In this document: one piece after another, positions 1-64,000 of the stretch | Position numbering within the stretch: position 1 is the first letter of the stretch | How the letters are laid out: each line of letters opens with the position of its first letter | Assembly (NCBI GenBank): GCA_045588325.1 | Contig: JAZNEA010000057.1 | Location: 1,089-65,088, forward strand | Source of the DNA: Clostridia bacterium | GTDB lineage: Bacteria > Bacillota > Clostridia > RGIG7378 | Length of the DNA: 64,000 bases | Reading direction: 5' to 3' | Notes under the pieces: model-generated | Database searches by the model: none | Seen by the model: the letters and a program-made list of their open reading frames with translations, nothing else | Told to the model about the DNA's origin: nothing | Made by a program: the position numbers and the translations under genes

Positions 1-20
1 GGGAGTTTGTAGCGGCTTGG

Positions 21-617
21 ATGACGATGCTATTGGTGGGCATTGTGGTTTTTGTGATACTTCTTGTAGCTGGATTGAGATTTGAGGCGGCATATATGGG
101 GATGTTGCCAATCGTGTCGCCTGTATTTGTGCTTAAGGCCAGTAGAGCAAAAGCACTGTCTGCCAGGAGACAGATATCCATGGACATGCCTCAGATTATA
201 GGACTACTAACGATATTGCTGAACACAGGCCTTTCTCTGTCGTCGGCTATCGGGGGCATCGTTCGCGCGCAGGGGGACAAGAGGATTTTGAACAGATATC
301 TTGCAGAAACATTGAATGCTGTGGATAGAGGGGTACCTTTGGCAACTGCATGGACGGGGTTTGCCAACAAGTGCTCCACATCTGAGGCCTCTGCATTGGC
401 GACCCTGATAATCAGGGAGAACACCTTAGGAGCACAGGGAATCGTAGATAGTCTCCGTTCGATTAGCCAGTCGTCTGAGCAGACGAGGCGACGACAGGTG
501 TTAAAGGCAGGAGAAGTGGCCAGGACCAGACTGCTTATACCACAGACCATGATATTTGCATGCATTCTGTTGCTGATAGGATATCCGGCATTTGTAGCCC
601 TAGGGGGAGTTGTATGA
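21..617 (+). CDS. Type II secretion system F-domain membrane protein, TadC/TadB-like Flp-pilus assembly component. It may be 5'-partial, because there is no in-frame stop upstream of position 21.
   Basis: The ORF has two hydrophobic TM ends flanking a GspF/T2SSF-like cytoplasmic domain. It is followed by an FHA-domain gene, as in Tad loci. Confidence 0.5.
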   Translation: MTMLLVGIVVFVILLVAGLRFEAAYMGMLPIVSPVFVLKASRAKALSARRQISMDMPQIIGLLTILLNTGLSLSSAIGGIVRAQGDKRILNRYLAETLNAVDRGVPLATAWTGFANKCSTSEASALATLIIRENTLGAQGIVDSLRSISQSSEQTRRRQVLKAGEVARTRLLIPQTMIFACILLLIGYPAFVALGGVV

Positions 618-1585
618 ACACATACTCAATAGAGATAAAGGAAAATGCTAATATTTTGACATATCAGCTAAAGGTTGCTGAAAACTGCATGCCTGAGGGG
701 GTTATTGTTCCCAGGATTTCCGTAGAGCAGGGGAGGAGAAGGTTTGTATATGATGTGCAGGGATATAGTCCAGTATTTGCGACAAGGGTATCCAAAGAGG
801 ACGTGATCCTGGCGGAGCAGCAATACGCCCGTGTGTGCGAAGGCCTGAAGAACACTTTGTTGGAGCCAGGTAGGCTCCTATATTCCGACAGGGCTGTTTA
901 TAGGGACAGCAGTGGCAGGTTTTTCTTTTTATACTATCCAGCGGAGCCTGTGGATGATGAACTAAATGGAGCCGTCCTGGAGCAATCGGGAGAAGAATTC
1001 GTACGGGAAGCCAGTATTAACAAGGGGATAAAAGAAATAGGTGCGCATGTGGGATTTGCCATAGCATGTTATTGCCTGTTTGTACTGATCCAAGGCATAG
1101 TGTCGGGAGCGGCTATAATAGTTTTCGCCTTATACGGTGGACTATGTCTGCTCTATCATGTGTGGCCTCGATTAAAAAATATGAAAACGGCAGAAGTGAA
1201 TGAGGAATTGTCAGAGGAGGCCATTGCTCCTGAGCCGATCTGTTTTAACAGAGAGATAGAACATGATGAGGAGACAAGTCTGATGGAGGTAAGGGCCAAG
1301 CTGATCAGCGCATTTGACGAAACGGTTCAATATGACATTGGAAATCAAAATTTCATTATTGGGAGAAATATCAATTTGGTGCATTTATACATACCGGACA
1401 ATAAGATAAATCCCATACATGCGGAGATAGGTAACGAAGGAGAGGATTTTTATATTACTGACAGATGTAGCAGGAACGGAACTTATATAAATGGCACAAA
1501 AATCGAACCAGAAGTGAGGATTCCACTATATGGTGAGGAGGAAATAAGAGTAGGCCAGGAGGTGTTCTTCTTCAAAATTGCGTGA
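614..1585 (+). CDS. FHA-domain membrane protein, with a C-terminal forkhead-associated domain
   Basis: The C-terminus reads ...FIIGRNINLVHLYIPDNKINPIHAEIGNEGEDFYITDRCSRNGTYINGTKI..., which is an FHA fold. There is a central TM segment (AIACYCLFVLIQGIVSGAAIIVFALYGGLCLLY). A GGGGAG RBS precedes the ATG at about 614, and the gene overlaps the TadC-like gene. Confidence 0.6.
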   Translation: MNTYSIEIKENANILTYQLKVAENCMPEGVIVPRISVEQGRRRFVYDVQGYSPVFATRVSKEDVILAEQQYARVCEGLKNTLLEPGRLLYSDRAVYRDSSGRFFFLYYPAEPVDDELNGAVLEQSGEEFVREASINKGIKEIGAHVGFAIACYCLFVLIQGIVSGAAIIVFALYGGLCLLYHVWPRLKNMKTAEVNEELSEEAIAPEPICFNREIEHDEETSLMEVRAKLISAFDETVQYDIGNQNFIIGRNINLVHLYIPDNKINPIHAEIGNEGEDFYITDRCSRNGTYINGTKIEPEVRIPLYGEEEIRVGQEVFFFKIA

Positions 1586-1875
1586 TTGATTAGGTATAAT
1601 GTACACAAAGAGAATACTGGTTTTGTGAAAATTACATAACAAAAAGGTGCCAACCCGAAAAAAGTATGTGAATTAGTGAATATAGCCAAAGAGGGGTAGG
1701 GAGTCTATAATCTTTATTGTAAGTTAATTAACTTACATTTTGTTCCTCCTTTAGAAATAAAGCTGATCTGATATAATGTTACTTTGACGAAGCGCCGATT
1801 GAGCAGCTTCTTTTTTTTGCAAAAAAACAAGAAAATAAATACAGCAATATGTAAGTGTTGTAGTGGTGTGAATTG

Positions 1876-1904
1876 TTGCCAATGGTGGTGAAGTAATATA
1901 TAAT
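1876..1904 (+). promoter_or_regulatory. Sigma-A promoter for the SRP RNA: TTGCCA, a 17-nt spacer, then TATAAT
   Basis: The -35 and -10 hexamers are near-consensus with 17-nt spacing. The predicted +1 is about 7-9 nt upstream of the SRP RNA 5' helix. Confidence 0.6.
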
Positions 1905-1912
1905 TGCAACAA

Positions 1913-2051
1913 GTGTGCCTGCTTGATGGTATCAGTCGGGTCTTGCGCAATGAAAGCCTGTGAACCTTGTCAGGTCCGGAAGGAAGCAGCAATAAGCGGA
2001 TCCTTTCATGTGCCGTAAGTTAGCCTTGCTGATACCATCAAACGGGCACAC
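1913..2051 (+). ncRNA. ffs: Signal recognition particle RNA (4.5S/scRNA-type, ffs)
   Basis: It contains the invariant domain-IV motif CAGGUCCGGAAGGAAGCAGC. A long terminal helix pairs 5' GUGUGCCUGCUUGAUGGUAUCAG with 3' CUGAUACCAUCAAACGGGCACAC. It lies directly upstream of dnaX, as in B. subtilis scr-dnaX-yaaK-recR. Confidence 0.8.
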
Positions 2052-2073
2052 ACTTATTAAAAGGGAGGTAAGT

Positions 2074-3726
2074 ATGGCTTACACCGCAATGTACCGTAAG
2101 TATAGGCCTTTGGTCTTTTCTGACGTAGTTGGACAGGACCATATTGTCAAGGCTTTATCCAATAGCATTGCTACAGGACGACTTTCCCATGCTTATCTTT
2201 TCTGTGGCACCAGAGGTACAGGTAAGACCACTATGGCCAAGATATTCGCCAGAGCTATTAACTGTACAGATCCCCACGAGGGCAATCCATGCAACGTCTG
2301 CGACACATGCCGAGGCATATTGGACGAGAGCATCGTAGATGTTATGGAGATCGACGCTGCATCCAATAACGGCGTAGACAGCATCAGGGACATCAGAGAT
2401 GATGTGGCCTATACTCCGACTGTAGCCAAGTACAAGGTATATATCATAGACGAGGTGCACATGTTGTCAGGCCCAGCCTTTAATGCCTTGCTCAAGACAT
2501 TGGAGGAGCCGCCGGAGCACGCAGTATTCCTGTTGGCGACCACAGACCCTCAGCGCTTGCCGGACACGATACTATCACGAGTGCAGAGATTCAATCTGAG
2601 GCGCATTTCAGATCAGGACATTGCAGATAGGCTGCTCTATATTGCTGGTGACATGGGACTTTCCCTCAGTAGAGAGACTGCTCTGTATATTGCAAGACTG
2701 GCAGACGGTGCGTTGAGAGATGCCATCAGTATACTTGACAGATGTTATTCCGCAGGAGCGGATATTACCATGGATTTGGTAGCAGAGACTACGGGAACCC
2801 TCAGTCGCAGCTTTATTTACGACGCATGCACACATCTGCTGACGAGAGATCCATCAGGAGTGCTGGACAGCGTATCTAAGGTGGTAGCCCAGGGGCGCAG
2901 GCTGTCAGACTTTGCAGACAGTCTCATGGAGTCGCTTAAGGACTTGTTGGTATATTCCCTCTCTGGCAATAAGGATACCTATGATGTTAACGAGGGTCGC
3001 ACAGCATTTCTCCAGCAGGCCAGCCAGCTGACGACGCCCGAGATCCTTGTAAAAATGATTTCTGGCATCAACGAGGCCTCTGGCAATATGCGCTATAGCA
3101 GTGCTCCGGAAATTACGCTATCAGCAGCACTGGTCAGCCTGATGGCAGAGGAATCTACCGACGCACCCACAATCAACACATCTGGCTTTGCCAGATCATC
3201 CGAGAGCGATCGTCGTATTGCGGCATTGGAGCGCAGAGTAACAGAGCTCACATCCAAGTTGGATGAGGCGTTAGCCAAAGGCGTGTCGACAACTCATGCC
3301 ATGGTCGCGGAGCCCAAAGTTCAACCCCAGGCACCACAGGAGGATGTGGCAGCACAGATAAGCCGTAGCGGGACTCTGGACAAGTACCCTGTGTATAAGG
3401 ACAGATCAGAACTCATCACCAGAGTTAAGGATACCAGGAGCATGTTCCTGGCGGTGTATATTAAGGATAGACCCATGCTGGCTCCATCGGAGCAGCTGAT
3501 AGCCATTGTTTTTGACAAGGACAAGGAGGACATTCGCAGGTCTGTTGCCACAGCGGAGAACCTCAAGTTGTTGTCAGACTTGGCTACGGATATAGCGGGA
3601 CATACAATGAGAGTTGTTATGATCAGCAAGGAAAATGCCGACAGACAGTTGGCAGATGCAGAAAAGGAATTACAGGGAGCTCGTGATTTGGCAGAGAGTC
3701 TGGGCACGTCCCTGACTATAGAGTAA
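2074..3726 (+). CDS. dnaX: DNA polymerase III subunit gamma/tau
   Basis: An AAGGGAGG RBS precedes the ATG. The sequence carries the AAA+ Walker A CGTRGTGKTT, the zinc module CNVCDTC, and a typical tau C-terminal region. The ORF-track start at 2008 overlaps the SRP RNA and is rejected. Confidence 0.95.
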   Translation: MAYTAMYRKYRPLVFSDVVGQDHIVKALSNSIATGRLSHAYLFCGTRGTGKTTMAKIFARAINCTDPHEGNPCNVCDTCRGILDESIVDVMEIDAASNNGVDSIRDIRDDVAYTPTVAKYKVYIIDEVHMLSGPAFNALLKTLEEPPEHAVFLLATTDPQRLPDTILSRVQRFNLRRISDQDIADRLLYIAGDMGLSLSRETALYIARLADGALRDAISILDRCYSAGADITMDLVAETTGTLSRSFIYDACTHLLTRDPSGVLDSVSKVVAQGRRLSDFADSLMESLKDLLVYSLSGNKDTYDVNEGRTAFLQQASQLTTPEILVKMISGINEASGNMRYSSAPEITLSAALVSLMAEESTDAPTINTSGFARSSESDRRIAALERRVTELTSKLDEALAKGVSTTHAMVAEPKVQPQAPQEDVAAQISRSGTLDKYPVYKDRSELITRVKDTRSMFLAVYIKDRPMLAPSEQLIAIVFDKDKEDIRRSVATAENLKLLSDLATDIAGHTMRVVMISKENADRQLADAEKELQGARDLAESLGTSLTIE

Positions 3727-3737
3727 AGGAGATTATC

Positions 3738-4070
3738 ATGGCAAGAGGATTTGCAGGCGGCTACGGTGGTGGCAATAATATGCAGAATCTAATGAGACAG
3801 GCCCAAAAGATGCAGCAGGAGATGGAGAGAGTTAAGGCATCCATGCACGACTTGCTGGTCGAGGCAGAGAGCGCCGGTGGTGCTGTAAAGGTTGTTGCCA
3901 ATTGCGACAAGCAGATTACAGAGTTGGTAATTGATCCATCCATTGTGGATCCTGAGGATGTAGAGACATTGCAGGACTGCATTATCGTTGCAATCAACGA
4001 GGTAATGGATAAGGCAGAGGCAAAGTACAATGCCGAGATGTCCAAGGTGACAGGCGGTATCGGATTCTGA
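3738..4070 (+). CDS. ybaB: Nucleoid-associated protein YbaB/EbfC
   Basis: It is about 110 aa with the characteristic ...[10 protein letters not shown]...GGAVKV...ELVIDPS... motifs, and it sits between dnaX and recR as conserved. Confidence 0.9.
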
Positions 4071-4071
4071 T

Positions 4072-4674
4072 ATGAGAGCATTTGCACGCCCTATTAACGA
4101 GCTGATAGAGGAACTGGGCAAATTGCCGGGTGTAGGCCAAAAGTCTGCTCAGAGATTGGCATTTCACATCCTCAATATGCAGGATACCAAGGTGGATGCA
4201 TTGGTCAAGGCCATACAGACAGCCAGAGAGAGGACCAGGCTTTGTTCAGTTTGCTGCAATATTACAGACGAGGACCCATGTCCCATCTGTTCGGCGACAA
4301 ATAGAGATAGGAGCGTCATTTGCGTGGTACAGGACCCTAAGGATGTGGCCGCTATTGAGCGCACCATGGAGTACAAGGGATTGTATCACGTATTGCACGG
4401 TGCAGTCTCGCCCATGACAGGCATAGGCCCGGATGACATAAAGATCCGAGAGTTGTTGGTCAGATTGGGAGACGATCAGGTCAAGGAGGTAATCCTTGCC
4501 ACTAACCCCAACATTGAGGGAGAAACCACCGCATCTTATATAGCCAGACTTATGCGCACAATGAACGATATCAAGGTCACAAGGATTGCCCATGGTATTC
4601 CCGTAGGAGGGGACCTGGAATACGCAGATGAGGTTACCTTGGTTCGTGCCATAGAGGGCAGGAGAGAGATTTAA
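4072..4674 (+). CDS. recR: Recombination protein RecR
   Basis: It has an N-terminal HhH ([17 protein letters not shown]), a C4 zinc finger ([16 protein letters not shown]) and a Toprim domain. Confidence 0.95.
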
Positions 4675-4698
4675 TTTATTCGCAGGAGTATTTATTTA

Positions 4699-5961
4699 AT
4701 GGAAAAGAAAGTACCATTTAGTTTGTCAAGGGCTAAGGAGATTATTGCCGAATTCCCTACACCTTTCCATATTTATGATGAGGAGGGCATTCGTAGGACA
4801 GCCAGAGCATTGAACGATGCCTTTTCATGGAATCCAGGCTACAGGGAGTATTTCGCCGTAAAGGCATTGCCCAATCCCTTCATCATGAAGATTCTGCAGC
4901 AGGAAGGCTGCGGTGCAGATTGTTCCAGCTACACAGAATTGGAGTTGGCAGACAGCGTAGGATACAAGACAGAGGAGATAATGTTCTCATCCAATGAGAC
5001 ACCAGCCAACGAGTTCGAAAAGGCCCGTGAGCTTGGTGCTATTATCAACCTGGACGATATTACACATATCGACTTTTTAGCCAAGCACGGCGGCATACCG
5101 GAGAAGATCTGTTGCAGATACAATCCAGGTGGAGATTTCTTTATCGGCAATACCATCATGGGTAACCCCGGAGACGCCAAGTATGGTATGACTAAGCGTC
5201 AGTTGTTCGAGGCATTTGCAAAACTCAAGACCATGGGAGTAAAGGAGTTTGGTCTCCACGCATTCCTGGCCAGCAACATGACAGAGCAGGGATATTATCC
5301 CTCCCTCGCCAGGACTGTATTTGAGATAGCTGCAGAGTTACATAAGACCCTGGACGTTAAGATTTCTTTCATCAATTTGTCCGGCGGTATTGGCATTCCA
5401 TATACAACAGACGGAGAGCCTGTAGATATCAAACTGGTCGGAGAGGGCGTCCGCAAAGTCTACGAAGATACCATCCTGGCATCAGGTATGGATCACGTGG
5501 CCATTTATACAGAGCTTGGCAGATACATGACAGGCCCCTATGGTTATCTCGTAACAACAGTTGTCCACGAGAAGCATATATATAAGGATTATGTGGGCGT
5601 AGATGCATGCGCATGTAACCTCATGAGACCTGCAATGTATGGCGCATATCATCACCTGACAGTTTTGGGCAAGGAGAATAAGCCCTGTGACCACAAGTAC
5701 GATGTTGTAGGATCTCTCTGCGAGAACAACGACAAGTTTGCAGTTGACAGGATGATGCCCTTTACAGAGCCTGGAGATATTATCGTCATTCACGATACAG
5801 GAGCTCATGGATTCTCCATGGGATACCAGTATAATGGCAAGCTCCGTTCAGCAGAGCTCTTGCTGCGCCCGGATGGCTCAGTAAAGCTGATCCGCAGAGC
5901 AGAGACACCACAGGATTATTTCCAGACATTGGATTTTGCAAAGGGGAATTACGACGTATGA
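4699..5961 (+). CDS. PLP-dependent fold-III (Orn/DAP/Arg) decarboxylase, most likely diaminopimelate decarboxylase
   Basis: AVKALPN is the PLP-lysine motif, and the C-terminal GAHGFSMGYQYNGKLRSAELLL matches the LysA-family GAYxxSMxSNYNxRxRxAEVLV pattern. Carboxynorspermidine decarboxylase cannot be excluded without a search. Confidence 0.6.
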   Translation: MEKKVPFSLSRAKEIIAEFPTPFHIYDEEGIRRTARALNDAFSWNPGYREYFAVKALPNPFIMKILQQEGCGADCSSYTELELADSVGYKTEEIMFSSNETPANEFEKARELGAIINLDDITHIDFLAKHGGIPEKICCRYNPGGDFFIGNTIMGNPGDAKYGMTKRQLFEAFAKLKTMGVKEFGLHAFLASNMTEQGYYPSLARTVFEIAAELHKTLDVKISFINLSGGIGIPYTTDGEPVDIKLVGEGVRKVYEDTILASGMDHVAIYTELGRYMTGPYGYLVTTVVHEKHIYKDYVGVDACACNLMRPAMYGAYHHLTVLGKENKPCDHKYDVVGSLCENNDKFAVDRMMPFTEPGDIIVIHDTGAHGFSMGYQYNGKLRSAELLLRPDGSVKLIRRAETPQDYFQTLDFAKGNYDV

Positions 5962-6797
5962 TGCTTTTAGACGGTAAAAAATTAGCACAGGAGATAAAGA
6001 ATGATCTTAAACTCCGTGTTGCAGACATGGCAAACAAGGGAGTGGAGACCAGCTTGGCTGTTGTCCTCGTGGGAGATAATCCTGCATCTCACACATACGT
6101 TAATATGAAAGAAAAGGATTGCCATGAGCTTGGCATCAGATCCCTTAGATACGATTTGCCAGAGGACACAGATGAGGCTTCTCTGTTGGGACTTATCGAT
6201 CAGCTTAATGCAGATGATAGCGTTCACGGCATATTGGTTCAGTTGCCTTTGCCCAGACACCTGGACGAGCAAAAGGTTATCAGGGCTATTGATCCTGCCA
6301 AGGACGTGGACTGCTTTACTCCGGTTAACGTAGGCCTGTTGGCCACAGGAAAGCCTGTGTTTGCACCATGCACACCAGCTGGAATTGTGAGACTCATTAA
6401 GGCCAATGGCTTGGACATCGCAGGCAAGGACGTGGTTATCGTCAACAGGAGCAATATCGTAGGCAAGCCCCTCATGCACCTGATGCTCATGGAGAATGCA
6501 ACGGTTACAATTGCACATTCGCGCACAGCGAACCTCAAAGAGGTCTGCAGGAGGGCCGACATTTTGGTTGCTGCTGTTGGACGCAGAGAGATGTTCGATG
6601 AGTCCTATGTCAAGCCAGGAGCGGTTGTTATAGACGTTGGAGTAAATCGCAAGGAGGATGGCAAGCTGGCTGGCGACGTATGTTTTGAAAAGGTTGCCCC
6701 TATTGCTTCCGCCATAACACCTTGTGTAGGAGGCGTTGGTCCTATGACCAGAGCCATCCTCATGGAGAATACAGTGAGGGCCGCAGAGAATAAATAA
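5958..6797 (+). CDS. folD: Bifunctional methylene-THF dehydrogenase/methenyl-THF cyclohydrolase
   Basis: There is full-length similarity to FolD (...ASHTYVNMKEKDCHELGI...GILVQLPLP...GKDVVIVNRSNIVGKP...). It overlaps the upstream gene in an ATGA arrangement. Confidence 0.95.
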   Translation: MMLLDGKKLAQEIKNDLKLRVADMANKGVETSLAVVLVGDNPASHTYVNMKEKDCHELGIRSLRYDLPEDTDEASLLGLIDQLNADDSVHGILVQLPLPRHLDEQKVIRAIDPAKDVDCFTPVNVGLLATGKPVFAPCTPAGIVRLIKANGLDIAGKDVVIVNRSNIVGKPLMHLMLMENATVTIAHSRTANLKEVCRRADILVAAVGRREMFDESYVKPGAVVIDVGVNRKEDGKLAGDVCFEKVAPIASAITPCVGGVGPMTRAILMENTVRAAENK

Positions 6798-6805
6798 TGA
6801 CGCCA

Positions 6806-8491
6806 ATGGATTGTGACCCAGCAAAATTGTTCGGTATGATGCCGGACAAAGAGCAGATGTCAGCCATTACGGCTCCACAGGGAGTTAACATAGTGCTGGC
6901 AGGGCCCGGGTCTGGAAAGTCCACTGTCATAATTTGTCGAGTTTTGTACCTCGCAAAGGTGAAAAAAGTTAATACACGGGATATTACCATATTGGTATTT
7001 AATCGTGACGCAAAGGAAAGCCTGTCAAGACGGATGAAGTCCGCCTGCGACAGGCTTAATTTATTCATGCCAGAAATATGCACAATACATAGCAAGTGTT
7101 ACCACCTTGTGCGGGAGCAGATGGCCATGTCCCCAGACATAGTGGAGAGGAGTCCGGAATGGTATATGAAGGTGTTGGGAAAGTATGTCGAGGGCAAGGA
7201 CCTTAAGCGGGGCGACTATGTCAGGCTACATGAGACCCTGAGCAGAATCAGGGAAAATGGCCTGGATCCATCCACAATCCAGGCCCCAGGTTTCGGGGAC
7301 CTGACAGGGCTGATGGATGCTTTGGGTGCTGTGAGTCAAAAAGATGGAGCAATGAGCTTTGAAGAGATGAGCAGCGCTGCCCTGAACATACTTGAGAGGT
7401 CGCCTTCTGCCCGGATAGGACACCTTTTGGTGGACGAGGCTCAGGATATAACAGAGATGCAGTTCAGGATAATCCGCGCCATGGCAGGCGAGGATCTGTT
7501 TATGGTGGGAGACGGAGACCAGTGCATATACGGCTTTCGTCACGCCAGCAGCAGGTACATTGAGAGCCCGGACAAATATTTCTCCAGATTCACAAAATAC
7601 TACATAGGAACTAACTACAGGAGTACCTGCCAGATTGTTAGTTTGTCCACGGCCTTCATTAACAGGCTGTCGCCAGGGGTAGACAGACCGCATCTCAGAG
7701 CCAAGGCAGACAGAAAAGGGCCGGTTCCAGTTGTCAGAAAGGTCTCCAGACAGCGAGATCAATTCAGGTTTGTGCGAGACATCGCTGGGGAGTGCGCCGG
7801 GATGGGCAAAAGTTGTTGTGTCATCTATCGAAACAATAGCACAGGTGTGGCCCTGGCCAATTATCTGCTAAGCAACCGCATCAGGCCTGCCCATATAGGT
7901 GGAGACTGTGATTTCTTCAGGTCCCCTGCAGTCTCCCAGATACTGTCGCAGGTCAGGAGGCAGGTTGTAGGACGGGGAAAGGGAGAAACGCCTCATCCAG
8001 AGCAATTGGTGCGACATGTCGCCATTACATCGGGGATCATACCGGAGACAACTAAGTGGGCAGTACAGGAGCGAATGCCCAAAACAAATTACGTCCATGA
8101 CTATACTTTGCTGTTGGAAATTGCGGAGTCCTGTGCTACAGGAGAGGAATTTTTGGAGCGAACGGAGCAAATCACAAAACTACTGAGTGACAAGACGCCA
8201 CAGGATAATACGCTGTGCATAGCTACCGCTCATTCCGTCAAGGGCCTGGAGTTTCATACGGTTGTCTTGGTAGATATGGTGGAGGGAGTGTTCCCGGGAG
8301 AACAGCCGGGTTGCGACAAAAGGGATAACAGGGAAGAGGAGGCCAGGCTTATGTACGTGGCCATGACCCGGGCAACTGACAGACTTGTGATTATGTGGCC
8401 TGAGAGAATTCGAGGAAGAGTTTGTAAAGAATCCCAATTTGTGCACATACTAAACGAGATGCAACGTAAAAAGGAAAAAGGCGGACAATAA
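6806..8491 (+). CDS. UvrD/REP-family ATP-dependent DNA helicase (short form)
   Basis: It carries Walker A AGPGSGKST, a DEAQD box, GDGDQCIYGFR, YRSTCQIV, and C-terminal motifs ATAHSVKGLEFHTVVL and YVAMTRA. The start could be the ATG at about 6806 or 6836, whereas the track start at 6797 is a non-ATG. Confidence 0.8.
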   Translation: MDCDPAKLFGMMPDKEQMSAITAPQGVNIVLAGPGSGKSTVIICRVLYLAKVKKVNTRDITILVFNRDAKESLSRRMKSACDRLNLFMPEICTIHSKCYHLVREQMAMSPDIVERSPEWYMKVLGKYVEGKDLKRGDYVRLHETLSRIRENGLDPSTIQAPGFGDLTGLMDALGAVSQKDGAMSFEEMSSAALNILERSPSARIGHLLVDEAQDITEMQFRIIRAMAGEDLFMVGDGDQCIYGFRHASSRYIESPDKYFSRFTKYYIGTNYRSTCQIVSLSTAFINRLSPGVDRPHLRAKADRKGPVPVVRKVSRQRDQFRFVRDIAGECAGMGKSCCVIYRNNSTGVALANYLLSNRIRPAHIGGDCDFFRSPAVSQILSQVRRQVVGRGKGETPHPEQLVRHVAITSGIIPETTKWAVQERMPKTNYVHDYTLLLEIAESCATGEEFLERTEQITKLLSDKTPQDNTLCIATAHSVKGLEFHTVVLVDMVEGVFPGEQPGCDKRDNREEEARLMYVAMTRATDRLVIMWPERIRGRVCKESQFVHILNEMQRKKEKGGQ

Positions 8492-8527
8492 CTGCCCGCC
8501 CTCTCTACCATATTACTAATCAGTAAA

Positions 8528-8725
8528 TTACTTATTAGACATCTGGTCTTCAGCCATCTGAACCAACTTCTTAGTCATGGAACCGCCGATACGGCCAGCG
8601 TCCTTGGATGAAATGTTTCCGTTGTAGCCCTTGTTCAGTGTAACACCGATCTGATTTGCTACCTCATACTTCATCTGGTCAAGAGCCTGCTTTGCTGCAG
8701 GAACTTCGATTGATTTGTTAGACAT
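8528..8725 (-). CDS. Alpha/beta-type small acid-soluble spore protein
   Basis: It is 65 aa with the canonical SASP motifs (...KYEVANQIGV...GGSMTKKLVQMAE...). Confidence 0.9.
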   Translation of the reverse strand: MSNKSIEVPAAKQALDQMKYEVANQIGVTLNKGYNGNISSKDAGRIGGSMTKKLVQMAEDQMSNK

Positions 8726-8849
8726 GTTTTATCACCTCCGTAACCCTATCTTTCCCAATTTTTGAAATTTAATCACTGTTGAAAAATGTTATTGAATGTG
8801 ACTTTCTAAAGGTGATATAATTACAGGGACTATAGACAAGGAGTAGAAC

Positions 8850-10970
8850 ATGACTTATCGATCCATTCTAAAATCTCTTGCATTACTCATCATTTTTAGC
8901 ATGCTTATGTGTCCTGTTATTGGACAGGCAGCTACGGGTACCATCACAGGCAGTGACGTTAACCTTCGTCAAGGCGCTGGTACTAATTCAGCAGTTCTTA
9001 CCACTTTGGATAAGGGCGATGTTGTCAATGTTCTGAGTACACAGGGAGATTGGGTCAAGGTTACTTTTGGCAGTTATACAGGATACGTCTTTGGCACATA
9101 TGTTAAGACAACATCCGCAGGCACAGGTACTGTTACCGGAGATTATGTCAATCTCAGAGATGCAGCAGGTACCAACTCCAACGTTCTCACCTGCTTGAGG
9201 GCAGGCTCTAAGGTGGAGGTTATCGAGAAGACCGGCAACTGGTATAAGGTTCAGTATGGCAGTTACGTAGGATATATGTCTGCCAATTACATCAGCACAG
9301 GCGCAACGGTTACAACTCCTACTCCCACACCTACAGCAGCACCCACTGCCTCCCCCAACACAGGTACTAATGCGACACCTACAGCTGCACCTACAGCAGC
9401 ACCTACAGCTAAGCCTCAGGACGGCGCAGGCACAGGTATTCTCACAGGCGATTATGTCAACTTCCGCAAGGAGGCTAACAGCTCCAGCGCAGTTTTGGAT
9501 TGTCTGAGAGCAGGATCCAAGTTCACCGTATACGAGAAGGTGGGCAGCTGGCTCAAGATTAAGTACAACAACCAGACAGGATATATTTATGCATCCTACG
9601 TCAACGTTCAGTGGACAAATACATCCACTCCTGCACCTACACCAACCCCCTCTGGCAACCAGACCATCACTCTGGAAACAGGCACGGGCAAGGTTACAGG
9701 AGATGTGGTTAATGTAAGGTCTGGAGCAGGGACAAGCCACTCCGTAATTACATCCTATAAGTATGGCACAGAGGTTAAGGTCCTTGGAAAGTCTGGCGAG
9801 TGGTACAAGATTTCTAAGGGCAGCACTACAGGATATATGCATAGCGCATACGTTTCTGTTAAGTGGGACACAGTGACTGTCACACCTGCACCTACAGCAG
9901 CGCCAACAGCGACACCTACAACGGCACCTACAGCCACACCTACAACGGTACCCACAGAGCCTACACCTACACCTACGGCCACACCTACACCTACGGCCAC
10001 ACCGGTGCCTACACCTACGGTTAAGCCTACAGCAACTCCCAATCCCGATGCAGACTTTACTGTAAACGACAACGGAGTTATCGTACTGGACAAGGCATTG
10101 ACCGAGTATGTTTACGCCAAGATTAAGGTCACAGCTTCTGCTGTTAATGTCAGAGCCGGAGCGGGCACAAATTATGACGTTATCTATACTGTAACCAATG
10201 GCGATGAACTTATGCTCTTTGACATTGTTGGAGACTGGGCTCTTATAGCCTTTAACAATCAGTTTGGTTGGATCAGCAAGACGCTTACATCTGCGGCAGA
10301 TTGCCACAGACTTAAGATTACAGGATCTGACCTTAATGTCAGAGAGACCGTTCTCAGTGGCAAGGTTATCGGCCAGCTGCAGAAGGGCAACCTGGTATTG
10401 GGATGTCAGGTCAGCTACGGCTGGTACAATGTCATGAGCTATGATGGCAAGTACACTGGTGCCAAGAGTTGGATTTCTGGCAATTACACAACCAATGCAG
10501 ACGATGGTAAGATTATCAACGAGACAGTTCCCAAATATATCAGGGAGAACAACATTGTAACTGCAGAGGTAGTCAAGGAGACCGACAGAGACAAGATTAT
10601 CAATGCAGCAAAGCAGTACCTGGGAGTTCCCTATGTATACGGCGGACAGACCCCCAGTGGATTTGATTGCTCAGGTTACGTTTATTACGTATATCAGCAG
10701 GTTCTGGGCCTCGAGCTGGAGAGAGTTGCAGCCAGCCAGGCTACACAGGGAGTTCACAAGGTTCTCGCGGAGCTCCAGCCTGGAGACCTGGTGTTCTTTG
10801 ACACAGATGGTACAAGTAGCCACATCAACCATGTTGGTATCTACCTGGGAGACAACATGTTCATACACTCCTCATCAGGCAGTGGCAAGGTCGTTATCTC
10901 TCAGCTGTCCGGATTCTACTCCAGAACCTACATGACAGGCAGAAATATTATCGACTACATGGAGTATTAA
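8850..10970 (+). CDS. Secreted peptidoglycan endopeptidase with a signal peptide, five bacterial SH3 (SH3b) repeats separated by Pro/Thr-rich linkers, and a C-terminal NlpC/P60 domain
   Basis: The signal peptide is MTYRSILKSLALLIIFSMLMCPVIGQA. The GDxVNxRxGAGT...WxKV SH3b motif repeats five times. The NlpC/P60 catalytic Cys is in GFDCSGYVYYVY and the His in HVGIYLG. Confidence 0.85.
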   Translation: MTYRSILKSLALLIIFSMLMCPVIGQAATGTITGSDVNLRQGAGTNSAVLTTLDKGDVVNVLSTQGDWVKVTFGSYTGYVFGTYVKTTSAGTGTVTGDYVNLRDAAGTNSNVLTCLRAGSKVEVIEKTGNWYKVQYGSYVGYMSANYISTGATVTTPTPTPTAAPTASPNTGTNATPTAAPTAAPTAKPQDGAGTGILTGDYVNFRKEANSSSAVLDCLRAGSKFTVYEKVGSWLKIKYNNQTGYIYASYVNVQWTNTSTPAPTPTPSGNQTITLETGTGKVTGDVVNVRSGAGTSHSVITSYKYGTEVKVLGKSGEWYKISKGSTTGYMHSAYVSVKWDTVTVTPAPTAAPTATPTTAPTATPTTVPTEPTPTPTATPTPTATPVPTPTVKPTATPNPDADFTVNDNGVIVLDKALTEYVYAKIKVTASAVNVRAGAGTNYDVIYTVTNGDELMLFDIVGDWALIAFNNQFGWISKTLTSAADCHRLKITGSDLNVRETVLSGKVIGQLQKGNLVLGCQVSYGWYNVMSYDGKYTGAKSWISGNYTTNADDGKIINETVPKYIRENNIVTAEVVKETDRDKIINAAKQYLGVPYVYGGQTPSGFDCSGYVYYVYQQVLGLELERVAASQATQGVHKVLAELQPGDLVFFDTDGTSSHINHVGIYLGDNMFIHSSSGSGKVVISQLSGFYSRTYMTGRNIIDYMEY
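9889..10030 (+). repeat. Pro/Thr/Ala-rich tandem codon repeat (ACNCCNACN units) encoding linker [46 protein letters not shown] second tract lies at about 9300-9420.
   Basis: The low-complexity tandem repeat is visible in the DNA. Near-identical tracts recur in the genes at 12930-13000, 37200-37390 and 40200-40330. Confidence 0.8.
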
Positions 10971-10978
10971 ATAATGAG

Positions 10979-11006
10979 GTCCTCACAGAAATGTGGGGAC
11001 TTTTTT
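10979..11006 (+). terminator. Rho-independent terminator (GTCCTCACA...TGTGGGGAC + T6)
   Basis: A hairpin plus U-run sits immediately after the NlpC/P60 stop. Confidence 0.6.
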
Positions 11007-11063
11007 GATTGACAGAAAAGTTATATAATTTGTTTATAGATAAAAAGCTTTGGAGGAACAAAC

Positions 11064-13184
11064 ATGAAGAAGATATGTGTTATCACCGTTATTGTTTTGG
11101 CCGTGCTAGCTTTAGTATGCGGCGTATCCTTTGCTGACGAAAAGCCCACCTCTGGACAGTCAGGGGAAACTGTAACTTGGGTATACGATGAGGCCACTGC
11201 GACACTAACTTTTTCTGGAACGGGACCAACAGCACCTAGTTATGCTTCTGGACGACCTTGGGAAGTATGGAAGAATCAGGCAAAGCATATTGTGGTAGAA
11301 GAAGGAATAGATCAAATTCAATCCTCCTTTATTAAAGGATTTGAGAAGGTAGAGGATATATCTCTTCCTAGCACTTTAACATCTATAGGAGGTTCAGTCT
11401 TTGAGGGGTGTAAGAGCCTAAAATCCATAGTAATTCCAGAGGGTGTTACTTATTTGTCTCAACATGCATTTAAGGATTGTATTGCACTAGAAGACATAAA
11501 GTTGCCGGATTCTCTTTTGGAAGTAGAACCATATACTTTTGAGGGATGTACTTCTTTGCGTAGTATTGTTATCCCAGATAAGGTGAAAAAGGTAAGATTG
11601 ACCTGGTTTGCAGGTTGTACAAGCCTGATTTCCATAACATTTGGCGAAAGTGTACAGTCTATAAGGCATATGGACCAGGAGACACAGTATAGAATAAGGA
11701 CAATGATATTTAAGGGCAGTGCTCCAAATTTGGAGGAGTATACCTTGCATAGACTTACAGTAACGGTATATTGTCCAGCGGGGGACAGCTCATGGAATAA
11801 TTGGCCTGGAACAGAGCAATTCGATACAACAATCAAGCTTGTGCCAGTAAATGATCCGTCCAGCGTTGTTCCTAATTTGGATTTGAATATCTACTCAGGT
11901 TCTTGTGGACAAACGGCAAATTGGGAGTTAAAAAATGGTGTTTTAAAAATCACAGGAACAGGTAGCGTAACATCTTCTCCTTGGGATCCTGTCGCAGGTG
12001 AAGTGAAAAAGATTGTAATAGAAGATGGCATTACAGAAATTAATTGCAGTTCCGCTTTTGAACCATGCAAAAATGCAACGGAAGTGACCTTATCCAAGAA
12101 TTTAAAGAAATTGGGAGAGACTGCTTTCCAAGGATGTAACATCAAAACATTAACCATTCCTGGAAGCCTAAAGGTTATTCCTAAGAATGCGTTTAGTTAT
12201 TGCCATAAGTTGGAAAAGGTTGTAATTCAAGAAGGGGTAATTAGTATTGAAGACGATGCTTTTTCGAATTGTGAAAAGCTCACCTCTGTGGAAATGCCGG
12301 ATTCCTTGGAATCAATTGGAAAGAGAGTATTTTATAGATGCTCTGCAATGTCATCCCTGGTAATTCCCAAAAATGTTAAGTTCCTAGGGGAGGGATTCTT
12401 TCTGGGGATGAGTAGCCTAAAGGACATTTACTTTATGGGAGACAGGCCAGAGCATGAGCAGACGAACGTCTACGGATTCCAATCATTTACAATACATATT
12501 CCAAATTATTTGTCTTCTTGGAAGGGTGTTGGTGGAGCCTATGGAATAGCTCCAAATAGTGCAATGAGTGTTGTTAAGTACGATTGTACCCATTCTTGTG
12601 ATAAGTGGACCAATGCAGATGGTGACAAGCATACGGCCAAGTGTTCTAACTGCGGCCAAACCGTATCTGCATCACATACATGGACGGAAAAGAGCGTAGA
12701 CAAGACACCAACCTGCACAGAAGCAGGATCCAAGACAATGCAGTGCAAAACTTGTGGAGCAACAAAGGTTGAACCCATAGAGCCCACAGGTCACGCAGCA
12801 GACCGGTCTTTGAACTATCAGCAGAATGAGACCCACCACTGGAAGGACTGCCTAGTTTGTGGAGCCAAGGTAGACGAACAGGAGCACCAGGGAGCAGAGG
12901 AGTGCGAGGTGTGCAGGTATAAGCCAGAACCAACGCCTACACCGGAGCCCACCATAGCGCCTACACCGGAGTCAACGCCGGCACCAGAATCAACGGCAAA
13001 ACCGTCTGCCACTCCAATACCGGAGGCAGGAGACAAGGGCAATACTCCAACACCTGATCCAAGTCAGGACGTAGGAGATCCAAAGCCTGAGAAGAACGAA
13101 ATGCTATGGATAATCGTCGCTGCAGGAGTAGTCGTGGCAGGAGCGGCAGTTGCAGTGCCTATCCTGTTAAAGAGAAAGAAATAG
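11064..13184 (+). CDS. Cell-surface BspA-type leucine-rich-repeat (LRR_5) protein with a Cys-rich module, a Pro/Thr-rich stalk and a C-terminal TM anchor
   Basis: It has a signal peptide and many repeats of the ...FxxCxxLxxIxIPxxVxxIxxxAF... type. A C-x2-C-rich segment (CTHSCDKW...CSNCG...CKTCG...CLVCG...CEVC) precedes the PEPTPTPEPT stalk. The hydrophobic C-terminus ends KRKK. Confidence 0.75.
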   Translation: MKKICVITVIVLAVLALVCGVSFADEKPTSGQSGETVTWVYDEATATLTFSGTGPTAPSYASGRPWEVWKNQAKHIVVEEGIDQIQSSFIKGFEKVEDISLPSTLTSIGGSVFEGCKSLKSIVIPEGVTYLSQHAFKDCIALEDIKLPDSLLEVEPYTFEGCTSLRSIVIPDKVKKVRLTWFAGCTSLISITFGESVQSIRHMDQETQYRIRTMIFKGSAPNLEEYTLHRLTVTVYCPAGDSSWNNWPGTEQFDTTIKLVPVNDPSSVVPNLDLNIYSGSCGQTANWELKNGVLKITGTGSVTSSPWDPVAGEVKKIVIEDGITEINCSSAFEPCKNATEVTLSKNLKKLGETAFQGCNIKTLTIPGSLKVIPKNAFSYCHKLEKVVIQEGVISIEDDAFSNCEKLTSVEMPDSLESIGKRVFYRCSAMSSLVIPKNVKFLGEGFFLGMSSLKDIYFMGDRPEHEQTNVYGFQSFTIHIPNYLSSWKGVGGAYGIAPNSAMSVVKYDCTHSCDKWTNADGDKHTAKCSNCGQTVSASHTWTEKSVDKTPTCTEAGSKTMQCKTCGATKVEPIEPTGHAADRSLNYQQNETHHWKDCLVCGAKVDEQEHQGAEECEVCRYKPEPTPTPEPTIAPTPESTPAPESTAKPSATPIPEAGDKGNTPTPDPSQDVGDPKPEKNEMLWIIVAAGVVVAGAAVAVPILLKRKK

Positions 13185-13190
13185 CGCATA

Positions 13191-13225
13191 AACCACAGTG
13201 GGAAACTACTGTGGTTTTCTTTTTG
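13191..13225 (+). terminator. Rho-independent terminator after the LRR surface-protein gene
   Basis: CCACAGTGGGAAACTACTGTGG hairpin followed by TTTTCTTTTTG. Confidence 0.65.
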
Positions 13226-13306
13226 CCTGTTGCTTGTCGAAAATGGCCGTAAAGGGTCGGAATTTTTGTCTTGAGACTTTGCTTGTCGAAAGCCTAGAAT
13301 ACACCC

Positions 13307-15658
13307 ATGATCAAAACAGAGGAGTTTACAGGCAGAATCTTGGCCCTCGGATGTTGCGCATTTGTGGCAGGCGCAGCTACGTATGTGGACGGCAGTGCAT
13401 TTGGTGTACTGCTGCTTTTGGTATGCATAGGTATTTTCGCCTGCGGTGGCAGTAGGATTGAGACTAAAACCTGGCTTGTCCCCATGCTGTTTGTAACGCT
13501 GTTTTTGTTGGGATATCTCAGGATTTACACCAGCGACAACAGAGCCATTGGGACCATGCACGCCCTGGAGGGGCAGGATATTACTGCAGTGGCAATTGTG
13601 GAGCGAGAGTCCCAATACGGCTATTTGCTCCGAGTTGTGGAGGCGGATTGCGACATAATGGGCAGGCCTTATCTGGAGACTGAGCAGGAGCTGCGTCCCG
13701 GAGATGTTGTGAAGGTCCAAGGACAATGCCTGATGTACGACGGAGCGGAGAACCCAGGCGACTTTAGCTATATGAATTACATGAAATCCTGCGGTAATTT
13801 CTTTTTTATCCAGGGTGCCTGTCAGCCATATGCGGACTCCTTGATGTGGCACCACGTGTTGTTGGCCAGGTTATGCAGTTTGTTTGGCAATATTGGCAAC
13901 AGCGCCAGAGAACTTATTCAACGATTGTTTGGCGAAGATGCTCCCGTGATAATGGGGATGATCCTGGGCGACACAGATGCCATGCCCTACGGAGAGACCC
14001 AGATGTATAGACAGGCTGGCATTGGTCACTATTTTGCAGTCAGCGGTCTGCATATTGGCATGTTGGCCGGCGGAATCTCCTGGGCGTTCGGGTTAATTGG
14101 CCTTGGCAAAAAGGGAAAGGCCATTGCGGTGATGGTATCGGTGACTGTATTGTTGGCCCTTTGCGGTTTTACGCCCAGCAGTCTCAGGGCGGCCTTTATG
14201 TTGCTAATGTCGGCGGTGGCATATCTGGTCTATCGCCGCAGCGATGTTGTAACCACCGTATCCTTGTCGGCAGCCGTCTCTCTGTGCTTGACCCCCCATC
14301 TCATATACAATTCAGGCTTTATCCTGTCCCATGGTGCCATCATCTCCTTTGGGATTATAAACGCTAAGTTGGTTTCTCCCTTGATAAAAATGGCGGGACA
14401 GAGGCATCAAAAGGTATTGGAGACCTTGGCGGCTCCGCTGGTGTTCTGGTTAGTTACGGCCCCGGCTTCTGGTAGTATGTTTGGATCAGTGGCCACGTAT
14501 GGAGTCCTGTCAAATCTGGTGTGTTCGGGGCTGTTTTCCCTGGCCTTTGGCCTTGGATTGGCCTCACTGGCAGTGGGTGCCATGTGGTTCGATGCAGGTC
14601 AGGTGTTGGCCAGGAGCTGTAGCGCAGTGATTTCACTGGTTCGGAATATATGTAGCTGGATAACAAGCTTGCCAAATCCAGAGATAACGGGGATAAGTGC
14701 GTCCTTCCTGCTGTACGCGCTGCTGCTGTTGCCTGCGCTAGGCATCGGGCTGGCTCACTCAAGCCGTCATCGCCAGCGAGGGCCCTCCACCACACGCTGC
14801 ATCCGGGCCCTCCTGACCGCGCCAGTGGCCATCTGCGCCCTGATAGCTTTGGCGCAGGCTGCCACCACCCCCCTTGTGCAGGCCACCTACCTGTCTGTGG
14901 GCCAGGGCGACAGCACCGTGCTGCAGTTTGCCAACGGAGCCACCATGGTGGTGGACGGCTCCACAGAGTATTATGGCGACCGCCTGCTGGATTATCTGGA
15001 GCGGCGGGGCGTAGAGCATGTGGATGCACTGGTGCTTTCCCACGGTCATAGCGACCACGGGGGTGGCCTGCTGGGTGTGATGGGGTTGGTGCAGCGGGGC
15101 CAGCTGTCCCTGGGACGCCTGTATTTGTCGGGGGCGGACGAGACAGGACTGGCCCGGGCACTGGCCGATGCTGCTGCCACTGCAGGAGTGGATGTGGCCT
15201 GGTTGCATGCCGGAGATAGTTTTCAGGTGGGTGGCAACAGGGTGGATGTGATGTGGCCTGTGGCTGGGCATTCGTCCCTTAAGGAGGAGAACAATTATTC
15301 ATTGGTGCTGGCGTTGGAGGTTGGCCAGGACAGGTTTATTTTCACTGGCGATATTGAATCCAATGCAGAATCCTTTATAATTGACTATATGGATCCATGC
15401 TCGGTGCTTAAGGTTGCACACCACGGGTCCAACACGTCCTCTACGGCACCATTTTTGGAGGTGTTATCTCCTGAGATTTCACTTATTTCCGTAGGCAATA
15501 ACACATATGGACACCCCGCTCCGCAGGTTGTGGACAGGCTCACAGATGTGGGTAGCCTTGTTCATATTACCAGGAGAGATGGTGCGCTGATTGTTAGGTC
15601 TGATGGCAGGGGATGTAAGATTGTCAACTGGAAGGGTTTATGGGGATTAAGGAACTAA
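13307..15658 (+). CDS. comEC: DNA internalization-related competence protein ComEC/Rec2, with a ComEC channel domain and a C-terminal metallo-beta-lactamase domain
   Basis: It has a polytopic membrane N-terminus, a competence domain, and the MBL motif HGHSDHGGG followed by ...VAHHGSNTSST.... It is followed by holA, as in B. subtilis comEC-holA. Confidence 0.9.
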   Translation: MIKTEEFTGRILALGCCAFVAGAATYVDGSAFGVLLLLVCIGIFACGGSRIETKTWLVPMLFVTLFLLGYLRIYTSDNRAIGTMHALEGQDITAVAIVERESQYGYLLRVVEADCDIMGRPYLETEQELRPGDVVKVQGQCLMYDGAENPGDFSYMNYMKSCGNFFFIQGACQPYADSLMWHHVLLARLCSLFGNIGNSARELIQRLFGEDAPVIMGMILGDTDAMPYGETQMYRQAGIGHYFAVSGLHIGMLAGGISWAFGLIGLGKKGKAIAVMVSVTVLLALCGFTPSSLRAAFMLLMSAVAYLVYRRSDVVTTVSLSAAVSLCLTPHLIYNSGFILSHGAIISFGIINAKLVSPLIKMAGQRHQKVLETLAAPLVFWLVTAPASGSMFGSVATYGVLSNLVCSGLFSLAFGLGLASLAVGAMWFDAGQVLARSCSAVISLVRNICSWITSLPNPEITGISASFLLYALLLLPALGIGLAHSSRHRQRGPSTTRCIRALLTAPVAICALIALAQAATTPLVQATYLSVGQGDSTVLQFANGATMVVDGSTEYYGDRLLDYLERRGVEHVDALVLSHGHSDHGGGLLGVMGLVQRGQLSLGRLYLSGADETGLARALADAAATAGVDVAWLHAGDSFQVGGNRVDVMWPVAGHSSLKEENNYSLVLALEVGQDRFIFTGDIESNAESFIIDYMDPCSVLKVAHHGSNTSSTAPFLEVLSPEISLISVGNNTYGHPAPQVVDRLTDVGSLVHITRRDGALIVRSDGRGCKIVNWKGLWGLRN

Positions 15659-16632
15659 ACGATATTCTTAAGAGCAAACAGGTTCCGCAGGTGGTACTGT
15701 TATATGGCGTAGAGGACTATCTACGTCACTTTTATAGTGGTGCGCTGGCAGATATTTTGGTCCCCGACCGCGATGATTTTGCAAATAGAGTCGTCTTAGA
15801 TGAAAATGTGACATTAGAGACGGTTAAAGATGCCTGTGAGGCCTTGCCCTTTTTCTCAGAGTACAAGGTGGTCCTGGTTAAGGACGCAGGACTGCTCAAG
15901 GGCAAGATGGCCGGAGACTGGGACTTTGTCAGGACAATAGATGATTCCGTCAGGCTGATTATTTCGGAGAGAGAGGTCGACGCCAGGGGCAAGGGGTTTA
16001 AGATGCTCAGTCAGACAGCCTTTTGTTGTGAACTTGGGGAGCAGGACCAGATTACCCGCGAAAAGTGGTTGGCCAAGAGGTTGCGCAGCCAGGGAGTTCT
16101 GGCAGACGCTGAAATTATCCGCAGGATCGTTGAACTATGTGATGCAGATATGTACACCCTGGCCAACGAGTCAGATAAGCTCATCGCCTTTGCCGGTCAG
16201 GGAGGCACCATTACTGCAGAGGACGTAGATGCGCTGTGCACAGCTTCTATCAAGAGCGTGGTCTTTGACCTGACAGATGCAGTTTCTACAGGCAGGCCGG
16301 ACAGGGCATACAAGGTGCTGGAGGATATGAGACAGCTGAGGGAGGCAGACCAAAAGCTGTTCATCACAATGGCAGGTCATATATCCAAGATGTTGCGATA
16401 CAGGCTCATGTTAGAAAAGGGGGCCACAGATGGGGAGATTAACTCGGTGATGAAGATGCATCCCTTTGCCTTCCGCAAGATGAGTGGGCAGAGCAGGCGG
16501 TTTTCCACTGCCACCCTGAGGGAGATGCACAAATTCTGCGTGGATGCAGACGAAAAGTCTAAGAACGGATATTTGGATGCTGGCAAGGCTATGGAGTTGC
16601 TGATTGCCATGGCGGGGAGCAAACAGAAATGA
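15640..16632 (+). CDS. holA: DNA polymerase III delta subunit
   Basis: It is about 330 aa with an N-terminal ...VVLLYGVEDYL... motif typical of HolA. It overlaps the comEC end and is coupled to recJ. Confidence 0.85.
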   Translation: MGIKELNDILKSKQVPQVVLLYGVEDYLRHFYSGALADILVPDRDDFANRVVLDENVTLETVKDACEALPFFSEYKVVLVKDAGLLKGKMAGDWDFVRTIDDSVRLIISEREVDARGKGFKMLSQTAFCCELGEQDQITREKWLAKRLRSQGVLADAEIIRRIVELCDADMYTLANESDKLIAFAGQGGTITAEDVDALCTASIKSVVFDLTDAVSTGRPDRAYKVLEDMRQLREADQKLFITMAGHISKMLRYRLMLEKGATDGEINSVMKMHPFAFRKMSGQSRRFSTATLREMHKFCVDADEKSKNGYLDAGKAMELLIAMAGSKQK

Positions 16633-18359
16633 TTACCAGAGAGGAATGGTTCGTCAGAGGGACCAATACAGAGGATATAAACAGGTTGCAGAGAGAGGCT
16701 GGACTTTCTCCGGTTATGGCTCGCATTATGGCAGGCAGAGGAGTCAGAGACCCGAGGCAGGCCCAACTGGCTCTGCGCAACGACACCATGGGTCTATTGG
16801 ATGGATTTGACATGGCCGATATGACCAAGGGCGTGGAGATTGTAGCCAACGCTATCCGTCGTGGGGACAAGATACTGATTGTTGGGGACTATGACGCAGA
16901 CGGCATAACGGCCACCAGCATTCTCATTAAGGTGCTCAACGATTTGGGGGCACTCTACGCTTATCGGATTCCCAATCGAGTTACAGATGGATATGGCATT
17001 AGCATTGGCATAATTAACGAGGCCATCCTCAGCGGGGCGCGGGTTATATTGACCTGCGACAATGGAATTGCAGCAACAGAGCAGATAAATTACGCCATTA
17101 CAGCAGGACTTAGCGTGGTGGTTACAGACCATCACCAGGTACAGGGGTTCCTGCCTCCGGCACACGCAGTTATCAATCCCCACAGAGCAGATTGCGCTTA
17201 CCAGTACAAGGAACTGTGCGGCGCAGGCGTGGCGTACAAATTCGCCCAATGCCTGTACAGCCAGATGGGAGTGGATACATACGATGACGATTATTTGCTG
17301 GAGCTGGCCACCATAGGGACCATATGCGACGTAGTTCCCATGACAGGCGAGAACAGGATAATCGCCAGATATGGATTGGGATTGCTGTCGGACTCCAGGA
17401 ATACAGGGATCCGGGCGCTCTGCAGGGCCAATGGCATAGAGGCAAAGACGCAGACCACATATACGGTTGGATTTGTAATTGGGCCATGCCTGAATGCCAC
17501 CGGCAGGTTAGAGGACGCCACCCTGGCAGTAAAATTGTTAACCGAAACCAATGAGGAAAAGGCCACAGAGTTGGCAGGAGAGTTGACAGCGCTCAACAGA
17601 GAACGACAGAGGATTACGGATCAGGATGTGGCCACAGCTCTGGAACAGGTGAATGCTCACGATGCAGAGCAGCCCGTTATCGTGGTGTATTCCCCTAAGA
17701 TCAGCGAGAGCGTCGCAGGTATTGTGGCAGGCAGACTCAGGGAGACCTATGGCAGACCTGCAATTGTCTTGTGTGACTCCGGAGAGGAGGGCGTGGCCAA
17801 GGGATCGGCTCGTTCTGTGGAGGAGATAAACATTTACGAGATTTTGGCCAAGTGCAGCGACCTGATGATAAAGTTCGGTGGTCACCCCATGGCAGCAGGG
17901 TTGTCCATGGCAGCGGACAATATACCTGAGCTAAAGAGCAGGGTTAACCAGCTGGCCAGTTCCGATGGCGAAATTGTCACCAAGGTGATGATAGACGTAC
18001 CCATGAAGATTTCTGCGGCAACGCTGGAGATGGCACAGGATGTGGCCAGACTTGAACCATTTGGCAAGGACAATGACAAGCCTGTTTTCGCAGACAAGAA
18101 TCTCAAATTGGTGTCTTACCGGCCTCTGGGAGCCAAGGGCAAGGCCACAGAGTTACAGATGGCAGATACTGCGGGACACACTGTGCGAGCAGTTGTTTTT
18201 GGAGATGTGAACAAATTTGATGGATTTGCAAAGGGATGTGCAGGCATCGGGGACACATGCCTGGATGTATGCTATAATCTGAATGTTGACGCCTATGCTG
18301 GTCGAGAGAGGCTGGGCATAGTGGTCACCAATTACCGACAATCCAGGGGGAATGCCTGA
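16629..18359 (+). CDS. recJ: Single-stranded-DNA-specific exonuclease RecJ
   Basis: DHH motifs (ILIVGDYDADGITATSIL; VVVTDHH) and a DHHA1 domain are present. It overlaps holA in an ATGA arrangement. Confidence 0.9.
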   Translation: MITREEWFVRGTNTEDINRLQREAGLSPVMARIMAGRGVRDPRQAQLALRNDTMGLLDGFDMADMTKGVEIVANAIRRGDKILIVGDYDADGITATSILIKVLNDLGALYAYRIPNRVTDGYGISIGIINEAILSGARVILTCDNGIAATEQINYAITAGLSVVVTDHHQVQGFLPPAHAVINPHRADCAYQYKELCGAGVAYKFAQCLYSQMGVDTYDDDYLLELATIGTICDVVPMTGENRIIARYGLGLLSDSRNTGIRALCRANGIEAKTQTTYTVGFVIGPCLNATGRLEDATLAVKLLTETNEEKATELAGELTALNRERQRITDQDVATALEQVNAHDAEQPVIVVYSPKISESVAGIVAGRLRETYGRPAIVLCDSGEEGVAKGSARSVEEINIYEILAKCSDLMIKFGGHPMAAGLSMAADNIPELKSRVNQLASSDGEIVTKVMIDVPMKISAATLEMAQDVARLEPFGKDNDKPVFADKNLKLVSYRPLGAKGKATELQMADTAGHTVRAVVFGDVNKFDGFAKGCAGIGDTCLDVCYNLNVDAYAGRERLGIVVTNYRQSRGNA

Positions 18360-19099
18360 TGGCCAGATACTACGTGGATGCTCAGTATTTTACGGAGAGC
18401 ACCGTAACCATAACAGGGGATGACGTTAAGCATATTCGCAATGTTCTCCGTGGCGCAGTGGGAGACAGGCTGACCATATGCGATTGCTGTGGCACTGTTT
18501 ACCATGTGGAGATATCCTCCATTGACCAGGAGATCGTATGCAGGATTCTGGATAGGTGTCGAGATGAGAATGAGCCGGACGTGAGACTTACAGTTGTTCA
18601 GGCCATACCTAAGGGCGACAAGATGGAGTCCATTATTCAAAAGTGCGTGGAGCTGGGTGTTTCGAGGATAATACCAGTCTATTCAGAGTTCACCGTTGTT
18701 AAGTCTGACCCTAAGGGTGACGCCAACAAATTGCAGCGCTGGCAGAGGATAGCCAGGGAGGCGGCCAAGCAATGCTGCAGAGGCATTATTCCCACTGTAG
18801 ATGCGCCTGCCAGGCTCAAGGACGTGGCCAGACCCATGGAGGACGAGGTGGGACTTATGGCCTGGGAGAGAGGTGTGGGAGATCCCCGTGAGATCATCCA
18901 ATCCTGTGGACAGAGAGTCAGGATTCTGGTAGGCTCCGAGGGAGGGTTTTCCACACAGGAGGCCCAATGGGCACAGGACAATGGTTACACCCTTATCAGT
19001 ATGGGCCCCAGGATTTTGCGTAGTGAGACAGCAGGTCCGGCTCTTAGTGCAGCGATTATGTTTGCCACAGGCAATTGGAATAACAGACAGGAGAGATAG
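18359..19099 (+). CDS. rsmE: 16S rRNA (uracil1498-N3)-methyltransferase
   Basis: It has a RsmE-family PUA-like N-terminus and a SPOUT C-terminus (...ILVGSEGGFS...). It overlaps recJ in an ATGA arrangement. Confidence 0.85.
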   Translation: MARYYVDAQYFTESTVTITGDDVKHIRNVLRGAVGDRLTICDCCGTVYHVEISSIDQEIVCRILDRCRDENEPDVRLTVVQAIPKGDKMESIIQKCVELGVSRIIPVYSEFTVVKSDPKGDANKLQRWQRIAREAAKQCCRGIIPTVDAPARLKDVARPMEDEVGLMAWERGVGDPREIIQSCGQRVRILVGSEGGFSTQEAQWAQDNGYTLISMGPRILRSETAGPALSAAIMFATGNWNNRQER

Positions 19100-19101
19100 A
19101 G

Positions 19102-19980
19102 ATGATCAGGAGTATGACAGGCTTTGGTCGTGGAGAGGCCAGCGACAGCACATATAGATTCAGAGTTGAGATTAAGTCTGTAAATAGCAGATACGCAGAT
19201 ATTACCATTAAGGGTCCCAGGATTTTTGCCCCATACGAGGACAGGATCAAGGCCACTATTACTAAGAAACTCCGCCGTGGCAAGATGGATGTCTTTGTGT
19301 ATTACGAGACACTTAGCGTTACAGAGGGTATGGTAGGAGTTAACCTTCCACTGGCAGCTGCATACAGAGACGCCATAGCCGATTTGGGACAGCAGCTGGG
19401 CATGGAGAACGACATCAGACTGTCCAACATTATTCGCATGCCAGACGTATTCGGATCAGGCAATATGGATGTGAACATAGACGACAATTGGCCCACATTG
19501 GAGCAGGCCGTCAATATGGCAGCAGATCAGCTGCAGAGCATCAGCGCCAGAGAGGGCACCTATTTGATCGAGACAATTCGCCAGGGCAAGGACAAGATTA
19601 TGGCCAAGGTGGATGAGATTGCAGAGCGCTCCCCCGTGGCCATAGAGGCCAACTTTGCAAAATACAGGGCGCGCATTGAGAAACTGTTGGGAGATACTGC
19701 TGTGGATGAGGCCAGACTCCTGCAGGAGGCAGCCATCATGTCTGAGAAGTACGATATTAACGAGGAAATCGTCAGACTGCGCAGCCACTTTGTGCGCATG
19801 GAGGAGATTATTGCCGAGGACGACATGATTGGCAAAAAGTTGGACTTTCTCATTCAGGAGATGAACAGAGAGACCAACACCATTGGCTCCAAGGCCAACG
19901 ACACAGAGATTTCTCGCAGAGTCGTATTCATGAAGAACGAGATTGAGAAGATCCGCGAACAGGTCCAGAACCTGGAGTAA
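19102..19980 (+). CDS. yicC: YicC-family stress-induced protein
   Basis: The N-terminal MIRSMTGFGRGE... motif and a C-terminal DUF1732-type region are present. Confidence 0.9.
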   Translation: MIRSMTGFGRGEASDSTYRFRVEIKSVNSRYADITIKGPRIFAPYEDRIKATITKKLRRGKMDVFVYYETLSVTEGMVGVNLPLAAAYRDAIADLGQQLGMENDIRLSNIIRMPDVFGSGNMDVNIDDNWPTLEQAVNMAADQLQSISAREGTYLIETIRQGKDKIMAKVDEIAERSPVAIEANFAKYRARIEKLLGDTAVDEARLLQEAAIMSEKYDINEEIVRLRSHFVRMEEIIAEDDMIGKKLDFLIQEMNRETNTIGSKANDTEISRRVVFMKNEIEKIREQVQNLE

Positions 19981-20021
19981 AATAGATACAAACCTTGGTC
20001 TGAACGCAAATTGGAGGAAAC

Positions 20022-21422
20022 ATGATACCGTACGAAGGCAGGGAGCCATATATTTTCGTGAGTTATGCGCATAAGGATAGAGACATTGTCTTGTCCATAA
20101 TCGAGGCCATGTCTCAGCACGGATTTCGCATTTGGTATGATGCGGGCATAGAGGCCGGAACGGAGTGGCCTGAGTACATAGCTGAGCATCTGGAGAATGC
20201 AGCTGCGGTTATCGCGTTTCTGTCAGAATCCGCTTTGAGTTCTATTAACTGCCGTCAGGAGATTAATGAGGCCATCAATCAGAAAAAGGAGTTTCTGGCC
20301 ATTCACCTCCATGAGCTCACCATGACAGCAGGCATGCGTATGAGACTTAGCCTGATACAGGCAATGTTTATGTACCGACATACCAACATGGAGAGCTTTT
20401 ATAACTCTCTCTTCAATGCAAAGATTTTGAAACCATGCCTGAGTGAAATAGGACAAGTTGCTGAACAGCCAGTGACAGAGGTTGTACCTGAGACAAAAGC
20501 AGAGCCGGAGGCTTTGCCAGAATCCACCCCAGATGACTTTGTGATTAGTCAGGATGTGTTGATTTCATATAAGGGGAAAGGCGGTATTGTAGTCGTTCCT
20601 CAGGGAGTGAAAAGCCTTGGCTATGATATGATGGGGTATGGGTTGTGCGAAATAGCGACACCTGATTTTAAGAACGGATTCCAAAAAACCAATGAGATTA
20701 CAGAAGTTATTATTCCCGAAGGTGTAGAGGGTATTGGGTACAGAACCTTTGCTTATTGTGAGAATTTAGTCAGAGTTCACTTGCCAAAGAGCTTAAAATA
20801 CATAGATGACTTTGCTTTTTACAGATGTTTTGAGCTGCAGGAGGTAATTATCCCCCAGGATAGCCAGCTTGAGAGTATAGGCACAAGCGCCTTTGAGAAC
20901 TGTGCCAGTCTTACAAAGATGAGACTCCCAAAGAGAGTGACCTTTATTGGCAAGGATGCATTCAGGGCATGCAGGAGTTTGTCACATGTAAGTATCCCCT
21001 TGGATGCAAAGTTGGATAGGGTGCAGGAGGATACCTTTCACAACTGTTCGGGTCTTGAGGAGGTAACTCTTCCCAATAGCGTCGTAACTATTGAACCGAG
21101 AGCTTTTTATGGTTGCGAGTCCCTGTGGGACATAAACATACCTAATTCTTTGAAAGAGATCAAAGAGGCGGCATTCAAAAACTGCGAAAAGCTAGAATTA
21201 GTAGATTGTGGATGGCATAGTTCCCTGGAGAATATCGAAAAAGAGGCTTTCAGAGGATGCAGGTCATTGAAAACAATAAGTCTTTCGGATACCCTAAAGA
21301 CGATTGATGAGGATGCATTTGCAGAGTGTATGTCTTTGGCCAGTGCAGAGGTACCTAAGAAGACAAAAATGCCAGCGTTTAAGCAGGTATTCCCAAAGCA
21401 TACTGTTGTTAAGCGCACTTAG
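20022..21422 (+). CDS. Cytoplasmic TIR_2-domain protein fused to BspA-type leucine-rich repeats (TIR-LRR)
   Basis: The N-terminal ~130 aa (PYIFVSYAHKDRDIVLSIIEAMSQHGFRIWYDAGIEAGTEWPEYIAEHLENAAAVIAFLSESALSSINCRQEINEA) is a bacterial TIR_2 fold. There is no signal peptide. The C-terminal ~300 aa are LRR_5 repeats. A good RBS AATTGGAGGAAACATG precedes the start. Confidence 0.8.
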   Translation: MIPYEGREPYIFVSYAHKDRDIVLSIIEAMSQHGFRIWYDAGIEAGTEWPEYIAEHLENAAAVIAFLSESALSSINCRQEINEAINQKKEFLAIHLHELTMTAGMRMRLSLIQAMFMYRHTNMESFYNSLFNAKILKPCLSEIGQVAEQPVTEVVPETKAEPEALPESTPDDFVISQDVLISYKGKGGIVVVPQGVKSLGYDMMGYGLCEIATPDFKNGFQKTNEITEVIIPEGVEGIGYRTFAYCENLVRVHLPKSLKYIDDFAFYRCFELQEVIIPQDSQLESIGTSAFENCASLTKMRLPKRVTFIGKDAFRACRSLSHVSIPLDAKLDRVQEDTFHNCSGLEEVTLPNSVVTIEPRAFYGCESLWDINIPNSLKEIKEAAFKNCEKLELVDCGWHSSLENIEKEAFRGCRSLKTISLSDTLKTIDEDAFAECMSLASAEVPKKTKMPAFKQVFPKHTVVKRT

Positions 21423-21443
21423 AGGATAAAGGAGTCAATAGCA

Positions 21444-21725
21444 ATGAAATTAGTTAACGTAGGATTTGGCAATATGGTTTCCAGCGATAAGCTTGTGGCG
21501 ATTGTCGGTCACCAGTCTGCCCCTGTCAAGAGAATGATTCAGGAGGCCAGAGATTCAGGTTACCTTATTGACGCCACCTATGGCCGCAAGACCAGGGCAG
21601 TTATCATCATGGACAGCGGGCATATTGTGCTCTCTGCTATTCAGCCAGAGACAGTGGCAGGCAGATTCGAGGATAACGGAGATGCACCAATTGGAGAAGA
21701 AGAGGAGGAAAACCGGGAAAATTAA
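21444..21725 (+). CDS. remA: Extracellular matrix/biofilm regulator RemA (DUF370)
   Basis: [21 protein letters not shown]...[20 protein letters not shown] is the highly conserved RemA/YlzA sequence. Confidence 0.85.
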
Positions 21726-21737
21726 CCCGGTTTTTTC
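21712..21737 (+). terminator. Rho-independent terminator overlapping the remA stop (ACCGGGAAAATTAACCCGGTTTTTT)
   Basis: Perfect 6-bp stem plus T6. Confidence 0.6.
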
Positions 21738-21826
21738 TGTGACTTGAAAAAAAGCCCTATATGGTATATTATTAATCGGTTAAATTAGCATTTTTGGGTC
21801 CAGTACCCAGATTCGGAGGAAATATA

Positions 21827-22117
21827 ATGATTTTAAGCCCATCCATTACAGGATTGCTGGAGAAGGTAGACAGCAGATACACATTGGTAGTTCTCGCTGC
21901 TAAGAGAGCCAGAGAGATTAACAATTCCAGACTGGGACAGCCCGAGCCTGATGACGATGTCAAGGCTGTTACTATCGCTGTCAACGAGATCCTCGACGAC
22001 AAGATTACCTATACCAGAGAGCCCCACAAGGACACATGCTGCCAGGAGTGCGCAGAGGATGAGATTGAGGTAACAACGGAGACACCTGCTAGTTCAGAGG
22101 AGACTCCCGCAGAATAA
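21827..22117 (+). CDS. rpoZ: DNA-directed RNA polymerase subunit omega
   Basis: [31 protein letters not shown] matches RpoZ. It has an RBS GGAGGAAATATAATG and an acidic C-terminal tail. Confidence 0.85.
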
Positions 22118-22134
22118 TTTTTTTGGAGAAGACT

Positions 22135-23523
22135 ATGGCTGTAGAAAAGACAATGGAAAAGATTGTTGCCCTGGCTAAGAACAGAGGCTTCGTTTTTCCC
22201 GGATCCGACATCTATGGTGGTTTGGCCAACGCATGGGATTTTGGCCCCCTAGGTGTAGAACTTAAGAATAATGTTAAGAAGGCGTGGTGGCGCAAGTTTG
22301 TACAGGAGAGCAAGTACAATGTAGGCGTAGACTGCGCTATTTTAATGAATCCCCAGGTTTGGGTTGCAACAGGACACGTTACATCTTTTAACGATCCCCT
22401 TATCGATTGCAAGTCCTGCAAGGCCAGATACAGAGCAGACAAGTTGGTTGAGGATTGGTCCAAGGAGAATGGCGTAGAGGTTAATACCGAGGCCATGACC
22501 AACGATGACTTCACTGCATTTATCGCAGAGCACAACATTGCATGCCCCACATGTGGCAAGCACGACTTTTCCGGCATCCGCAAGTTTAACCTGATGTTCA
22601 AGACATTCCAGGGTGTTACAGAGGATTCCGCATCCGAGGTATACTTAAGGCCAGAGACCGCACAGGGTATCTTTGTTAACTTTAACAACGTTCAGCGTTC
22701 CACAAGACGCAAGGTTCCCTTTGGTATTGCACAGGTAGGTAAGTCCTTCCGTAACGAGATTACTCCCGGCAACTTTATTTTCAGAACACGTGAGTTCGAG
22801 CAGATGGAGCTGGAGTTCTTCTGCAAGCCTGGTACAGACCTTGAGTGGTTCGAGTATTGGAGACAGTACTGCATCGACTGGATTCAGACCCTGGGCATCA
22901 AGGCTGAGAATATGCGTCTTCGCGACCATTCACCTGAGGAGTTGGCATTCTACTCCAAGGCTACTACAGACATTGAGTACTTGTTCCCATTCGGATGGGG
23001 CGAGCTGTGGGGTATCGCAGATCGTACAGATTACGACCTCAAGCAGCATATCGACCACTCCCACAAGGATATGCAGTACTTTGATCCCACAACTAACGAG
23101 CATTATATCCCATATGTTGTAGAGCCTTCACTGGGTGCCGATCGTGTTACATTGGCATTCCTTTGCGAGGCATATGACGAGGAGGAGGTAGGAGAGGGCG
23201 ACGTTCGTACAGTATTGCGTTTCCACCCTGCATTGGCTCCTATTAAGGTTGCTGTACTTCCCCTGTCCAAGAAGCTGGGCGACAAGGCCTACGAGCTCTA
23301 CGAGGACCTTTGCAAGGAGTACATGTGCGAATATGACGAGACAGGATCTATCGGTAAGCGCTACAGGAGACAGGACGAGATCGGTACTCCCTACTGCGTG
23401 ACATTTGACTTTGATTCACTGGAGGACAACTGCGTCACTATCAGAGAGCGCGACTCCATGGAGCAGGTCAGATTGCCGATTTCTGAGCTCAAGAACTGGT
23501 TAAGCGACAAGTTTACTTTCTAA
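22135..23523 (+). CDS. glyQS: Glycine--tRNA ligase (class II, homodimeric GlyQS-type)
   Basis: The N-terminus (...[42 protein letters not shown]...), class-II motifs and an anticodon-binding C-terminus are all present. The ATG lies 6 nt after a GGAG. Confidence 0.95.
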
Positions 23524-23545
23524 TATATAAATGGAGGACACTAAT

Positions 23546-26173
23546 ATGGCAAACAAGTATTGTTACCTCTTTACAGAGGGCGACGCCAGCATGAGAGAGC
23601 TGCTGGGCGGCAAGGGTGCTAACCTGGCCGAGATGACCAAGATTGGTCTCCCTGTACCTCAGGGATTCACAATCTCCACAGAGGCATGTACTCAGTATTA
23701 CGAGGATGGCCGTCAGATCAACCCCGCAATTCAGGCAGAGATCAATGACTACATCGGCAAGATGGAGGAGATTACAGGCAAGAAGTTCGGAGACCTGGAG
23801 AATCCTCTGCTGGTTTCTGTACGTTCCGGTGCTCGCGCATCCATGCCTGGTATGATGGATACAATTTTGAACCTGGGTCTTAATGAGCAGGTTGTAGAGG
23901 TTATGGCCAGAAAGTCTGGCAATGCTCGTTGGGCATATGACTGCTACAGAAGATTCATCCAGATGTATTCCGACGTTGTTATGGAGGTGGGCAAAAAGTA
24001 TTTCGAGGAGCTCACCGACAAGATGAAGGAAGAGAAGGGCGTTAAGCTGGACGTTGAACTTACAGCAGACGACCTTAAGGAACTGGCAAACCAGTTCAAG
24101 GCAGAGTACAAGGCCAAGATCGGACAGGACTTCCCTTCCGATCCCAGAGAGCAGCTCATGGGTGCTGTTAAGGCCGTATTCCGCAGCTGGGACAACCCCC
24201 GTGCTAACGTATACCGTCGTGACAACGATATCCCTTATTCTTGGGGTACAGCCGTTAACGTTCAGGCCATGGCATTTGGTAACATGGGCGATGACTGCGG
24301 TACTGGCGTAGCATTCACCAGAGATCCCGCCACAGGTGAGAAGAAGCTCATGGGCGAGTTCCTGACAAATGCTCAGGGTGAGGACGTTGTAGCTGGTGTT
24401 CGTACACCAATGCCCATCGCACAGATGGCAGACAAGTTCCCCAAGGCATTTGAGCAGTTCCAGAACGTATGTCAGATTTTGGAGAACCACTACCACGACA
24501 TGCAGGATATGGAGTTCACCATTGAGAATGAGAAGCTCTACATGCTGCAGACACGTAATGGTAAGAGAACAGCACAGGCAGCTCTCCAGATTGCAGTTGA
24601 CCTGGTAGCTGAGGGCCACAAGACCAAGGAGGAGGCAGTCCTCATGATCGACCCTCGTAACTTGGACACATTGCTCCACCCTCAGTTTGACGTAAAGGCT
24701 CTTAAGGCCTCTACTCCTATGGGCAAGGGCTTGGGAGCATCTCCCGGAGCCGCATGCGGACAGGTTGTATTCTCCGCAGAGGATGCAGAGGTTTGGAACA
24801 ACGCAGGCAAGAAGGTTATCCTCGTTCGTCTCGAGACATCTCCCGAGGATATTACAGGTATGAAGGCAGCTCAGGGTATCCTGACAGTTCGTGGTGGTAT
24901 GACATCCCACGCAGCTGTTGTTGCCCGCGGTATGGGTAAGTGCTGTGTTTCCGGTTGTGAGAAGATTGTCATGGACGAGGAGAACAAGCAGTTCTCTTTG
25001 GCAGGCAAGACATTCCACGAGGGAGACTACATCTCCATCGATGGTTCTACAGGTAACATCTACGATGGCGTTATCCCAACAGTAGATGCTGAGATCTCCG
25101 GCAACTTTGGCACTATCATGGGCTGGGCTGACGAGTTCCGCACACTTAAGGTCAGAACAAATGCAGATACACCTACAGATGCTAAGAAGGCTCGTGAGCT
25201 GGGCGCAGAGGGTATCGGTCTTTGCCGTACAGAGCACATGTTCTTTGAGGCAGAGAGAATTGCTGCTTTCCGTGAGATGATTTGCTCCGACACAGCAGAG
25301 GAGAGAGAGGTTGCTCTCGCTAAGATCCTGCCTTATCAGCAGTCCGACTTCGAGCCACTGTATGAGGCACTGGAGGGAACTCCTGTTTGCATCCGTTTCC
25401 TGGATCCACCACTCCACGAGTTCGTACCCACAGAGGACGCAGACATCGAGGCATTGGCTAAGGCTCAGGGCAAGGAAGTTGACGAGATTAGGGCAATTAT
25501 CACATCTCTCCATGAGTTCAACCCCATGATGGGACACCGTGGATGCCGTCTGGCAGTAACATATCCCGAGATTGCCAAGATGCAGACAGCTGCAGTTATC
25601 CGCGCAGCTATCAACGTACAGAAGAAGCATCCTGAGTGGAAGGTTCGTCCCGAGATTATGATTCCTCTGGTAGGCGACGTTAAGGAGCTCAAGTTTGTTA
25701 AGAACGTAGTTACAGCAACTGCAGATGCTGAGATTGCAGCAGCAGGCGTTGAGCTGGACTATGAGGTTGGTACAATGATCGAGATCCCCAGAGCATGTCT
25801 CACAGCTGATGAAATCGCAGCTAACGCAGACTTCTTCTGCTTTGGTACAAACGACCTTACTCAGATGACATACGGCTTCTCCCGTGACGATGCAGGTAAG
25901 TTCTTGAATGCCTACTACGATGGCAAGATCTTTGAGAACGATCCCTTTGCTAAGCTGGACCAGACAGGTGTTGGCAGGCTGATGAACATGGCAATTTCCT
26001 TGGGTAGACCAGTTAACCCCAACTTGCACGTAGGTATCTGCGGCGAGCACGGCGGTGATCCTACATCCGTTGAGTTCTGCCACCAGTTGGGTCTGGATTA
26101 CGTATCCTGCTCACCTTACAGAGTTCCGATTGCAAGACTTGCAGCAGCACAGGCTGCTATAAAGAGCAAGTAA
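23546..26173 (+). CDS. ppdK: Pyruvate, phosphate dikinase
   Basis: It is 876 aa, with the phospho-His domain (...GGMTSHAAVVARGMGKCCVSGC...) and a PEP-utilising TIM barrel (...NDLTQMTYGFSRDD...). Confidence 0.95.
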   Translation: MANKYCYLFTEGDASMRELLGGKGANLAEMTKIGLPVPQGFTISTEACTQYYEDGRQINPAIQAEINDYIGKMEEITGKKFGDLENPLLVSVRSGARASMPGMMDTILNLGLNEQVVEVMARKSGNARWAYDCYRRFIQMYSDVVMEVGKKYFEELTDKMKEEKGVKLDVELTADDLKELANQFKAEYKAKIGQDFPSDPREQLMGAVKAVFRSWDNPRANVYRRDNDIPYSWGTAVNVQAMAFGNMGDDCGTGVAFTRDPATGEKKLMGEFLTNAQGEDVVAGVRTPMPIAQMADKFPKAFEQFQNVCQILENHYHDMQDMEFTIENEKLYMLQTRNGKRTAQAALQIAVDLVAEGHKTKEEAVLMIDPRNLDTLLHPQFDVKALKASTPMGKGLGASPGAACGQVVFSAEDAEVWNNAGKKVILVRLETSPEDITGMKAAQGILTVRGGMTSHAAVVARGMGKCCVSGCEKIVMDEENKQFSLAGKTFHEGDYISIDGSTGNIYDGVIPTVDAEISGNFGTIMGWADEFRTLKVRTNADTPTDAKKARELGAEGIGLCRTEHMFFEAERIAAFREMICSDTAEEREVALAKILPYQQSDFEPLYEALEGTPVCIRFLDPPLHEFVPTEDADIEALAKAQGKEVDEIRAIITSLHEFNPMMGHRGCRLAVTYPEIAKMQTAAVIRAAINVQKKHPEWKVRPEIMIPLVGDVKELKFVKNVVTATADAEIAAAGVELDYEVGTMIEIPRACLTADEIAANADFFCFGTNDLTQMTYGFSRDDAGKFLNAYYDGKIFENDPFAKLDQTGVGRLMNMAISLGRPVNPNLHVGICGEHGGDPTSVEFCHQLGLDYVSCSPYRVPIARLAAAQAAIKSK

Positions 26174-26463
26174 TTGAGCCAACATGTTTTTTAGGAACAT
26201 TTGAGATCCCAAAGGATTTCATGAGGAAGAGCGGAAAGCTATATTATGGCGAACACCGTGCCTTCCGGTTCCCGGAAAAGCTTGAATTTAAGTTATTTCT
26301 AGTATAGGGAGTCTGTTAAAGACCCCCTATATTTTTTTATCAAAAATATAAGGTGCTATAAACGGATTAGTATATATGAATCTGTTGTTTGCATTTTTTT
26401 GAAGCGTTCGAGGTATTTTAACAAGAAAATTTCCCGAGCGCTTTTTTGCGTTTGGGGCAAAAG

Positions 26464-26479
26464 CGGAAACATGTTTCCG
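26464..26479 (+). promoter_or_regulatory. Perfect 16-bp palindrome CGGAAACATGTTTCCG just upstream of the XRE gene's RBS. It is a candidate operator.
   Basis: The palindrome is self-complementary and about 20 nt upstream of the TTG start. Confidence 0.4.
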
Positions 26480-26498
26480 GTTGAAGGAGGTTTAAAAA

Positions 26499-26834
26499 TT
26501 GTCGAGTTTTACAGCAAAAATGATAAAAGAGGCAAGGATTAATGCTAATCTGTCACAAGAAGAAGCAGCAAAAGCGTTAGGTATTACAGACCGAACTCTA
26601 AGGTCATTTGAAAACAATCAGCATCCGGTTTCGGTTGATGATTTATTGAATATGGCTAAGCTTTATAAAACGGACGTAAGGGAGTTCATCCTAGAAAACT
26701 ATGTTGAGGAAAAAGAAGAGCAGATTCTATGTAATCGGTATGGTTCTTTCCTAAAATTATATGATCAGCTATCGGATAGAGACAAGGAAGATGTAGTTTG
26801 GGTAATCAAGCAAAGAATCAATGGCACAATATAA
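26499..26834 (+). CDS. XRE-family helix-turn-helix transcriptional regulator
   Basis: The HTH_3 motif is ...LSQEEAAKALGITDRTLRSFENNQHPVSVDDLLNMAKLY.... It has a TTG start with an AAGGAGG RBS. Confidence 0.7.
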   Translation: MSSFTAKMIKEARINANLSQEEAAKALGITDRTLRSFENNQHPVSVDDLLNMAKLYKTDVREFILENYVEEKEEQILCNRYGSFLKLYDQLSDRDKEDVVWVIKQRINGTI

Positions 26835-26870
26835 ATATATGCTAATAGCATATACCAAAATGTGATAGAA

Positions 26871-26897
26871 TAAGCATATGCATTACGCATATGCTTA
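26871..26897 (+). terminator. Inverted repeat TAAGCATATGC-ATTAC-GCATATGCTTA followed by a T-rich tract. It is a terminator and/or operator between the XRE gene and the 421-aa gene.
   Basis: 11-bp perfect arms followed by TTTGTT. Confidence 0.45.
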
Positions 26898-26924
26898 TTT
26901 GTTATATACGAGATTATATGTTGA

Positions 26925-28190
26925 GTGTATGCTTATATCAAGCAAGTGATATGGAGGTGTCTTTCGATGTATAGAACAGAGGAAAGCAGCAAAATAGGTG
27001 AATATATTGGAAAGTTGATTGCTAGAAAGTATGGTAAGGATCGTCAGTTTGCAATTGAATATATAAAGTTAAGAGATGGGATAGATGAAGAGCCGGCCCT
27101 AGACGAAATTCAACGTGTAGCAAACAAAATATGTCAGATGAAAAAGATCGGAAAGGGAATACAGATTAATGATTTGCCAATTCTCTCAGAGTTATTGGAA
27201 GTTTCTGTTGATAGTATTCTCAGTGCTGGAAAGGTAGCCAAGCCAGCTCCTACCAGGACGACAAATTATTCTGTAGCTTTTTCCAAAGATAAAAAGATTT
27301 GGAAGGAATATATTGAGAGACCGGATAAACTAATTCTAAATGAGGACGAGTACGGAAAGACAGTTATTGATTATGCGATTGAGTTCGGAAATTATGGTTT
27401 ACTGAAATATTTGATTGATAACGATTATATTTATTTGATTGATGAGGATCAGCAAAAATATTGGGGAACATTTGGTTCAGGTACAACCATAGAAAGAAGA
27501 CCGCCTTTTGAATACGATTTGCTTGAATATAAGATGAAACAGAATGATAGCCTGAGAACAAGTATTATAGCTTTGGCCTTAGAGAATAAAGATTATGGGA
27601 TTCTTGATGAAGCAAAGGCGAGAGAAATACCTTCCCTATATGAAGCATCTTATTTCTATGGCACAGCTCTGGATGTTAAGAAGTATTACAATCAGCAGTT
27701 TATGGATCAGGTTGCCAGGGCATCGGATGAGGTGTTGGTCTACTTCTCATCAGAATTTGAGATAGAAACTAATAGGAAAGCTTTATGCAGATTGACTTTC
27801 CCTTATTTAGGAAAGCTGATTGATATGGCAATTAAGGCCAATAGAAAAGCTACAGCAACTATGTTAAAGAATGCTTCGAAGCATAACCAAGATGTGTTAA
27901 AGGAACTGAAAAAGATTGGCAAAGCTGCTGAAGATTCATTTTCTAGTATTCGACAGTATATGGATGAAAAATCTCTTATGGAAGGAATAATGCAGGATTA
28001 TCATTTTTACGAAGAGAATGATACAGTGTGCTTTCATTCGGGGATAAATTCAGCCGGGAACTTCCAGGGATTATTCTCGACTGTTGTACGAGTAAGTGTT
28101 TCATCTAAGGATGAATATATTAAATCTTTGATTGATGATGTTAATCGTTCATATAATCAGGTTAAGGATTTTGTTTACAAGGAGGTTTGA
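26925..28190 (+). CDS. Hypothetical protein with a split XRE-like HTH at the N-terminus and a ~330-aa helical C-terminal domain, reminiscent of RNPP/Rgg-type peptide-sensing regulators
   Basis: The N-terminus has ...IGEYIGKLIARKYGKDRQFAIEY...KIGKGIQINDLPILSELLEVSVDSIL, an HTH_XRE-like pattern, and the remainder is alpha-helical. The true start may be the ATG at about 26967 (MYRTEE...). Confidence 0.5.
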   Translation: MYAYIKQVIWRCLSMYRTEESSKIGEYIGKLIARKYGKDRQFAIEYIKLRDGIDEEPALDEIQRVANKICQMKKIGKGIQINDLPILSELLEVSVDSILSAGKVAKPAPTRTTNYSVAFSKDKKIWKEYIERPDKLILNEDEYGKTVIDYAIEFGNYGLLKYLIDNDYIYLIDEDQQKYWGTFGSGTTIERRPPFEYDLLEYKMKQNDSLRTSIIALALENKDYGILDEAKAREIPSLYEASYFYGTALDVKKYYNQQFMDQVARASDEVLVYFSSEFEIETNRKALCRLTFPYLGKLIDMAIKANRKATATMLKNASKHNQDVLKELKKIGKAAEDSFSSIRQYMDEKSLMEGIMQDYHFYEENDTVCFHSGINSAGNFQGLFSTVVRVSVSSKDEYIKSLIDDVNRSYNQVKDFVYKEV

Positions 28191-28193
28191 TTT

Positions 28194-28367
28194 ATGTGTA
28201 AGAGCTTTATGGATATGGAAGACGGAGATTTTTGTTTTACTACATCTGACAATATGGCAATGGACTCTGAGGGGCATATGATGATGCGTATGGGTGATAA
28301 CATGGCTATGGATATGGACTCGGGTGAATTACATATGGTTTCTTCATGGGATGACGATGATGAATAG
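28194..28367 (+). CDS. Small Met/Asp-rich acidic peptide (57 aa) not present in the ORF track: MCKSFMDMEDGDFCFTTSDNMAMDSEGHMMMRMGDNMAMDMDSGELHMVSSWDDDDE
   Basis: An ATG sits 3 nt after the upstream stop. There is an unusual run of MxM/MMM motifs, and no signal peptide. Confidence 0.3.
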   Translation: MCKSFMDMEDGDFCFTTSDNMAMDSEGHMMMRMGDNMAMDMDSGELHMVSSWDDDDE

Positions 28368-28388
28368 GTGATTTCTTTTGAATTTTCG

Positions 28389-28444
28389 TTGACGCATACG
28401 GAATCCGTGTACATAATAAAGGTAGGTATATACGAAATCCGTAT
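28389..28444 (+). promoter_or_regulatory. Promoter (TTGACG, 17 nt, CATAAT) with two near-palindromic operator-like sites, TACGGAATCCGTGTA in the spacer and TACGAAATCCGTATA at about +15
   Basis: Two copies of a TACGNAATCCGTRTA dyad spaced about 33 bp apart, immediately upstream of the HTH gene at 28459. Confidence 0.5.
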
Positions 28445-28458
28445 ACAGGAGGTGCAAG

Positions 28459-28731
28459 ATGAAAGACTTAGAGTATATCGTAAACGGAATCATTGTTGAA
28501 GATGAGAATAAGGCAGAGCAAGATGAAGCCAGAAAGAAAAGAATGCTTGCATCTGCTTTTGTAATGGTAAGAAACAAGACCGGTATGAATCGCAAAGAGT
28601 TTGCTGCATGGCTAGGAATACCTTATCGAACAATGCAGGATTGGGAACTCGGCAACTCACAGGTCCCTGAATATGTTCTTAGACTCGTTGCCTATAAGGT
28701 AATGATTGAAAAGGAAAGGGGGAACATATAA
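28459..28731 (+). CDS. Small helix-turn-helix DNA-binding protein (90 aa)
   Basis: ...MNRKEFAAWLGIPYRTMQDWELGNSQ... is an HTH of the XRE/Cro type. It is translationally coupled (ATGA) to the downstream membrane protein. Confidence 0.6.
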   Translation: MKDLEYIVNGIIVEDENKAEQDEARKKRMLASAFVMVRNKTGMNRKEFAAWLGIPYRTMQDWELGNSQVPEYVLRLVAYKVMIEKERGNI

Positions 28732-29036
28732 TGAGAATACTAAAAGCGATTTTGATGGCACCAGTTAGAGTGATCGTATTTTTTATCCAGCTTGTATTAA
28801 CGTTGGGTGTAGCTATATTTGGCGCAGCCGGTGGCATTGTTACAAAGGCTGGAGAAATAGTAGGAGGCCTTTTGATTTTAGGATGCCTTCTTTGTGTTGC
28901 ATCCGGACAGATTTCTGGAGATATCTTTTTAAAGATGTTCCTTGGTGGAGTTGCATTCGGAGCAATCCCTGCTGCTGTTACAAAGCTTGGTGAAGAGGGA
29001 ATTTTTGCTATTAAAGGTATCATAGGAAGAATTTAG
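28731..29036 (+). CDS. Small glycine-zipper membrane protein (101 aa, 3 predicted TM helices)
   Basis: It has hydrophobic GxxxG-rich segments (GVAIFGAAGGIV; GGLLILGCLLCVASG; GGVAFGAIPAAV). Confidence 0.5.
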   Translation: MRILKAILMAPVRVIVFFIQLVLTLGVAIFGAAGGIVTKAGEIVGGLLILGCLLCVASGQISGDIFLKMFLGGVAFGAIPAAVTKLGEEGIFAIKGIIGRI

Positions 29037-29046
29037 AAGAAAAGAG

Positions 29047-29079
29047 AATGCTTAGAGGCCAGTTCCATCAATTTGGAAT
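29047..29079 (+). terminator. Rho-independent terminator after the membrane-protein gene (GGCCAGTTCCA...TTGGAATTGGCC + TTTTT)
   Basis: A ~12-bp stem with one mismatch, followed by a T-run. Confidence 0.55.
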
Positions 29080-29162
29080 TGGCCTTTTTCAATATTGTAC
29101 TTTATTGAAAAAAGAGTTTGACAATCTCCTTCAATATTGTATAATGGTCTTGACCAATAATG
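29080..29162 (+). promoter_or_regulatory. Sigma-A promoter (TTGACA, 16 nt, TATAAT) embedded in three related operator-like sites. Two are CAATATTGTA half-palindromes and one is a perfect 18-bp palindrome CAATAATGTACATTATTG.
   Basis: Near-consensus -35 and -10 hexamers. The repeated dyad overlaps the -10 and the +1, as expected for an autorepressed RHH/HTH operator. Confidence 0.55.
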
Positions 29163-29188
29163 TACATTATTGAAGGAGATTGAAACAG

Positions 29189-29557
29189 ATGCATAATTTA
29201 GCATTACATTTAACTGATGTTCAATATGGCGAATTATTTGTAAAATCGCAAATTGAGGGATTATCCATAGACGCTTATATAAAAAAGACACTTTTCGAAA
29301 CCGATCCGGGAATATTCACTCCTAAAGAGGCTATCAGAAGAGCTATGGAAAAATATGACATAGGGGAATATTTTGAGCTTAGGGATCTATATTCAGATGA
29401 AGAATGGTCAAGTATGGAGCGCGGAGAAAGAATTGCTTTTGGACGAAACTTTTTTTCTTTTACCAGTGTCATTGAACCAGGAAAAGTAAAACTTGTTCAA
29501 GATACGGGAAATAATGGTAGAAGAGCAAAGTACGAATTATTAAAGAAGAAAATGTAG
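29189..29557 (+). CDS. Hypothetical protein with an N-terminal ribbon-helix-helix (CopG/Arc/ParD-like) DNA-binding domain and a ~70-aa C-terminal extension
   Basis: NLALHLTDVQYGELFVKSQIEGLSIDAYIKKTLF fits the RHH beta-alpha-alpha pattern. An AAGGAG RBS lies upstream. Confidence 0.45.
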   Translation: MHNLALHLTDVQYGELFVKSQIEGLSIDAYIKKTLFETDPGIFTPKEAIRRAMEKYDIGEYFELRDLYSDEEWSSMERGERIAFGRNFFSFTSVIEPGKVKLVQDTGNNGRRAKYELLKKKM

Positions 29558-29587
29558 AGAGGAGCCTTTGTTAGGAGGGGATGCTTC

Positions 29588-30025
29588 ATGACAACAAGAG
29601 AATTGAAAGAAAAGCTTAAAAACTCTCAGGAGACATATCCAGTATCAAGTGCATATGATGCAACTCATGGTCAAAGGAAAGGTGTTCATTGGAACAATCA
29701 AAAGGAACACCTTTTGCCGTGGCTTGATGCACAGGAGACTCATGGTTATGGTGGGTTTACTAGATTAAATATCAATACGGATGCCGAAAGAATGTACAAT
29801 CATCTGTCGTGTCCAGAATGTCTTTTATGGTTATGCGAAGCTTCTGGAGTGCCTTATGATGTTGTTAATGCGGCAGCTGAAAAAGCAAAGCTTCATGAAA
29901 AAGTAGTTTCCAGAGCAGCTTCAATTCGTAGAGATATACCGTGGAGTGAGGTAGAGAATAGGCTTAATATACCAATAGAGAGAACAAACACTTGCTTGGC
30001 TTTGCAAACACGTCACAATGTGTAA
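29588..30025 (+). CDS. Hypothetical protein (145 aa), with no recognisable domain
   Basis: The ORF has a GGAGGGGATGCTTCATG RBS context. It has island-type AT-rich codon usage. Confidence 0.45.
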   Translation: MTTRELKEKLKNSQETYPVSSAYDATHGQRKGVHWNNQKEHLLPWLDAQETHGYGGFTRLNINTDAERMYNHLSCPECLLWLCEASGVPYDVVNAAAEKAKLHEKVVSRAASIRRDIPWSEVENRLNIPIERTNTCLALQTRHNV

Positions 30026-30125
30026 TCGTATGTTTCTGGAAAAGCGGTAGCATTTCTTCCTTTTGCCCTATTTGGGAGTTTGATCGAGAAAAAAAGGTTG
30101 GGAAATCAGTTATAACGAACAACGC

Positions 30126-30518
30126 ATGAAGAAGAATCCAATTATTCAGAACCTCCATTTTTCGGACAAAACAGACGAATTTAAGGAAATACTTTTGGAT
30201 ATAGGAAAGTTTGCAACAGCAATAGAACAGCCCTATTTTGCAGATGTTTTTCGTAATGCATACGAGTCTTTGTGCGGTTCAGAAACTATCGAAGACGACA
30301 ATATTCCCAAACAACTCCCCAACGAGTTCAAATCTATATATTATGCGGTAGATAAAGCCGATGTGTTTGGTGCTATGGGGTCTTGGAACGATTCGCCGCC
30401 TTATTATGCGCACCAAAAAGGATTGGATAAGGAATATAATGAGTTATCAAACGGTCTGCTTGTTCAAATACGCTATCATTTGATGTATGTTACCAATGAG
30501 TGTTGGAAAAGAGATTGA
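30126..30518 (+). CDS. Hypothetical protein (130 aa), possibly an orphan immunity-type protein
   Basis: A small soluble protein in an array of unrelated small ORFs next to an RHS-CT cassette. Confidence 0.4.
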   Translation: MKKNPIIQNLHFSDKTDEFKEILLDIGKFATAIEQPYFADVFRNAYESLCGSETIEDDNIPKQLPNEFKSIYYAVDKADVFGAMGSWNDSPPYYAHQKGLDKEYNELSNGLLVQIRYHLMYVTNECWKRD

Positions 30519-30705
30519 GTACCATCTCCATCTTTGCGTGCAACAACTATTAAGAGCAAATAATAGGACAAGCTTAATAGACAAATTAAATCTCCCTACT
30601 GAGAAAGCGGTGGGGAGATTTTGCTTTTGTTGAATTATCAGAGTTCTTATATTATGCTTATGGTGTAGAGCAGATAAAGGTGTGTTCCTGAGTTGGAGTA
30701 GATAT

Positions 30706-31191
30706 ATGATCGTTTCATTTGATTTGGATGATACCCTTTTTGTTTCACCAGACAGGGCAAAAACAGAAAAAGAGTTAGTCTTTCCTTTGAATAAGATCTA
30801 TAAGGAGAGAATGAGACAGGGGACAAGAGACCTGTTCCAGCAGCTACATGCAAGAAACATTGACACATGGATATATACGACGTCCTTTCGAACAGAAAAG
30901 TATATTCGGAGATTGTTTAAGCACTATGGCATAAAAATCACGAATGTTGTTAATGGGGAAAAACATTTAAAAGAGGTCCAGGGAATCAAAAAGGATCCCA
31001 TGCCGTCGAAATATCCTTCGAGATATCGTATTGATTTGCATATAGATGACGATATTTCCGTCGCACAAAATGGCAAATTGTATGGCTTTAAGGTGCTAAT
31101 TATTAAGGAAGAAGATGATGAATGGGCATCTAGTATTCTGGCAACCGTGGACGGAATGTTGCAACGAACCAAGCAAGGAAAATCGGAATAG
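30706..31191 (+). CDS. HAD-superfamily hydrolase-like protein
   Basis: The N-terminal motif I is SFDLDDTLF (DxDxT), with downstream ...IDDDISV... (motif IV-like). Confidence 0.55.
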   Translation: MIVSFDLDDTLFVSPDRAKTEKELVFPLNKIYKERMRQGTRDLFQQLHARNIDTWIYTTSFRTEKYIRRLFKHYGIKITNVVNGEKHLKEVQGIKKDPMPSKYPSRYRIDLHIDDDISVAQNGKLYGFKVLIIKEEDDEWASSILATVDGMLQRTKQGKSE

Positions 31192-31251
31192 CTAAGTATA
31201 TTGTTATCTTTTTGTAAAATGATATATTTTTTATGTAAGGAGGATTGTTTT

Positions 31252-31911
31252 ATGAAAAAGTTATTATGTTTGTTTTTGGCAATTGTTATGCTGTTGGGCC
31301 TTTGCGGCTGCTTTGATGGTGGCACAGATGATATTCGTGGCGAGATTAACGCCGAGCCTACCCCTAACGAGCCGGAGTTCTCACTTGGCGCCACGTCTGG
31401 CAACTCTTATACCAATGATTTCCTGGGACTAAGTTGTGTTCTGCCTGCGGGATGGGTTTTTTATACTGACGAGCAGATTATGGAACTCAATAACATAGCA
31501 AAGGATATGATTGACGACGAACAGGTTTCCGACCTCCTCAAAAATGCAACCATTGTTTATGATATGACCGCTTCTCATCCAGATGGTAGTTCTATAAACA
31601 TAAATATGGAAAAGCTTAACGCTGTTCAGCAGCTGACCCTCAATTTGAAAAGTATGCTGGAGGGACAGATTAGCACGATTGTCTCTACTTATCAGAACAT
31701 GGGATTTACCGATGTCAATGTGGAATACCAAAAGATAATGGTCGATGGCAAGGAGTTTGATGGATTAAAACTTACTGCAAAGATTCAGGGTATTGCATAT
31801 TACGGAGAGCTCCTTGCATTTAAGAGGGGTAGCTATGTTGCGAATGTTTCAATTGGATCTATTCAGACAGACAAGAGTGAGATTATTTGGAGTTGCTTTG
31901 AGGTTGAATAG
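31252..31911 (+). CDS. Lipoprotein of unknown function
   Basis: The signal peptide has a lipobox (MKKLLCLFLAIVMLLGLCGC). An AAGGAGG RBS lies upstream. Confidence 0.6.
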   Translation: MKKLLCLFLAIVMLLGLCGCFDGGTDDIRGEINAEPTPNEPEFSLGATSGNSYTNDFLGLSCVLPAGWVFYTDEQIMELNNIAKDMIDDEQVSDLLKNATIVYDMTASHPDGSSININMEKLNAVQQLTLNLKSMLEGQISTIVSTYQNMGFTDVNVEYQKIMVDGKEFDGLKLTAKIQGIAYYGELLAFKRGSYVANVSIGSIQTDKSEIIWSCFEVE

Positions 31912-32052
31912 AGTGCCATGGCAAAATTAGGACGTATTCTTAAAGGATCTTCTAATTCATGACGTTTTCCAGGCCCCGCTCTTTGGTTTGCACAAATCAA
32001 AGAGCGGGGTCAAATATATGGAGGAAAATATGAAAATATATTCTATTAAGAA

Positions 32053-32110
32053 ATGGACTGCGCGCAATAATGTAACACCCTCTGTGCTACCATATGCATA
32101 GAGTAGGAAC
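32053..32110 (+). repeat. Direct repeat copy 1 (~57 nt, imperfect): ...TGGACTGCGCGCAATAATGTAACACCCTCTGTGCTACCATATGCATAGAGTAGGAAC
   Basis: It matches 34083-34141 (core 35 nt, 31/35 identical, plus an upstream arm resembling the 3' end of the immunity-like gene). Confidence 0.65.
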
Positions 32111-32387
32111 TATTGGATCCGTGGTATAAACGCACTATAGTTAACCAGGCCAGGTCAGGGTTAAAATTCCTGCCCTGGCCTTTGTTTTCTAATTAGGATT
32201 CTAGCTTTATAACTATAGCCGTATTAATTACGGATATACGTAATCCACCTCGTTTTCTTTTTGATTAGAAGGCGCCTTGCCTAAAATGGCACGAATTTGT
32301 TTCTCTAGGTAACGACGACCTTGTTGACGAATAGGAATAGATGTTCCTTTGGCTGTATTTCCGTTTGTTCCATCAGTAGCAGATTAA

Positions 32388-33380
32388 ACTGTATCCTATG
32401 GTTACACAGATAGCAGCTGGGCAGATTTGCTTACATCTTACAAGGGAAAAACCATAACCTATGATGCAATAGGCAATCCCCTAGACGATGGTACATGGGA
32501 CTATGTATGGGAGAGAGGCAGACAGCTTAAGTCCATGGAGGGAGCATCTGTAAAGTGGACATACACCTACGATGCAAATGGTCAGAGATTGACTAAGACC
32601 AACAATACTCTCACATATCACTATATCTATGATGGCATCCAGTTAAAGTATCTAAAGGTAACACAGAAATCCGGACAGAGTACAAACACGGTATGTGAGA
32701 TGTACTTTGAGTATGGACAGACAGGTCTCATGGCCATACAATATATTAGTAGCAGCTTGACAGACACATACTATGTAGTAACCAATGCTCAGGGAGACGT
32801 TGTAGCCTTGGTGGATGGTAATGGCACGGTGGTTGTAAACTACACCTATGACGCATGGGGTAAGCTACAGGCCATGACAGGCTCTAAAGCCAGCACCGTA
32901 GGCAAGTATAACCCCATCCGATATAGGGGATATGTCTACGACACAGAGACACAGCTGTACTACCTGAACACAAGGTACTATAACCCAGACATGGGTAGGT
33001 TCATTAATGCGGATTCCTTACTTAGCCGAGGATCTGTTCTTGGAAGCAATATGTTTGCCTATTGTCTTAACAATCCGGCAAACATGGCAGATACCACAGG
33101 TGAACTTCCATTTTTCCTTGTGACTGCTGCTATAGGTGCAGTTATTGGCGCTATCATTGGTGGTGTAGTTGCTGCAAAGAGTGGCGGAAATGTTTGGGCT
33201 GGCATAGGGATTGGCGCTGCTGCCGGAGGACTAGCAGGAGCGGGTTTGGGCGCAGCGGCTGGAGTGTTGTTGGCTGGCAGTGCTACGGCTAGCACAGCAG
33301 CAGTAGTGTCTGGTGCAGGAATGGTTGCAATGGCAGCAAGTACTGGTGGTGTGGTCGCAAGCTTCTGCTGCATTTTGTAA
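32388..33380 (+). pseudogene. Orphan, 5'-truncated RHS/YD-repeat protein C-terminal fragment with a glycine-zipper hydrophobic toxin tip
   Basis: YD repeats are visible (YDANGQRLTK, YDAWGKL, YRGYVYDTETQLYYLNTRYYNPDMGRFINADSL). The RHS core-end motif is ...NPANMADTTGE. A 95-aa Gly/Ala-rich hydrophobic C-terminal tip follows. The only in-frame stop is 3 nt upstream of the start, there is no ATG or RBS, and no RHS N-terminal part anywhere upstream. Confidence 0.7.
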
Positions 33381-33515
33381 TCAAGCAAGTGGTGTAGTAA
33401 ATGCATTTATTTCAAACAGTCTCTATCGTGGAGTAGATAGTGTCTTTTGGAAGGTCGAAATGACTGCGCTCTTAAACAACCCTAGAGTTACAGAAATAAT
33501 CATTCATATTTTCGA

Positions 33516-34106
33516 ATGAGTTTGGAGGAATGTGTGAAACGTTATTTTTATATCACAATTCACTTCTCTCCTGATTATGAAGGGACAGTGTTTTCAAAAT
33601 ACCATGATGATCTTTATATAAATACCGAAACAGGAGAGATATATCGCAAAAGATTGTTGTATGATTTTGGTTGGGGGCAAGAGAATGGATTTGAATTAAC
33701 ACCGCAGTTGTCATTCGAGGAGTTGATTCAATTGGTTGAGAGTCCAATGGTATTACCTCGAAAGAAGTTTTGGAAAAAATACACCAAAGAGGAAATTCAA
33801 CAAGCTGATATTTGGCGTAGCAACTTATATGGTGCAGTTGCGGTGATAATGCAAGATTATGTAAAAGATCTTATTGAGTTCCTATCGGCCAGGGTTGAGA
33901 CAGATTACTTTTCAAATCCAAGTATACGAGATAATTTCAAATGTTTCTCTTTTGACTCGGAAAAAACAAGAGCGGAGGGTAAGATTCCAGGTGGAGTTCT
34001 TACACAATCATATGAAGACATTTTTAAGAAATACCCTCAATGGGAAAGAATTTCTTCGAAGATTATTAACCAAGTATACGTACTGGACTGCGGCGAAAAT
34101 AAGTAG
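33516..34106 (+). CDS. Putative cognate immunity protein of the RHS C-terminal toxin (196 aa, unknown family)
   Basis: It lies immediately downstream of the toxin tip on the same strand and is a soluble protein. This position is conserved for polymorphic-toxin immunity genes. Confidence 0.45.
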   Translation: MSLEECVKRYFYITIHFSPDYEGTVFSKYHDDLYINTETGEIYRKRLLYDFGWGQENGFELTPQLSFEELIQLVESPMVLPRKKFWKKYTKEEIQQADIWRSNLYGAVAVIMQDYVKDLIEFLSARVETDYFSNPSIRDNFKCFSFDSEKTRAEGKIPGGVLTQSYEDIFKKYPQWERISSKIINQVYVLDCGENK

Positions 34107-34141
34107 CACCCTCTGTGATACCATATGGGTAGAGTAGGAGC
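34083..34141 (+). repeat. Direct repeat copy 2, covering the last ~24 nt of the immunity-like gene plus 35 nt downstream
   Basis: See copy 1. Confidence 0.65.
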
Positions 34142-34524
34142 GGGCAAGGCAAACAATAATAGTAAATACGTGATATGTAGTTGGCTAGGAGCATACCGAA
34201 GAAAACAGTGTGGCACAAAGAAAGAAGAAAGCATGGCGCGTTCCAATACATAGAGCTATTCTATAAAAGGAAATGTTCCCAACATGTAGGGTATAGGCAT
34301 TTATCGAACAAATATCTAAAGTTTAACCTGAGGTATGGTAGTTGCAAATATGTCTATGTAGGTTGTTATTCGAGTCATCAAATTAATATTATAAAATCTA
34401 CGCTAAATAAGGATTAGGTTGTAGGTAATGCTGGACAAAAGCAAAATATGGATGTTTTGGTTTAGTAGTTACTAATGTATCTTTTTTGATAGTGTCGTTT
34501 GGGAAGCAGCACAGGAGACTAACA

Positions 34525-34980
34525 ATGGAATATATAATAATTTTATTTATCCAAATTTTGATCATGTCTTTAATCCTTTTCGGCAGGAAAGATAATGCGC
34601 GTTTGATAAAAAAACTAGATAGTACTTTTTTAATAGTCATGTGGATTTTTCAGGGATTATGTATTATAGGTAATGTCGTTTTATTGTTTGTTGCTAAAGA
34701 TATGATGATGTATGTTCTTGAATTCCATGTTTTTATAGCAGGTATCATACTGATGATATTTGATCCTATTGGAAAAAGACTACACTTTCAAAGGTTAACG
34801 AATATTTTAATAGAAGATAATCTGATTTCATTAGATACGGGATCTATTAGACGATATATAGTAGAAAAATACGGCTTGATATATTCTACAAAAGAGATTG
34901 ATAAATACATAACTAAAATTATAGAGAATCAAAAGAAAATAGATCTAAAACATCAGAAAAAGGGAAAAAACGATAGATAA
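34525..34980 (+). CDS. Small polytopic membrane protein (about 150 aa)
   Basis: It has four hydrophobic helices (IIILFIQILIMSLILF; FLIVMWIFQGLCIIGNVVLLFV; FHVFIAGIILMIF). Start taken at MEYIII.... Confidence 0.4.
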   Translation: MEYIIILFIQILIMSLILFGRKDNARLIKKLDSTFLIVMWIFQGLCIIGNVVLLFVAKDMMMYVLEFHVFIAGIILMIFDPIGKRLHFQRLTNILIEDNLISLDTGSIRRYIVEKYGLIYSTKEIDKYITKIIENQKKIDLKHQKKGKNDR

Positions 34981-35099
34981 TTAATTCGCTAGTATTATTC
35001 AGCATTTGCGATTTCCCAGCGGGCATATTGCTTCAGTTGCCTTATTTCTGCATTTTGATGTAAACTAAACCTACAAATACTTATTCGGAGACAAAATGT

Positions 35100-36083
35100 A
35101 TGTTAGTTGTTTTAGTTGGCGGCACGTTAAAGGTGGCTAAGGACAGCCGCAAGTATTTTCAAGATAATGGGTTCCAGATAATCCAGAAGTACAACTATTG
35201 GCCCCAGGATACCATAACCGAGCATTATGATAAGTTTGAAACATGCACAGAAGAGGAGATCAACCTGTGTGAGTTCCAGTACCCTGTCCACAACGGAATA
35301 ACAGGATTCCGAAAGGCGCAGATTATTGACGCTGTCAGAGGTAGGACCAATGCCCTCATGACAGGGTCTCCGGACAATCTCGACTTTTTTAGACAGTTAA
35401 AGGCAGCTTTCAACAAGAATATCAGGTTGGTTTACCTGTACATCGACAAGACAAGCCTTGAAAGCATGACTCGCAAATTCATCGAGAGTGAGGAGGATAT
35501 CCAGCGCAGACTCAAAAAGGGTGGCGAGCTCCGCAAGATGTATATTAGTGAAAAGGCTCTGTTTGACAGGATTGTTGTGTATGAAGAGGACGGCGAACTG
35601 GGCATGGAGGCCTTGCACGTACAATACGACAGCATAATAGAGGAGGCAAAGAAAAATAACAACATTGTGGATCTGCCATATACGGGCTCGGACGGTTACA
35701 TATTTGTAAGTTATTCCCACGCGGATGATAATGAAGTTATGTCTGTGTTATCTGAATTACAAAAAGAAGGCTATAGAATCTGGTATGACGAGGGAATATA
35801 CGGTGGAGCAAACTGGAAAATCATGCTTGGAGAGAGGCTAGAGGGATGCACCGACTTTTTATTATTCTCGTCAAAGAGCTCTACCAAATCGAGAAATGTG
35901 TTTGCAGAGGTTGGTATGGCCCTGGATTTGCCGGAGGCTCATCCCATAGTTATCCGATTGGACGATGCAACCTTCCCCTCTGGGTATGAAATGTACTTAA
36001 AGGAGTATCAGAACATTCTTGCTAGCAAGGATAATCTGATGGATAAGCTGAAAAAAGCTTTGTCACCGGAGACAAAGCAATAG
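35100..36083 (+). CDS. TIR_2-domain protein with a ~190-aa N-terminal domain of unknown function, a paralogue of the TIR domain at 20022
   Basis: The C-terminal GYIFVSYSHADDNEVMSVLSELQKEGYRIWYDEGIYGGANWKIMLGERLEGCTDFLLFSSKSSTKSRNVFAEVGMA aligns motif-for-motif with the 20022 TIR (YIFVSY[AS]H.D...RIWYD.GI..G..W). The N-terminal MLVVLVGGTLKVAKDSRK... is weakly kinase/P-loop-like but not a canonical Walker A. Confidence 0.75.
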   Translation: MLVVLVGGTLKVAKDSRKYFQDNGFQIIQKYNYWPQDTITEHYDKFETCTEEEINLCEFQYPVHNGITGFRKAQIIDAVRGRTNALMTGSPDNLDFFRQLKAAFNKNIRLVYLYIDKTSLESMTRKFIESEEDIQRRLKKGGELRKMYISEKALFDRIVVYEEDGELGMEALHVQYDSIIEEAKKNNNIVDLPYTGSDGYIFVSYSHADDNEVMSVLSELQKEGYRIWYDEGIYGGANWKIMLGERLEGCTDFLLFSSKSSTKSRNVFAEVGMALDLPEAHPIVIRLDDATFPSGYEMYLKEYQNILASKDNLMDKLKKALSPETKQ

Positions 36084-36109
36084 GGATTTAGCCAACGATA
36101 TACGATTAT

Positions 36110-36145
36110 ACAGGCAGGGCGCGCTTTGTGTCCCTGCCTATTTCT
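36110..36145. terminator. Bidirectional hairpin (AGGCAGGG...CCCTGCCT) between the convergent TIR and DedA genes
   Basis: An 8-bp GC-rich stem with T-rich flanks on both strands. Confidence 0.45.
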
Positions 36146-36872
36146 CTGTAGATTCACCCTTGGTCATTTTGCCATAAATAACGTACCCAATGAGGCTGAC
36201 GATGGCAATGCCAGCAAAGATGTATATGGCCACCATGAGCCTGGATTCGCCCAACTCGTTGCCTGCAATTGTGGAAGAGATGATCGAAGGAATGCGGGCA
36301 AAGGTCGTGAGCAGCAGGTACTGCCATATTTTCATGTCGGTGAGGCCAACCACGTAGGACAGCATGTCCTTGGGCGTGCCGGGGATCAGGAACAGCAAAA
36401 ATGTCAGGGAGTTGCGCTGAACAGGATTGTTCAGAATGGGCAGGGAGTTAAGGTCCGTGTCTGGGAAAAATGTGTAGAATAACTTTAGTCCAAACTTGCG
36501 GGTCAGCAGTATGGCAGTGACACTTCCCAGGATTGCACCGATAAGCACATAAATAGTGCCCCATAGACCACCAAATACGTATCCGGCTGCTACCTCCACA
36601 AGTTCGCCTGGGATAAACGCTACCACAACCTGCAGGGCAGTTACCAGGATCATAATCAGGACGCCCAGCCAGTAGTTCTGCTCAACCAAAGCGCGTATTG
36701 GCCCAGCATCCGTAAAATACTGGCGCATGAGAATTACGCCTAAAACTGTAGCACCCACAAATAGAGCAGAGATAATGCTAAGCACTGTGGCCGCTTTGAT
36801 TTTGGCCCCTCTGGAAACGCGGGGCGTGGTGGATCCATTATGCTCATGTGTCTGATAATCGTTATTGTCCAT
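36138..36872 (-). CDS. TVP38/TMEM64 (DedA/SNARE-associated) family membrane protein
   Basis: It is a polytopic membrane protein carrying the family motif ...FIPGELVEVAAGYVFG.... An RBS GGGAGGA lies upstream on the minus strand. Confidence 0.8.
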   Translation of the reverse strand: MDNNDYQTHEHNGSTTPRVSRGAKIKAATVLSIISALFVGATVLGVILMRQYFTDAGPIRALVEQNYWLGVLIMILVTALQVVVAFIPGELVEVAAGYVFGGLWGTIYVLIGAILGSVTAILLTRKFGLKLFYTFFPDTDLNSLPILNNPVQRNSLTFLLFLIPGTPKDMLSYVVGLTDMKIWQYLLLTTFARIPSIISSTIAGNELGESRLMVAIYIFAGIAIVSLIGYVIYGKMTKGESTEK

Positions 36873-37011
36873 ATTATCCTCCCTAGGTTACATGCAGTAT
36901 AACACAAATCTCCTGTTATATAATCATTGGCCAGCTTTTATGGAAAAATTATGTTAACTGTTGTATACTTAACGGAAATAGTTCCTAAAGATAGAGAGGA
37001 CGGGAGGAGAG

Positions 37012-38874
37012 ATGAATCTGCGACGCTACTTGGTATGTTTGATGCTGCTGGTTATAACCATCTCAGTAGTAACAGGCTGCAATATCAGGCTGGTGTTCAA
37101 TCAGACAGAGGATTTGCCGACTCATAGTCCTGTTCCATCTGCTAGTCCGTCGTCTACGCCTACATCTACACATACGACGACGCATTCCCCTACAAATAGC
37201 CCTAGTTTTACTCCCGTGGCAACAGCCACACCTACAGCCACACCAACGGCCACGCCCACGGTTACACCTACAGCCACGCCCACGGAGACACCTACAGCCA
37301 CACCTACGGCTACTCCAACTCCGACACCCACCCCAACCCCTAAGCCAACACCAACCCCTAAGCCTACGCCCACGCCCACTCCACCCAGTGAGCCAATGCC
37401 TGACTCCTGGTGGTACGTGATTACAACTACAGCCAAGCTGCGTGCTGACTCCAGATCCTCTGCTGAGGTGCTGGAGGTTATCGACAATGGCCAGCTGATT
37501 AAGGTAATCTCCCAGCGAAACGGATTCGTTAAGGTGAAGTATAACGGCCGGGAGGGATATGTGTTGAGATCCAGTATCCAGCCAGTGGAGAACAAGGAGG
37601 ATTGCCCTCTGCCTAAGCTATGGCAGGCCAACTGCAACGAATACATAACATTGCGCAAAACTCCAGGAGGCTACGGCATCGACACGATTCCGGTAGGAGG
37701 AGTGATGGAGCTTAAGGAATGGCACGGCATATACGCCAAGGTAAAGTACGGCAACCTGACAGGCTATGTGCTGACCAGCCATATCAAACCTGCAGGAGAC
37801 AAATATTTTAAGAATCTGCTTAAGATTGTAGAGATTACCAGCCAGTATTCCTACTCCCAGATGTTGGAGGATATACAGGCGTTACAGAAAAAATACCCAG
37901 GTCTGATTACTCTGGACTCAATAGGCACCAGCGAACAGGGCAGGGATATTCCCGTCATGCGCATTGGCAACCCGGATGCGGAGCGCCACATAATGATCCA
38001 CGGTTCAATCCATGCCAGAGAGCATATGACAACCTGGCTCCTGATGGCCATGGTGGAGTACCAGCTGTCCCATGATACGGACTTTCTGGCAGATGTCTGC
38101 ATCCACATTGTGCCAATGGTCAATCCCGATGGAGTTATGCTGTCACAGACGGCCTCCTTTGCCCAGGCCCAGCTCAAGATATACAATGACGACCTGCAGC
38201 ACAAGAATACCTGGTACGGTAAGGCCCAGTATGCCAGCAAGTGGAAGGCCAACGCATTAGGAGTAGACCTTAACCGCAATTTCCCTGCAGGGTGGGAGGA
38301 TATTCCATCCAGGGGATTGCCCTCATCAGAAAAATTCAACGGAACTGAGCCGTTGGACGCAGCGGAGTCTCGCGCTCTGGCTGAATATACGCTAAAATAC
38401 ACGTGGGTGGCCACCATTAGCTACCACTCCTACGGCAGTTTGATTTATCACAACTTTGGCGAGAGGCAGGACATCAATCGCCAGTCCACATCCCTGGCCG
38501 AGGCGGTCAAGGCTGTCACAGGATACCTGTTGTCGGATGGAGACGAGGTCGAGGGTGGAGGCTACAGAGATTGGGCCATCGACGCCCTTGGCATCCCATC
38601 CATAACCGTGGAGGTAGGGTGCGCAGAACCGCCCCTGTTGGACAGAGAGTTATATTGCCTGTTTGCCAGGAATTATGACGTAATGCGTGCAGTGGCAGAG
38701 TGGGCTATGGAACAGGAGGTTCCACCAGAGAGGACAGAGGGTGACCCAGGACAGGAGACTCCTCCGGAACCAACAGAGGATATAGGTCAGGAGGCACCCC
38801 CGGAGCAAACAGAGGGACCTGAGCAAACAGAAGGAACAGAAGGAACAGAAGGAACGAATGGAGACATTGAATAA
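37012..38874 (+). CDS. Lipoprotein zinc carboxypeptidase of the M14 family (gamma-D-Glu-DAP peptidase-like) with a Pro/Thr linker, two SH3b domains and an acidic C-terminal repeat
   Basis: It has a lipobox (VTGC), two SH3b-like repeats (...[12 protein letters not shown]...; ...[17 protein letters not shown]...), and the M14 zinc motif [11 protein letters not shown] with a downstream ...SYHSYGS... motif. Confidence 0.8.
37198..37392 (+). repeat. Pro/Thr-rich tandem codon repeat (ACNCCNACN) encoding a [22 protein letters not shown]...[18 protein letters not shown] linker
   Basis: Visible tandem repeat, near-identical in unit sequence to the tracts at 9889-10030 and 40200-40330. Confidence 0.8.
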
Positions 38875-40084
38875 GACATATCAATACATGTTCGCATTGC
38901 TGCGCAGCAGTATCTGGGGCACAGACAGATTCCCCATAGAGCCCGCCGAGGACATTGCTTGGGAGGAACTGTACCAGGAGTTGCGAAATCAGACGGTTAA
39001 TCGCCTGGTTGCAGATGTGCTCTGCCCTATGGACACCCCGGTGAGCCAGCAATGCCTTAAGGAGACATCTGTCGGCCTGCTCAGCTGGCACAAGCTCATG
39101 AACGTTCAGCAGCATCTTAAAGGTGTGCTGGACCAGGGGGGCATTCCATTTGTAGTGTTAAAGGGTGCTGCAGCCTGCATTAATTATCCCAAACCAACGT
39201 ACAGGAGCATGGGCGACATAGATGTTATGGTCCAGCCGGACAGATACCAGGAGGCCCTCGAGCTCCTGGCAGCCAACGGATATACTTTAGGCAAGAGAGA
39301 GGGCGACCGTCACAAGGAGTTATCCCGCAATGGCGTGGAGATTGAGCTGCATAGGTATTACTCCCTTTTCGCCCAAAAGGAGGCCTTTGAACTTTTGGAC
39401 GGCCTCATTATAGAGAACATTCCCAATGCCATTCAGGCGCAGATAGAGGGGTACGACTTCCCGATGCTGCCTCCCTGTGAGAACGGCCTGGTGTTCCTGG
39501 AGCATATTGATCACCATCTGCAAGGTGGCATAGGCCTGCGCCAGATAATCGACTGGATGATGTTTGTGGACAGACATGTTACCGATGCCATGTGGGAGCA
39601 CCAGCTAGGACCCAGGACTGAGGCAATAGGTCTGCATACCATGGCGGTTGTGGTCACGCACATGTGTCAGATGTACCTGGGCCTCAGGGATGACATCGAG
39701 TGGTGCAAGGGGGCAGATGAGGAATTGTGCCGCCAATTGATGGACATCATACTGGAGAGGGGCAACTTTGGTCGCAAGGACAGGAGCCACAATAATGTGT
39801 CTGTGGTTTTGCACTCTATGTCGGGAGTGACAAATACTTTCAGAATGTTACAATATAGGGGCAAGATTAATTGGCAGGCGTTGAGGCGCTACCCTTGGCT
39901 AAAGCCATTTGCATGGGTATACCAGATATGCAGATATATACGCAGAGGATTTATGCTGGACAGGCCGATTCGCAGTCTATTCAAGAGGGCCCATAGCACT
40001 GCCTCACAGAGAGAGGTGTTTGACAAGCTGGGGGCAACGCGACAGGGCGAGGGAGTACATACCCCCACTGGTAAGAGATACTGA
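38858..40084 (+). CDS. Nucleotidyltransferase-family protein (NTP_transf_5-like, uncharacterised)
   Basis: ...[48 protein letters not shown]... is the pattern of the 'putative nucleotidyltransferase' family. It overlaps the M14 gene end by about 17 nt. Confidence 0.55.
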
Positions 40085-40117
40085 GATCAGAGACAGAGCT
40101 GTTATTTAGGAGGATAC

Positions 40118-41446
40118 ATGAAAAAGCAGGCGATTCTATTTTTTATATGCATTGTGTGCTTTGTGGCCATCATTTTGTTGGTGGCACAGGAGGGCCCCAC
40201 TCCCACAGGAGATGTGGCGACCAATACTGCAACACCAACTCCGGTTGCAATGCCGACGGCTACCCCCAATGGCACTCCGACAGATCCGTCAACAGCTACA
40301 CCAGGACCCACATCTACGCCGGAGCCCGATCCTCTCAAGGCAGAAAGGGATGCTATGATTGCAAAGCTGAACAAGATGATTGCACAGTATATGTACGATG
40401 AGGCCATCGCAGAGATTGATGCCAACCCACAGCTGGCCAACGATCAGACTGCTGCTCTCTCACAGCAGGCGGCAGACCTTAAGGCCAAGCTGGTCAAGTA
40501 TGATGGCAAGCTGTACCACATTTTCTTCCACAGTCTTGTAGTATATCCGGAGTTAGCCTTTGATTATGACTCGGACCACTATACCTACTGGGATTACATG
40601 GCCACCGTTACAGAGTTTAAGCGCGTCATTCAGTTGCTCTATGATGGCGGATTTGTGCTTTTTGATTATGACTATATAGTGCAGTTCGATTCCAATGGCA
40701 ATGCCACTTATAAGGATATCTATTTGCCGGAGGGAAAGAAGCCAGTTATTGTGTCCTTTGACGATGTCAACTATTACGAGTACATGAAGGACGATGGTTT
40801 CGCAGATTGTCTGGCCATTAACGAAAAGGGAGACCTGGTTAATAAGATCGTCAGGCCGGATGGCACAGTTGAGTACTCCTACGAGGCCGACGGTATGCCG
40901 ATTTTGAATACATTTGTAGACCAACACCCGGACTTCTCCTACAAGGGGGCCAAAGGTATTGTAGCCCTGACAGGATATGAGGGAGCCTTTGGATATAACT
41001 ATACAAAGATGTCTGGAGCGGAGAAGGATGCAGCTATTGCAGAGTGCAAAAAGATTGCCCAAAAGCTCAAGGACGATGGATGGAAAATCGCATGTCACAG
41101 TTATACTCACAAGGTTAGTTTCACAACAGAGACCATTACAGCCTCAGAACTCGCCATAGACAATGCACGCTGGCTCGACGAGGTAGGACAGATAGTGGGA
41201 GAGACTAATCTATACATCTCTCCATTTGGAGCCTATTTTACGGACAGCAGACGAGATGAGTGGGTCAAATCCGGATTTACAATTATCATGCCTGTTTACT
41301 ATATTCAGGATTATTACAAAGGACCCAGGTTCATGGTTCACAACCGCTGCAATATCGACGGTATTACCATGGTAAAGCACCCAGAGAGGCTGGCAGACTT
41401 CTTTGATCCTGCGCTGGTTGTGGATGAGAACAGACCCGCCAGGTAA
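40118..41446 (+). CDS. Membrane-anchored polysaccharide deacetylase-family protein with a Pro/Thr linker
   Basis: It has an N-terminal TM helix, a PT-rich linker, and the ...HIFFHSLVVYPELAF...VIVSFDDVNYYEY...CHSYTHK pattern of a CE4-like deacetylase family common in Clostridia. Confidence 0.65.
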   Translation: MKKQAILFFICIVCFVAIILLVAQEGPTPTGDVATNTATPTPVAMPTATPNGTPTDPSTATPGPTSTPEPDPLKAERDAMIAKLNKMIAQYMYDEAIAEIDANPQLANDQTAALSQQAADLKAKLVKYDGKLYHIFFHSLVVYPELAFDYDSDHYTYWDYMATVTEFKRVIQLLYDGGFVLFDYDYIVQFDSNGNATYKDIYLPEGKKPVIVSFDDVNYYEYMKDDGFADCLAINEKGDLVNKIVRPDGTVEYSYEADGMPILNTFVDQHPDFSYKGAKGIVALTGYEGAFGYNYTKMSGAEKDAAIAECKKIAQKLKDDGWKIACHSYTHKVSFTTETITASELAIDNARWLDEVGQIVGETNLYISPFGAYFTDSRRDEWVKSGFTIIMPVYYIQDYYKGPRFMVHNRCNIDGITMVKHPERLADFFDPALVVDENRPAR

Positions 41447-41605
41447 GGGTTATCTATTATAGTATTTGGTAGTCAACAAGCGCCTTATCCATGAACAATT
41501 CATGGGTCAGGCGTTTTTTGTAATGTTTGCAAAATTGACTTTGTGCTTGCAAATAGGCTATAATTTGTTAGATTCGGTTACTATGCCAGATTGGAGGAAC
41601 TGCAT

Positions 41606-41905
41606 ATGGCAAAGAGAATAGAGAACCCCATATTACACGACTTGTCCTGTGCCATTATGGCATTGAAGAACGAGGACGAGTGCATCGATTTTCTCAACGA
41701 CCTGTTGACCATCAAGGAGATGAACGCCATCGCCCAGAGATGGCAGGTTGCTGTTATGTTGCGGTCGGGAGCCACATATGCAGATGTATGTGAGACCACA
41801 GGAGCCAGCTCAGCCACCATCAGCAGAGTCAGCAAGTGCATTGAGAACGGCGAGGACGGATACACCAGATTATTAGATAGATTATACCCAGAGGTAAATG
41901 AGTAA
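41606..41905 (+). CDS. YerC/YecD-family (TrpR-like) DNA-binding protein
   Basis: ...LTIKEMNAIAQRWQVAVMLRSGATYADVCETTGASSATISRVSKCIENGE... matches the TrpR/YerC fold. An RBS GGAGGA and a promoter (TTGACT, 18 nt, TATAAT) lie upstream. Confidence 0.75.
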   Translation: MAKRIENPILHDLSCAIMALKNEDECIDFLNDLLTIKEMNAIAQRWQVAVMLRSGATYADVCETTGASSATISRVSKCIENGEDGYTRLLDRLYPEVNE

Positions 41906-44716
41906 ATGTTCAAGAATATTATTGACGGCATTATTGGCACATATAGTGATAGAGCCCTTAAGAAGGTGCGCCCGATAGCAGATCAGGTGGAGGCATTGGA
42001 GCCACAGTTCCAGCAACTCACCGATGACCAGCTACGCCTTAAGACACAGGAGTTTAAGGATCGTTATGTAGCAGGCGAGACATTGGATCAGCTGTTGCCA
42101 GAGGCCTTTGCCAACGTCAGAGAGGCCTTTGTCCGCACACTTAAAAAGCGCCCCTTCTACGTACAGATACTGGGCGGTATTGTTCTGCATCAGGGCAGGA
42201 TTTCTGAGATGAAGACTGGTGAGGGTAAGACTTTTGTAGCCGTTTTGCCAGCATACCTTAACGCCTTGTCCGGCAAGGGAGTACACATCGTTACAGTTAA
42301 CGATTACCTGGCCAAGTTCCAGAGTGAGCAGATGGGTCTGGTTCTTAATTTCCTGGGCATGTCTGTCGGATGTATACTCCACGGACTAACCAACGAACAG
42401 AGACGCAAGGCATACGCCTGCGATGTAACATACGGCACCAACAACGAGTTCGGATTTGACTATCTGAGGGACAACATGGTAATGGACCTGTCGGAGAAGG
42501 TTCAGCGCAAGCTTAACTTTGCCATCGTGGACGAGGTGGACAGTATCCTTATTGATGAGGCTCGTACACCCCTTATCATCTCCGGCATGGGAGATAAGTC
42601 ATCTGACCTGTATGTCAAGGCTGACCAGCTGGCAAAGAGGATGTCATCCTTTGTGATTCAGGAGGTCGAGAGCCGCACATTTACCGAGGATGTCAACAAC
42701 GAGGCCGACTATATTGTTAACGAAAAGCAAAAGTCAGTTACTCTCACAGCCAAGGGTAGCGCTAAGGCGGAGAAGTTCTTTGGCATAGAGAGCCTTTCTG
42801 ACCCGGACAACATCACTCTGCTCCACCACGTCAACCAGGCCATTCGCGCCTATGGCATCATGAAGAGGGACAGGGATTACGTTGTAAGAGATGGGCAGGT
42901 TCTCATCGTAGACGAGTTCACAGGTCGTCTCATGTATGGACGTCGCTTTAACGAGGGCTTGCATCAGGCTATCGAGGCCAAGGAGGGTGTCAAGATTGAG
43001 AAGGAGAGCCGCACATTGGCTACCATTACCTTCCAGAATTATTTCAGACTATACGAAAAGCTATCTGGTATGACAGGTACCGCCCTTACAGAGGAGGACG
43101 AGTTTGACCAGATTTATAGCATGGACGTAATCGCCATCCCAACCAACAGGCCCATGATTCGCTGTGACGAGAACGATGCCATATATAAGAACGAGACTGC
43201 CAAGCTGAGGGCCGTTGTGGAGGACGTAGTAGAATCCCACAAGAATGGCCAGCCTATTTTGGTAGGTACTATCTCTGTAGAGAAGAGTGAGCAGCTCAGC
43301 GCCATGCTCCGCAGGAGAGGCGTGGAGCACAATGTTCTGAACGCCAAGTTCCACGACAAGGAGGCAGAGATTGTGGCACAGGCCGGCAGATTCGGCGCAG
43401 TTACAATTGCCACTAATATGGCTGGTAGAGGTACCGATATTCTCCTGGGCGGTAACGCAGAGTTCCTGACAAAGCAGCAGCTGAGGCAGGAGGGCTATGG
43501 CGAGCAGGCAGTTGCAGAGGCCAACGCATATGGCAAGACCCAGGACCAGGAGGTGCTGTCAGCCAGAGCCAGATATGCAGAGCTATATAGTGAGAACGAG
43601 AAGGTGACAGACCAGGAGAAGGCCAGAGTAGTGGAGGCCGGAGGTCTCTATATCATCGGCACCGAGAGGCATGAGTCCCGCCGTATTGATAACCAGCTGA
43701 GAGGACGTTCCGGCAGACAGGGCGACCCCGGCAAGTCCAGGTTCTACATCTCACTGGAGGACGACTTGATGCGACTGTTCGGCGGCGACAGGACATACGC
43801 CCTGGTAGAGAGATTGGGTCTGCCTGAGGATATGCCCATAGAGGCAGGTATGTTGAGCAATGCCATCGAATCTGCACAAAAGAGGGTTGAGGGCAGGAAC
43901 TTTGATATTCGTAAGAACGTTCTGCAGTACGACGACGTCATGAACCAGCAGCGCACCATCATCTATGATCAGAGAGACAGGATTTTGGGAGGCGCAGATA
44001 TTCACCAGCAGTATATTAAGATTATGGCTTCGTTGGTGGACCAGATGGTACACACCTTCTGCACCGAGTCATCCAAATCCTCTGACTGGGACTGGTCTGC
44101 GATAGAGGGATACCTCTGCGACATATTCTTTGACAGAGACGAACTGGACGCATTAGCTATAGACAGGGAGGGCATCAGCAGAGAGCAGTTCCGCAGGACT
44201 ATCCAGGATGCAGTGGCCCAAAAGTACGCAGCCAGAGAGCAAGAATTTGGTCCAGAGACCATGAGACAGATAGAGAGAGTTGTTATGCTCCGTCACGTAA
44301 ACGAGCGCTGGATGGCACATATCGACGCCATGGCAGATCTCAAGAACGGCATCGGACTGAGAGCTGTTGGACAGAGAGACCCTGTGCAGGAGTACAAATT
44401 CGAGGGCTTTAACATGTTTGACGACATGAACAGAGCTATACGAGAGGACTCCGTCAAGGTGATGATGAGAGGCCGCATGGTAATGCCACAGCAGCCCCAG
44501 GCCAACCAAAGGCGTATGGACATCAGGACCATCAAAGAGGATGCCGAGACTGTATTAAAGCGTGACATGAATCAGTTCGAAAAGGCAGGCACTGCCATGG
44601 GCAAATCCGCCCCTGTCAAGCAGCCAGCAGTTAACGATAACAAGGTAGGCAGAAATGATCCCTGCCCCTGCGGATCAGGCAAAAAGTACAAGAATTGTTG
44701 CGGAAAGAACGGATGA
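41906..44716 (+). CDS. secA: Preprotein translocase ATPase SecA
   Basis: There is full-length similarity to SecA, with the DEAD motor (MKTGEGKT; DEVDSILIDEARTPLIIS) and a C-terminal zinc finger CPCGSGKKYKNCCG. Confidence 0.97.
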   Translation: MFKNIIDGIIGTYSDRALKKVRPIADQVEALEPQFQQLTDDQLRLKTQEFKDRYVAGETLDQLLPEAFANVREAFVRTLKKRPFYVQILGGIVLHQGRISEMKTGEGKTFVAVLPAYLNALSGKGVHIVTVNDYLAKFQSEQMGLVLNFLGMSVGCILHGLTNEQRRKAYACDVTYGTNNEFGFDYLRDNMVMDLSEKVQRKLNFAIVDEVDSILIDEARTPLIISGMGDKSSDLYVKADQLAKRMSSFVIQEVESRTFTEDVNNEADYIVNEKQKSVTLTAKGSAKAEKFFGIESLSDPDNITLLHHVNQAIRAYGIMKRDRDYVVRDGQVLIVDEFTGRLMYGRRFNEGLHQAIEAKEGVKIEKESRTLATITFQNYFRLYEKLSGMTGTALTEEDEFDQIYSMDVIAIPTNRPMIRCDENDAIYKNETAKLRAVVEDVVESHKNGQPILVGTISVEKSEQLSAMLRRRGVEHNVLNAKFHDKEAEIVAQAGRFGAVTIATNMAGRGTDILLGGNAEFLTKQQLRQEGYGEQAVAEANAYGKTQDQEVLSARARYAELYSENEKVTDQEKARVVEAGGLYIIGTERHESRRIDNQLRGRSGRQGDPGKSRFYISLEDDLMRLFGGDRTYALVERLGLPEDMPIEAGMLSNAIESAQKRVEGRNFDIRKNVLQYDDVMNQQRTIIYDQRDRILGGADIHQQYIKIMASLVDQMVHTFCTESSKSSDWDWSAIEGYLCDIFFDRDELDALAIDREGISREQFRRTIQDAVAQKYAAREQEFGPETMRQIERVVMLRHVNERWMAHIDAMADLKNGIGLRAVGQRDPVQEYKFEGFNMFDDMNRAIREDSVKVMMRGRMVMPQQPQANQRRMDIRTIKEDAETVLKRDMNQFEKAGTAMGKSAPVKQPAVNDNKVGRNDPCPCGSGKKYKNCCGKNG

Positions 44717-45849
44717 TAGACATTTCAGGCGAGATAAACAGATATAGGAGCCTTAACGAAAACTGTGCCGAGGGCGACAGGAATATGGCATACAACCGAG
44801 TTCTCGATAGAGTCAAGCTGGGTGGATACGATGTTGCCATTTTGGAGTTGAGAGGCATTATTCGTGACAACCCCGACTTTACAGAGGCCAGGGTTTTGTT
44901 GGGCCTGTGTCTCATAGCCACAGAAAAGTACGAGGAGTCCTACGCAGAACTGGAGTACGCCGTTCGCCAGCAGCCAGCCGGCATTATGGCTATCAAGTAT
45001 ATAGATAGCATGGTTGAGGATGGTATCAAGATTGGAGACATCGGAGAGGGCTACAGGCAGGTCCTGCAGAACAGAGAATTCAACCTGGACAAGTTGCCAC
45101 GACTGGAGCGCGAAAAGCGCATCTATCTCCCGGCAGGCATACTGACAGGAACGTGGGCCAAGCAGATATGCTTCTTTGTAATGGGATGCGTTATTACATT
45201 CTTTATTGCCTCGGGCCTATATTCCGGCGAGGGTAGCGGAGTTGTCAACACTACACCAATTCCCACAGCCAGTGTCTCGGATATGGCCGCCATGGCTCAG
45301 AGGATTCAGGAGCTGGAAAATCAGGTCACAGGACTGACGCAGGGCATCAATATTGCAAACGCAGAGGCCGAGTACTGGAAGGCCGCGGCCAAGGTGTACA
45401 CCCTTGGAAATTTGTTCGAAAATGGCCTATATTCCGACGCTATGGCATTGTTGGAGAAAATAGCGGAATTAAATGTACGCGATAGTGAAGACAAGTACCT
45501 TGACGAAGTTATTTATGATGATAAACTTCCATCCTATATGGCATCTGTTTTGTCACAGATGGACGCCAAGCTGGCCCAGGGAGACAAGGAGTCAGCTCTG
45601 AGTCTGGGACTGGAGGCAGTCAGGTGCGGACAAGTTTACTATAGAGGAGAGCAGTTGCTGACTGGATATGACAAGGCTCTGTACACATGCGGTCTATGCA
45701 CCGAGGAGCAGGATCCTGATGCAGCTATCAAGTATTATAAGAATATAACCAAGCTATTCCCAGAGGATAACAATTATTATGGATTAGCGCTGGATAGGAT
45801 TAATGCGTTGACCCAGGAGGTCACAACGGATACGGGGGAGACTGAGTAA
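44713..45849 (+). CDS. Bitopic membrane protein with TPR-like N- and C-terminal helical domains (function unknown)
   Basis: It contains a TM helix (ICFFVMGCVITFFIASGLY). Its start overlaps the secA stop (ATGA), and an alternative ATG lies at about 44785. Confidence 0.45.
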   Translation: MIDISGEINRYRSLNENCAEGDRNMAYNRVLDRVKLGGYDVAILELRGIIRDNPDFTEARVLLGLCLIATEKYEESYAELEYAVRQQPAGIMAIKYIDSMVEDGIKIGDIGEGYRQVLQNREFNLDKLPRLEREKRIYLPAGILTGTWAKQICFFVMGCVITFFIASGLYSGEGSGVVNTTPIPTASVSDMAAMAQRIQELENQVTGLTQGINIANAEAEYWKAAAKVYTLGNLFENGLYSDAMALLEKIAELNVRDSEDKYLDEVIYDDKLPSYMASVLSQMDAKLAQGDKESALSLGLEAVRCGQVYYRGEQLLTGYDKALYTCGLCTEEQDPDAAIKYYKNITKLFPEDNNYYGLALDRINALTQEVTTDTGETE

Positions 45850-47336
45850 TGAAGTATATTAGCACCAGAGGACAATCGCCTGCTGTCACAGCATCAGAGG
45901 CTATTTTGAGAGGGCTTGCCCCAGACGGAGGTCTGTATTGTCCTGAGAGGATACCTGCCATTGGAGAGGATTTTATCCAGGAGCTCTGTCAGGTAGATTA
46001 TAACATCAGAGCAGCTAAGGTCCTTTCTCTGTTCCTGGAGGAATTTACCCAGGATCAGATTCTCAAGGAGGCAACAGAGGCGTACAGCACATTTGACGAG
46101 TTCGGCGTGGCTCCGTTGGTACAGCTTGGCCAGGAGTGCAATATTATGGAGCTGTGGCATGGTCCCACATGTGCCTTCAAGGACGTGGCTCTCCAGATGT
46201 TGCCCAGGTTGCTCAGGATGAGCAAGGAGCAGTTGGGAGTTCAGGAGGAGACCTGCATTTTGGTAGCCACATCCGGAGATACAGGCAAGGCCGCATTGGA
46301 GGGCTTTAAGGACGCCCCCGGTGTATCTGTCACTGTATTCTACCCCAACCAGGGCGTCAGCGCCGTTCAGCGCATGCAGATGGTCACTCAGCAGGGCAAC
46401 AACGTCCATGTTGCCGCAGTAGAGGGCAACTTTGACGATGCCCAGAGTGGAGTTAAGCGCATTTTTGGAGACGCTGGATTCGCTGACGAATTGGCCACTC
46501 GCGGACAAAAGCTCAGCTCTGCCAACAGCATTAACTGGGGCAGATTGGCACCACAGATTGTATATTACTTCTCTGCATACGCAGATATGGTCAATTCGGA
46601 TCAAATTAAGCTGGGAGACAAGGTGAACTTTTGCGTTCCCACAGGCAATTTTGGAGACATTTTGGCTGGCTGGTATGCCAAGGCCATGGGACTGCCCGTT
46701 GGCAAGCTGATCTGCGCATCTAACTCCAACAAGGTGTTGACGGACTTTTTTGCAACAGGCACATACAATAAGAATAGAGAGTTCTATAAGACGGGTTCTC
46801 CATCCATGGACATCCTCATCTCCAGCAATCTGGAGAGAATGCTGTACCACGCTACAGGATGCGCCGAAAAGGTGGCAGACCTGATGCATAGGCTGGTGAC
46901 AGAGGGCGAGTACACATTGGACCAGGCAACTATGGATGCCCTGCGTCAGGAGTATGCCGCAGGGTATGCAGATGACGAGGCGTGTGCTGCAACCATCGCC
47001 GAGGTGTTCCACAAGTACTCATATGTGTGCGATACTCACACTGCAGTTGCATATGCAGTATATAAGGATTATGTCGCCAATACTGGAGACGAGACACCTG
47101 CTGTTGTATTGTCAACAGCCAGCCCCTTTAAGTTTGTGGGATTTGTGCTCAGCGCACTGACAGGCAAGCAGGACGAGGGTGTGTCTGAGTTCAGACTCCT
47201 GGAGGAGCTTAGCTCAATGTCCGGAGACAGAATTCCAGCTCCTCTTAGAGGGTTGGAGACCAGACAGGTGCTCCATGACACTCTCTGCAGCAAAGAGGAC
47301 ATGAAAAAGACAGTAAACGACTTCCTAAAGAGATAA
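45849..47336 (+). CDS. thrC: Threonine synthase (long form)
   Basis: The N-terminus is MKYISTRGQSP... and the PLP-lysine motif CAFKD is present. It is about 495 aa, like B. subtilis ThrC-type long threonine synthases. Confidence 0.9.
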   Translation: MKYISTRGQSPAVTASEAILRGLAPDGGLYCPERIPAIGEDFIQELCQVDYNIRAAKVLSLFLEEFTQDQILKEATEAYSTFDEFGVAPLVQLGQECNIMELWHGPTCAFKDVALQMLPRLLRMSKEQLGVQEETCILVATSGDTGKAALEGFKDAPGVSVTVFYPNQGVSAVQRMQMVTQQGNNVHVAAVEGNFDDAQSGVKRIFGDAGFADELATRGQKLSSANSINWGRLAPQIVYYFSAYADMVNSDQIKLGDKVNFCVPTGNFGDILAGWYAKAMGLPVGKLICASNSNKVLTDFFATGTYNKNREFYKTGSPSMDILISSNLERMLYHATGCAEKVADLMHRLVTEGEYTLDQATMDALRQEYAAGYADDEACAATIAEVFHKYSYVCDTHTAVAYAVYKDYVANTGDETPAVVLSTASPFKFVGFVLSALTGKQDEGVSEFRLLEELSSMSGDRIPAPLRGLETRQVLHDTLCSKEDMKKTVNDFLKR

Positions 47337-47346
47337 GACGACTAAA

Positions 47347-47793
47347 ATGAAGGGAAAAAGCTCAGAATTCATACTTGTGGATAAGAATGTCCTGCCCCCC
47401 GTGATTTCCAAGGTGCTGGAGGCCAAGCTCATTTTGGCCCAAAATCCAGGCAGATCAGTTCAGAGTGTGGTGGAGGATCAGGGCATTAGCCGTAGCGCCT
47501 ACTACAAGTATAAGGATAACGTTCATCCCTTTTATGAGGCGTCGTACGGCAGAGTTATTACAGTTATTTTTGTGGTGGAGGACGTATCGGGGATACTGTC
47601 CAACATTATAAACATAATGGCTAGGGCGAACCTGAACATCGTTACCATCAATCAGAATATGCCCATTAACGGATTGGCAGACATATCCATATCCGTCGAA
47701 ACAAACAAGATGGATGGTCCCATGGGAGATCTGATAGGCAGACTCAAGGCCATACCAGGCGTTCGAAAGTGCGAAATAATCGCCAGAGATTAA
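47347..47793 (+). CDS. ACT-domain regulatory protein (UPF0735/ACT family) preceding homoserine dehydrogenase
   Basis: The C-terminal ...RVITVIFVVEDVSGILSNIINIMARANLNIVTINQNMP... is an ACT fold. The ACT-hom gene pair is conserved in Clostridia. Confidence 0.7.
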   Translation: MKGKSSEFILVDKNVLPPVISKVLEAKLILAQNPGRSVQSVVEDQGISRSAYYKYKDNVHPFYEASYGRVITVIFVVEDVSGILSNIINIMARANLNIVTINQNMPINGLADISISVETNKMDGPMGDLIGRLKAIPGVRKCEIIARD

Positions 47794-47817
47794 ATTACCA
47801 TACGAAAGGGTAGAAAA

Positions 47818-49077
47818 ATGGCAAAGAAAATTACTGTAGCAGTTATGGGATACGGAGTAGTAGGCTCCGGTGTGTGCAGTATTTTGGCAGACAGACAGGC
47901 CAAGACCAGCGAATACGCGGGGGCAGAGATTCGCCTCAAGCGCATTTTGGATGTCAGAGATTATCCAGACAGCCTGTTTATTAACCTGTTCACAAAGAAT
48001 TTTGACGATATTCTGGAGGATGCAGAGATTAACGTGGTGGCGGAGTGCATCGGCGGAACCGGCGTTGCATACAAGTTCACTAAGGCCCTCCTGGAGAGGG
48101 GAAAGAGCGTTGTAACCTCCAACAAGGCAATGGTGGCTGCTCACGGTTGCGAAATGCTGCAGATTGCTAAGGACAATGGCTGCCACTACATATTTGAGGC
48201 AGCAGTAGGTGGAGGCATACCGATTATCCGCACCCTGCGCAACAGCTATGCATGCGAGCACATTAACGAGATATTTGGCATATTGAACGGCACAACCAAC
48301 TATATGCTGACAAAGATGCGTTACGATGGCACCGACTACAACGAGGCCCTGGAGGATGCTCGCAAGAAAGGCTATGCAGAGGCAGATCCCACCGACGATG
48401 TGGAGGGATACGATGCTTGCCGTAAGATCGCTATATTGGCATCCCTGGCATGGAATCGCTTTGTTGACTACAGAGATATAGATGTTACTGGTATTTCTAA
48501 GATTACTGCGGCCGACATTGCAATTGCCAACGCCACAGGAAATGTGATTAAGCTGGTGGGTCGCTGCAGGATGGACAACGACAAGCTGTACGCCATGGTT
48601 TCTCCCGTTATGGTTAAGGAGGACAATCCATTGGCTGGAGTCAATGAGTCTTATAACTCCATCCTGGTAAACTCCGACAACCTGGATAATTGTATGTTCT
48701 ACGGCAGGGGAGCAGGTAGACTACCTACAGCCAGTGCAGTGGTGTCTGACATAGTGGACGTTGCTTCCGGACTTAAGCCGATCTACTACAACTGGAAGGC
48801 CGATCAGACAACCAAGGTAGAGTCTAGCGACGAGTTCTACTCCGAATTCTTCGTATATGTGGAGACTGCAGATGCAGCAAAGACTGAGGCATCCATCAAG
48901 GAACTCCTCAAGTCCAAGGCACAGATGGTCAACATCGATAACAGCGAGCTTAAGGCAGGCGCAGTGGCATTTACCACAGGCAAGATGTGCTACAGGGATC
49001 TCAAGGTTTCACTGGAACTGTTGGCAGATATGCCAGGCAATGGCAAAATCAGATTGTGTATGCCAGCCGTTCTGTAA
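47818..49077 (+). CDS. hom: Homoserine dehydrogenase
   Basis: It has an N-terminal Rossmann VAVMGYGVVGSGV, a catalytic domain and a C-terminal ACT domain. Confidence 0.9.
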   Translation: MAKKITVAVMGYGVVGSGVCSILADRQAKTSEYAGAEIRLKRILDVRDYPDSLFINLFTKNFDDILEDAEINVVAECIGGTGVAYKFTKALLERGKSVVTSNKAMVAAHGCEMLQIAKDNGCHYIFEAAVGGGIPIIRTLRNSYACEHINEIFGILNGTTNYMLTKMRYDGTDYNEALEDARKKGYAEADPTDDVEGYDACRKIAILASLAWNRFVDYRDIDVTGISKITAADIAIANATGNVIKLVGRCRMDNDKLYAMVSPVMVKEDNPLAGVNESYNSILVNSDNLDNCMFYGRGAGRLPTASAVVSDIVDVASGLKPIYYNWKADQTTKVESSDEFYSEFFVYVETADAAKTEASIKELLKSKAQMVNIDNSELKAGAVAFTTGKMCYRDLKVSLELLADMPGNGKIRLCMPAVL

Positions 49078-49210
49078 TATAGCAACAGATTTGATGCAAG
49101 GGTGTAATCCAACAGGGTTGCACCTTTTTCTTGCGCAAAAAACCTCGGCATATAGCCGAGGTAGATAATACAACTCTTTAAAACTATCTGTTAGAATTCG
49201 GGCACTATCC

Positions 49211-49546
49211 CTACTCGTCGTACTTGTTGCCAACGATAGCATAGATAGCCTGTGTCAGCTCGTTGTATGCCTTGTAAATAGACTTGGCATGCTCAAGTCC
49301 TGCTGGCTCCAAATGGTAGTACACCCTGGGGCGGCGACCGTAGTAGGTTGTGTATGTGCTGATGTAGTTCTTCTCAGTGAGCTTGTACAGGATGGGGTAC
49401 AAAGCACCCTCCTTAAGCACATACTTACCATCTGTCAGCTTAAGTATGTTCTGAACAAGCTGATATCCGTACATATCGGACTCCATAAGCATACTCAGAA
49501 CTACGATCTCAACAGTACCCTTTTTCATACTATCAAAAAGCGTCAT
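49211..49546 (-). CDS. PadR-family transcriptional regulator
   Basis: ...IVVLSMLMESDMYGYQLVQNILKLTDGKYVLKEGALYPILYKLTEKNYISTY... is the PadR winged helix. A strong RBS AGGAGG lies upstream, and a terminator hairpin CCTCGGCTATATGCCGAGG + T6 lies downstream on the minus strand. Confidence 0.85.
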   Translation of the reverse strand: MTLFDSMKKGTVEIVVLSMLMESDMYGYQLVQNILKLTDGKYVLKEGALYPILYKLTEKNYISTYTTYYGRRPRVYYHLEPAGLEHAKSIYKAYNELTQAIYAIVGNKYDE

Positions 49547-49714
49547 ATTATGTCCTCCTATTTCTGCATTATTACACACGAATTTAATATATCACAACGA
49601 GTACAAAAAAGCACACAAAAAAATAAAAAAATAGAGTTTTTTTAAAACTTTAGTTTTATTCTCTTATATTGTATAATTTAAAAGTTATGAGTGAACTAAC
49701 CTGGAGGTCAAATT

Positions 49715-50797
49715 ATGCTGGATAAGCTCAGGAGTATCGAGGATAGATACGAGGAGATCAATTTTAAATTAGCAGAGCCTGACATTACTACTAAGCAAAA
49801 GGAATACCGTATGCTTATGAAGGAGTATGCAGATCTGACAGAGTTGGTCAATCAGATAGGCGAATATCGCCGTGCAATATCGGAGCTGGCAGATGTTGAG
49901 GCCATGTTGGATGAGGTGTTTGATGACGCAGATATGGAACAGATGCTCAGGGAGGAGTTTGCTCAGCTCAAGGAAAAGATTCCTGCAATGGAGGAGAATA
50001 TCCGCATCCTGATGACGCCCAAGGACCCTGCCGACGATAAGAACGTTATCATCGAGATTAAGGGCGGAGTAGGCGGCGAGGAGGCAGCCCTCTTTGTTGG
50101 AGACCTCTTCAGAATGTATTCTAAGTACGCCGAGTCCAAGGGGTGGAGCATTTCCGTCAGCGACTCCAGTGAGACGGAGTTAGGAGGATATAAGTCCGTT
50201 GAGTTCACCGTAGAGGGACAGGGCGCCTACAGCAGATTCAAGTATGAGGGCGGTGGACACAGAGTTCAGAGAGTTCCAGAGACAGAATCTCAGGGACGCG
50301 TCCACACATCGGCAGTTACTGTTTCGGTTACGCCTGAGATGGACGATTTTGAGTTCGAGATGAATATGAATGACCTCAAGATTGACACCTATCGTTCCGG
50401 AGGCGCAGGAGGACAGCATGTTAACAAGACTGACTCCGCCATCCGTATTACACATATTCCGTCCGGACTGGTGGTTACTTGTCAGGATGAGCGATCACAG
50501 CTCAAGAACAAGGAGAGGGCCATCAAAATAATGCGTTCCAAACTATATTCTATCGAGTTGGAGGAGCGCGAGAATAAGCTGAAGTCCGACAAAAAATCTC
50601 AGGTTGGTAGTGGCGATCGCAACAGCCGTATCAGGACATACAACTTCCCCCAGGGACGAGTTACTGACCACCGCATAGGACTTACACTGTACAAACTGAC
50701 AACATTTATCAATGGCGATATGGACGAGATGATCAATGCCCTGACAACGGCAGACCGTGCCAATAAGTTGGGCAGTGGAGATAGTGCTGATGACTAA
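49715..50797 (+). CDS. prfA: Peptide chain release factor 1
   Basis: It has the PxT-type recognition region and the GGQ motif (RSGGAGGQHVNKTDSA). An extended -10 promoter (TGTATAAT) lies upstream. Confidence 0.95.
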   Translation: MLDKLRSIEDRYEEINFKLAEPDITTKQKEYRMLMKEYADLTELVNQIGEYRRAISELADVEAMLDEVFDDADMEQMLREEFAQLKEKIPAMEENIRILMTPKDPADDKNVIIEIKGGVGGEEAALFVGDLFRMYSKYAESKGWSISVSDSSETELGGYKSVEFTVEGQGAYSRFKYEGGGHRVQRVPETESQGRVHTSAVTVSVTPEMDDFEFEMNMNDLKIDTYRSGGAGGQHVNKTDSAIRITHIPSGLVVTCQDERSQLKNKERAIKIMRSKLYSIELEERENKLKSDKKSQVGSGDRNSRIRTYNFPQGRVTDHRIGLTLYKLTTFINGDMDEMINALTTADRANKLGSGDSADD

Positions 50798-51872
50798 TGA
50801 GCAGAACCTGGGGGTGCAGAGCGCACCTGACAGGAAAACTGCATATAGGAGTTTGGGCACTCCAGAGGACAGTGCCATATTTGAGGAGGCCGGACGCATC
50901 CTGAGAGCAGGCGGCGTTGTGGCATTCCCCACAGAGACAGTGTACGGCTTGGGAGCGGCAGTGTATTGTGAGGAGGCCATAGAGCAGGTATTCAGAGCAA
51001 AGGGCAGACCCAATGACAATCCTCTCATTGCCCATGTGGCAGATATGGATGGGTTAGATCAGCTGGTATCACACATTCCAGATACTGCTCGCCAGTTGGC
51101 AGAGGCCTACTGGCCAGGTCCCATGACACTGGTATTGCCCAAGTTGCCTCTGGTGCCCGACGCTGTGACTGCAGGGTTGGACACAGTGGGTGTCAGGATC
51201 CCATCAGATCCTAATGCCAGAGCTATGTTGCGTGCAGCTGGTATTCCCGTAGCGGCACCTAGTGCTAACAGGTCCGGCAAACCTAGTCCCACCAGGGCAC
51301 AACATGTCCTGCAGGATATGGATGGCCGCATAGATATGATTCTTGACGGAGGCGAGTGTGCGTGTGGCCTGGAGAGTACAGTTATAGACTGCTCCGGTCA
51401 GGGCATAACAATCCTCCGACCAGGATATATTACGGCACAGATGATACAGGATGTCACAGGCATTGTGCCTGCTATAGGGTATGGCAGGTCCGTAGGTGCG
51501 GAGGCGCCCAGGGCACCTGGCATGAAATACCGTCACTATGCCCCTAAGGGACGCCTGATTTTGGCTAAATCGGAGGGAACACAGGAGGAGCAGTGCAGGG
51601 CTATTGTCAATGCCTATGACCAAAATTTTGCTCTGGGCCACAAATGTGTTATTCTTGTTACAGAGCAGGATCGTAGCCTGTTTGGGGACAGGGAGCAGAT
51701 TCTCATAGGAGACAGAGGGGATTTGTCCACCATTGCCCACAGCGTGTTCAGGGCCTTTAGGGACTGTGACAGCAGGGGATATGATTTAATTTATATGCGC
51801 GGAGTCCCAGAGGAGGGAGTTGGCGCAGCCATTATGAACAGAGTTGTTAAGGCTTCGGCCGGAACTGTTTGA
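50790..51872 (+). CDS. L-threonylcarbamoyladenylate synthase (Sua5/YwlC, TsaC type with a Sua5 C-terminal domain)
   Basis: The YrdC fold is ...[18 protein letters not shown]...[12 protein letters not shown].... It overlaps the prfA end. Confidence 0.9.
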
Positions 51873-51889
51873 TAGCGAAAGGAGACAAT

Positions 51890-52333
51890 ATGGGCAGACC
51901 GAGTTGGGACGATTATTTTATGGATATTGTCGAGGTGGTCAAGACTCGCAGTACATGTATTCGCAGACAGGTGGGTGCAGTTATCGTTAAGGATAACCGT
52001 ATCTTGGCAACAGGATACAATGGAGCACCTAGTGGTTGCAGACATTGTGAGGATATTGGCTGTCTGAGACAGCAGCTAGGCATTCCATCTGGACAGCGAC
52101 ACGAGTTGTGCAGAGCTATTCACGCCGAGCAGAACGCAATAGTCCAGGCCGCGGCAGCTGGCATCAGCATTCAGGGCGCAACCTTGTACTGCACAACACA
52201 GCCCTGCGTGCTTTGCGCAAAGATGATGATCAATGCTGGCATTAAGCGTATTTTGTATAAGGGAGATTATCCGGACGAGCTCTCTCTCAGTTTGCTGAGT
52301 GAGGCTGGTGTGGAGGTCATCAGAGTAGAATAA
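51890..52333 (+). CDS. Deoxycytidylate (dCMP) deaminase, ComEB-like
   Basis: The zinc-deaminase motifs are HAEQNAI and [11 protein letters not shown]. An RBS AAGGAGAC lies upstream. Confidence 0.85.
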
Positions 52334-53901
52334 TGTATTATCAATATTTGATTGCCTTTGCGGTGGCCTTTTTGCTGTCATTCGCATTGGTACCACTTGC
52401 CAAGAAAATAGCATGTGCCTTGGGTGTTATAGATGTTCCCAAGTCCCGTGGCATGCACCGTAAGCCAGTTCCCCTTATGGGAGGCTTGGCCGTTTTTTGG
52501 TCTTTTATGGTAACCCTAATGGGTTTGTGCGTGTTCAAGGTATTCGGAATTGGCGACATCCCCATGGATTCCAGATTATGGATGTTGTTGGCTGGTTGTG
52601 TGATTATCGAGGTAATAGGCGTTTCTGATGATTTGTACGACCTGTCGTACAAGGTCAGGATGCCCTTCCAGATGATTGCTGCAGTTCTGGTCGCTTTCAA
52701 CAGTCGCATCGAGTATATAACCAACCCATTCAACGAGATGGGATACTCCATATTGCCCACTTGGCTGTCATGGGTAGTCACAATCCTCTGGATTGTTGGT
52801 ATGACTAACGCGACTAACCTAATCGACGGATTGGACGGATTGTCCAGCGGCTTGTCCGCCATCACGTCCATATGTATGTTCACAATCGCCATGATGAATG
52901 GCGATGTGCTGGGAGCATTCACCTCCGTGGTCTTGCTGGGCAGCGTACTTGGATTCCTGCCATACAATATGTTCCCCGCATCGGTGTTTATTGGAGATTC
53001 TGGGGCACCTCTTATGGGATTTATACTGGCGGCCATATCTATAGGTGGTTCGTACAAGATGACGGCAACCATATCCGTTATCGTTCCCTTGTTTGTTATG
53101 ATAGTCCCACTATTTGACACGGCATCTTCTATCATCCGCAGAGTGGCCAACGGACAGTCTCCGATGCAGGCCGACAGACAGCATCTGCACCATAAGTTGG
53201 TGGACCTGGGCTTTAGCCAAAAGGAGGCCGTACTGATACTGTATGCAGTATGTATGGCGTTTGGCGTTATGGCCATCGTCCTGACAGGAGTTGGACCAGT
53301 TGCCGCCATCGGAGTGTTTGTAGTTCTGGCTATAGCCATGGCTATTGCCCTTGTGTTCAGTTACAGGAACAGACACAAATTCAATGTCCACGCAGATGTG
53401 GCCCGCGAGGAAAGAGAGGCACCTCTGGAGGGACATAAGATAATGTTTGTAACGTCCTATAAGCTAATCGAGAACATCGCACCCCATGCCAAGGCTTGTG
53501 TGTCGGCGGGGTTGGACACCACAGTTTGTGTAGTAGGCAGATTTGCAGAGCAGGATATCGAGGAACATGGACTTACAGGTTTTGCTCAGGCAGTTCATAA
53601 GGATGGCTGGAATGACTCCATTCGGGCCGTAGCTTTGGACAAGCAGCCAGAATTGGCTGTTGTTTCCGGAGAGGACAAGATTGCATACGGAACGGTTAAA
53701 TACTTCACAGAGGAGACGCAAACCCCTGTTGCACATCTGATGAGACTCAGGACAAAGATCCGCACCGCTGAGGAAAAGTACATAATAGACAAATCCACTG
53801 ACACCATCCGTACCAGAGATCTGGGTGAGACAGATGAGGAAAAGATCGGAGCAAACTTCCTGGTCTACTTGAAAAATAATATTTTTATATCAGAGGATTA
53901 A
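52333..53901 (+). CDS. Glycosyltransferase family 4 polyprenyl-phosphate sugar-1-phosphate transferase (WecA/TagO/MraY-like) with a ~170-aa C-terminal soluble extension
   Basis: It is a polytopic membrane protein with the motifs ...NATNLIDGLDGLSSG... and ...VFIGDSGAPLMGF.... The C-terminal third is hydrophilic. Confidence 0.8.
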   Translation: MYYQYLIAFAVAFLLSFALVPLAKKIACALGVIDVPKSRGMHRKPVPLMGGLAVFWSFMVTLMGLCVFKVFGIGDIPMDSRLWMLLAGCVIIEVIGVSDDLYDLSYKVRMPFQMIAAVLVAFNSRIEYITNPFNEMGYSILPTWLSWVVTILWIVGMTNATNLIDGLDGLSSGLSAITSICMFTIAMMNGDVLGAFTSVVLLGSVLGFLPYNMFPASVFIGDSGAPLMGFILAAISIGGSYKMTATISVIVPLFVMIVPLFDTASSIIRRVANGQSPMQADRQHLHHKLVDLGFSQKEAVLILYAVCMAFGVMAIVLTGVGPVAAIGVFVVLAIAMAIALVFSYRNRHKFNVHADVAREEREAPLEGHKIMFVTSYKLIENIAPHAKACVSAGLDTTVCVVGRFAEQDIEEHGLTGFAQAVHKDGWNDSIRAVALDKQPELAVVSGEDKIAYGTVKYFTEETQTPVAHLMRLRTKIRTAEEKYIIDKSTDTIRTRDLGETDEEKIGANFLVYLKNNIFISED

Positions 53902-53952
53902 TCGTCGCAGAGGCGTGGAAAAATATATTCCAAGGATAGATTGGGAGAAGTA

Positions 53953-55221
53953 ATGGCAAAGTACGTTATACAACCATATAAGGGAAAACTCAATTGCAGA
54001 GTCAAGATTTCCGGATGCAAGAATGCAGCCCTGCCTATTATGTGCGCCGCCGCATTGTCCAATGAGGTCAGCACAATTACAGAGATCCCGGATCTTATTG
54101 ACATCAACATAATGAAGGACATCCTGGTTCATTTGGGAGCCGATATTCATTATGACAAGAACACGGCAACTATGACGGTTGCATATTCTGGCAATGGTTC
54201 CTTTGAGGCACCTTATGATATGGTTGACAAGCTGAGGGCTTCTGTCCTCAGCATGGGCGTTCTGCTGGCAACCAAGGGCATGGCTAAGGTGGCATCACCA
54301 GGAGGTTGTCCCATCGGAGCCAGACCTATTGACCTGCACCTTAAGGGATTTGCCGCTATGGGAGCGGAGATTCAGCAGGGACACGGATATGTCATGGCAA
54401 TGGCCAGCAAGGGCCTGCACGGTGCCACAATTTATCTGGACTTTCCCAGCGTGGGAGCCACTGAGAATATCATGTTGGCGGCAGTTACAGCCAGGGGAGA
54501 GACGATTATAGATAATGCAGCCAACGAGCCCGAAATTGTGGATTTGGCCACATTTCTGTCATCCATGGGAGCAGATATTTCTGGCGCAGGCACAGACAAG
54601 ATTAAGATTCAGGGAGTCAAAAAGCTCCATGCTGCAGAGCATGCCATCATGCCCGACAGAATTGAGACAGAGTCCTTTATGACAATTGGTGCTGCCCTAG
54701 GAGGCAGGTTGGAGATCGTAAATGCCATTCCTGAGCACGTTAAGCCTGTTACAGCTAAGCTGAGAGAGATGGGATGTAAGGTTTCTGACGATGGAGGCAG
54801 TATTGTGGTTGAGGTAGAGGACGTCAGCAAGCTCAAGGCCGTTGACATCAAGACATTGCCCCACCCAGGATTCCCTACAGACATGCAGGCTCCATTTACA
54901 GCTCTGCTGTGCAGGAGTTCGGGTACGGGAATTATCACAGAGACCGTATTTGAGAACAGGTTCCTCCATGTACAGGAGTTAAAGCGTATGGGCGCCAACA
55001 TCAAGATTGATGGCCGTACTGCATACATCGAGGGAGGATTGCCTCTGACTGGCACTAAGGTCAGGGCCATGGACCTGAGGGCAGGTATGGCTATGATTGT
55101 GGCGGGCCTGTTTGCAGAGGGAGCTACCGAGATTGAGGATATTTACCATGTAGAGAGGGGCTACGAGGACCTGCCAGGCAAGTTGCGCAGCATGGGTATC
55201 GAAATAGCCAGAATCGACTGA
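53953..55221 (+). CDS. murA: UDP-N-acetylglucosamine 1-carboxyvinyltransferase
   Basis: There is full-length MurA similarity, with the catalytic Cys in ...GGCPIGARPIDLH.... An RBS GGGAGAAG lies upstream. Confidence 0.95.
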   Translation: MAKYVIQPYKGKLNCRVKISGCKNAALPIMCAAALSNEVSTITEIPDLIDINIMKDILVHLGADIHYDKNTATMTVAYSGNGSFEAPYDMVDKLRASVLSMGVLLATKGMAKVASPGGCPIGARPIDLHLKGFAAMGAEIQQGHGYVMAMASKGLHGATIYLDFPSVGATENIMLAAVTARGETIIDNAANEPEIVDLATFLSSMGADISGAGTDKIKIQGVKKLHAAEHAIMPDRIETESFMTIGAALGGRLEIVNAIPEHVKPVTAKLREMGCKVSDDGGSIVVEVEDVSKLKAVDIKTLPHPGFPTDMQAPFTALLCRSSGTGIITETVFENRFLHVQELKRMGANIKIDGRTAYIEGGLPLTGTKVRAMDLRAGMAMIVAGLFAEGATEIEDIYHVERGYEDLPGKLRSMGIEIARID

Positions 55222-55222
55222 T

Positions 55223-57613
55223 ATGGGACGCAGCAAGATAGAATTATTGTGTCCGGCAGGCAATATGGAGTCGGCAAAGGCCGCCATTCAGATGGGGGCA
55301 GATGCCATATATCTTGGCATGCAAAAGTTTAATGCCAGGGCCAATGCAGGCAATTTTTCTGACGAACAGCTAAAGGAGTGCATACAGTACGCCCATCTGC
55401 TGGGAGTAAAGGTGTTTCTTACATCCAACACATTAGTGCACGAGGACGAGACAGAACTCGCCCTGGAGCAGATCGAAATCGCATACAAATTGGGGATAGA
55501 TGCCGTTATCCTGCAGGACTTGGGACTAGCATCCCTGGTACATAGCAGATTGCCAAACCTCCCCATGCATGCCAGTACACAGTTGACAATATATAACAGA
55601 GAGGGAGCCCTGGCCATGAAGGCTATGGGCTTTAGTCGCGTTATTCTGGCCAGAGAGTGTGGCATTGAGGATATCAGGGACATTTGTTCTGCCTGCGGAG
55701 ATGACATGGAGGTAGAGGTGTTCGTCCATGGCGCAGTATGCGTCAGCTATTCCGGCCAGTGCCTCATGAGCTCCAAATTGGCCAACAGGAGCGGTAACAG
55801 GGGACAGTGCGCTCAGTTGTGCCGCATGTGCTACAGCATTAATACAGACAAAAATACACCCCCATACCTGCTGAGTCCTAAGGACTTGTGTTTGCTGGAC
55901 AGGCTGGAGGAGCTGGGCGAGGCGGGAGTGTGTTGCCTCAAAATAGAGGGACGCATGAAGACTCCCGAATACGTAGGTGCTGTTACAGAGGTGTATAGGC
56001 GACGTCTGGACGGACACAGAGCTCAGATAGACAGGCAGGACCTGTTGCAGGCATTCAATCGCAATGGATTTACAGAACTCTATTATGATACCAGGGCAGC
56101 GGTGAATAAGCCTGGATTGGATCAGATGTCCGCCGCAAAGCCTAAGAATTGGGGACTGCCGCTGGGCAAGATCGTCGGAATTCGCAGGGAATATGATCGT
56201 ACCGCCAATATGAAATTCCTCATGGTGAACGTTAGGTTACAGACACCGGTGGCCTTGGGGGATGGCATAGAGATCATGACTGGAGGCACCACAGACGATC
56301 CCGGAACCATAGTTACAGAAATCGTAGTGGCCAAGGGACGCAAAACTACAGCCCAGGCAGGAGAAACTGTCTGGCTAGGACGTCTGCCCCAGGATGGGCG
56401 GATCCAGGTAGGCATGGAGCTGCGAAAGACAGGCGATGCCCAAAGCCGCAAGGCCATTTTGCACACAGTCCAGCAGGAGTCCCGCAAGAGGCCGATTGCC
56501 ATGGAGATGATGGTAGACACGACAGGTCAGGGCACATTGGTAGCCAGAGCAGGTCACATAGAGGCCAGGGGCACAGAGCAAATACTGGCTCAGGTAGATC
56601 GTCCAGGCCCATATACAGACAGATTGAGACAGCAACTTACAAAGACAGGCAACACACCATTTGTGGTGGAGCACCTGGAGATAGGCGGAGATGCCCAGGG
56701 GGCATTGATTGTGTCTGCCGTAAATGGCTTGAGGCGCAAGGTGCTGGAGAGCCTGTCGCAGGCCATCCTACAGGATAGCCAGAGGGACATCAGGATAGTG
56801 GACTGTGCCATGGAGCCCAAGGTATATCCAGCAGAGATCGTCCACGAACCAATCAACGCGCTGTGCGTAGAGACTGCAAAGGAGGCTCTGGAGGCCAGCG
56901 CCACAGGAGAATACAACCAATACATCCTGCCAATTAGTAGTGTCTGGAACCAGGACTACAGGGAGTTGGATGCTCTGGGATTGGCGTACAGATTCAGATT
57001 GCCCGCCATTTCCAGGGGCACAGTAGATAGACAGCTCCGTTCCGGACAGGAGGCATTGACCCATGCCCTAAAGGGGGAAAACTGCCAGGGCCTTATCCTG
57101 GGCAACATCGGGCAGTTGTGGTTGGCCCCACTATGCAAGGAACTGGGCAAAACCGTCACAGCAGACTACACATTCAATATATGCAATATAGCAGCCGCCA
57201 GGGCATGCCTTGACCTGGGCGTAGATTATCTGTTCCCCTCTGTTGAGGTGGAGGAGGACCAGGAGTTCATGGAAAGCCTGTGCGCCTCTTTGCCTGGCAG
57301 AATCGAGCTTAGGAACCATGGATTCATCCCCCTGATGACGTCGGACTTTTGCCCTGTGGGGGCTTACCTGGGAGGCAAAAAAACTAGTCGCCATACCTGT
57401 TCGCACCCCTGCACGGAGGGACGGTACACCATACAGGACAGCCGAGGCAGGGTGTTTCCTCTGGTGTGTCAGAGACAGGATTGTCGCTGCGTCATAATGT
57501 CAAACGAGGCAATAGAGAACCCCGCCCTGGCAAATGGCATTCCCGAGGGAGTCAGAGGCATTCGCCAGGACAAAGATATGTCAGAACATCTTGCTAACAG
57601 TAAACATGTCTGA
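55223..57613 (+). CDS. Peptidase U32 family protein (collagenase-like, long form with a C-terminal extension)
   Basis: The N-terminus MGRSKIELLCPAGNMESAKAAIQMGADAIYLG and the conserved Cys cluster (CVSYSGQCLMSS...CAQLCRMC) identify U32. Confidence 0.85.
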   Translation: MGRSKIELLCPAGNMESAKAAIQMGADAIYLGMQKFNARANAGNFSDEQLKECIQYAHLLGVKVFLTSNTLVHEDETELALEQIEIAYKLGIDAVILQDLGLASLVHSRLPNLPMHASTQLTIYNREGALAMKAMGFSRVILARECGIEDIRDICSACGDDMEVEVFVHGAVCVSYSGQCLMSSKLANRSGNRGQCAQLCRMCYSINTDKNTPPYLLSPKDLCLLDRLEELGEAGVCCLKIEGRMKTPEYVGAVTEVYRRRLDGHRAQIDRQDLLQAFNRNGFTELYYDTRAAVNKPGLDQMSAAKPKNWGLPLGKIVGIRREYDRTANMKFLMVNVRLQTPVALGDGIEIMTGGTTDDPGTIVTEIVVAKGRKTTAQAGETVWLGRLPQDGRIQVGMELRKTGDAQSRKAILHTVQQESRKRPIAMEMMVDTTGQGTLVARAGHIEARGTEQILAQVDRPGPYTDRLRQQLTKTGNTPFVVEHLEIGGDAQGALIVSAVNGLRRKVLESLSQAILQDSQRDIRIVDCAMEPKVYPAEIVHEPINALCVETAKEALEASATGEYNQYILPISSVWNQDYRELDALGLAYRFRLPAISRGTVDRQLRSGQEALTHALKGENCQGLILGNIGQLWLAPLCKELGKTVTADYTFNICNIAAARACLDLGVDYLFPSVEVEEDQEFMESLCASLPGRIELRNHGFIPLMTSDFCPVGAYLGGKKTSRHTCSHPCTEGRYTIQDSRGRVFPLVCQRQDCRCVIMSNEAIENPALANGIPEGVRGIRQDKDMSEHLANSKHV

Positions 57614-58726
57614 GAGGACTTGCCACGCAGGCCTATACAAGTATTGCAGGTTCCAATAGCTAACCCCGCCCAATCCATATTCATTTATCAGCTCCAGCTG
57701 AGCTCTCTGGCTCCTGGGGTCTTCGAACCATACTACATGACTGTTGCCGCTGGTATCCGTATAGTTGTAATAGGGCGTCTGGCTGTCCTGGTCAAATTCG
57801 ATGGTAGCACCCATAGTTACTGCGCGATTGAGGGCGGCGTTGGGCGATAGTATTTCTGCAGCAGTTCCCTGGCGGTAGGGGAGAGTCCAGTCGTAGCCAT
57901 ACAGGGGCATTCCCAGCAGTATTTTCTCAGGAGGTATCTGAGTTACGGCATAGTCCAAAACCTTGCGAACCTGATTGACGGGGGCAGTTGACATGGGCGG
58001 GCCATACAGGTAACCCCATTCGTAGGTCATAAGGATTACATAATCCGCCACTTGACCATGGAATGCGTAGTCATGGGCCTCGTACAGCAAACCCTGTTGT
58101 GTACCCGACTGTTTCGGGGCCAGGGCTGTCATGAGCACATATCCACCCGGCTGCAGCAGTTCCGATAGCTCCGAAATAAAGGAATTGTAGGTGGCACGGT
58201 CCTGGGGATAAAGATATTCCAGATCGACATTGATCCCAAAATAGCTCTTGGACTCCAATGTGGCCAAAATGTTCTGCATCAGAGTGGACCTTAGGGCAGG
58301 ATCGTTCAGTACCTGTGAGGCTGTCTCACTGGAAAATCCTCCAGAGGCCCTGGTGTTTGTGAGAACCATGAGGGGAGCGGTGGAGGTGGCATAACTGCTG
58401 CGAATAAGTCGTGCATCGTCCACAGGTTCCAGACTGCCGTCGGCCTCCATCCTGTAGGAGAATATGGACAGATAGGTCAAGTAGGGGAGTGCGCTGGCCA
58501 ATGCCACATTCCCTATGGTGGGATAGGCGTAGCCGTTGACAACAATGGTGGGTTTGGGCACAGGACTCTCAGTTACCTCGCCCCCTGGGATAATCAGTGA
58601 TTGGCCTGGCACAAGGCGATTGGGATATGTGAGCTGATTTACATAGGCTAAGGCCTCTGCATTGGTGCCGGTTCTGTCGGCGATGGAGTACAGGGTATCA
58701 CCTCGTCTGACTTCGTAAATTTCCAT
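57581..58726 (-). CDS. LysM-domain glycoside hydrolase family 18 (YaaH/YdhD/SleL-like spore peptidoglycan hydrolase)
   Basis: The N-terminal LysM (YEVRRGDTLYSIADRTGTNAEALAYVNQL) is followed by a GH18 TIM barrel whose catalytic motif is GINVDLEYL. Confidence 0.85.
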   Translation of the reverse strand: MEIYEVRRGDTLYSIADRTGTNAEALAYVNQLTYPNRLVPGQSLIIPGGEVTESPVPKPTIVVNGYAYPTIGNVALASALPYLTYLSIFSYRMEADGSLEPVDDARLIRSSYATSTAPLMVLTNTRASGGFSSETASQVLNDPALRSTLMQNILATLESKSYFGINVDLEYLYPQDRATYNSFISELSELLQPGGYVLMTALAPKQSGTQQGLLYEAHDYAFHGQVADYVILMTYEWGYLYGPPMSTAPVNQVRKVLDYAVTQIPPEKILLGMPLYGYDWTLPYRQGTAAEILSPNAALNRAVTMGATIEFDQDSQTPYYNYTDTSGNSHVVWFEDPRSQRAQLELINEYGLGGVSYWNLQYLYRPAWQVLSDMFTVSKMF

Positions 58727-58778
58727 TTTTCCTCGACAAAAAGAGGCTTCTGATTATCTATATGCCGGAGCGGAAAGT

Positions 58779-58809
58779 TTTGACAGCCTTTTTGGGCAGG
58801 TGCTATAAT
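58779..58809 (+). promoter_or_regulatory. Sigma-A promoter for tRNA-Ala (TTGACA, 18-19 nt, TATAAT)
   Basis: Consensus hexamers, with the -10 about 10 nt upstream of the tRNA 5' end. Confidence 0.55.
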
Positions 58810-58819
58810 CTATGAGCTC

Positions 58820-58895
58820 GGGGCATTAGCACAGTTGGTAGCGCGCTACATTCGCATTGTAGAGGTCGCCGGTTCGACTCCGGTATGCTCCACCA
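58820..58895 (+). tRNA. tRNA-Ala (anticodon CGC) with encoded CCA
   Basis: It folds into a cloverleaf with acceptor GGGGCAU/AUGCUCC, including the G3:U70 Ala identity pair. The anticodon loop is UUCGCAU, the T-arm is GCCGG-UUCGACU-CCGGU, and CCA is at the 3' end. A terminator hairpin GCCTCT...AGAGGC + T5 follows. Confidence 0.85.
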
Positions 58896-59001
58896 AGAGA
58901 GGCCTCTATTGCCGCCAGTGCAACAGAGGCTTTTTACATATTGGTAATGGGTGTGTTATAATGAGTTTAAATTTGTCGAAACCATTTAGAGGATATATAC
59001 A

Positions 59002-59463
59002 ATGAACTGGCTTGTAGATCTAATATTGAATCCCTTTCTGAGCACTGCCATATCGTCATGGCTGATTGCCCAGCTACTAAAATTGGTTATTCACACAGCT
59101 GTCAATAAAAAGTTTGCTATAGAGAGGCTGTTTGGCGACGGAGGCATGCCCAGCGGACACTCGGCTACAGTTGTTTCGTTGGCAACCATGGCTGCCCTCA
59201 CATATGGACCAGCGTCGTTTGAATTTGCTGCCACATTTGTGTTGGCTACTATAGTTTGCCACGATGCAATGGGAGTTCGACTGGAGACAGGCAAGCAGGC
59301 CATGCTGATTAACGAGATTATCGAGTCGTTTGACCTGTTGGCCTCGGAGAAACTGCCAGAGGTTAAGCTCAAAGAGTTGGTTGGTCATACACCGCTGCAG
59401 GTGGTGGCAGGATCCATCCTCGGCATTATAAATGCAGTGATTATGTATTATTGGGTATTTTGA
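59002..59463 (+). CDS. Divergent PAP2-family membrane protein (YuiD/DUF212)
   Basis: ...FGDGGMPSGHSATVVSLATMAA...CHDAMGVRLETGKQA... matches the YuiD acid-phosphatase/haloperoxidase-related family. Confidence 0.8.
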   Translation: MNWLVDLILNPFLSTAISSWLIAQLLKLVIHTAVNKKFAIERLFGDGGMPSGHSATVVSLATMAALTYGPASFEFAATFVLATIVCHDAMGVRLETGKQAMLINEIIESFDLLASEKLPEVKLKELVGHTPLQVVAGSILGIINAVIMYYWVF

Positions 59464-59470
59464 TATGAGC

Positions 59471-59499
59471 ACTCCCGGGAGAACGGGGGTGTTTTTTTG
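59471..59499 (+). terminator. Rho-independent terminator (ACTCCCGGGAGAACGGGGGTG + T7)
   Basis: Hairpin plus T-run directly after the yuiD-like stop. Confidence 0.6.
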
Positions 59500-59560
59500 T
59501 GGTTGTCTCAACCACCCCACACAAATCAAAAGCCGTCGGGATCAACTCGACGGCCTTGTT

Positions 59561-60238
59561 TTACAGTTTTAATTCAAATTTCCCACTCCTTAGCACCTTG
59601 GCCAGTTCCTGGGTGGTGTGCACCCTATGCTCCAGCACCACGCCGTTGGCATCGTCAAAGTTTGTGTCGTGCCAGTCGCTGCCGGCTATGGCGATCAGCC
59701 CCTCGGGCGAGAGTCGCGTCATGGCCTCCTGATTCTCCAGCGGGGTGTTGCTCCTGTTGTATCCCTCAAATCCATCCACCAGATCGATCATGCCAGGCAT
59801 GGGCATTGGCCATGGGATATATGATTTTGTTCTGAAGGGGTGAGCGAATGCAATAAATCCGCCTGCGCCTCTCACAACCTCACTCCATGTGGGCAGGTCT
59901 GCAGCTCTGAGCTCTGGATGTTCCAGCAGGAACTCCGGATCTATGCCGTACACCAGGGCCTCCTTGCCTCTGGCGTAGCCCTGTTCCACTCCAAACAGCA
60001 GGTCAAAGTCCAATTCCCTGGCTGTTTTTAGCCCCTCATAGTAGCAGGAGCAGAATTCCTCTACCAGCTGTTCCCAGGGCAGGCCTATGTCAACAGAAGT
60101 GTTGCCGCCGGTAAAGTGATTGGTCACTACAGCTCCTGTAAAACCCACCTCTTTGTATCTGCGGATCATGTCGTGAATGGATGAGTGGGCGCATTTGCTG
60201 CCCTCCATGGTATGCATATGCAGTTCGTACAGGTACAT
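59561..60238 (-). CDS. PHP-domain (polymerase/histidinol-phosphatase-like) metal-dependent phosphoesterase
   Basis: The N-terminus reads YELHMHTMEGSKCAHSS, and downstream His-rich motifs follow (AFAHPFR...DWHD). Confidence 0.75.
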   Translation of the reverse strand: MYLYELHMHTMEGSKCAHSSIHDMIRRYKEVGFTGAVVTNHFTGGNTSVDIGLPWEQLVEEFCSCYYEGLKTARELDFDLLFGVEQGYARGKEALVYGIDPEFLLEHPELRAADLPTWSEVVRGAGGFIAFAHPFRTKSYIPWPMPMPGMIDLVDGFEGYNRSNTPLENQEAMTRLSPEGLIAIAGSDWHDTNFDDANGVVLEHRVHTTQELAKVLRSGKFELKL

Positions 60239-60253
60239 ATTCGTCTCCTTATC

Positions 60254-60964
60254 TTATATTTTGTCTGCTAAGTAGTTCAAAAGGTCATTCAGGCTGCCCT
60301 GGGGGTAATTTGCTATGTCCAGCCCCTTGCTGTTGATGAGGCAGTCGGTGACCAGGTATACCTCCATGCCAAGGTTGGATGCAATCATATCCTCGGCCAC
60401 ATCATTGCCCACCATGAGGCACTCCTTGGGATCCAATCCCATCTTATCCAGTATCTCCTCGTAGTACTTGATGTTAGGCTTACAGAAGTGACTGTTCTCA
60501 TAGGTGGTGACCAGGGCAAAATCCTCGCAGTCCAGCCCAGCCCATCTGATGCGGCTGTTGGTAGCAACCGCGGGGAACACAGGATTAGTGGCCAGTATGA
60601 GAGTTATCCCCTTGTCCTTCAGGAACTTTACCACCTGATTTGCCATGGGGTCGTATCCACATGCATTGGCAACCTCCTGGAACTTGTCCTGGTAGAACTC
60701 CTCAAAGATGGCCATATCGCTCTTTACCTGGTCGCCACACATGGATGTGATGGTCTGCCAGAACATATCCTCGTTGCTCAGGGTGCCGTCCGCCTTAATC
60801 ACAGCCATGGTGCTGGCCCAGATGGACTTGACCAATGTTTCCGGCTCATATCCATGGGGTGCCATGTGCGCAGCCAGCTTGCCCATGTATGCCTTGAGAA
60901 ATATTTCCTGGTCCATAGGAAGCAGCGTTCCGTCCAGGTCAAACAGTACTGTCTTGATGCTCAT
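60254..60964 (-). CDS. HAD-superfamily hydrolase (YjjG/5'-nucleotidase-like)
   Basis: Motif I is VLFDLDGTL, and motif IV is MVGNDVAEDMIAS. Confidence 0.8.
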   Translation of the reverse strand: MSIKTVLFDLDGTLLPMDQEIFLKAYMGKLAAHMAPHGYEPETLVKSIWASTMAVIKADGTLSNEDMFWQTITSMCGDQVKSDMAIFEEFYQDKFQEVANACGYDPMANQVVKFLKDKGITLILATNPVFPAVATNSRIRWAGLDCEDFALVTTYENSHFCKPNIKYYEEILDKMGLDPKECLMVGNDVAEDMIASNLGMEVYLVTDCLINSKGLDIANYPQGSLNDLLNYLADKI

Positions 60965-61137
60965 ATTTGCTCCTGAAAATAGGTTTTTGTCGGACGATTC
61001 TATCCTAATCTAAACTGCATGGTTTTTGCAAGAAAAATAGCAAAAATTTGGACAGATAATCTATTGACTTTATTAATAGGCGTTAGTATATTTCCCTTGA
61101 TGATGAGAGCTTGACTATTAGGATTGCGCGGAGAGAT

Positions 61138-62532
61138 ATGAGAGGCTTTTTTAGCAAGTTTATTGGGGACAAGAACTTCTATCGCAGAGTGGTGGCGGTA
61201 ACCTTGCCCATTATGCTGCAGAACGTTATTACAAACTTTGTCAGCTTGCTGGACAATGTCATGGTTGGCCAGATAGGAACGGAGCAGATGACAGGTGTTT
61301 CCATCGTGAACCAGCTGCTCTTTGTGTTCAATCTGTGCATTTTTGGAGGCGTGGCAGGTCCGGGTATTTTCTCAGCTCAGTTCTCCGGCAAGGGGGATAC
61401 CGACGGAGTCAGATATAGCTTCAGAGCCAAGATTATTATGGCCATTGCTGTTACCGGTATATTTGTGACAGCGCTTATTCCGTGGCACGACCAGCTCATA
61501 TCCCTCTTTATCCACCAGGGAGAGGAGAACCTGGATATGGTCGCCACACTGGCATTTGGCAAGCAGTACCTGTGGATTATGCTGCTGGGATTGCCGGCCT
61601 TTGCCTTGTCTAATTGCTACGCCAGCACCCTTAGAGAGTGTGGAGAGACAGTACTCCCCATGAAGGCCGGAGTTGCTGCAGTTGTGATTAACTGCCTGCT
61701 GAACTACGTGCTGATTTTTGGCAAGCTGGGTGCTCCTCAGCTGGGCGTACAGGGCGCAGCTATTGCCACCGTCGTTTCCAGATATGTTGAGGTTGGCATT
61801 CTGATTGCCTGGACACATATGAACAAGGCCAAGAATCCATTTATTGTTGGGGCATACAGGAGTTTGAGAGTTCCTAAGGCCCTGGCCCTGGACATTATTA
61901 TCAAGGGAGCCCCCTTACTGATTAATGAGGGACTTTGGTCTGCAGGCATGACCATGCTCAACCAGTGCTATTCCACACGAGGACTGGAGGTGGTTTCGGC
62001 GGTTAATATATCATCCACCGTTTCCAATCTGTTCTTCTGTGCATTCTTCGCCTTTGGCAATGCTGTTTCCATCATGGTGGGTCAGCTGTTAGGTGCAGGC
62101 GAACTGGAAAAGGCCAGAGACGAGGACCGCAAACTTATCGCCTGCTCAGTCATAACCAGTACGGTTATGGGCATAGTGTTGTTCCTGACAGCCCGTCATA
62201 TTCCGGAGCTCTACAACACCACACCCATGGTCAAGGAGATAGCCAGCCAATTCCTCATGGTCAACGCATTGTTTATGCCCATCAACGGCTTTATTCACAC
62301 GGTGTATTTCACCCTGAGGTGCGGAGGCAAGACTATCATCACATTCCTGTTTGATAGCGCGTTCACCTGGTGCCTGTGCGTTCCCGTTGCATTTGTGCTA
62401 TCCAGGTTTACTGGCTTGTACGTTGTATACATTTTCCTGGCAGTATACAGTTGCGACCTTATTAAAACGGTAGTAGGATCTGTCCTTTTGAAAAAGGGCA
62501 GTTGGATTAACAATCTTGTTGCAGAAAAGTAG
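61138..62532 (+). CDS. MATE-family efflux transporter
   Basis: It has 12 TM helices and is MatE/NorM-like (...LPIMLQNVITNFVSLLDNVMVGQIG...). Confidence 0.85.
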   Translation: MRGFFSKFIGDKNFYRRVVAVTLPIMLQNVITNFVSLLDNVMVGQIGTEQMTGVSIVNQLLFVFNLCIFGGVAGPGIFSAQFSGKGDTDGVRYSFRAKIIMAIAVTGIFVTALIPWHDQLISLFIHQGEENLDMVATLAFGKQYLWIMLLGLPAFALSNCYASTLRECGETVLPMKAGVAAVVINCLLNYVLIFGKLGAPQLGVQGAAIATVVSRYVEVGILIAWTHMNKAKNPFIVGAYRSLRVPKALALDIIIKGAPLLINEGLWSAGMTMLNQCYSTRGLEVVSAVNISSTVSNLFFCAFFAFGNAVSIMVGQLLGAGELEKARDEDRKLIACSVITSTVMGIVLFLTARHIPELYNTTPMVKEIASQFLMVNALFMPINGFIHTVYFTLRCGGKTIITFLFDSAFTWCLCVPVAFVLSRFTGLYVVYIFLAVYSCDLIKTVVGSVLLKKGSWINNLVAEK

Positions 62533-62546
62533 GTTTACAAAGTAGT

Positions 62547-63923
62547 ATGAAGAGTTTGTTTAAAGAAAGACGAATCGTGGATATGACCGTGGGCAGCCCG
62601 CTGAGGTTGATTCTGGTGTTCGCTATCCCCATGTTCATGGGCAACATCTTCCAACAGTTGTACAATATCTTTGACACCATGGTGGCGGGATATGCTCTGG
62701 GAGATGACGTCATCGCCGCTATCAGTTCCACCACACAGTTCTCGTTTTTGATTATCGGATTCGCCAATGGCATGAACAGCGGTTTTGGCATGATGATTGC
62801 CAGGGCATTTGGAAACAAGGACCCATATAAGGTTAAGCATACTGTGGCCATGGCACTGATTCTGAACACAGTTTCTGCTGTGATATTCACGACCCTGTCA
62901 GTGAGCCTCATGAGGACCATGTTGGAGTTCTTGGAGACACCTACAGATATCTTTGATGACGCCTACGCATATGCCATAATCATAGTTGCAGGCCTCTGCA
63001 CAAACTTGTTCTTTAACATGGGGTCAGGACTCATGAGCGCAGTGGGCAACAGCATTAAGCCCCTGATGTTCCTGATTATTTCGTGCTTTATGAATATCGG
63101 TATGGATGTGTTATTTGTGGTTGTTCTCGACCTGAAGGTTGCTGGATTGGCTCTGGCTACTGTTATTGCTCAGGGAGCATCTGCGATAATGTGTTTTTCC
63201 TACGTACTCAGGAATTACCCGGAACTGGTGCCGTCCAGAGAGCATTTCCGCATAGAGTGGAAGTATTTGTTTGATATGTTCGGCACAGGCCTTGCCATGG
63301 GCTTTACCAGTTCCATTTACGCCATTGGTTCCGTCGCAATGCAGCGCTCCATCAACCTGCTGGGCAAGACCTACATCACAGCCAATGCAGATGCGCGTAA
63401 GCTGCTGAGTTTGGGCATGCAGCCCTTGTCCACAATTGGTACTGCTACGGCAACATATGCTGCCCAGAACTACGGCGCAGGCAAGGTTGACAGAGTTTCC
63501 AAGGGCTTTAAGCAGGTCATCCTCATTGGTTTTGCGTGGACTGCCGTTTCCACAGCGTTTATCTATGTGGCAGCACCATTCCTGGTCAGAATTATGACAG
63601 GTACTGACAATCCGGATGTTATCGCTAATGCTCACCTGTTCCTCAAGTTAAACTATCCCTTCTATCTGGCACTGGGCCCGTTGTTCGTTCTGCGACTGGG
63701 ACTTCAGGCATTGGGAGTCAAGGTGATGCCGGTTATTTCCAGCCTTATCGAGCTGTTTGGCAAGCTGATCTCGGCAATATGGTTTGTGCCTGTATATGGA
63801 TTTGTAGCTGTATGTCTCACAGAGCCCGTGTTGTGGGTGGCCTGTGCAGTATGGCTGGTCTTCTCCTATATGGTGAACATGCCACGATTGAGAAGGGCAT
63901 TGGAACAAAAACAAGCAACCTGA
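62547..63923 (+). CDS. MATE-family efflux transporter (second, tandem)
   Basis: It has 12 TM helices and is MatE-like (...PMFMGNIFQQLYNIFDTMVAGYALG...). It is a paralogue of the upstream gene. Confidence 0.85.
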   Translation: MKSLFKERRIVDMTVGSPLRLILVFAIPMFMGNIFQQLYNIFDTMVAGYALGDDVIAAISSTTQFSFLIIGFANGMNSGFGMMIARAFGNKDPYKVKHTVAMALILNTVSAVIFTTLSVSLMRTMLEFLETPTDIFDDAYAYAIIIVAGLCTNLFFNMGSGLMSAVGNSIKPLMFLIISCFMNIGMDVLFVVVLDLKVAGLALATVIAQGASAIMCFSYVLRNYPELVPSREHFRIEWKYLFDMFGTGLAMGFTSSIYAIGSVAMQRSINLLGKTYITANADARKLLSLGMQPLSTIGTATATYAAQNYGAGKVDRVSKGFKQVILIGFAWTAVSTAFIYVAAPFLVRIMTGTDNPDVIANAHLFLKLNYPFYLALGPLFVLRLGLQALGVKVMPVISSLIELFGKLISAIWFVPVYGFVAVCLTEPVLWVACAVWLVFSYMVNMPRLRRALEQKQAT

Positions 63924-63948
63924 TTTGTTGAAAATTAAAAGCACCCTT

Positions 63949-63990
63949 GAGAGAGACACTTCGTAAGGAAGTTGTCTCTCTCGTTTTTTA
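63949..63990 (+). terminator. Rho-independent terminator (GAGAGAGACACTTC-GTAAG-GAAGTTGTCTCTCTC + T-run)
   Basis: A ~14-bp stem with one bulge, followed by GTTTTTTA. Confidence 0.7.
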
Positions 63991-64000
63991 TCTACACAAA

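Follow-up and report, generated by a model that had tools for sequence, protein, structure and literature searches.

A GC-rich segment inside comEC of a Clostridia bacterium: possible mosaic origin and alternatives

Why would half a kilobase of an otherwise unremarkable gene differ so strongly in base composition from everything around it? We examined this question for comEC in a stretch of 64,000 nucleotides from a Clostridia bacterium (contig JAZNEA010000057.1), which we refer to as the window. The first-pass annotation had suggested a recent patch, derived by gene conversion or transformation from a donor of high GC content.

An intact comEC gene with an abrupt change in composition

The comEC/rec2 gene lies at 13307–15658 on the forward strand and encodes an intact protein of 783 amino acids, as judged from the list of open reading frames, a Pfam scan, and syntenic comEC-holA-recJ orthologues. 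The Pfam scan found the DUF4131/OB-fold region at residues 31–161 (PF13567; E = 6.5e-8, above the curated cut-off), the Competence integral-membrane domain at residues 218–478 (PF03772; E = 1e-35), and the C-terminal metallo-beta-lactamase domain at residues 531–730 (Lactamase_B, PF00753; E = 2e-15). This is the full architecture of the ComEC/Rec2 family, and the comEC-holA-recJ neighborhood is conserved as well. We found no difference from other ComEC/Rec2 proteins at the level of the family; the odd feature is the DNA composition of one segment. Whichever way that segment arose, this ComEC is an ordinary, intact protein.

A maximum-likelihood segmentation of comEC plus holA, with two breakpoints, placed the segment (the patch) at 14716–15213 on the forward strand (LLR 22). 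The patch is 66.7% GC, versus 50.7% outside it in the segmented region (binomial p = 7e-13), 50.5% in the remainder of comEC, and 47.7% in the whole window. The somewhat wider interval that was proposed originally, 14700–15270, is 65.3% GC, versus 50.5% for the rest of comEC and 47.6% for the rest of the window. Both windowed GC and the segmentation thus bear out the sharp shift that had been seen by eye, and its left edge is abrupt. The patch is also the most GC-rich 498-nt stretch of the window (mean 47.7%, standard deviation 5.6%, z = 3.4); the runner-up elsewhere, at 43289, is 57.6% GC. Across 1062 sliding windows of 166 codons from 31 open reading frames, the patch is extreme for overall GC (0.665 versus a maximum of 0.572), for GC3 (0.747 versus 0.693), and for GC1 (0.747 versus 0.657). 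GC is elevated at all three codon positions, and a comparison to the flanks gave a GC3 of 0.73 for the patch and 0.52–0.60 for the flanks.

The patch encodes residues 470–636. According to Pfam, these run from the last residues of the Competence domain through the linker to about the middle of the metallo-beta-lactamase domain. This agrees with the first-pass annotation, which had assigned the tract to the last part of the channel domain and the beginning of the metallo-beta-lactamase domain and had quoted its peptide correctly. The sequence and an alignment of orthologues locate the metal-binding motif HGHSDH (HxHxDH type) of the metallo-beta-lactamase domain within the patch, at 15041–15058 on the forward strand.

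The codon usage of the patch is foreign to the host. If the same protein segment were encoded with the host's codon usage, its expected GC content would be 0.577 instead of the observed 0.663 (z = 6.4), and none of 5000 such simulations exceeded 0.62. About half of the GC excess is due to synonymous codon choices that are atypical of the host. The flanks, holA, and recJ are all within 0.02 of the GC content expected from codon usage. The arginine codons are CGN in 11 of 11 cases, versus 301 CGN and 476 AGR codons elsewhere in the window (61% AGR in the host; Fisher p = 3.4e-5). Arginine codons of the AGG type, at 14612 and 15239, bracket the patch.

The encoded amino acids are shifted as well. 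There are no lysine codons among the 166 residues of the patch, versus at least one (mean 8.6) in every other 166-codon window. The fraction of GARP residues is 0.37 and that of FYMINK residues is 0.08, versus 0.25–0.30 and 0.17–0.26 in orthologues of low or intermediate GC content. Such a shift might reflect selection on the sequence itself. The protein may have adapted, giving a lysine-free outer part of ComEC that is rich in alanine, glycine, and arginine, or the mRNA or DNA may have to meet a need of its own, for instance a structure, paused translation, an element embedded in it, or a gene on the opposite strand. Also, the dN/dS of the patch (0.24) is slightly above that of the flanks (0.14–0.17). 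The sense frame of the patch is under purifying selection, and the range of dN/dS across the gene (0.14–0.24) suggests that comEC is functional. Half of the GC excess is synonymous, sites that are otherwise conserved show no surplus of replacements specific to the window, and amino-acid changes specific to the window are no faster in the patch. Shuffled controls fold as well as the RNA of the patch (z = 0.20), and a search of the patch against Rfam gave no match even at E ≤ 1.

Two long antisense open reading frames overlap the patch on the reverse strand, at 14454–15161 (235 amino acids) and 14759–15271 (170 amino acids). Neither matches a Pfam family, and both are interrupted in the sibling strain described below (L053), where the first is split into frames of 102 and 72 amino acids and the second is reduced to 116. 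Their coordinates had been reported accurately, and they are, as had been supposed, spurious by-products of GC richness: they stay open because stop codons are scarce in GC-rich DNA. The purifying selection on the sense frame (dN/dS 0.24) also speaks against the longer of the two. From the Rfam, folding, and Pfam results and the broken frames in the sibling, we reject a structured RNA, a riboswitch, or an antisense gene. Overall, we consider it very unlikely that selection on the sequence itself explains the patch.

A sibling strain shares the patch

The window apparently comes from a metagenome-assembled contig, and its protein (P0001) has been seen on just one NCBI contig, of 65 kb, which raised the concern that the patch is an artefact of assembly or binning, with sequences of two populations from one metagenome joined into a chimera. 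But the patch is also present in Logan assemblies from two other sequencing runs (L053 and L054), in the same frame and with the same boundaries, and the strain that these represent is ~6% different over the full locus. Its presence in independent assemblies rules out an assembly chimera, and we give an artefact of any such kind almost no weight.

Within the patch, nucleotide identity to L053 and L054 is 94.6%, close to the baseline of 93.9%. Because the patch is shared with a relative at ~94% nucleotide identity and has diverged to the baseline level, the event is old, and the suggestion of a recent mosaic event does not hold. In unpolarised counts from two close sequences, with no near outgroup, AT→GC and GC→AT differences number 11 versus 12.

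The comparison to the sibling revealed a second feature of the gene. Just upstream of the patch, at 13958–14653 on the forward strand, the window and L053 have 3 differences in 696 nucleotides, where 41 would be expected (Poisson P = 2e-14), and dS is 0.036, as compared to 0.105–0.137 elsewhere. The GC content of this tract is ordinary (0.52–0.55). From its near-identity, we take it to be a recent intragenic recombination tract. A near-identical tract of 0.7 kb in this position indicates that recombination tracts of about the size of the patch occur in comEC.

Import from a relative or a local rise in GC content

To see if the patch might be a property of the family, we compared it to other ComEC genes. 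In the clades of orthologues that are closest (L001 and L002, with 56–59% amino-acid identity), the GC content at the homologous columns is 0.41–0.48. Across 8 other ComEC genes, from about 6 lineages, the difference in GC content between the region equivalent to the patch and the remainder of the gene is just +0.004 ± 0.031, versus +0.14 here. These comparisons refute a lineage-wide constraint on composition, which the first-pass annotation had named as the alternative to a mosaic. The patch is absent from the closest orthologues, and the nearest lineage that lacks it is only 56–59% identical in protein sequence. As compared to L001, homologous codons have been replaced, with no insertions or deletions beyond a variable linker.

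Loci from this family range from 42 to 59% GC. The patch has GC1/GC2/GC3 of.75/.51/.73, and the same columns in family members of 57–59% GC have.69–.71/.48–.52/.73–.76. Since these relatives already match the composition of the patch, there is no need for a donor at 65–70% GC, and a composition that would suit a donor is available in the family. Also, because the patch has the equilibrium composition of relatives with ~58–60% GC, it gives no readable signal of amelioration and no means of dating the event.

Our preferred explanation, to which we assign a probability of roughly one half, is that the patch is an old mosaic, formed by homologous recombination with an unsampled relative of higher GC content from the same clade. 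In an ancestor, the homologous segment of this relative would have taken the place of ~0.5 kb of comEC, with the frame preserved; or, a longer import might have been trimmed later by recombination with native alleles. The donor's genome would be roughly 58% GC or above. The chimeric comEC would have kept its function and become fixed before the split from the ~94%-identical sibling, and the patch would have been diverging at an ordinary rate since then. A recombination patch of this type is an ordinary kind of event. On the other hand, one would expect homologous recombination to work very poorly between sequences whose compositions are so far apart.

We searched extensively for the donor. A search with the whole protein against 5.8e9 clusters did not find it. 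When we compared the patch alone to 1.84e9 representative proteins with an exhaustive HMMER search, we recovered the relatives already known from the whole protein, ranked alike (P0002 at 59% identity, P0005 at 47%, P0008 at 46%, and all others at 49% or below), and not the different, higher-GC taxon that had been anticipated. We also scanned GTDB genomes, JGI metagenomes, IMG/VR, plasmids, and phages and found no donor there. Comparing the patch peptide to a database of 90% clusters was uninformative, as it returned short stand-alone metallo-beta-lactamase proteins and missed the self-match. Similarly, the scan of genome contigs was swamped by the generic motif HGHSDHGG, and its matches were proteins of ~270–330 amino acids with a metallo-beta-lactamase domain only. 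A scan of metagenome contigs with this motif removed and a second scan of JGI metagenomes with clade-specific N-terminal motifs both gave nothing; the clade seems to be absent from the JGI metagenomes. Any donor must have been an unsampled, higher-GC member of the recipient's own clade.

The patch has no repeat copy in the 64-kb window, which rules out intragenomic conversion from a second copy there. Nor did we find signs of a mobile element or island: besides the lack of a repeat copy in the window, there was no phage or plasmid match, and the patch replaces homologous codons.

The phylogenetic signal of the patch is like that of its surroundings. Identity to L001 is 0.58 in the patch and 0.58 in the left flank, and the order of the relatives is unchanged. 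Tests of site patterns gave p > 0.13, and we found no incongruence, although with the nearest outgroup at 58% amino-acid identity, a donor that branches from the window's own lineage would escape such a comparison. Synonymous divergence from L001 and L002 is saturated in both patch and flanks (dS > 3 or undefined). The proposal of recombination with a high-GC donor survives in part. The sharp shift, the foreign codons, and the restriction to part of the family favor it, while the missing donor, the lack of incongruence, and the lack of extra protein divergence do not. We infer import as the cause, and likewise the identity of the donor and its GC content.

Alternatively, the GC content may have risen in place, if a local and persistent GC-biased process (biased gene conversion where comEC is prone to recombination, or a local mutational bias) shifted the GC equilibrium of 0.5 kb of comEC upwards, in which case no foreign donor would be involved. 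The unchanged phylogenetic position, the ordinary protein divergence, and the failure to find a donor in very large databases speak for this. Also, a sister clade (L003, L055, and L005) has its own, independent GC-rich tract in the neighboring part of comEC (the ~0.5 kb directly upstream; 0.63–0.68 versus 0.49–0.52), and two other relatives (L006 and L057) show a mild rise of 8 points across the union of both regions. In all of these, the GC-raised region of comEC is the most GC-rich segment of the locus. This hints at a recurring process that is specific to the region instead of a single accident. (We considered if the tract in the sister clade is a clear import, but its low identity to other clades is not diagnostic, since any two clades compared in this fast-evolving region give low identity.)

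Recombination is active in comEC, as seen at 13958–14653, and, set beside GC-biased gene conversion, the patch has a high GC content, at synonymous sites as well, in a gene with intragenic recombination, but the recombined tract itself has normal GC. Lassalle et al. (2015; PMC4450053) reported that across bacterial clades, the GC content of genes is positively related to the evidence for intragenic recombination. As reported there, this is a statistical tendency at the level of genes, whereas the patch, in one lineage, is 0.5 kb long, sharp-edged, and 15 points richer in GC.

Several observations argue against a rise in place. The tract in comEC that demonstrably recombined has ordinary GC content, the two closest orthologue clades lack the rise at the columns of the patch, and the window contains a single tract of this type in 64 kb. 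The complete switch from AGR to CGN goes beyond even the 59%-GC members of the family: L006 uses AGR at conserved arginine positions and has 8 CGN and 4 AGR codons in this region. Furthermore, we know of no bacterial mechanism that would raise GC by 15 points within 0.5 kb and leave an abrupt edge. We view a rise in place as possible but doubtful.

In a more specific form of this idea, which we think is unlikely, the part of comEC where the channel domain gives way to the nuclease domain would be a long-lived hotspot of a local GC-biased process, such as conversion tied to frequent recombination. It would have acted on different sub-segments in each clade: 14716–15213 here, the adjoining ~0.5 kb upstream in L003, L055, and L005, and more mildly on both in L006 and L057. 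If real, such a hotspot would explain why there is no incongruence and why the donor is missing.

Relation to known mosaic genes

Mosaic genes that arose by interspecies homologous recombination include pbp2x, pbp1a, and pbp2b of Streptococcus pneumoniae and penA of Neisseria. As in those genes, the comEC patch is an internal, in-frame, collinear block, within the range of a few hundred bases to a few kilobases, whose character differs from the rest of a native and functional gene. There are no mobility genes at its edges, and the same gene has a further recombination tract (13958–14653). But in the classical mosaics, the donors are known, phylogenetic incongruence is clear, and divergence is raised in blocks. 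Here, we found no donor, tree position and protein divergence are as in the flanks, and the signal is purely compositional. Also, no selective agent comparable to an antibiotic is apparent for the comEC patch.

The framework of Lawrence and Ochman considers horizontally acquired DNA of atypical composition and its amelioration. The patch resembles such DNA in that its GC content and codon usage depart from the host's at all three codon positions. It differs in being smaller than a gene (0.5 kb), in replacing homologous codons instead of adding a gene or island, and in showing no signal of amelioration.

If the GC content rose in place, and did so recurrently, then comEC would be an unusually strong and localised case of GC-biased conversion in bacteria. 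If the patch was imported, then it is another example of sub-genic mosaicism, and it would matter mainly for methods: where sampling is sparse, detection by composition can pick up exchanges to which phylogeny is blind. Import would also imply that these uncultured Clostridia, which according to the sample names are from the ruminant gut, swap tracts of 0.5–1 kb of core genes across very different base compositions.

A GC-rich tract within comEC

The comEC gene (13307–15658, + strand) is a 783-codon ORF with the full ComEC architecture in Pfam: DUF4131 (aa 31–161), Competence (aa 218–478), and metallo-beta-lactamase (aa 531–730). It is followed by holA and recJ, and the order comEC, holA, recJ is the same in all of the comEC relatives. 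The first-pass annotation described a GC-rich patch in this gene, and the shift in composition is real: 14700–15270 is 65.3% GC, as compared to 50.5% for the rest of comEC and 47.6% for the rest of the window. A maximum-likelihood two-breakpoint fit placed the edges at 14716–15213 (66.7% vs. 50.7% GC; LLR 22; binomial p = 7e-13). No other 0.5-kb stretch of the 64 kb is as GC-rich (z = 3.4); the next best, at 43289, has 57.6%. In a set of 1062 sliding 166-codon windows drawn from 31 ORFs, the patch is extreme for GC, GC1, and GC3, and only the patch lacks any lysine codon. It encodes aa 470–636, beginning near the end of the channel domain, crossing the linker, and taking in the first half of the nuclease-type domain with its HGHSDH motif (15041–15058).

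The amino acid composition of the patch is skewed (GARP 0.37, FYMINK 0.08). Given its protein sequence and host codon usage, we would expect 57.7% GC, but the observed value is 66.3% (z = 6.4), and 62% was not exceeded in any of 5000 simulations. The excess is therefore split about equally between the shift in amino acids and synonymous choice. The comEC flanks, holA, and recJ are all within 2 points of the host-codon expectation. Arginine codons are the clearest marker of the synonymous shift: all 11 in the patch are CGN, while the rest of the window has 476 AGR and 301 CGN (Fisher p = 3.4e-5). At conserved arginine positions the orthologues have AGR, even in L006, a GC-richer relative (59% GC). 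AGG codons bracket the patch, with the last upstream at 14612 and the first downstream at 15239.

Two antisense ORFs across the patch had been attributed to its GC richness, and we agree: neither belongs to a Pfam family, and in L053, a locus from a sibling lineage, they are interrupted or shortened, so they are by-products of stop-codon poverty. We also considered a structured RNA, but folding was no better than for shuffled controls (z = 0.20) and Rfam gave no match even at E ≤ 1. Selection on the sequence itself seems improbable as the origin of the patch. The patch occurs only once in the 64-kb window.

Elsewhere, GC falls to 32–43% at ~26000–35000 (about 50% on either side), where most ORFs have no Pfam family. 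This low-GC island, possibly an acquired one with toxin or defence functions, includes an RHS-repeat fragment ORF (32427–33380), and a TIR-domain ORF comes after it (35100–36083). Just two RNA genes were detected in the window, those for the bacterial small SRP RNA (1934–2033) and tRNA-Ala(CGC) (58820–58895).

Age of the patch

The 90% cluster of the window's ComEC has a second member, P0126 (95% amino acid identity), whose gene lies on L053 and L054, Logan assemblies from two further sequencing runs. This gene is collinear with the window's comEC (96.1% identical) and carries the same patch (0.60–0.69 GC) with the same edges, which makes an assembly or binning artefact exceedingly improbable. 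The window and the sibling lineage are 93.9% identical across 9 kb, with 5.4 differences per 100 nt inside the patch and 5.9 in the 4.4 kb downstream. Similarly, dS is 0.123 in the patch and 0.105–0.137 in the flanks, and the patch has dN/dS of 0.24. These comparisons show that the patch was already in the ancestor of both lineages and has since diverged at the ordinary rate under purifying selection. A recent origin, as first proposed, does not fit.

Recombination on the scale of the patch does take place in comEC: a different part of the gene bears the mark of a recent intragenic exchange, over ~0.7 kb. At 13958–14653, the window and L053 have 3 differences in 696 nt, instead of ~41 expected (P = 2e-14; dS 0.036). 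This near-identical tract has ordinary GC (0.52–0.55) and stops 60–140 nt upstream of the patch.

Upstream of comEC, at 8850–10970 and 11064–13184, are two surface-type proteins of 706 aa each, one with five SH3 domains and NlpC/P60, the other with BspA-type LRRs. In each, the repeat linkers are Thr/Pro-rich and make up repeat families together with 37197–37382. The region shared with L053 fails to align only at 11226–12568, which spans the LRR protein's N-terminal two-thirds. At 20022–21422 is a gene for a protein that has BspA-type leucine-rich repeats and, at its N terminus, a TIR domain, which also gives a weaker ThsB-like TIR match; L053 has the same gene (12716–14116).

Orthologues and the search for a donor

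We compared the patch to syntenic loci from four further clades. The window's ComEC is 59% and 56% identical to its nearest orthologues, from L001 and L002 (locus GC 42–43%); 45–48% identical to those of the sister clade, L003/L004, L055, and L005 (50–53%); and 39% identical to those of the GC-richer L006 and L057 (57–59%). The homologous columns in L001 and L002 are 0.41–0.48 GC. Relative to the rest of the gene, the patch-equivalent differs by +0.004 ± 0.031 GC in 8 other ComEC genes and by +0.14 in the window and L053. The patch is thus not a lineage-wide constraint, although the nearest patch-free lineage is very distant.

The first-pass annotation put the tract at about 65–70% GC by eye and envisaged a patch from a high-GC donor. 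The compositional observation stands and the interpretation is supported in part, but the main test for a foreign donor failed. An exhaustive search with the patch peptide alone, against 1.84 billion representatives, found P0002 (59% identity), P0005 (47%), P0008 (46%), and the fragment P0137 (44%); the other listed matches were shorter, with at most 49% identity and far lower scores. The relatives and their order are the same as for the whole protein. The patch is as similar to L001 as the left flank is (0.58 for both), relatives rank alike for patch and flank, and a 5-residue insertion in the patch (VQRGQ/ALDGK) is shared by L001 and L002 only. Site-pattern tests gave no sign that affinity shifts to any of the other clades (p > 0.13), and there was no excess over the flanks of window-specific replacements at otherwise conserved sites. 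Nothing closer was found in GTDB genomes, JGI metagenomes, IMG/VR, plasmids, or phages, though the power of some scans was low. Motif-based scans with HGHSDHGG are saturated by stand-alone metallo-beta-lactamase proteins: nearly all of the GTDB matches (L008–L052) are of this type, with 260–480 aa (mostly ~270–330 aa), and some are labelled ComEC by their sources though they are not full-length.

If the patch was imported, its donor belonged to an unsampled lineage within the window's clade, not to a high-GC taxon from a different phylum. At the patch's columns, L006 and L057 have GC1/GC2/GC3 of.69–.71/.48–.52/.73–.76, vs..75/.51/.73 for the patch, so a genome near 58–60% GC would suffice as donor and one of 65–70% is not needed; such compositions, near 58–60%, exist within this family. 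The CGN bias of the patch (11 of 11) goes a little beyond that of L006, which has 8 CGN and 4 AGR over this region.

Replacement or a local process

Our preferred explanation, to which we give a probability of about 0.5, is an old in-frame homologous replacement of this comEC segment, whose source would be an unsampled higher-GC relative of the same clade. The patch would have arisen in the way that mosaic pbp/penA genes do. Neither a donor nor phylogenetic incongruence was found for it, so we do not class it as a proven case of that kind.

A local GC-biased process acting in place is a less likely alternative. In every locus of the L003 clade, whole-locus segmentation found the GC-richest segment inside comEC, at nt ~1080–1630 (0.63–0.68 GC vs. 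0.49–0.52 for the locus): L003 5116–5630, L004 2396–2910, L055 2276–2615, and L005 1861–2390. This tract lies directly upstream of the equivalent of the window's patch, abutting it. It is common to lineages that are dS 0.5–0.75 apart, has dN/dS of 0.44 (0.15 in the flanks), and lies where between-clade identity is only 0.1–0.3. L006 (1906–2855) and L057 (1981–3260) show a milder rise (+8 points) over the union of both regions, and L001 and L002 show none across them. These two adjoining clade-specific tracts might reflect recurrent import into the part of ComEC under least constraint, or else a GC-biased process specific to the region. GC/AT differences are 11 vs. 12, unpolarised since only two close sequences are available, and synonymous sites are saturated relative to the outgroups.

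As it stands, the patch is a small, well-defined curiosity of an already known kind. One hypothesis would, if true, raise the value of the finding: that this region of comEC is a hotspot on which a local GC-biased process has acted over the long term, in sub-segments that differ between clades.

Follow-up and report, generated by a model that had tools for sequence, protein, structure and literature searches.

A TIR-LRR_5 gene lies between yicC and remA

The window, by which we mean the whole 64-kb stretch of DNA analysed here, contains a gene encoding a 466-residue protein with a TIR domain and BspA-type leucine-rich repeats (LRR_5), with exactly the limits, length and strand that a preliminary description of this DNA had reported (Table 1). 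The flanks of this gene are housekeeping genes (the neighbours are holA, recJ, rsmE, yicC, remA, rpoZ and glyQS), and the gene sits outside any defence island. Both the gaps and the neighbouring genes agree with the operonic placement between yicC and remA that had been described; yicC is the operon gene directly upstream. Inspection and a scan of the yicC-TIR spacer revealed no terminator-like site, in agreement with the earlier reading, and no promoter-like site, so the TIR-LRR_5 gene is probably co-transcribed with yicC. A terminator-like hairpin that overlaps the remA stop codon probably closes the yicC-TIR-LRR-remA transcript. An Rfam search identified no RNA element near the locus.

The preliminary description had also called gmk missing from a conserved yicC-remA-gmk-rpoZ order. 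That order is real in outgroups, where gmk was present at 68 of 79 loci, and the loss of gmk here was upheld: the remA-rpoZ spacer is too small to hold the gene, and a tblastn search of the 64-kb window with a bona fide Gmk as query returned no match. The gene was likewise absent from every locus of the clade that we examined. A sigma-70-like promoter match ahead of rpoZ fills the space held by gmk in outgroups. The rpoZ start is likely the ATG at 21827; the mechanical open reading frame begins at a TTG at 21794, and orthologs are 96-99 aa long.

Table 1. Features of the TIR-LRR_5 locus and of a second LRR_5 gene in the window.
Feature	Position	Strand	Details
Neighbouring LRR_5 surface protein	11064-13184		Signal peptide and C-terminal TM anchor
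yicC (YicC/YloC-family endoribonuclease)	19102..19980	+	YicC-like_N, YicC-like_C; TIGR00255 229 bits
yicC-TIR spacer	19981..20021	+	41 bp; GGAGG ribosome-binding site 20013-20017
TIR-LRR_5 gene	20022..21422	+	466 aa plus stop, ATG start
TIR domain	20022..20441	+	aa 1-140; betaA 11-14 through alphaE 123-131
E80 codon	20259..20261	+	Putative catalytic Glu, NCRQE motif; invariant in family alignments
Linker	20442..20537	+	aa 141-172; acidic, Pro-rich, disordered; pLDDT <50 at 143-166
BspA-type LRR_5 solenoid	20538..21419	+	aa 173-466; N-cap, 10 repeats of 23-25 aa, C-terminal tail
TIR-LRR-remA spacer	21423..21443	+	21 bp; AAGGAG ribosome-binding site 21429-21434
remA	21444..21725	+	Downstream operon gene; Pfam RemA-like 1.1e-35; NF046064
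Terminator-like hairpin	21710..21736	+	AAAACCGGG-aaaattaa-CCCGGTTTTTT; overlaps remA stop codon; fold -15.9 kcal/mol, z = -2.9
Sigma-70-like promoter match	21744..21772	+	TTGAAA-17-TATTAT, ahead of rpoZ; from scan
rpoZ	21827..22117	+	RNA_pol_Rpb6, TIGR00690

The protein joins a TIR domain to an LRR_5 solenoid

Pfam profile searches and an AlphaFold2 model supported the domain assignments that had been made earlier from the sequence. Pfam TIR_2 (PF13676) matched aa 11-97 (E=4e-20; score 73 bits, cut-off 28), and LRR_5 (PF13306) matched the repeats above its gathering score (E=5.8e-61, 204 bits). The alignment-based AlphaFold2 model (mean pLDDT 88) contained an alpha/beta TIR domain at aa 1-140, a disordered linker at aa 143-166 and an LRR solenoid of 10-11 beta rungs at aa 173-466, a layout that corresponds to ~10-11 BspA-type repeats. 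The N-terminal domain had the flavodoxin-like TIR fold (betaA-alphaA-betaB-BB loop-alphaB-betaC-alphaC-betaD-alphaD-betaE-alphaE), with reduced pLDDT in the BB-loop region (aa 41-50). In alignments of orthologs the linker differed in length, and the C-terminal repeats were well kept, together with a conserved tail (KTKMPxFKQVFPKHTVVKR).

As described previously, the protein has no STAND NTPase: the Pfam search detected no P-loop, other NTPase or further effector domain, and the TIR and LRR parts are joined through a 30-residue disordered linker. The protein contains no signal peptide or TM segment (peak 19-residue Kyte-Doolittle hydropathy, 1.19), which supports the predicted cytoplasmic location. 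The second LRR_5 gene of the window does encode a surface protein, as had been noted, with the signal peptide and anchor given in Table 1. We ruled out that the LRR half of the TIR-LRR_5 protein is a recent duplicate of this neighbour, as their identity is only 23-34%.

Four pocket residues are invariant

Residues S14, D40, S74 and E80 were invariant in a 25-sequence family alignment and aligned with S7, D33, S68 and E74 of Cat1, which line the Cat1 NADase pocket. E80 also aligned with the equivalent Glu of 7uxr; its invariance and its alignment with Cat1 E74 point to it as the probable catalytic residue, for which it had already been a candidate. A Cat1 E74A mutant is inactive (PMC12162218), and a conserved Glu alone is no proof of NADase activity (PMC7075850). 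Position -4 from E80 is occupied by Asn; plant TIRs and Cat1 carry a Trp there. A search for the signature motifs of this TIR subtype in the supplementary material of the Weagley 2022 screen of gut TIR NADases (PMC9092222) gave no match.

Comparison with models of known defence systems yielded only weak, domain-level TIR matches in PADLOC and NCBIfam, far under the family cut-offs, and PADLOC (2023) contained no model matching the TIR-LRR_5 protein. Scores against Thoeris ThsB were marginal: 25.6 bits for Pfam ThsB_TIR (cut-off 21.2), E about 1e-3 only for the PADLOC ThsB models, and 18.5 for NCBIfam ThcB4 (equivalog cut-off 220).

The gene is fixed in its clade and carries an exchanged repeat cassette

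The preliminary description regarded the gene as an accessory insertion. All 12 related loci, from five species-level lineages, carried it at the identical position (62-88% identity), and it was missing from 79 of 79 outgroup loci. The gene is thus fixed in the sampled clade and lineage-specific relative to outgroups, and is not a variable island; inside the clade, comparison of the yicC-remA interval places it among core rather than accessory genes. We found no flanking repeats and no integrase at the locus that would indicate insertion of a mobile element.

The gene evolves far more quickly than its neighbours. Its identity was 62-68% where that of glyQS was 97%, remA 90-92% and yicC 86-89%. 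The dN was 3-10x that of the operon partners, and the dN/dS was about 0.15; most flanking genes had values of 0.02-0.09, and rpoZ had 0.14-0.23. The variable cassette consists of the N-terminal repeats, at about aa 175-329 of the protein from the window (aa 196-350 in 487-aa orthologs). Between two alleles with 100% identical TIR and linker, this cassette (aa 196-350) had 61% identity and a dS of about 1.0, and each allele was present in at least three independent assemblies. Since dS in the divergent cassette is high as well, we attribute the divergence to recombination. Point-mutational positive selection on the LRR was unsupported (dN/dS <=0.33, with high dS in the divergent cassette also). 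The dN/dS was <1 throughout and the cassette divergence reflects recombination, so no positive selection is demonstrated.

The TIR subtype heads a modular family

An exhaustive search of representative sequences recovered 926 cluster representatives of this TIR subtype at E<=1e-30. A Pfam scan of the 114 top representatives identified Sel1 in 28, LRR_5 in 22 and TPR in at least 5, as well as MORN, Ig-like and TM modules. The TIR subtype is an N-terminal head fused to varied modules, including Sel1, LRR_5, TPR, TM and Ig-like. The TIR+LRR_5 architecture is one of several such repeat fusions and is frequent in gut Clostridia, with dozens of matches, so it is not a rare architecture.

Equally, a cytoplasmic LRR_5 protein had seemed unusual, and this impression did not hold. 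All 52 TIR-headed LRR_5 proteins lacked signal peptides and TM segments, and no TM segment was found in kinase-headed LRR_5 proteins, so soluble LRR_5 proteins constitute a regular class; nearly all non-TIR LRR_5 matches carry a signal peptide. A relative, P0120, has a TIR-TM-LRR_5 topology. The TIR lies N-terminal of the TM segment in TM-containing relatives and is flanked by basic residues in P0120, which suggests a cytoplasmic TIR in these proteins. In other lineages, paralogs occur in tandem arrays and also as fragmented copies. The linkers of some family members are rich in Pro, Thr and Ala and resemble those of cell-wall proteins.

The gene lacks a defence-island or mobile-element context

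Defence genes are usually patchy in their distribution. Across six inspected family contexts and 14 dereplicated loci we found no conserved partner gene, which fits a self-contained system. PADLOC models matched 2 of 80 neighbour proteins at the 14 loci, and both were kinases. Viral contigs contained one weak TIR match only, and matches in phages or plasmids were to the LRR half only; both observations disfavour a phage or plasmid origin. Our literature searches returned no description of bacterial TIR-LRR, TIR_2+LRR_5 or TIR+BspA proteins. This outcome, the weak PADLOC matches at the TIR level and a report that LRRs seem missing from bacterial TIR systems (PMC11350192) bear out the earlier view that such proteins have not been characterised.

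A proposed sensor-effector role

Two folds, four invariant pocket residues, a soluble topology, placement in an operon, rapid mosaic evolution and a modular family are what we observed directly. With moderate confidence, we propose from these sequence features that the protein is an NTPase-free, single-protein combination of a sensor (the LRR) and an effector (the TIR, as a putative NADase) in the cytoplasm. The immune role is one that we infer, for a gene with no defence island, partner gene or phage-borne copies. The protein would be made as a single, constitutively co-transcribed cytoplasmic polypeptide, and its C-terminal LRR_5 solenoid would bind a foreign protein, with phage proteins as the likeliest targets and specificity set by the variable N-terminal repeats. 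Ligand binding may gather the TIR heads, and this presumed oligomerisation would form a composite NAD+-hydrolysing active site around S14, D40, S74 and E80. Against phage, the predicted result is depletion of NAD+ (abortive infection), with the production of an ADPR-derived signal as the less likely alternative.

In weighing an immune sensor-effector, we counted in its favour the pocket residues, the design of a conserved head and a variable sensor, the validated analogues, the fast evolution, the cassette swap, the tandem paralogs, the soluble topology and the self-contained gene. We counted against it the fixation and synteny in a housekeeping operon over five species-level lineages, the surroundings outside defence islands, the near absence from viral contigs, phages and plasmids, the weak PADLOC and NCBIfam matches, the dN/dS <1 and the Asn at E80 -4.

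Comparison with known TIR systems

Single-protein systems of E. coli, both TIR+TPR (TIR-II) and TIR-only, are proven anti-phage defences (Nat Commun 2024, PMC11350192). The E. coli systems depend on their TIR catalytic residues and respond to structural proteins of phages; portal proteins are what TIR-V and TIR-IX recognise (PMC11350192). As in TIR-II, TIR-V/VI/IX (PMC11350192) and BcTir/Tpr of Bacillus cereus (bioRxiv 10.1101/2023.05.26.542521), a catalytic-type TIR is joined to or paired with a sensor of helical or solenoid repeats, without a STAND NTPase, in a self-contained unit of one or two genes. The TIR-LRR_5 protein resembles the TIR-II type in that the TIR and the repeat sensor share one protein with no obligatory partner. 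It differs from that type in having a BspA-type LRR_5 beta-solenoid rather than TPRs, a host among gut Clostridia and a gene fixed in a housekeeping operon. It belongs to a large uncharacterised family.

The TIR domain, a TIR_2 domain that may also be of the ThsB_TIR type, resembles Thoeris ThsB (types I-IV) in its conserved Glu and in paralogs that may lie in arrays; unlike ThsB, it is fused to an LRR, lacks an adjacent ThsA or reader-effector and reaches only domain-level HMM scores. The NTPase switch (NB-ARC, NACHT or other) of plant TNLs (RPP1, ROQ1) and of bacterial STAND/Avs/bNACHT proteins is missing here; instead a ~30-residue disordered linker joins the two domains directly, and the repeats are BspA-class bacterial LRRs. 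Compared with animal Toll-like receptors the order is reversed, with an N-terminal TIR that keeps NADase-type residues, no TM segment and both domains in the cytoplasm; P0120, by contrast, has the topology of a Toll-like receptor. Cat1 (CARF-TIR), TIR-SAVED, TIR-STING and SPARTA TIR-APAZ also fuse a sensor to a TIR and in those systems the NADase is activated by oligomerisation, but their sensors read nucleotide messengers or guide-target duplexes from partners, whereas the putative sensor here is a repeat of the protein-binding type and has no partner. The extracellular proteins BspA, PcpA, TpLRR and BACOVA_04585 carry signal peptides or anchors; the TIR-LRR_5 protein lacks both and bears a TIR head.

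Alternative explanations

The protein could instead be a non-immune module, serving this lineage as a regulator or scaffold expressed together with YicC and RemA, in which the LRR binds an endogenous protein and the TIR serves in NAD-linked or oligomerising signalling, for example in stress, sporulation, biofilm formation or RNA turnover. We consider this unlikely, although its fixed position inside the yicC-remA transcription unit (12/12 related loci), purifying selection (dN/dS about 0.15), conserved C-terminal repeats and tail, and lack of a defence-island context all fit it, as do the RNA-metabolism genes that often adjoin family members (yicC, pseudouridine synthase, pnp, RNase T). Such a role is harder to reconcile with the 3-10x faster dN than that of the operon partners, the swapping of the N-terminal LRR cassette between near-identical backgrounds, the tandem arrays and fragmented copies in other lineages, and the lack of a conserved neighbour family-wide. 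The absence of the gene from 79/79 outgroup loci argues in the same direction, and indicates that it is dispensable for operon function.

Less probable still is a split system resembling Thoeris. After LRR recognition, the TIR-LRR protein would work as a ThsB-type sensor and produce a second messenger (cADPR or an ADPR derivative), to be read by an effector whose gene lies in another part of the genome. Beside the gene in the window, in six other inspected contexts and among the 80 neighbours of the 14 loci we found no ThsA-like gene (SIR2/SLOG or Macro/TM), and the ThsB model scores were marginal.

TcpB/BtpA, TcpC and TirS are TIR virulence factors, and several bacterial ones lack a classical signal peptide. 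On this precedent the protein might be released through lysis or exported along a non-classical pathway, as an effector or adhesin whose LRR binds host or competitor surfaces and whose TIR blocks host TLR signalling or depletes target NAD+; we regard this as very improbable, since the surface proteins that are the nearest solved structures to this typical adhesin module (among them 4fs7, 4gt6, PcpA and TpLRR) and the Pro/Thr/Ala-rich linkers of some relatives are set against the absence of any signal peptide or TM segment and of secretion-targeting domains recognisable with Pfam, the 0/52 family members with an export signal when non-TIR LRR_5 relatives nearly always have one, the probably cytoplasmic TIR of TM-containing relatives and the lack of adjoining secretion-system genes.

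Implications

TIR-based immunity is common to bacteria, plants and animals, and the pairing of LRR and TIR defines TLRs and TNLs. According to one report, bacterial TIR systems seem to lack this pairing (PMC11350192); in gut Clostridia it is nevertheless common, with both soluble and membrane-spanning forms. Were the protein to be non-immune, it would suggest that anaerobes put catalytic-type TIR domains to a physiological use not yet recognised. Should it be a working sensor-effector, no TIR-LRR receptor could be simpler, since it has no nucleotide switch; it would also offer a tractable case of an LRR alone gating TIR oligomerisation, and would show that a gene for immunity can become a permanent part of a housekeeping operon and yet go on exchanging its recognition cassette. 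More tentatively, we suggest that these proteins may represent a class of NTPase-free TIR-LRR innate immune receptors in bacteria, in which a BspA-type LRR would sense phage proteins directly, exchangeable N-terminal cassettes would set specificity and ligand-driven TIR assembly would kill the infected cell via NAD+ destruction. With the same head in TIR-TM-LRR proteins of Toll-like-receptor topology, this class would be a prokaryotic counterpart of the combined logic of TLRs and TNLs, domesticated here into a core housekeeping operon.

Domain architecture and putative active site of the TIR-LRR protein

The ORF between yicC and remA (see table) is present and codes for 466 aa. Pfam searches of its product recovered TIR_2 at aa 11-97 (E=4e-20; 73 bits, gathering score 28), LRR_5 (E=5.8e-61) and a weak ThsB_TIR match, and found no NTPase or further effector domain. 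A confident AlphaFold2 model (mean pLDDT 88), built on an alignment of 25 family sequences, places a TIR of canonical alpha/beta fold at aa 1-140 and an LRR solenoid with 10-11 rungs at aa 173-466; the linker between them is acidic/Pro-rich and disordered (aa 143-166). As the maximum 19-residue hydropathy is 1.19, the protein contains neither a signal peptide nor a TM segment. With ORF, Pfam domains, model and hydropathy in agreement, the preliminary description of a TIR_2 and LRR_5 fusion lacking NTPase, signal peptide and TM segment is correct, and the protein belongs to both domain families by HMM and by fold.

The top PDB sequence matches of the TIR were the catalytic TIRs 7uxr, Cat1 and AbTIR. 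Residues S14, D40, S74 and E80 align with Cat1 S7, D33, S68 and E74, respectively, which line the NADase pocket, and Cat1 toxicity in vivo is lost in the D33A, S68A and E74A variants (PMC12162218). None of the four varies across the 25 aligned family sequences, and the Glu, which had been proposed as catalytic (E in CRQEINEA), is invariant in a 114-member set also. Because these pocket residues match and stay invariant, the comparison supports an enzymatic TIR; it is no proof, since the conserved Glu is also found in TIRs without reported activity (PMC7075850) and the residue four positions N-terminal of it is Asn, as opposed to Trp in Cat1 and plant TIRs.

A large family of TIR-headed proteins

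Using the TIR alone as query, an exhaustive search returned 16,716 representatives at E<=1e-3, of which 926 remained at E<=1e-30; TIR+LRR_5 proteins are many, in gut and rumen metagenomes. TIR was present in 114/114 top representatives, accompanied by Sel1 (28/114), LRR_5 (22/114), TPR (at least 5/114) and, in others, MORN, DUF6273, FtsK or extra TIR copies. TM segments lie C-terminal to the TIR in about a quarter of representatives (32/134). The TIR head is strongly conserved, with the signature YEGxEPYIFVSYAHKD...GFRIWYDAGIEAGTEWPEYIAEHL...NCRQEIN...GMRMRL, and linkers and repeat arrays vary. The NCBI annotation of orthologs goes no further than 'leucine-rich repeat protein' or 'TIR domain-containing protein'. 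A cytoplasmic LRR_5 copy had been considered unusual in itself; it is instead normal in this family, as 0/52 TIR-headed LRR_5 proteins have an export signal, whereas non-TIR LRR_5 matches almost always have one.

Related architectures were also observed. P0120, a 757-aa protein from an Acutalibacteraceae MAG, has a distantly related TIR (TIR_2 at aa 17-104, 43.5 bits), one TM segment (205-223) preceded by basic residues, and four LRR_5 blocks; this bacterial protein thus has the topology of a Toll-like receptor in the literal sense. Six proteins (P0218, P0251, P0255, P0278, P0294, P0299) carry the window's TIR subtype in single-pass TIR-TM-ectodomain form. In P0228 (1048 aa) and P0293 (940 aa), the same subtype is fused to double FtsK/SpoIIIE translocase motors that have alpha and gamma domains, the TIR standing where the N-terminal membrane anchor usually is. 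Protein-kinase-headed LRR_5 proteins of 660-810 aa without TM (P0012, P0041, P0052, P0053, P0055, P0069, P0096, P0097, P0107, P0110) form a second soluble class of signalling head plus LRR_5.

A fixed, lineage-specific insertion

Genes in the window are ordered comEC, holA, recJ, rsmE, yicC, TIR-LRR, remA, rpoZ, glyQS, ppdK. The 41-bp spacer after yicC has a GGAGG ribosome-binding site and, as previously noted for terminators, no terminator- or promoter-like match; the 21-bp spacer before remA has AAGGAG. Overlapping the remA stop codon is a hairpin (-15.9 kcal/mol, z = -2.9) with a T-run after it, and a promoter-like site precedes rpoZ. From these signals, yicC-TIR-LRR-remA would most simply be a single transcription unit. 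The reported absence of gmk between remA and rpoZ was upheld, and a genuine Gmk query had no match in the entire 64-kb window.

All 12 orthologs recovered with context (62-88% identity, 5 species-level lineages) occupy the same site, and 0/12 have gmk there; one is the sole close GTDB representative, a Clostridia MAG from water-buffalo caecum. The outgroup comprised 79 loci with a YicC identity of at most 46%. In these, remA adjoins yicC, and 68 have gmk nearby; the nearest locus, L009, retains remA-gmk-rpoZ-glyQS. The insertion and gmk loss are therefore fixed and lineage-specific, and do not represent strain-level polymorphism. The gene, first read as accessory, is thus core at clade level by comparison of the yicC-remA interval. 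In two outgroup loci, L080 and L058, gmk is likewise missing from its canonical position, so it has left the yicC-rpoZ block on at least two occasions in Clostridia.

Searches around the gene revealed neither flanking repeats nor mobility genes. Its GC3 (0.48; LRR part 0.45) lies below that of upstream operon genes and glyQS (0.58-0.63), with remA (0.50) and rpoZ (0.55) between, which is compatible with, and no proof of, foreign origin.

Coordinates of features in the window and in compared loci
Feature	Sequence	Position
Small SRP RNA (Rfam, 74 bits)	window	1934-2033
Two exported cell-envelope protein genes	window	8850-13184
YicC endoribonuclease gene, directly 5' of TIR-LRR	window	19102-19980
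TIR-LRR gene	window	20022-21422 (+)
TIR-coding part	window	20022-20441
TIR-coding part, closest relative	L001	6001-6420
Low-GC stretch past ppdK	window	26000-28190
421-aa ORF	window	26925-28190
tRNA (Rfam)	window	58820-58892
Pseudouridine synthase gene	L088	5014-5979
PNPase gene	L092	675-2879
Three tandem paralogs	L092	2993-7581
RNase T gene	L106	4691-5806
Human-gut tandem array	L109	5090-11209
Human-gut tandem array	L120	4824-10731
Kinase-domain gene adjoining TIR-subtype gene	L126	4080-6620
Outgroup yicC-remA-rpoZ	L080	4006-5398
Outgroup yicC-rpoZ	L058	6977-8147
Phage LRR_5 without TIR	PV036455.1	21614-22399

Elsewhere in the window, glyQS starts 5 bp past rpoZ, with no riboswitch or T-box nearby (Rfam). 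Upstream of comEC, one envelope protein (706 aa) has five SH3_3 domains, an NlpC/P60 hydrolase and a signal peptide; the other, likewise 706 aa long, combines LRR_5 with a signal peptide, a Pro/Thr-rich stalk and a C-terminal TM anchor. The stretch past ppdK has a GC of 0.35-0.42 (window mean 0.48), and the ORF within it had no Pfam match.

Mosaic evolution

TIR-LRR orthologs are 62-68% identical to the window protein, against 97% for glyQS, 90-92% for remA and 86-89% for yicC. With dN/dS of about 0.15 (most flanking genes 0.02-0.09; rpoZ 0.14-0.23), purifying selection acts on the gene, though in relaxed form or with faster evolution. Two ortholog loci, L003 and L101, share about 92% nucleotide identity overall and 98-100% in yicC, TIR and linker, with the TIR at 100%; amino-acid identity is 61% across LRR residues 196-350 (dS about 1.0) and returns to 93% in the C-terminal repeats, each allele occurring in at least 3 independent assemblies. 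When the window is compared with its closest relative, it is the TIR that diverges more (dS 0.69 vs about 0.33; 81% identical, with flanks at 96-99%). This mosaic is cassette exchange via recombination, with breakpoints near domain borders; it is no demonstration of positive selection.

Genomic contexts of the family

Other members lie 3' of hprK and a pseudouridine synthase gene, after rpsO-pnp as three tandem paralogs (L092; L093-L095 likewise), near secA, near gatCAB, or adjoining RNase T and PemK toxin genes. In two human-gut loci, a pair of TIR-LRR_5 genes stands in tandem with fragments containing LRR_5 only, apparently copies that were split or frameshifted. Across 14 dereplicated metagenomic loci, LRR_5 was the commonest domain among 80 neighbour proteins, and PADLOC matched two of these, both PD-T4-6-type kinases. 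Viral contigs are all but devoid of the TIR family (one weak match), and in phage and plasmid records the LRR half alone matched, the TIR half not. From these contexts, scans and searches, the family is without a partner gene, defence island or mobile vehicle; paralogs do cluster.

An RNA-metabolism gene (for YicC, pseudouridine synthase, PNPase or RNase T) adjoins the family member in 4/6 inspected contexts. At L126, a kinase-domain protein matching PD-T4-6 defence models adjoins a TIR-subtype gene. Gut phage genomes (records H1-H12), Lachnospiraceae and Ruminococcus phages included, encode BspA-type LRR_5 domains without TIR, 25-35% identical to the LRR half.

Possible modes of action

Composite active sites in Cat1 and other TIR NADases arise by TIR-TIR assembly. 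The best-supported reading, to which we give about an even chance, is that the TIR-LRR protein is a sensor-effector complete in itself: a protein ligand would bind to the solenoid, with variable N-terminal repeats determining specificity, and binding would drive TIR-TIR assembly into a composite active site that hydrolyses NAD+. Single-protein and TIR+TPR anti-phage defences of E. coli depend on TIR catalytic residues, and phage portal proteins trigger TIR-V and TIR-IX (PMC11350192). Such TIR+repeat defences may be closest in working; the TIR-LRR protein differs in sensor class and in its fixed, unusual genomic setting.

That fixity and the housekeeping context are the main backing for a non-immune physiological role linked to the yicC-remA operon, which we consider unlikely. 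A signal generator of Thoeris type whose reader is encoded elsewhere is less probable still, and with no ThsA next to the gene the locus does not qualify as a Thoeris system. An exported effector or adhesin is highly improbable given the protein's topology, and without an export signal it is no surface BspA adhesin. Nor is it an NLR/STAND protein, as it has no NTPase, or a TLR, given the reversed order of its domains and the lack of a TM segment.

LRRs and TM domains have been remarked as seemingly absent from bacterial TIR systems (PMC11350192), a gap that this family therefore fills. Although the non-defence-like genomic context of the gene weighs against its interest, the interest lies in the parallel to TLR and TNL proteins and in a large, uncharacterised family.

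Follow-up and report, generated by a model that had tools for sequence, protein, structure and literature searches.

The window analysed here, a 64,000-nucleotide stretch of a Clostridia contig, contains between the core gene ppdK and the gene of a DedA/VTT-domain membrane protein a run of HTH regulators, a DUF1413 protein, a HAD-like gene, a lipoprotein gene, an RHS fragment and a TIR-domain gene (Table 1), much as an earlier note on this DNA had inventoried them.

Table 1. Position of genes and other features from ppdK to the DedA gene
Feature	Position	Strand	Basis or remark
ppdK, left anchor, core gene	23531..26173	+	GC3 0.565; ORF call
Left junction and 325-bp spacer	26174..26498	.	GC change point 26161
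g1, XRE-type HTH regulator, 111 aa	26499..26834	+	Pfam HTH_3, E = 6.5e-13
g2, 407 aa, N-terminal XRE HTH plus ~310 aa	26967..28190	+	
s57, 57-aa acidic Met-rich mini-protein, 3 bp past g2	28194..28367	+	translation
g3, 90-aa HTH-like protein, weakly MqsA/Xre-like	28459..28731	+	NCBIfam matches below cut-off
g4, 101-aa hydrophobic small membrane protein	28731..29036	+	start overlaps g3 stop
Promoter TTGACA-16-TATAAT, perfect	29118..29182	+	overlapped by 20-nt inverted repeat
g5, DUF1413 protein	29189..29557	+	Pfam DUF1413, E = 9e-11
g6, 145-aa protein, final gene of L093-shared block	29588..30025	+	L093 homology stops at 29971
g7, 130-aa protein	30126..30518	+	sub-threshold DUF6966 match only
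g8, small HAD-like phosphatase	30706..31191	+	motifs DxDxT, TTS, DDD read off sequence
g9, lipoprotein	31252..31911	+	signal peptide with LCGC lipobox
D1 direct repeat, copy 1	32062..32108	+	47 nt, 83% identical to copy 2
RHS relic: last YD repeats, Rhs-associated core, Gly/Ala-rich hydrophobic stretch	32385..33380	+	TIGR03696, E = 1e-20; RHS_repeat, E = 4e-8
g11, 196-aa soluble protein	33516..34106	+	GC3 0.345
D1 direct repeat, copy 2	34093..34139	+	covers g11 stop codon
g12, 151-aa membrane protein	34525..34980	+	most AT-rich gene, GC 0.28
g13: guanylate-kinase-like domain (residues 1-190) and TIR domain (residues 196-327)	35100..36083	+	Pfam TIR_2, E = 7e-14
DedA/VTT-domain membrane protein, right anchor	36138..36872	-	Pfam VTT_dom, E = 5e-20

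The GC content is 0.386 between positions 26190 and 36100, as compared with 0.494 in the remainder of the window, where every other 9.9-kb stretch is at 0.472 or above. The 12 called ORFs of the interval have a mean GC3 of 0.362, as compared with 0.566 (sd 0.055) in 42 other genes (Mann-Whitney p = 8e-7). Scored with a codon-adaptation index that was trained on genes of the flanks, most of the island genes lie at z = -2 to -4.4. Coding density is 0.75 inside the interval and 0.95 elsewhere, with a median gap between genes of 125 bp versus 12.5 bp. All plausible genes of the interval lie on the plus strand, and it contains no tRNA, Rfam match, integrase or transposase. These results bear out what had been read from the sequence by eye: an AT-rich shift relative to the flanks, long spacers, a single gene orientation between the ppdK stop and the DedA ORF, and the absence of integrase, transposase and tRNA. 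The description of the spacers as full of palindromes was overstated, since terminator-like sites (6 observed, 5.6 expected) and promoter-like sites (31 observed, 31.9 expected) are near expectation and only three strong local hairpins are found. While the shift itself is real, its right edge does not lie at DedA, where the earlier note had placed it. The maximum-likelihood GC change points fall at 26161 and 35240, the right-hand compositional edge lies at about 35.1-35.2 kb, and g13, with a host-like GC3 of 0.546, is found beyond it. A search of the left junction for a repeat, a tRNA or an att-like feature gave none. This copy of the site has no border features (mobility genes, tRNA, flanking repeats), and no target-site duplication was found in the window.

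The left part of the interval (g1-g6, 26.5-30.0 kb) is made up of HTH regulators and small proteins without assignment. Positions 26652-29971 match a locus from another sample (L093) at 97.7% nucleotide identity, the L093 DNA beyond the match being unrelated; because the L093 flanks are not seen, such a match could mean that the two sequences come from the same species rather than that the block was transferred. The g3 and g4 products are 100% and 97% identical in L093, and the counterpart of g5 is a called gene of 122 aa. The first three genes, g1-g2-s57, recur at 86% identity in L091 and L092, where their neighbours are HsdR (type I restriction), a Bro-N/Fic protein and a 1574-aa SMEK_N protein. 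The g1 gene (GC3 0.33, codon index z -4.2) matches PHROG repressor families. Besides the HTH, the g2 product gave no match in its ~310-aa part, only a weak ankyrin-like signal; a g2 homologue comes after an NTP_transf_2/NTase_sub_bind gene pair in L094-L098. Gene calling picked up s57 in L091, L092 and L093 as well; the ORF differs from its L091 counterpart at 4 of 174 nucleotides, whereas the surrounding 1.9-kb aligned block with g2 is only 86% identical. Searches of phage, plasmid and viral-contig collections gave no notable homologue of the left half or of g2, except for s57, in one unverified phage record; an s57 homologue lies in contig MT836178.1 (GC 59.5%). The g2-s57 pair does not fit an RRNPP-type regulator with its peptide pheromone, which would join an HTH and an all-helical TPR sensor to a secreted peptide.

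The g3 product matches phrog_8898 (7e-11). No family match was obtained for g4 in Pfam, PADLOC, NCBIfam and PHROG profile searches, nor any family or PDB match for g6. The inverted repeat at the promoter preceding g5 also spans the g5 ribosome-binding site, and the RNA fold of this segment has an energy of -32.5 kcal/mol (z = -6.9). By eye, the N-terminus of g5 looks RHH-like. A strong terminator-like hairpin (30588-30621) lies 3' of g7.

The next two genes, g8 and g9, are intermediate in codon index (z -1.0 for g9) and are common to relatives without the other blocks. The g8 product matches Pfam Hydrolase below the cut-off (E = 0.003) and, weakly, a PHROG polynucleotide kinase/phosphatase (9e-5). 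It is 94% identical in relative L083, which retains only a remnant of g9. In L088 and L089, the TIR homologue is immediately preceded by a g9 homologue (55% identical), and to judge from such gene order, g9 probably stood next to the TIR gene ancestrally.

Between the lipoprotein and TIR genes, the RHS relic retains only the last ~225 residues of the shell. The N-terminal shell is missing, and homology on the upstream side begins just past an in-frame stop at ~32385. In an alignment, six RHS homologues extend 110-150 aa past the Gly-rich stretch, right where the window ORF ends, and no toxin domain is present in the relic; precomputed Pfam data place PF15649 in one homologue (P0233). Hence, of the RHS-CT toxin/immunity cassette proposed earlier, the shell with its Rhs-associated core stands, while the toxin domain is missing and the gene is cut at both ends. 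The 47-nt D1 copies bracket the relic together with g11, and their 33-nt core occurs at these two sites only in the window (0 expected). The g11 product belongs to a small family (84 clusters) and gave no Pfam or PDB match; g12 gave no family match in domain, defence-model and PHROG searches. The former is a candidate orphan immunity protein, and both may be leftover immunity genes. The segment resembles orphan rhs-CT/immunity modules in that an RHS core fragment, truncated at its 5' end and including the Rhs-associated core domain, is followed by small unassigned genes, and in that a direct repeat brackets the unit. It differs from them in that the defining toxin domain is missing and no full-length rhs gene is found within 64 kb.

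The predicted structure of g13 (AF2 model, pLDDT 84) combines a TIR fold with a guanylate kinase fold. Its best PDB sequence matches are TIR-APAZ, Cat1 and the NAD+ hydrolase AbTIR. Residue E270 is invariant in 45 family sequences and, in the alignment with TIR-domain chain 8qlo_A, falls on the Glu of its VLKEI motif; from published TIR NADase work, we take this position to be catalytic. The P-loop of the guanylate-kinase-like (GK-like) domain is degenerate, reading VGGTLKVAKDS in the window protein as against Walker A GxxGxGK[ST]; the family consensus, GxTLExGKxS, has one extra residue and the Lys is not conserved. Kinase activity is thus unlikely. Comparison of this domain with E. coli Gmk, using an approximate sequence of the latter, gave an hhalign probability of 0.2%. 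The g13 gene probably encodes an NAD+-cleaving enzyme, with the degenerate kinase-like domain probably binding a controlling ligand. The protein shares with prokaryotic TIR-domain NADases (ThsB of Thoeris, TIR-APAZ of SPARTA, TIR-SAVED, Cat1, AbTIR) the TIR fold, a conserved Glu at the position matched to 8qlo_A and the two-domain logic of sensor plus TIR. Unlike these, its N-terminal partner is a GK-like domain with a degenerate P-loop, the gene has no ThsA, Argonaute, SAVED or CRISPR partner, and it is well conserved and in synteny, not patchy. MAGUK guanylate-kinase-like domains, which are pseudo-kinase binding modules, likewise present a GK fold without Walker A fused to a signalling domain; g13, however, is bacterial, and no similarity of its sequence to guanylate kinase is detectable. 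The GK-like/TIR architecture is found in ~80 protein clusters of gut Clostridia and, at full length, is absent in viral contigs. No description of a guanylate-kinase-like/TIR fusion was found in the literature, and the fusion appears moderately novel.

The TIR gene adjoins DedA in L083-L085 and L087. Identities to relatives are 91% and 85% for the g13 protein, 89% (L083) and 77% (L087) for DedA, with the arrangement preserved in both loci, and 84% and 72% for M14. With its host-like GC3 and an identity at least equal to that of the neighbouring DedA and M14 proteins, g13 does not behave as the imported cargo that the earlier note had taken it for; to judge from sequence comparison, it is a vertically inherited, long-term resident, a boundary gene rather than cargo. 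The host-like GC3, the degree of conservation and the absence of the full-length architecture in viral contigs would also suit a conserved nucleotide- or NAD-metabolising enzyme of the lineage, not immune in function and located at the island's edge by coincidence. This we consider unlikely: the Pfam match is to TIR_2 and not to the deoxyribosyltransferase family, the top PDB matches are those named above, the P-loop argues against a kinase, and relatives carry TIR paralogues in tandem (63% identity), as is typical of immune genes.

At the other end of the interval, PpdK is 79-90% identical to PpdK from 80 Clostridia genomes, the source species not being among the 80 genome loci compared. Nucleotide homology with L090 stops at 26176, three bases beyond the ppdK stop codon, and homology with L083 restarts at 34987, 7 bp past the g12 stop codon. 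The order TIR-DedA-M14 is common to L083-L087, and the upstream DNA differs: a 184-aa gene and a second TIR paralogue lie at the site in L083-L086, a serine recombinase and TnpB in L087. In L090, ppdK is followed by an HTH gene, a gene for a 1395-aa DUF4062-AAA_16 protein (STAND-like) and the TIR gene. Linkage of ppdK to the TIR gene is found in only two lineages; as none of the relatives recovered is continuous from ppdK to DedA, the empty site and the exact junctions are not seen. A drop in GC of more than 0.06 directly downstream of ppdK occurs in 6 of 47 other Clostridia species. The earlier note was therefore right in viewing the interval as a variable accessory region, compositionally foreign and without mobility genes of its own, since relatives hold other cargo there. 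As to conflict-type cargo, the claim applies to some relatives (the STAND-like protein of L090, the serine recombinase/TnpB of L087, the tandem TIR genes of L083-L086) and fails for known systems in the present copy.

The further proposal of a defence/conflict island received no support from a PADLOC-DB v2 run, which found no complete known defence system in the interval. Only generic HTH models and, weakly, models of TIR proteins (ThsB, Aga-TIR, SAVED-TIR) matched; the remaining 11 interval proteins had no match. Thoeris does not apply, as the ThsB models match weakly (1e-6) and no ThsA-like protein is encoded in the interval. Nor does the interval hold the cluster of at least two recognised systems that makes a defence island. 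One might still imagine a working island in which g1-g2-s57, g3-g4, g5-g7, g11-g12 and the TIR gene serve as active systems against phages or competitors, clustered for function. The invariant candidate catalytic Glu of the TIR protein, the type I restriction subunit, Fic protein and large SMEK_N protein adjoining the g1-g2-s57 trio in L091, the STAND-like NTPase at the same site in L090 and the position of g2 homologues after the NTP_transf_2/NTase_sub_bind pair are all consistent with such an arrangement. It is nonetheless improbable, as PADLOC detects generic HTH and TIR domains only, with partners such as ThsA missing; the sole recognisable conflict gene, RHS, is a toxin-less relic; low coding density and gene remnants point to decay; and conservation of the TIR gene equals or exceeds that of the core genes beside it.

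A single decayed mobile element (a prophage or integrative remnant that entered as one ~10-kb piece and later lost its integrase and structural genes) is more doubtful still, for although many XRE-type repressor-like regulators match phage repressor PHROGs, all genes are co-oriented and the equivalent position in L087 is occupied by a serine recombinase and TnpB, no integrase, structural or transfer genes or att repeats were found in the interval, the blocks differ in distribution and codon index, the left half and g2 have no notable phage, plasmid or viral homologue apart from s57, and the HAD-like and lipoprotein genes occur in relatives without the other blocks. PHROG matches in the interval are confined to regulators and the weak polynucleotide kinase match of g8. 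What had been taken for one 10-kb unit resolves into at least four modules with separate histories.

The interval is thus a patchwork of separately gained accessory genes and gene wreckage and not a working defence island. We estimate at roughly 70% the probability that it represents an insertion/recombination hot spot, filled piecemeal, between the 3' end of ppdK and the resident GK-like/TIR gene, the latter being inherited vertically. Insertion hot spots are of a known kind. Under the hot-spot reading, ~8.8 kb (26174 to ~34986) would have been gathered piecemeal, each block having come, as we infer, by horizontal transfer. The regulator-rich g1-g6 segment would have arrived in this manner, its three-gene core, g1-g2-s57, also travelling alone. 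The isolated small gene g7 would be another such piece. The pair of HAD-like phosphatase and lipoprotein genes, common to relatives, would be older, and a 3.3-kb insertion between the lipoprotein and TIR genes would account for the RHS fragment, devoid of delivery end and toxin, and for two further genes. Other hot-spot islands between core genes likewise have low GC, atypical codons, sharp edges at conserved genes, low coding density, gene remnants and cargo that differs among relatives and is in some of conflict type. The present copy differs from them in having no integrase, tRNA, flanking repeats or complete known defence system, in the predominance of regulators and unassigned small proteins, and in that one boundary gene encodes a TIR protein.

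A more speculative extension, which we hold to be possible but only tentatively, is that GK-like/TIR proteins are an undescribed single-gene NAD+-consuming sensor, in which the TIR domain would be switched on when the dead kinase domain senses a nucleotide or phospho-ligand. The gene would then be retained as the constant border of the cargo hot spot that follows ppdK. As a separate possibility, g1-g2-s57 might be a new regulator/anti-regulator pair or a new defence module.

The objects that the locus offers for testing are the GK-like/TIR family, the g1-g2-s57 trio recurring beside restriction genes, and the conserved stretch, rich in Gly and Ala, that lies ahead of diverse toxins in the short RHS proteins of gut Firmicutes. 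Their value is moderate, as none overturns current ideas. For uncultured gut Clostridia, the interval provides a worked example of how what the eye takes for an "AT-rich defence island" can prove to be a layered hot spot, where regulators, remnants and small genes without assignment make up most of the cargo and the apparent flagship defence gene is the resident anchor.

The interval between ppdK and the DedA gene differs in composition from the rest of the window. A 1-kb composition profile gives GC contents of 0.32-0.44 for positions 26001-36000 and about 0.50 on both sides; the value for 26190-36100 is 0.386, versus 0.494 for the remaining window, where every non-overlapping 9.9-kb stretch has a GC content of at least 0.472. 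Fitted by likelihood with two change points, the borders lie at 26161 and 35240. The 12 ORFs called in the interval have a lower GC3 than 42 other genes (means 0.362 and 0.566, the latter with sd 0.055; Mann-Whitney p = 8e-7). Codon-index z-scores, with the flanking genes as the training set, are -2 to -4.4 in most island genes; the exceptions are the RHS fragment (-0.6), the gene for the lipoprotein (-1.0) and that for the TIR protein (-1.6). Coding density is 0.75 (0.95 outside), the median intergenic gap measures 125 bp (12.5 bp outside), and all plausible genes lie on the + strand. The interval contains no tRNA gene and has no Rfam match, even at a permissive threshold. The GC drop, the shift in codon usage, the long spacers, the single coding strand and the lack of tRNA genes described in an earlier note are thus all confirmed. 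Outside the island, the lowest GC3 (0.388) belongs to a gene for a 706-aa BspA-type LRR_5 protein (11064-13184, + strand), which adjoins a 706-aa SH3-repeat NlpC/P60 gene.

Main features of the interval between ppdK and the DedA gene (window coordinates)
Feature	Position	Strand	Description
g1	26499-26834	+	XRE HTH protein
g2	start 26967	+	407 aa; structure model (pLDDT 87.7) with predicted N-terminal XRE HTH
s57	28194-28367	+	57 aa, acidic, Met-rich; begins three bases past g2
g3		+	weak HTH protein
g4		+	small membrane protein
g5		+	DUF1413 protein
g8		+	HAD motifs; profile matches sub-threshold only
g9		+	lipoprotein
g10		+	RHS fragment
g13	35100-36083	+	TIR_2 protein
hairpin	29122-29182		overlaps perfect sigma-70 consensus and g5 ribosome-binding site; RNA fold -32.5 kcal/mol, z = -6.9
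hairpin	30588-30621		3' of g7
hairpin	31974-32009		3' of lipoprotein gene

The same note had the spacers full of palindromes. This claim shrinks to three strong hairpins, since the interval has no excess of promoter-like or terminator-like sites over shuffled sequence. At 29118-29182, a 20-nt inverted repeat overlaps a perfect TTGACA-16-TATAAT promoter and also pairs with the g5 ribosome-binding site; it could either serve as the operator of a gene that regulates itself or form, in the RNA, a hairpin masking the ribosome-binding site. A 47-nt direct repeat, absent elsewhere in the window, flanks the RHS relic and g11 (32062-32108 and 34093-34139). Its identification as a structured RNA was rejected, as it folds no better than shuffled sequence (z-scores -1.3 and 0).

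We favor, with a probability of about 70%, the view that the interval is a hot spot between ppdK and a resident gene for a guanylate kinase (GK)-like/TIR protein, whose content built up piece by piece from at least four modules. Homologues of g2 and of the TIR protein gave access to the genomic contexts of relatives. The best 80 matches in a PpdK genome scan are 79-90% identical, none showing synteny with DedA or with M14 (the gene beyond DedA), and a DedA metagenome scan returned two matches only, both distant; the species of the window is poorly sampled. In loci L083-L085, genes for TIR (91% amino acid identity), DedA (89%) and M14 (84%) are arranged as in the window, and the same holds for L087 (85%, 77% and 72%, respectively). 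The DNA upstream of the TIR gene differs. In L083 it contains a HAD gene (94%) and what remains of a lipoprotein gene, along with an unrelated gene of 184 aa and a further TIR paralogue (63%); in L087 it encodes a serine recombinase and a TnpB of the IS605 type. The window and L083 become homologous again at 34987, 7 bp past g12. At the other end, the nucleotide homology with locus L090 ends at 26176; downstream of ppdK, this locus has, in order, genes for a 149-aa protein, an HTH protein, a 1395-aa DUF4062-AAA_16 (STAND-like) protein and a TIR homologue (53%). Linkage of ppdK to a TIR gene is seen in only two lineages. No relative recovered spans both anchor genes, so an empty site was not seen. 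A GC drop of more than 0.06 within 5 kb after ppdK occurs in 6 of 47 other Clostridia species. In L049, L031 and L055, three Clostridia species other than that of the window, GC drops by 0.12-0.15 in the 5 kb downstream of ppdK; the cargo in L049, the one of the six that was inspected, comprises membrane proteins and, by eye, an apparent acyltransferase, with no defence genes. Just past M14, an NTP_transf_5 gene (38858-40084, + strand) has a host-like GC3 of 0.64. L083 lacks it, having 154 bp in place of window positions 38715-40104, and L087 has it at 55% identity; this region is a second indel.

The left part of the interval contains separable pieces. Locus L093 aligns to 26652-29576 and 29572-29971 at 97.7-98% identity and then diverges. 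In L091 and L092, an 86% match is confined to 26619-28521, that is to g1, g2 and s57, and the trio adjoins genes for a type I HsdR, a Bro-N/Fic protein and a 1574-aa SMEK_N protein. The s57 ORF, which contains a repeated DNMAMD motif, differs from its L091 counterpart (11225-11398) at 4 of 174 nucleotides, within a 1.9-kb aligned block, including g2, that is only 86% identical. A 36% homologue of g2 (P0210, source name Roseburia lenta) is encoded downstream of an NTP_transf_2/NTase_sub_bind gene pair. Past the predicted HTH, the remaining ~310 residues of g2 have no PDB or BFVD match beyond a weak ankyrin-like signal, and g6 and g7 matched nothing in any family, profile or PDB search made. The possibility that g2 and s57 form an RRNPP quorum-sensing pair was considered and rejected. 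Phage, plasmid and viral-contig collections were searched with three queries, namely the left half (26190-31200), g2, and the TIR family; nothing relevant emerged apart from one unverified phage record, MT836178.1, which encodes a homologue of s57 and has a TIR-only gene for a TIR-like protein. In this contig, which was deposited as a bacteriophage and has a GC content of 59.5%, the s57 homologue (L099:287-466) comes after a small ORF with, by eye, an HNH-like motif.

Further to the right, a homologue of the g9 lipoprotein gene (55% identical) lies immediately upstream of the TIR gene (51%) in loci L088 and L089. Because of this adjacency, the lipoprotein-TIR pair looks ancestral and the 3.3 kb separating the two genes in the window (the RHS fragment, g11 and g12) looks like an insertion. 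RHS homologues of 480-551 aa have in common an Rhs core and a hydrophobic stretch rich in Gly and Ala (protein alignment A4), beyond which they run for 110-150 aa more into differing C-terminal domains; one of them, P0233, has PF15649 in its precomputed Pfam annotation. The window ORF stops nine residues past its divergence from these homologues, inside the Gly/Ala-rich region, and upstream RHS homology to P0214 (YGYTDSSWADLLTSYKGK) starts directly past an in-frame stop at ~32385. These two breaks indicate that the RHS gene is truncated at both ends; as it reads, it has neither toxin domain nor delivery region. No full-length rhs gene is present within the 64-kb window. Hence, the RHS-CT toxin module proposed in the earlier note did not hold up. 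The Gly-zipper tail of the ORF was also rejected as the toxin, as homologues have the same stretch ahead of different toxin domains. The g11 protein belongs to a small unannotated family, and g6, g7 and g11 have no significant match in the PDB; either of the unassigned genes g11 and g12 might conceivably encode an immunity protein. Public metagenome and genome assemblies contain thousands of short RHS-core proteins (P0214-P0332 among them), and the top 120 of the listing are 200-550 aa long. The Gly/Ala-rich stretch follows the RHS core in 8 of 9 aligned close homologues, 6 of these 8 extending into a further C-terminal domain, and looks like a common pre-toxin module of short or orphan RHS genes. 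A minus-strand ORF remnant (32200-32380) ending in RQQGRRYLEKQIRAILGKAPSNQKENEVDYVYP and a stop codon lies between the lipoprotein gene and the RHS relic; the plasmid collection contains no match to it.

The interval had also been viewed as a defence/conflict island. Matches to PADLOC models are confined to the generic HTH of g1 and, at low strength, the TIR domain. With no complete known system, a dead RHS element and a low coding density (0.75), the interval is not a documented defence island.

L083-L086 have a tandem pair of GK-like/TIR paralogues that share 63% identity (L083:1421-3445), and the window has a single copy. The region upstream of the window gene matches L083 paralogue 1 and the gene body matches paralogue 2, which suggests that one copy was probably lost by recombinational deletion. 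Elsewhere, the window has a second TIR gene (20022-21422, + strand), whose 466-aa product combines a TIR_2 domain at the N-terminus with BspA-type LRR_5/LRR_8 repeats; the gene is flanked by a yicC-like gene (19102-19980) and rpoZ (21794-22117). In many Firmicutes, remA and gmk occupy this yicC-rpoZ position. No gmk homologue was detected in the whole window. The kinase-like domain of g13 has a degenerate Walker A motif and, in a profile comparison with an approximate E. coli Gmk sequence, no sequence similarity to Gmk; its descent from gmk was dismissed in view of this lack of similarity and of the absence of gmk from the window. The full GK-like/TIR architecture is common to about 80 clusters; two of them bear source names, the annotation being Ruminococcaceae or Oscillospiraceae. 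Relatives in viral contigs are TIR-only, none having the full architecture. No description of a guanylate-kinase-like/TIR fusion was found in the literature searched. Residue E270 is invariant and aligns to the Glu of the VLKEI motif in TIR-domain chain 8qlo_A, a position that we take, from published work on TIR NADases, to be the catalytic Glu. The protein is most likely a ligand-gated NADase. There are arguments for a role in metabolism and for one in immunity: the core-like conservation of the gene favors a housekeeping-like role, whereas the tandem paralogues in relatives, together with the similarity of its TIR domain to those of known immune TIR NADases, favor immunity.

Follow-up and report, generated by a model that had tools for sequence, protein, structure and literature searches.

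The locus described here raises the question of whether a truncated RHS gene that ends in a glycine-rich hydrophobic tail encodes a new type of toxin, and of what the short direct repeats on either side of it represent. The locus lies in a 64-kb stretch of DNA (64,000 nt, referred to as the window) from an uncultured gut/rumen Clostridia bacterium. The initial annotation had interpreted it as an orphan RHS C-terminal fragment with a membrane-inserting glycine-zipper toxin tip, followed by an immunity gene. Our analysis points, with a probability of about 0.85, to a decayed orphan cassette of an RHS polymorphic-toxin system (RHS-ARC). The front end and the middle of the toxin gene are gone and the antidote gene is intact, which is an ordinary and common fate among RHS toxin/antidote cassettes. 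The features of the locus, in window coordinates, are as follows.

32020-32101, plus strand: GGAGGA ribosome binding site (RBS) and vestigial 23-codon ORF (MKIYSIKKWTARNNVTPSVLPYA, then a stop codon), read from the sequence
32054-32108, plus strand: junction motif copy 1, with blocks TGGACTGCG / ACACCC / CATATG..TAGA (nhmmer E 5e-13)
32109-32387, no strand: filler DNA between motif copy 1 and the RHS fragment, ending with an in-frame TAA (32385-32387)
32147-32190, plus strand: strong terminator-like hairpin followed by a T-tract, within the filler (-24.1 kcal/mol, z -4.9)
32388-33101, plus strand: 3' fragment of the RHS YD-repeat shell, without start codon (Pfam and NCBIfam matches)
About 32847-33101, plus strand: RHS-associated core domain at the end of the shell fragment (...RYYNPDMGRFINAD...NNPANMADTTG)
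33102-33351, plus strand: Gly/Ala-rich hydrophobic "glycine-zipper" pre-toxin module (ELPFFLVTAAIGAV...STGG), 86% nucleotide identity to L001
33349-33351, no strand: junction of a 206-nt internal deletion, with GTG microhomology (three-way DNA alignment; BLAST coordinates 2958/3162 in L001)
33352-33380, plus strand: out-of-frame tail of the annotated ORF (VVASFCCIL, then a stop codon), a frameshift product
33352-33519, plus strand: last 55 codons and TGA of the ARC (Tox-ARC) domain, in the +1 frame relative to the RHS ORF
33516-34106, plus strand: putative immunity gene, a 196-aa ORF whose ATG (33516) overlaps the toxin TGA (ATGA)
34084-34139, plus strand: junction motif copy 2 (nhmmer E 2e-15), 82% identical to positions 6128-6182 of L024

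The RHS part of the initial annotation was confirmed. The frame 32388-33380 is open, and a TAA stands immediately 5' of it; its sole possible start is TTG 32427, which has no Shine-Dalgarno sequence. YD repeats were recognized by Pfam RHS_repeat PF05593 (E 1e-6) and by TIGR01643 (31.4 bits; cutoff, 15.8), and residues 154 to 238 of the fragment matched the RHS-associated core model TIGR03696 (73.9 bits; cutoff, 32.5). The cleavage-site motif at the end of the core (...NNPANMADTTG/ELP) aligned with that of all homologues. The fragment aligns solely to residues ~1712 to 1978 of an RHS protein of more than 2,100 aa, and homology to relatives starts at ~32388, with the breakpoint at about 32385-32390. 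Its nucleotide identity is 86% to the orphan P0002 in L004 and 83% to the main RHS gene of L004. No other RHS sequence and no full-length rhs gene was found within the 64-kb window. Searches for identical proteins gave no recorded match to the RHS ORF, the immunity protein, or the lipoprotein encoded in the window.

The tip of the protein is a different matter from what had been proposed. An ORF in another frame (33313-33519; WSQASAAFCNQASGVVNAF...EIIIHIFE) had been overlooked, and it contains the C terminus of the real toxin domain. Compared with L001 and with L003, the window is 206 nt shorter at this point. The deletion takes the N-terminal half of that domain and causes a +1 frameshift; lost with that half is the TTIDPT segment, the counterpart of the TLE(S/D)T active-site motif in the alignment. 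The remnant at 33352-33519 retains 90.5% nucleotide identity to L001, and its 55 residues matched PF02267 (ADP-ribosyl cyclase) with an E value of 2e-4 and 21.3 bits, under the cutoff of 25. The intact homologues scored 29.1 bits against the same family, over the gathering cutoff, and matched the ARC toxins of known structure 9ro8 and 9ouf at E ~2e-6. In P0005, P0007, P0013, P0014, and P0068, the same linker leads into ...ADNISRAVNNVGTVLYSGG...TTIDPT...WSQASAAFC.QASG.VNAF...VE.P.L...EIIIHIFE, and a complete catalytic ARC domain in one frame is absent from the window. Judged by these homologues, the real toxin of the cassette is an ADP-ribosyl cyclase (Tox-ARC), a predicted NADase, which is now a pseudogene. 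Bacterial ARC toxins deplete NAD(P)+ (PMC12356396, PMC12605009), and the link of Tox-ARC to RHS proteins was catalogued in 2012 by Zhang et al. (PMC3482391). The ancestral domain is thus predicted to kill through NAD(P)+ hydrolysis.

The Gly/Ala-rich hydrophobic tail is present as described. It contains 7 GxxxG and 20 [GAS]xxx[GAS]xxx[GAS] motifs, one strong and several weaker hydrophobic stretches, and a weak likeness to Glycine-zipper 2TM (PF05433; 17.4 bits, under the cutoff of 24.2; E 0.004). Of the 120 closest RHS relatives (top 120 matches), more than half carry the module, which precedes at least five different toxin domains in them, namely, ARC, Tox-REase-7, and at least three others. 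In intact relatives it is never terminal, since a further domain always comes after it, among these the Tox-ARC domain of ~125 aa. The segment is terminal in the window because of the 206-nt deletion and the frameshift, and only for this reason. As the enzymatic domain behind the linker varies in type, the immunity genes differ as well: proteins with the same linker and a Tox-REase-7 domain are followed by a HEAT-type gene, and the 196-aa protein tracks the ARC domain and not the linker. By comparison with the relatives, the Gly-rich segment is a shared pre-toxin linker module and not a toxin. Upon autocleavage of the RHS protein, it would leave together with the toxin. By analogy with the glycine zipper of Tde1, its most plausible role is to enter the target membrane and take the enzyme domain across.

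The assignment of the downstream ORF as an immunity gene was upheld by its 72 to 87% amino acid identity to the gene that follows the intact toxins in L001 (87%), L003 (72%), and L021-23; a homologous gene is also found 3' of the intact toxins in L013 and L019. Its likelier start is GTG 33534, behind a GGAGGA at 33524-33529. The family comprises 161 homologous protein clusters from gut and rumen Clostridia. A Pfam search with three of its members at E <= 10 gave no matches, including to Imm74 and Imm63, the families earlier tied to Tox-ARC, and neither an NCBIfam match nor a relative of solved structure in the PDB was found. The AF2 model of the protein has a pLDDT of 84.9. The gene has stayed intact, and its dN/dS of 0.21 indicates purifying selection. 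Synteny suggests that this ORF is likely the cognate, putative immunity gene of the ARC toxin. At 12 of 16 GTDB genome loci the gene stands without a toxin, and some of these loci retain 14 to 30 nt of the toxin 3' end. We infer that the orphan gene most likely persists as protection against ARC-armed RHS toxins of neighbouring bacteria.

Related loci display the cassette in various states of completeness. The archetype is L003, in which two orphan cassettes lie behind an RHS gene encoding more than 2,100 aa with its immunity gene; the second of the two carries the same ARC toxin and immunity gene. In L021-23, the same cassette has only ~80 aa of RHS and adjoins housekeeping genes. Depending on the homologue, the core-end motif lies anywhere between residues 76 and 418. 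The same toxin has been inactivated independently elsewhere, by an in-frame 87-aa deletion in P0011 and by frameshifts in P0057 and L015.

Based on the layout of the intact relatives, the ancestral order would have been the end of the RHS shell with the RHS-associated core, the Gly-zipper module of ~95 aa, the Tox-ARC domain of ~125 aa, and an immunity gene for ~183 to 190 aa, translationally coupled to the toxin through the ATGA overlap. Three lesions would account for the death of the toxin. Its N-terminal body, start codon, and RBS are all absent, and two strong hairpins lie upstream; the 206-nt deletion would have taken the first half of the ARC domain, including TTIDPT; and the frameshift would leave the half with the catalytic Glu unread. 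With the exception of the immunity gene, the cassette is non-functional.

The DNA upstream of the fragment contains few recognizable elements. A vestigial 23-codon ORF with its own GGAGGA, noted previously, was found at 32030-32101 (GGAGGA at 32020-32025); it has no family match, and from codon 9 onward it consists of junction-motif copy 1. The filler (32109-32387) showed no similarity to the fetched loci, plasmids, or phages, and a BLASTN search with 31950-32400 against plasmids and phages returned zero matches. A 51-codon minus-strand frame (32231-32383) was considered as a recombinase remnant; it has no family match, and since its length is within chance expectation, this idea was dropped. 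A scan of the region from 26 to 37 kb of the window against Rfam gave no matches at E <= 1.

The direct repeats that had been reported on both sides of the cassette are real and related to cassette junctions. The imperfect repeat is ~56 nt long, its gapless stretch of 47 nt is 83% identical, and its 35-nt core is identical at 31 of 35 positions. The best local alignment of 32054-32108 with 34084-34139 scored 68, far beyond chance (shuffles, 20.8 ± 2.7; maximum, 38; z of about 17), and no chance matches to the 37-nt repeat core were found. The proposal that copy 2 represents the conserved 3' end of immunity genes did not hold. Native immunity genes finish with ...QVYV or ...QVYR before the stop codon, and the family homology of the window ORF stops at 34082-34083, right where the repeat begins; consequently, the ORF takes its final 7 codons and its stop from the repeat. 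Seven copies of the motif were identified in five genomes, all beside the four closest RHS-shell relatives, and none in about 25 other loci. In 7 of 7 copies the homology boundaries are sharp on both sides, with conserved blocks separated by diverged spacers. In three cases, truncated coding sequence directly adjoins the TGGACTGCG edge, and in L032 the copy is inverted and lies directly against an RHS fragment, an inversion that a simple relic model does not predict. RNAalifold on the seven copies detected no conserved structure or hairpin, no covariation, and no symmetry, and a structured-RNA reading of the repeat was therefore given up. Taken together, the direct repeats are copies of a lineage-specific motif of ~56 nt at the cassette junctions of this RHS lineage, and they are probably not a target-site duplication. 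Most likely, they are relics of cassette joining or exchange.

A more specific role of the repeats would be that of att-like sites, comparable to integron attC or pdif, in which case the ~2-kb segment between them would be a mobile cassette moved by site-specific recombination. This fits the sharp boundaries and block structure of all seven copies, the contact of the TGGACTGCG edge with truncated coding sequences, and the inverted copy at an RHS fragment, and large serine recombinase genes do occur near related cassettes or islands (L001, L025). However, there is no recombinase or transposase gene between or beside the repeats of the window, the motif has neither a conserved hairpin nor symmetry, and the syntenic relatives L025-L031 yielded no single-copy empty site; at this position they have another gene (for a 184-aa membrane protein) and no motif copy. 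Exact-pattern scans of the JGI metagenomes (two patterns) and of IMG/VR gave zero matches. The motif is represented by only seven copies from one RHS lineage. We consider such a mobile cassette unlikely, and the idea that the motif (TTGGACTGCG / ACACCC / CATATGGGTA) is a dedicated site for the insertion, excision, or inversion of RHS cassettes is equally doubtful. If true, the polymorphic toxins of one Clostridia RHS lineage would have a cassette exchange system of the integron or shufflon type, a departure from the homologous-recombination model usually assumed for rhs orphans.

The remaining alternatives concern the state of the toxin gene, and each is less probable still. That the cassette is a silent reserve, which homologous recombination with a full-length rhs gene located elsewhere could re-arm, is very unlikely: Salmonella orphan rhs cassettes have been re-activated in this manner (PMC3967940), and the ~700 nt of shell and core left here could serve as a homology arm, but the toxin domain is deleted and frameshifted, so that recombination would yield a dead tip and a functional outcome is ruled out, and no full-length rhs gene was found within 64 kb. 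We regard it as similarly improbable that the truncation, the deletion, or both are artefacts of metagenome assembly in a gene family rich in repeats. The 65-kb source contig probably comes from a MAG, and repetitive RHS cassettes do break assemblies, as in L032, where the contig ends 6 nt past the motif (57-7). Against this stand the clean deletion junction with its 3-nt microhomology, the comparable decay at independent loci, and the frequency of orphan cassettes with other truncation points; moreover, the flanks are 86 to 90% and not 100% identical to relatives, so that the locus is not a chimera of those known contigs. A stand-alone glycine-zipper toxin that inserts into membranes and is neutralized by the 196-aa protein, as initially proposed, is extremely unlikely. 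Its hydrophobicity, the 7 GxxxG motifs, and the weak Glycine-zipper 2TM match would suit such an activity, and the N-terminal glycine-zipper region of Tde1 can permeabilize membranes alone (PMC10240207). These points are outweighed by the origin of the terminus in the deletion and frameshift, by the varying enzymatic domain that always follows the segment in intact relatives, by the association of the 196-aa protein with ARC and of a HEAT-type gene with Tox-REase-7 behind the same linker, and by the missing start codon and RBS with two hairpins upstream.

The decayed RHS-ARC cassette remains our preferred reading. The main outcome is a correction: what had looked like a novel RHS toxin of the glycine-zipper type is the remaining stump of an NADase toxin of a known kind. 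Three further results may interest those who work on interbacterial competition, and none of them alters current understanding on present evidence. The conserved Gly-zipper module between the RHS cleavage site and many toxin domains is a candidate membrane-translocation device of Gram-positive RHS toxins; an unnamed family of ~183 to 190 aa, mostly orphan, probably provides the immunity partner of ARC toxins carried by RHS proteins; and a lineage-specific junction motif marks cassette boundaries.

The locus resembles several known systems. Like the orphan rhs-CT/rhsI modules (Poole et al. 2011, PMC3150448; Koskiniemi et al. 2014, PMC3967940), it consists of a 5'-truncated rhs fragment with the core end kept, a polymorphic C-terminal toxin, and an immunity gene directly 3', and such modules occur in arrays (L003, L004) or singly (the window, L021-23). 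In contrast to those modules, the host here is a Gram-positive-type Clostridia bacterium, there is no main rhs gene within 64 kb, and the toxin is also wrecked by the internal deletion, because of which the cassette is not re-armable. An intact immunity gene with an absent or dead toxin is likewise seen among orphan immunity genes such as those for the Serratia Rhs NADase (PMC10539506), whereas the immunity family and the organisms are different and protection is putative in the present case.

With Tac1/Tci1 (PMC12356396) and Pantoea ARCtox/ARCimm (PMC12605009), the ancestral toxin shares the conserved W...S...SGEV and ELP-type catalytic-Glu motifs, and RHS proteins are among the listed carriers of the Tox-ARC domain of Zhang et al. 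(PMC3482391). It differs from the known ARC toxins in the ~95-aa hydrophobic Gly-zipper module ahead of the domain, in an immunity protein that matches neither Imm74 nor Imm63, and in that the copy in the window is a pseudogene. Tandem GxxxG motifs that overlap a transmembrane segment just ahead of an enzymatic toxin domain are also a feature of Tde1, in which the glycine-zipper region is required to move the enzyme over the target membrane (PMC10240207). However, the sequences are unrelated, the carrier is RHS here and T6SS Tap1/VgrG for Tde1, and the role of the module at our locus is inferred. Tse5 is an Rhs protein with a membrane-acting C-terminal tip (PMC9637101, PMC10684867), as had been envisaged for this locus; it was considered as a described glycine-zipper toxin and set aside, as the Tse5 paper holds no such description; it serves here only as an example of a pore-forming Rhs tip. 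A membrane-acting tip at this locus would thus not have been the first among RHS proteins. The membrane-active region is the toxin itself in Tse5, whereas the hydrophobic region described here is a linker before an enzyme.

The window locus is a decayed orphan RHS/Tox-ARC cassette that has kept its immunity gene. The frame at 32388-33380 is open, is immediately preceded by a TAA (32385-32387) and contains YD repeats and the RHS-associated core domain; no further RHS sequence was found elsewhere within the 64-kb window. These data confirm the orphan RHS fragment proposed in the initial annotation. A search with this fragment retrieved 1,855 relatives. Most of the best 120 were 300-570 aa long and correspond to RHS C-terminal cassettes, not to full proteins. 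The complete layout is seen in locus L003 of another genome, where an RHS gene of >2,100 aa and its own immunity gene precede two orphan cassettes, the second of which consists of an ARC (ADP-ribosyl-cyclase NADase toxin) domain and an immunity gene. The shell part of the window fragment (32397-33014) shares 86% identity with the RHS orphan P0002 of locus L004 and 83% with the main RHS gene of L004, and from ~32910 on BLAST showed 86-90% identity to the ARC cassette type of locus L001, which is the mosaic expected if toxin tips are exchanged close to the end of the core. Homology of the relatives to the fragment starts at ~32388, and no relatives were detectable for the 279 nt upstream. Two strong hairpins upstream of the fragment (-31 and -24 kcal/mol) make transcriptional read-through into it unlikely. 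The stronger of the two, a perfect 18-bp hairpin (31972-32011; -31 kcal/mol, z -7.3), is located 3' of the lipoprotein gene and just 5' of a vestigial 23-codon ORF. Loci L021-L023 (e.g., L022:1783-4337) harbor a free-standing orphan array adjoining housekeeping genes, composed of an ARC cassette whose RHS part is only ~80 aa long, together with its immunity gene, and of an 89-aa Tox-REase-7 fragment with a HEAT-repeat gene.

The homologous RHS proteins P0005, P0007, P0013, P0014, and P0068 span the whole query and continue for ~125 aa beyond its Gly-rich segment (...AGAGLALVADNISRAVNNVGTVLYSGGEQARQAATTFANNTGGTTIDPTVIGQ...WSQASAAFCHQASGVVNAFVSNSAYRGADSIFWSVEMPTLLNNPRVTEIIIHIFE). The final 55 residues of this domain are encoded in the window at 33352-33519, in a frame different from that of the RHS ORF. 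A three-way DNA alignment of the window, L001, and L003 revealed that 206 nt are missing from the window between 'GGTGG' and 'TGTGGTC', and BLAST placed the deletion junction at 33349-33351, where the two matches overlap by 3 nt. Since 206 is not divisible by three, the frame is shifted and the annotated ORF closes in the artificial tail VVASFCCIL-stop. The intact domain matched the Pfam ADP-ribosyl cyclase family PF02267 (P0014, 29.1 bits; P0007, 24.5 bits; cutoff, 25) and the solved bacterial ARC toxins 9ro8 and 9ouf (E about 2e-6), with which the motifs W...S...SGEV and (V)ELP(x)L align, and TTIDPT is placed opposite TLEST. The TTIDPT segment lies within the part deleted from the window, and the half with the catalytic Glu remains there out of frame (PF02267, 21.3 bits, below the cutoff). 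The window toxin tip is thus the stump of an ARC toxin. Bacterial ARC toxins kill by NAD(P)+ hydrolysis (PMC12356396, PMC12605009), and Tox-ARC domains with RHS carriers were catalogued already in 2012 (PMC3482391). An independent in-frame deletion of 87 aa removed the same half of the domain in P0011, and the ARC toxin is frameshifted in P0057 and in L015:9304-9960, independently of the window. Deletions may arise readily in the region of the Gly/Ala-codon-rich linker. A large serine recombinase gene (L001:4351-5967; Resolvase/Recombinase/Zn_ribbon/DUF4368) begins 450 nt past the immunity gene of the intact L001 ARC cassette, at the end of the cross-cassette homology.

The 196-aa ORF downstream of the RHS fragment (33516-34106) shares 87% identity with the gene after P0007 in L001 and 72% with that after P0014 in L003, and also matches the gene after P0068 in L021-L023. 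Homologous genes follow intact toxins in all these loci, which supports its proposed immunity-like nature. An ATGA tetranucleotide, in which an ATG overlaps the stop codon of the toxin gene, occurs in the window, L001, and L003. Since most members of the family start with MKRYFY, GTG 33534, which is preceded by GGAGGA, is the likelier start of the window gene. Compared with L001, dN/dS was 0.21 over 183 codons. The family comprises 161 clusters, none of them named, and had no Pfam or NCBIfam match. Among 16 immunity-gene loci in species-representative genomes, the toxin was present only in L013, L019, L014 (cut by the contig end), and L015 (frameshifted). The other 12 contain the immunity gene without toxin, several of them keeping 14-30 nt of the toxin 3' end. 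Together with the dead toxins P0011 and P0057, this indicates that the ARC cassette usually loses its toxin and keeps its immunity gene, and the window is one more case.

The direct repeats reported around the module are real: 32054-32108 and 34084-34139 align with a local score of 68, as compared to 20.8 ± 2.7 (maximum 38) for shuffled sequences, and no chance matches to the 37-nt repeat core were found within the window. The 23-codon ORF with its GGAGGA site was present as described. The proposal that copy 2 represents the conserved 3' end of immunity genes did not hold, since cassette homology stops at 34082-34083, where the repeat begins (34084), and native immunity genes terminate in QVYV-stop or QVYR-stop. 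Having lost its own stop, the window ORF continues for seven codons within copy 2. An nhmmer model made from the repeat copies detected seven copies in five genomes.

Copies of the junction motif detected by nhmmer
Window 32052-32110, + strand, motif copy
Window 34082-34139, + strand, motif copy
L024 6126-6183, + strand, motif copy
L004 11987-12043, + strand, motif copy
L004 13057-13110, + strand, motif copy
L033 11736-11797, + strand, motif copy
L032 57-7, - strand (inverted), motif copy

The non-window loci carry exactly the four RHS shells closest to that of the window (P0002, 88%; P0003, 78%; P0010, 67%; P0019, 66%), and the motif was found neither in the next-closest relative, L034, nor in any other locus examined. 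It is positioned 3' of an immunity-like gene and/or 0-280 nt 5' of a truncated RHS fragment, and homology breaks off sharply at either edge of the motif. In the sole inverted copy (L032:7-57), the TTGGACTGCG end directly adjoins the start of an RHS fragment truncated within ~35 codons of the window's truncation point; the contig stops 6 nt past the motif. Our conclusion is that both repeats represent a cassette-junction element specific to this lineage. Such an element could be an active recombination site or a passive relic of cassette joining. The blocks TTGGACTGCG, ACACCC, and CATATGGGTA are conserved and the intervening spacers have diverged; the motif contains no conserved hairpin and has no Rfam match. 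We consider an active site improbable.

The window contains a low-GC island (26200-36100; 32-44%, versus ~50% in the flanks) between a pyruvate phosphate dikinase gene and a VTT/DedA gene. The syntenic relatives L025-L031 have a different gene at the cassette position and lack the motif, so that 31725-34986 is a replaced block inside this variable island; no empty comparison site was found among them. Their island content also differs: upstream of the same TIR gene they carry a large serine recombinase, an isochorismatase, DUF6054, and a type I restriction HsdR. The HAD-like gene region (30605-31281) is 92% identical to L025 8380-9059, whereas the flanking core genes reach only 75-80%, which suggests a recent exchange of island genes. 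The neighboring lipoprotein gene (31252-31911) is a 91-aa remnant in those relatives. Motif copy 2 is followed by a stretch (34140-34985) with an AT-rich spacer (32% GC) and a predicted membrane protein of 151-164 aa, which had no family match; the stretch is missing from the syntenic relatives. Two TIR-domain proteins (20022-21422 and 35100-36083), one fused to BspA-type leucine-rich repeats and the other located at the right-hand margin of the island and having a ~190-aa N-terminal region, may be defence genes. At 37012-38874 the window encodes an M14 carboxypeptidase that also has SH3 domains and a long linker of Thr/Pro repeats (...PTPKPTPTP).

The 3' end of the RHS fragment encodes a hydrophobic stretch that is rich in Gly and Ala and contains seven GxxxG motifs. 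This module (LPFF..TAAIGAV.GA..GGV.AAK.GGNVWAGIGIGA..G...) is present in more than half of the best 120 of the 1,855 relatives, directly 3' of the RHS core-end motif, and precedes at least five unrelated C-terminal ends.

C-terminal ends following the Gly-rich module
ARC domain
Tox-REase-7 (...GPLQQ.VDSG.IQ.FPL)
'...WATIEYPLL...' type
'...DGHHRVADAI...' type
Others besides these four

This distribution marks the segment as a pre-toxin module shared by different toxins, and not as a toxin itself. Of the initial interpretation, the orphan fragment, the immunity gene, and the repeats stand, but its main claim, that the tip is a glycine-zipper toxin, was wrong: intact relatives go on into the ARC domain, and the 206-nt deletion and frameshift made the segment terminal in the window. 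The value of the locus lies mainly in its unnamed family of immunity proteins, in the wide occurrence of the pre-toxin glycine-zipper module, and in the unexplained junction motif. Membrane-acting Rhs tips are already known, as in Tse5 (PMC9637101, PMC10684867). In Tde1, a glycine zipper in front of a DNase is needed for translocation into target cells (PMC10240207), and by analogy we infer that the Gly-rich module may act in membrane insertion or translocation.
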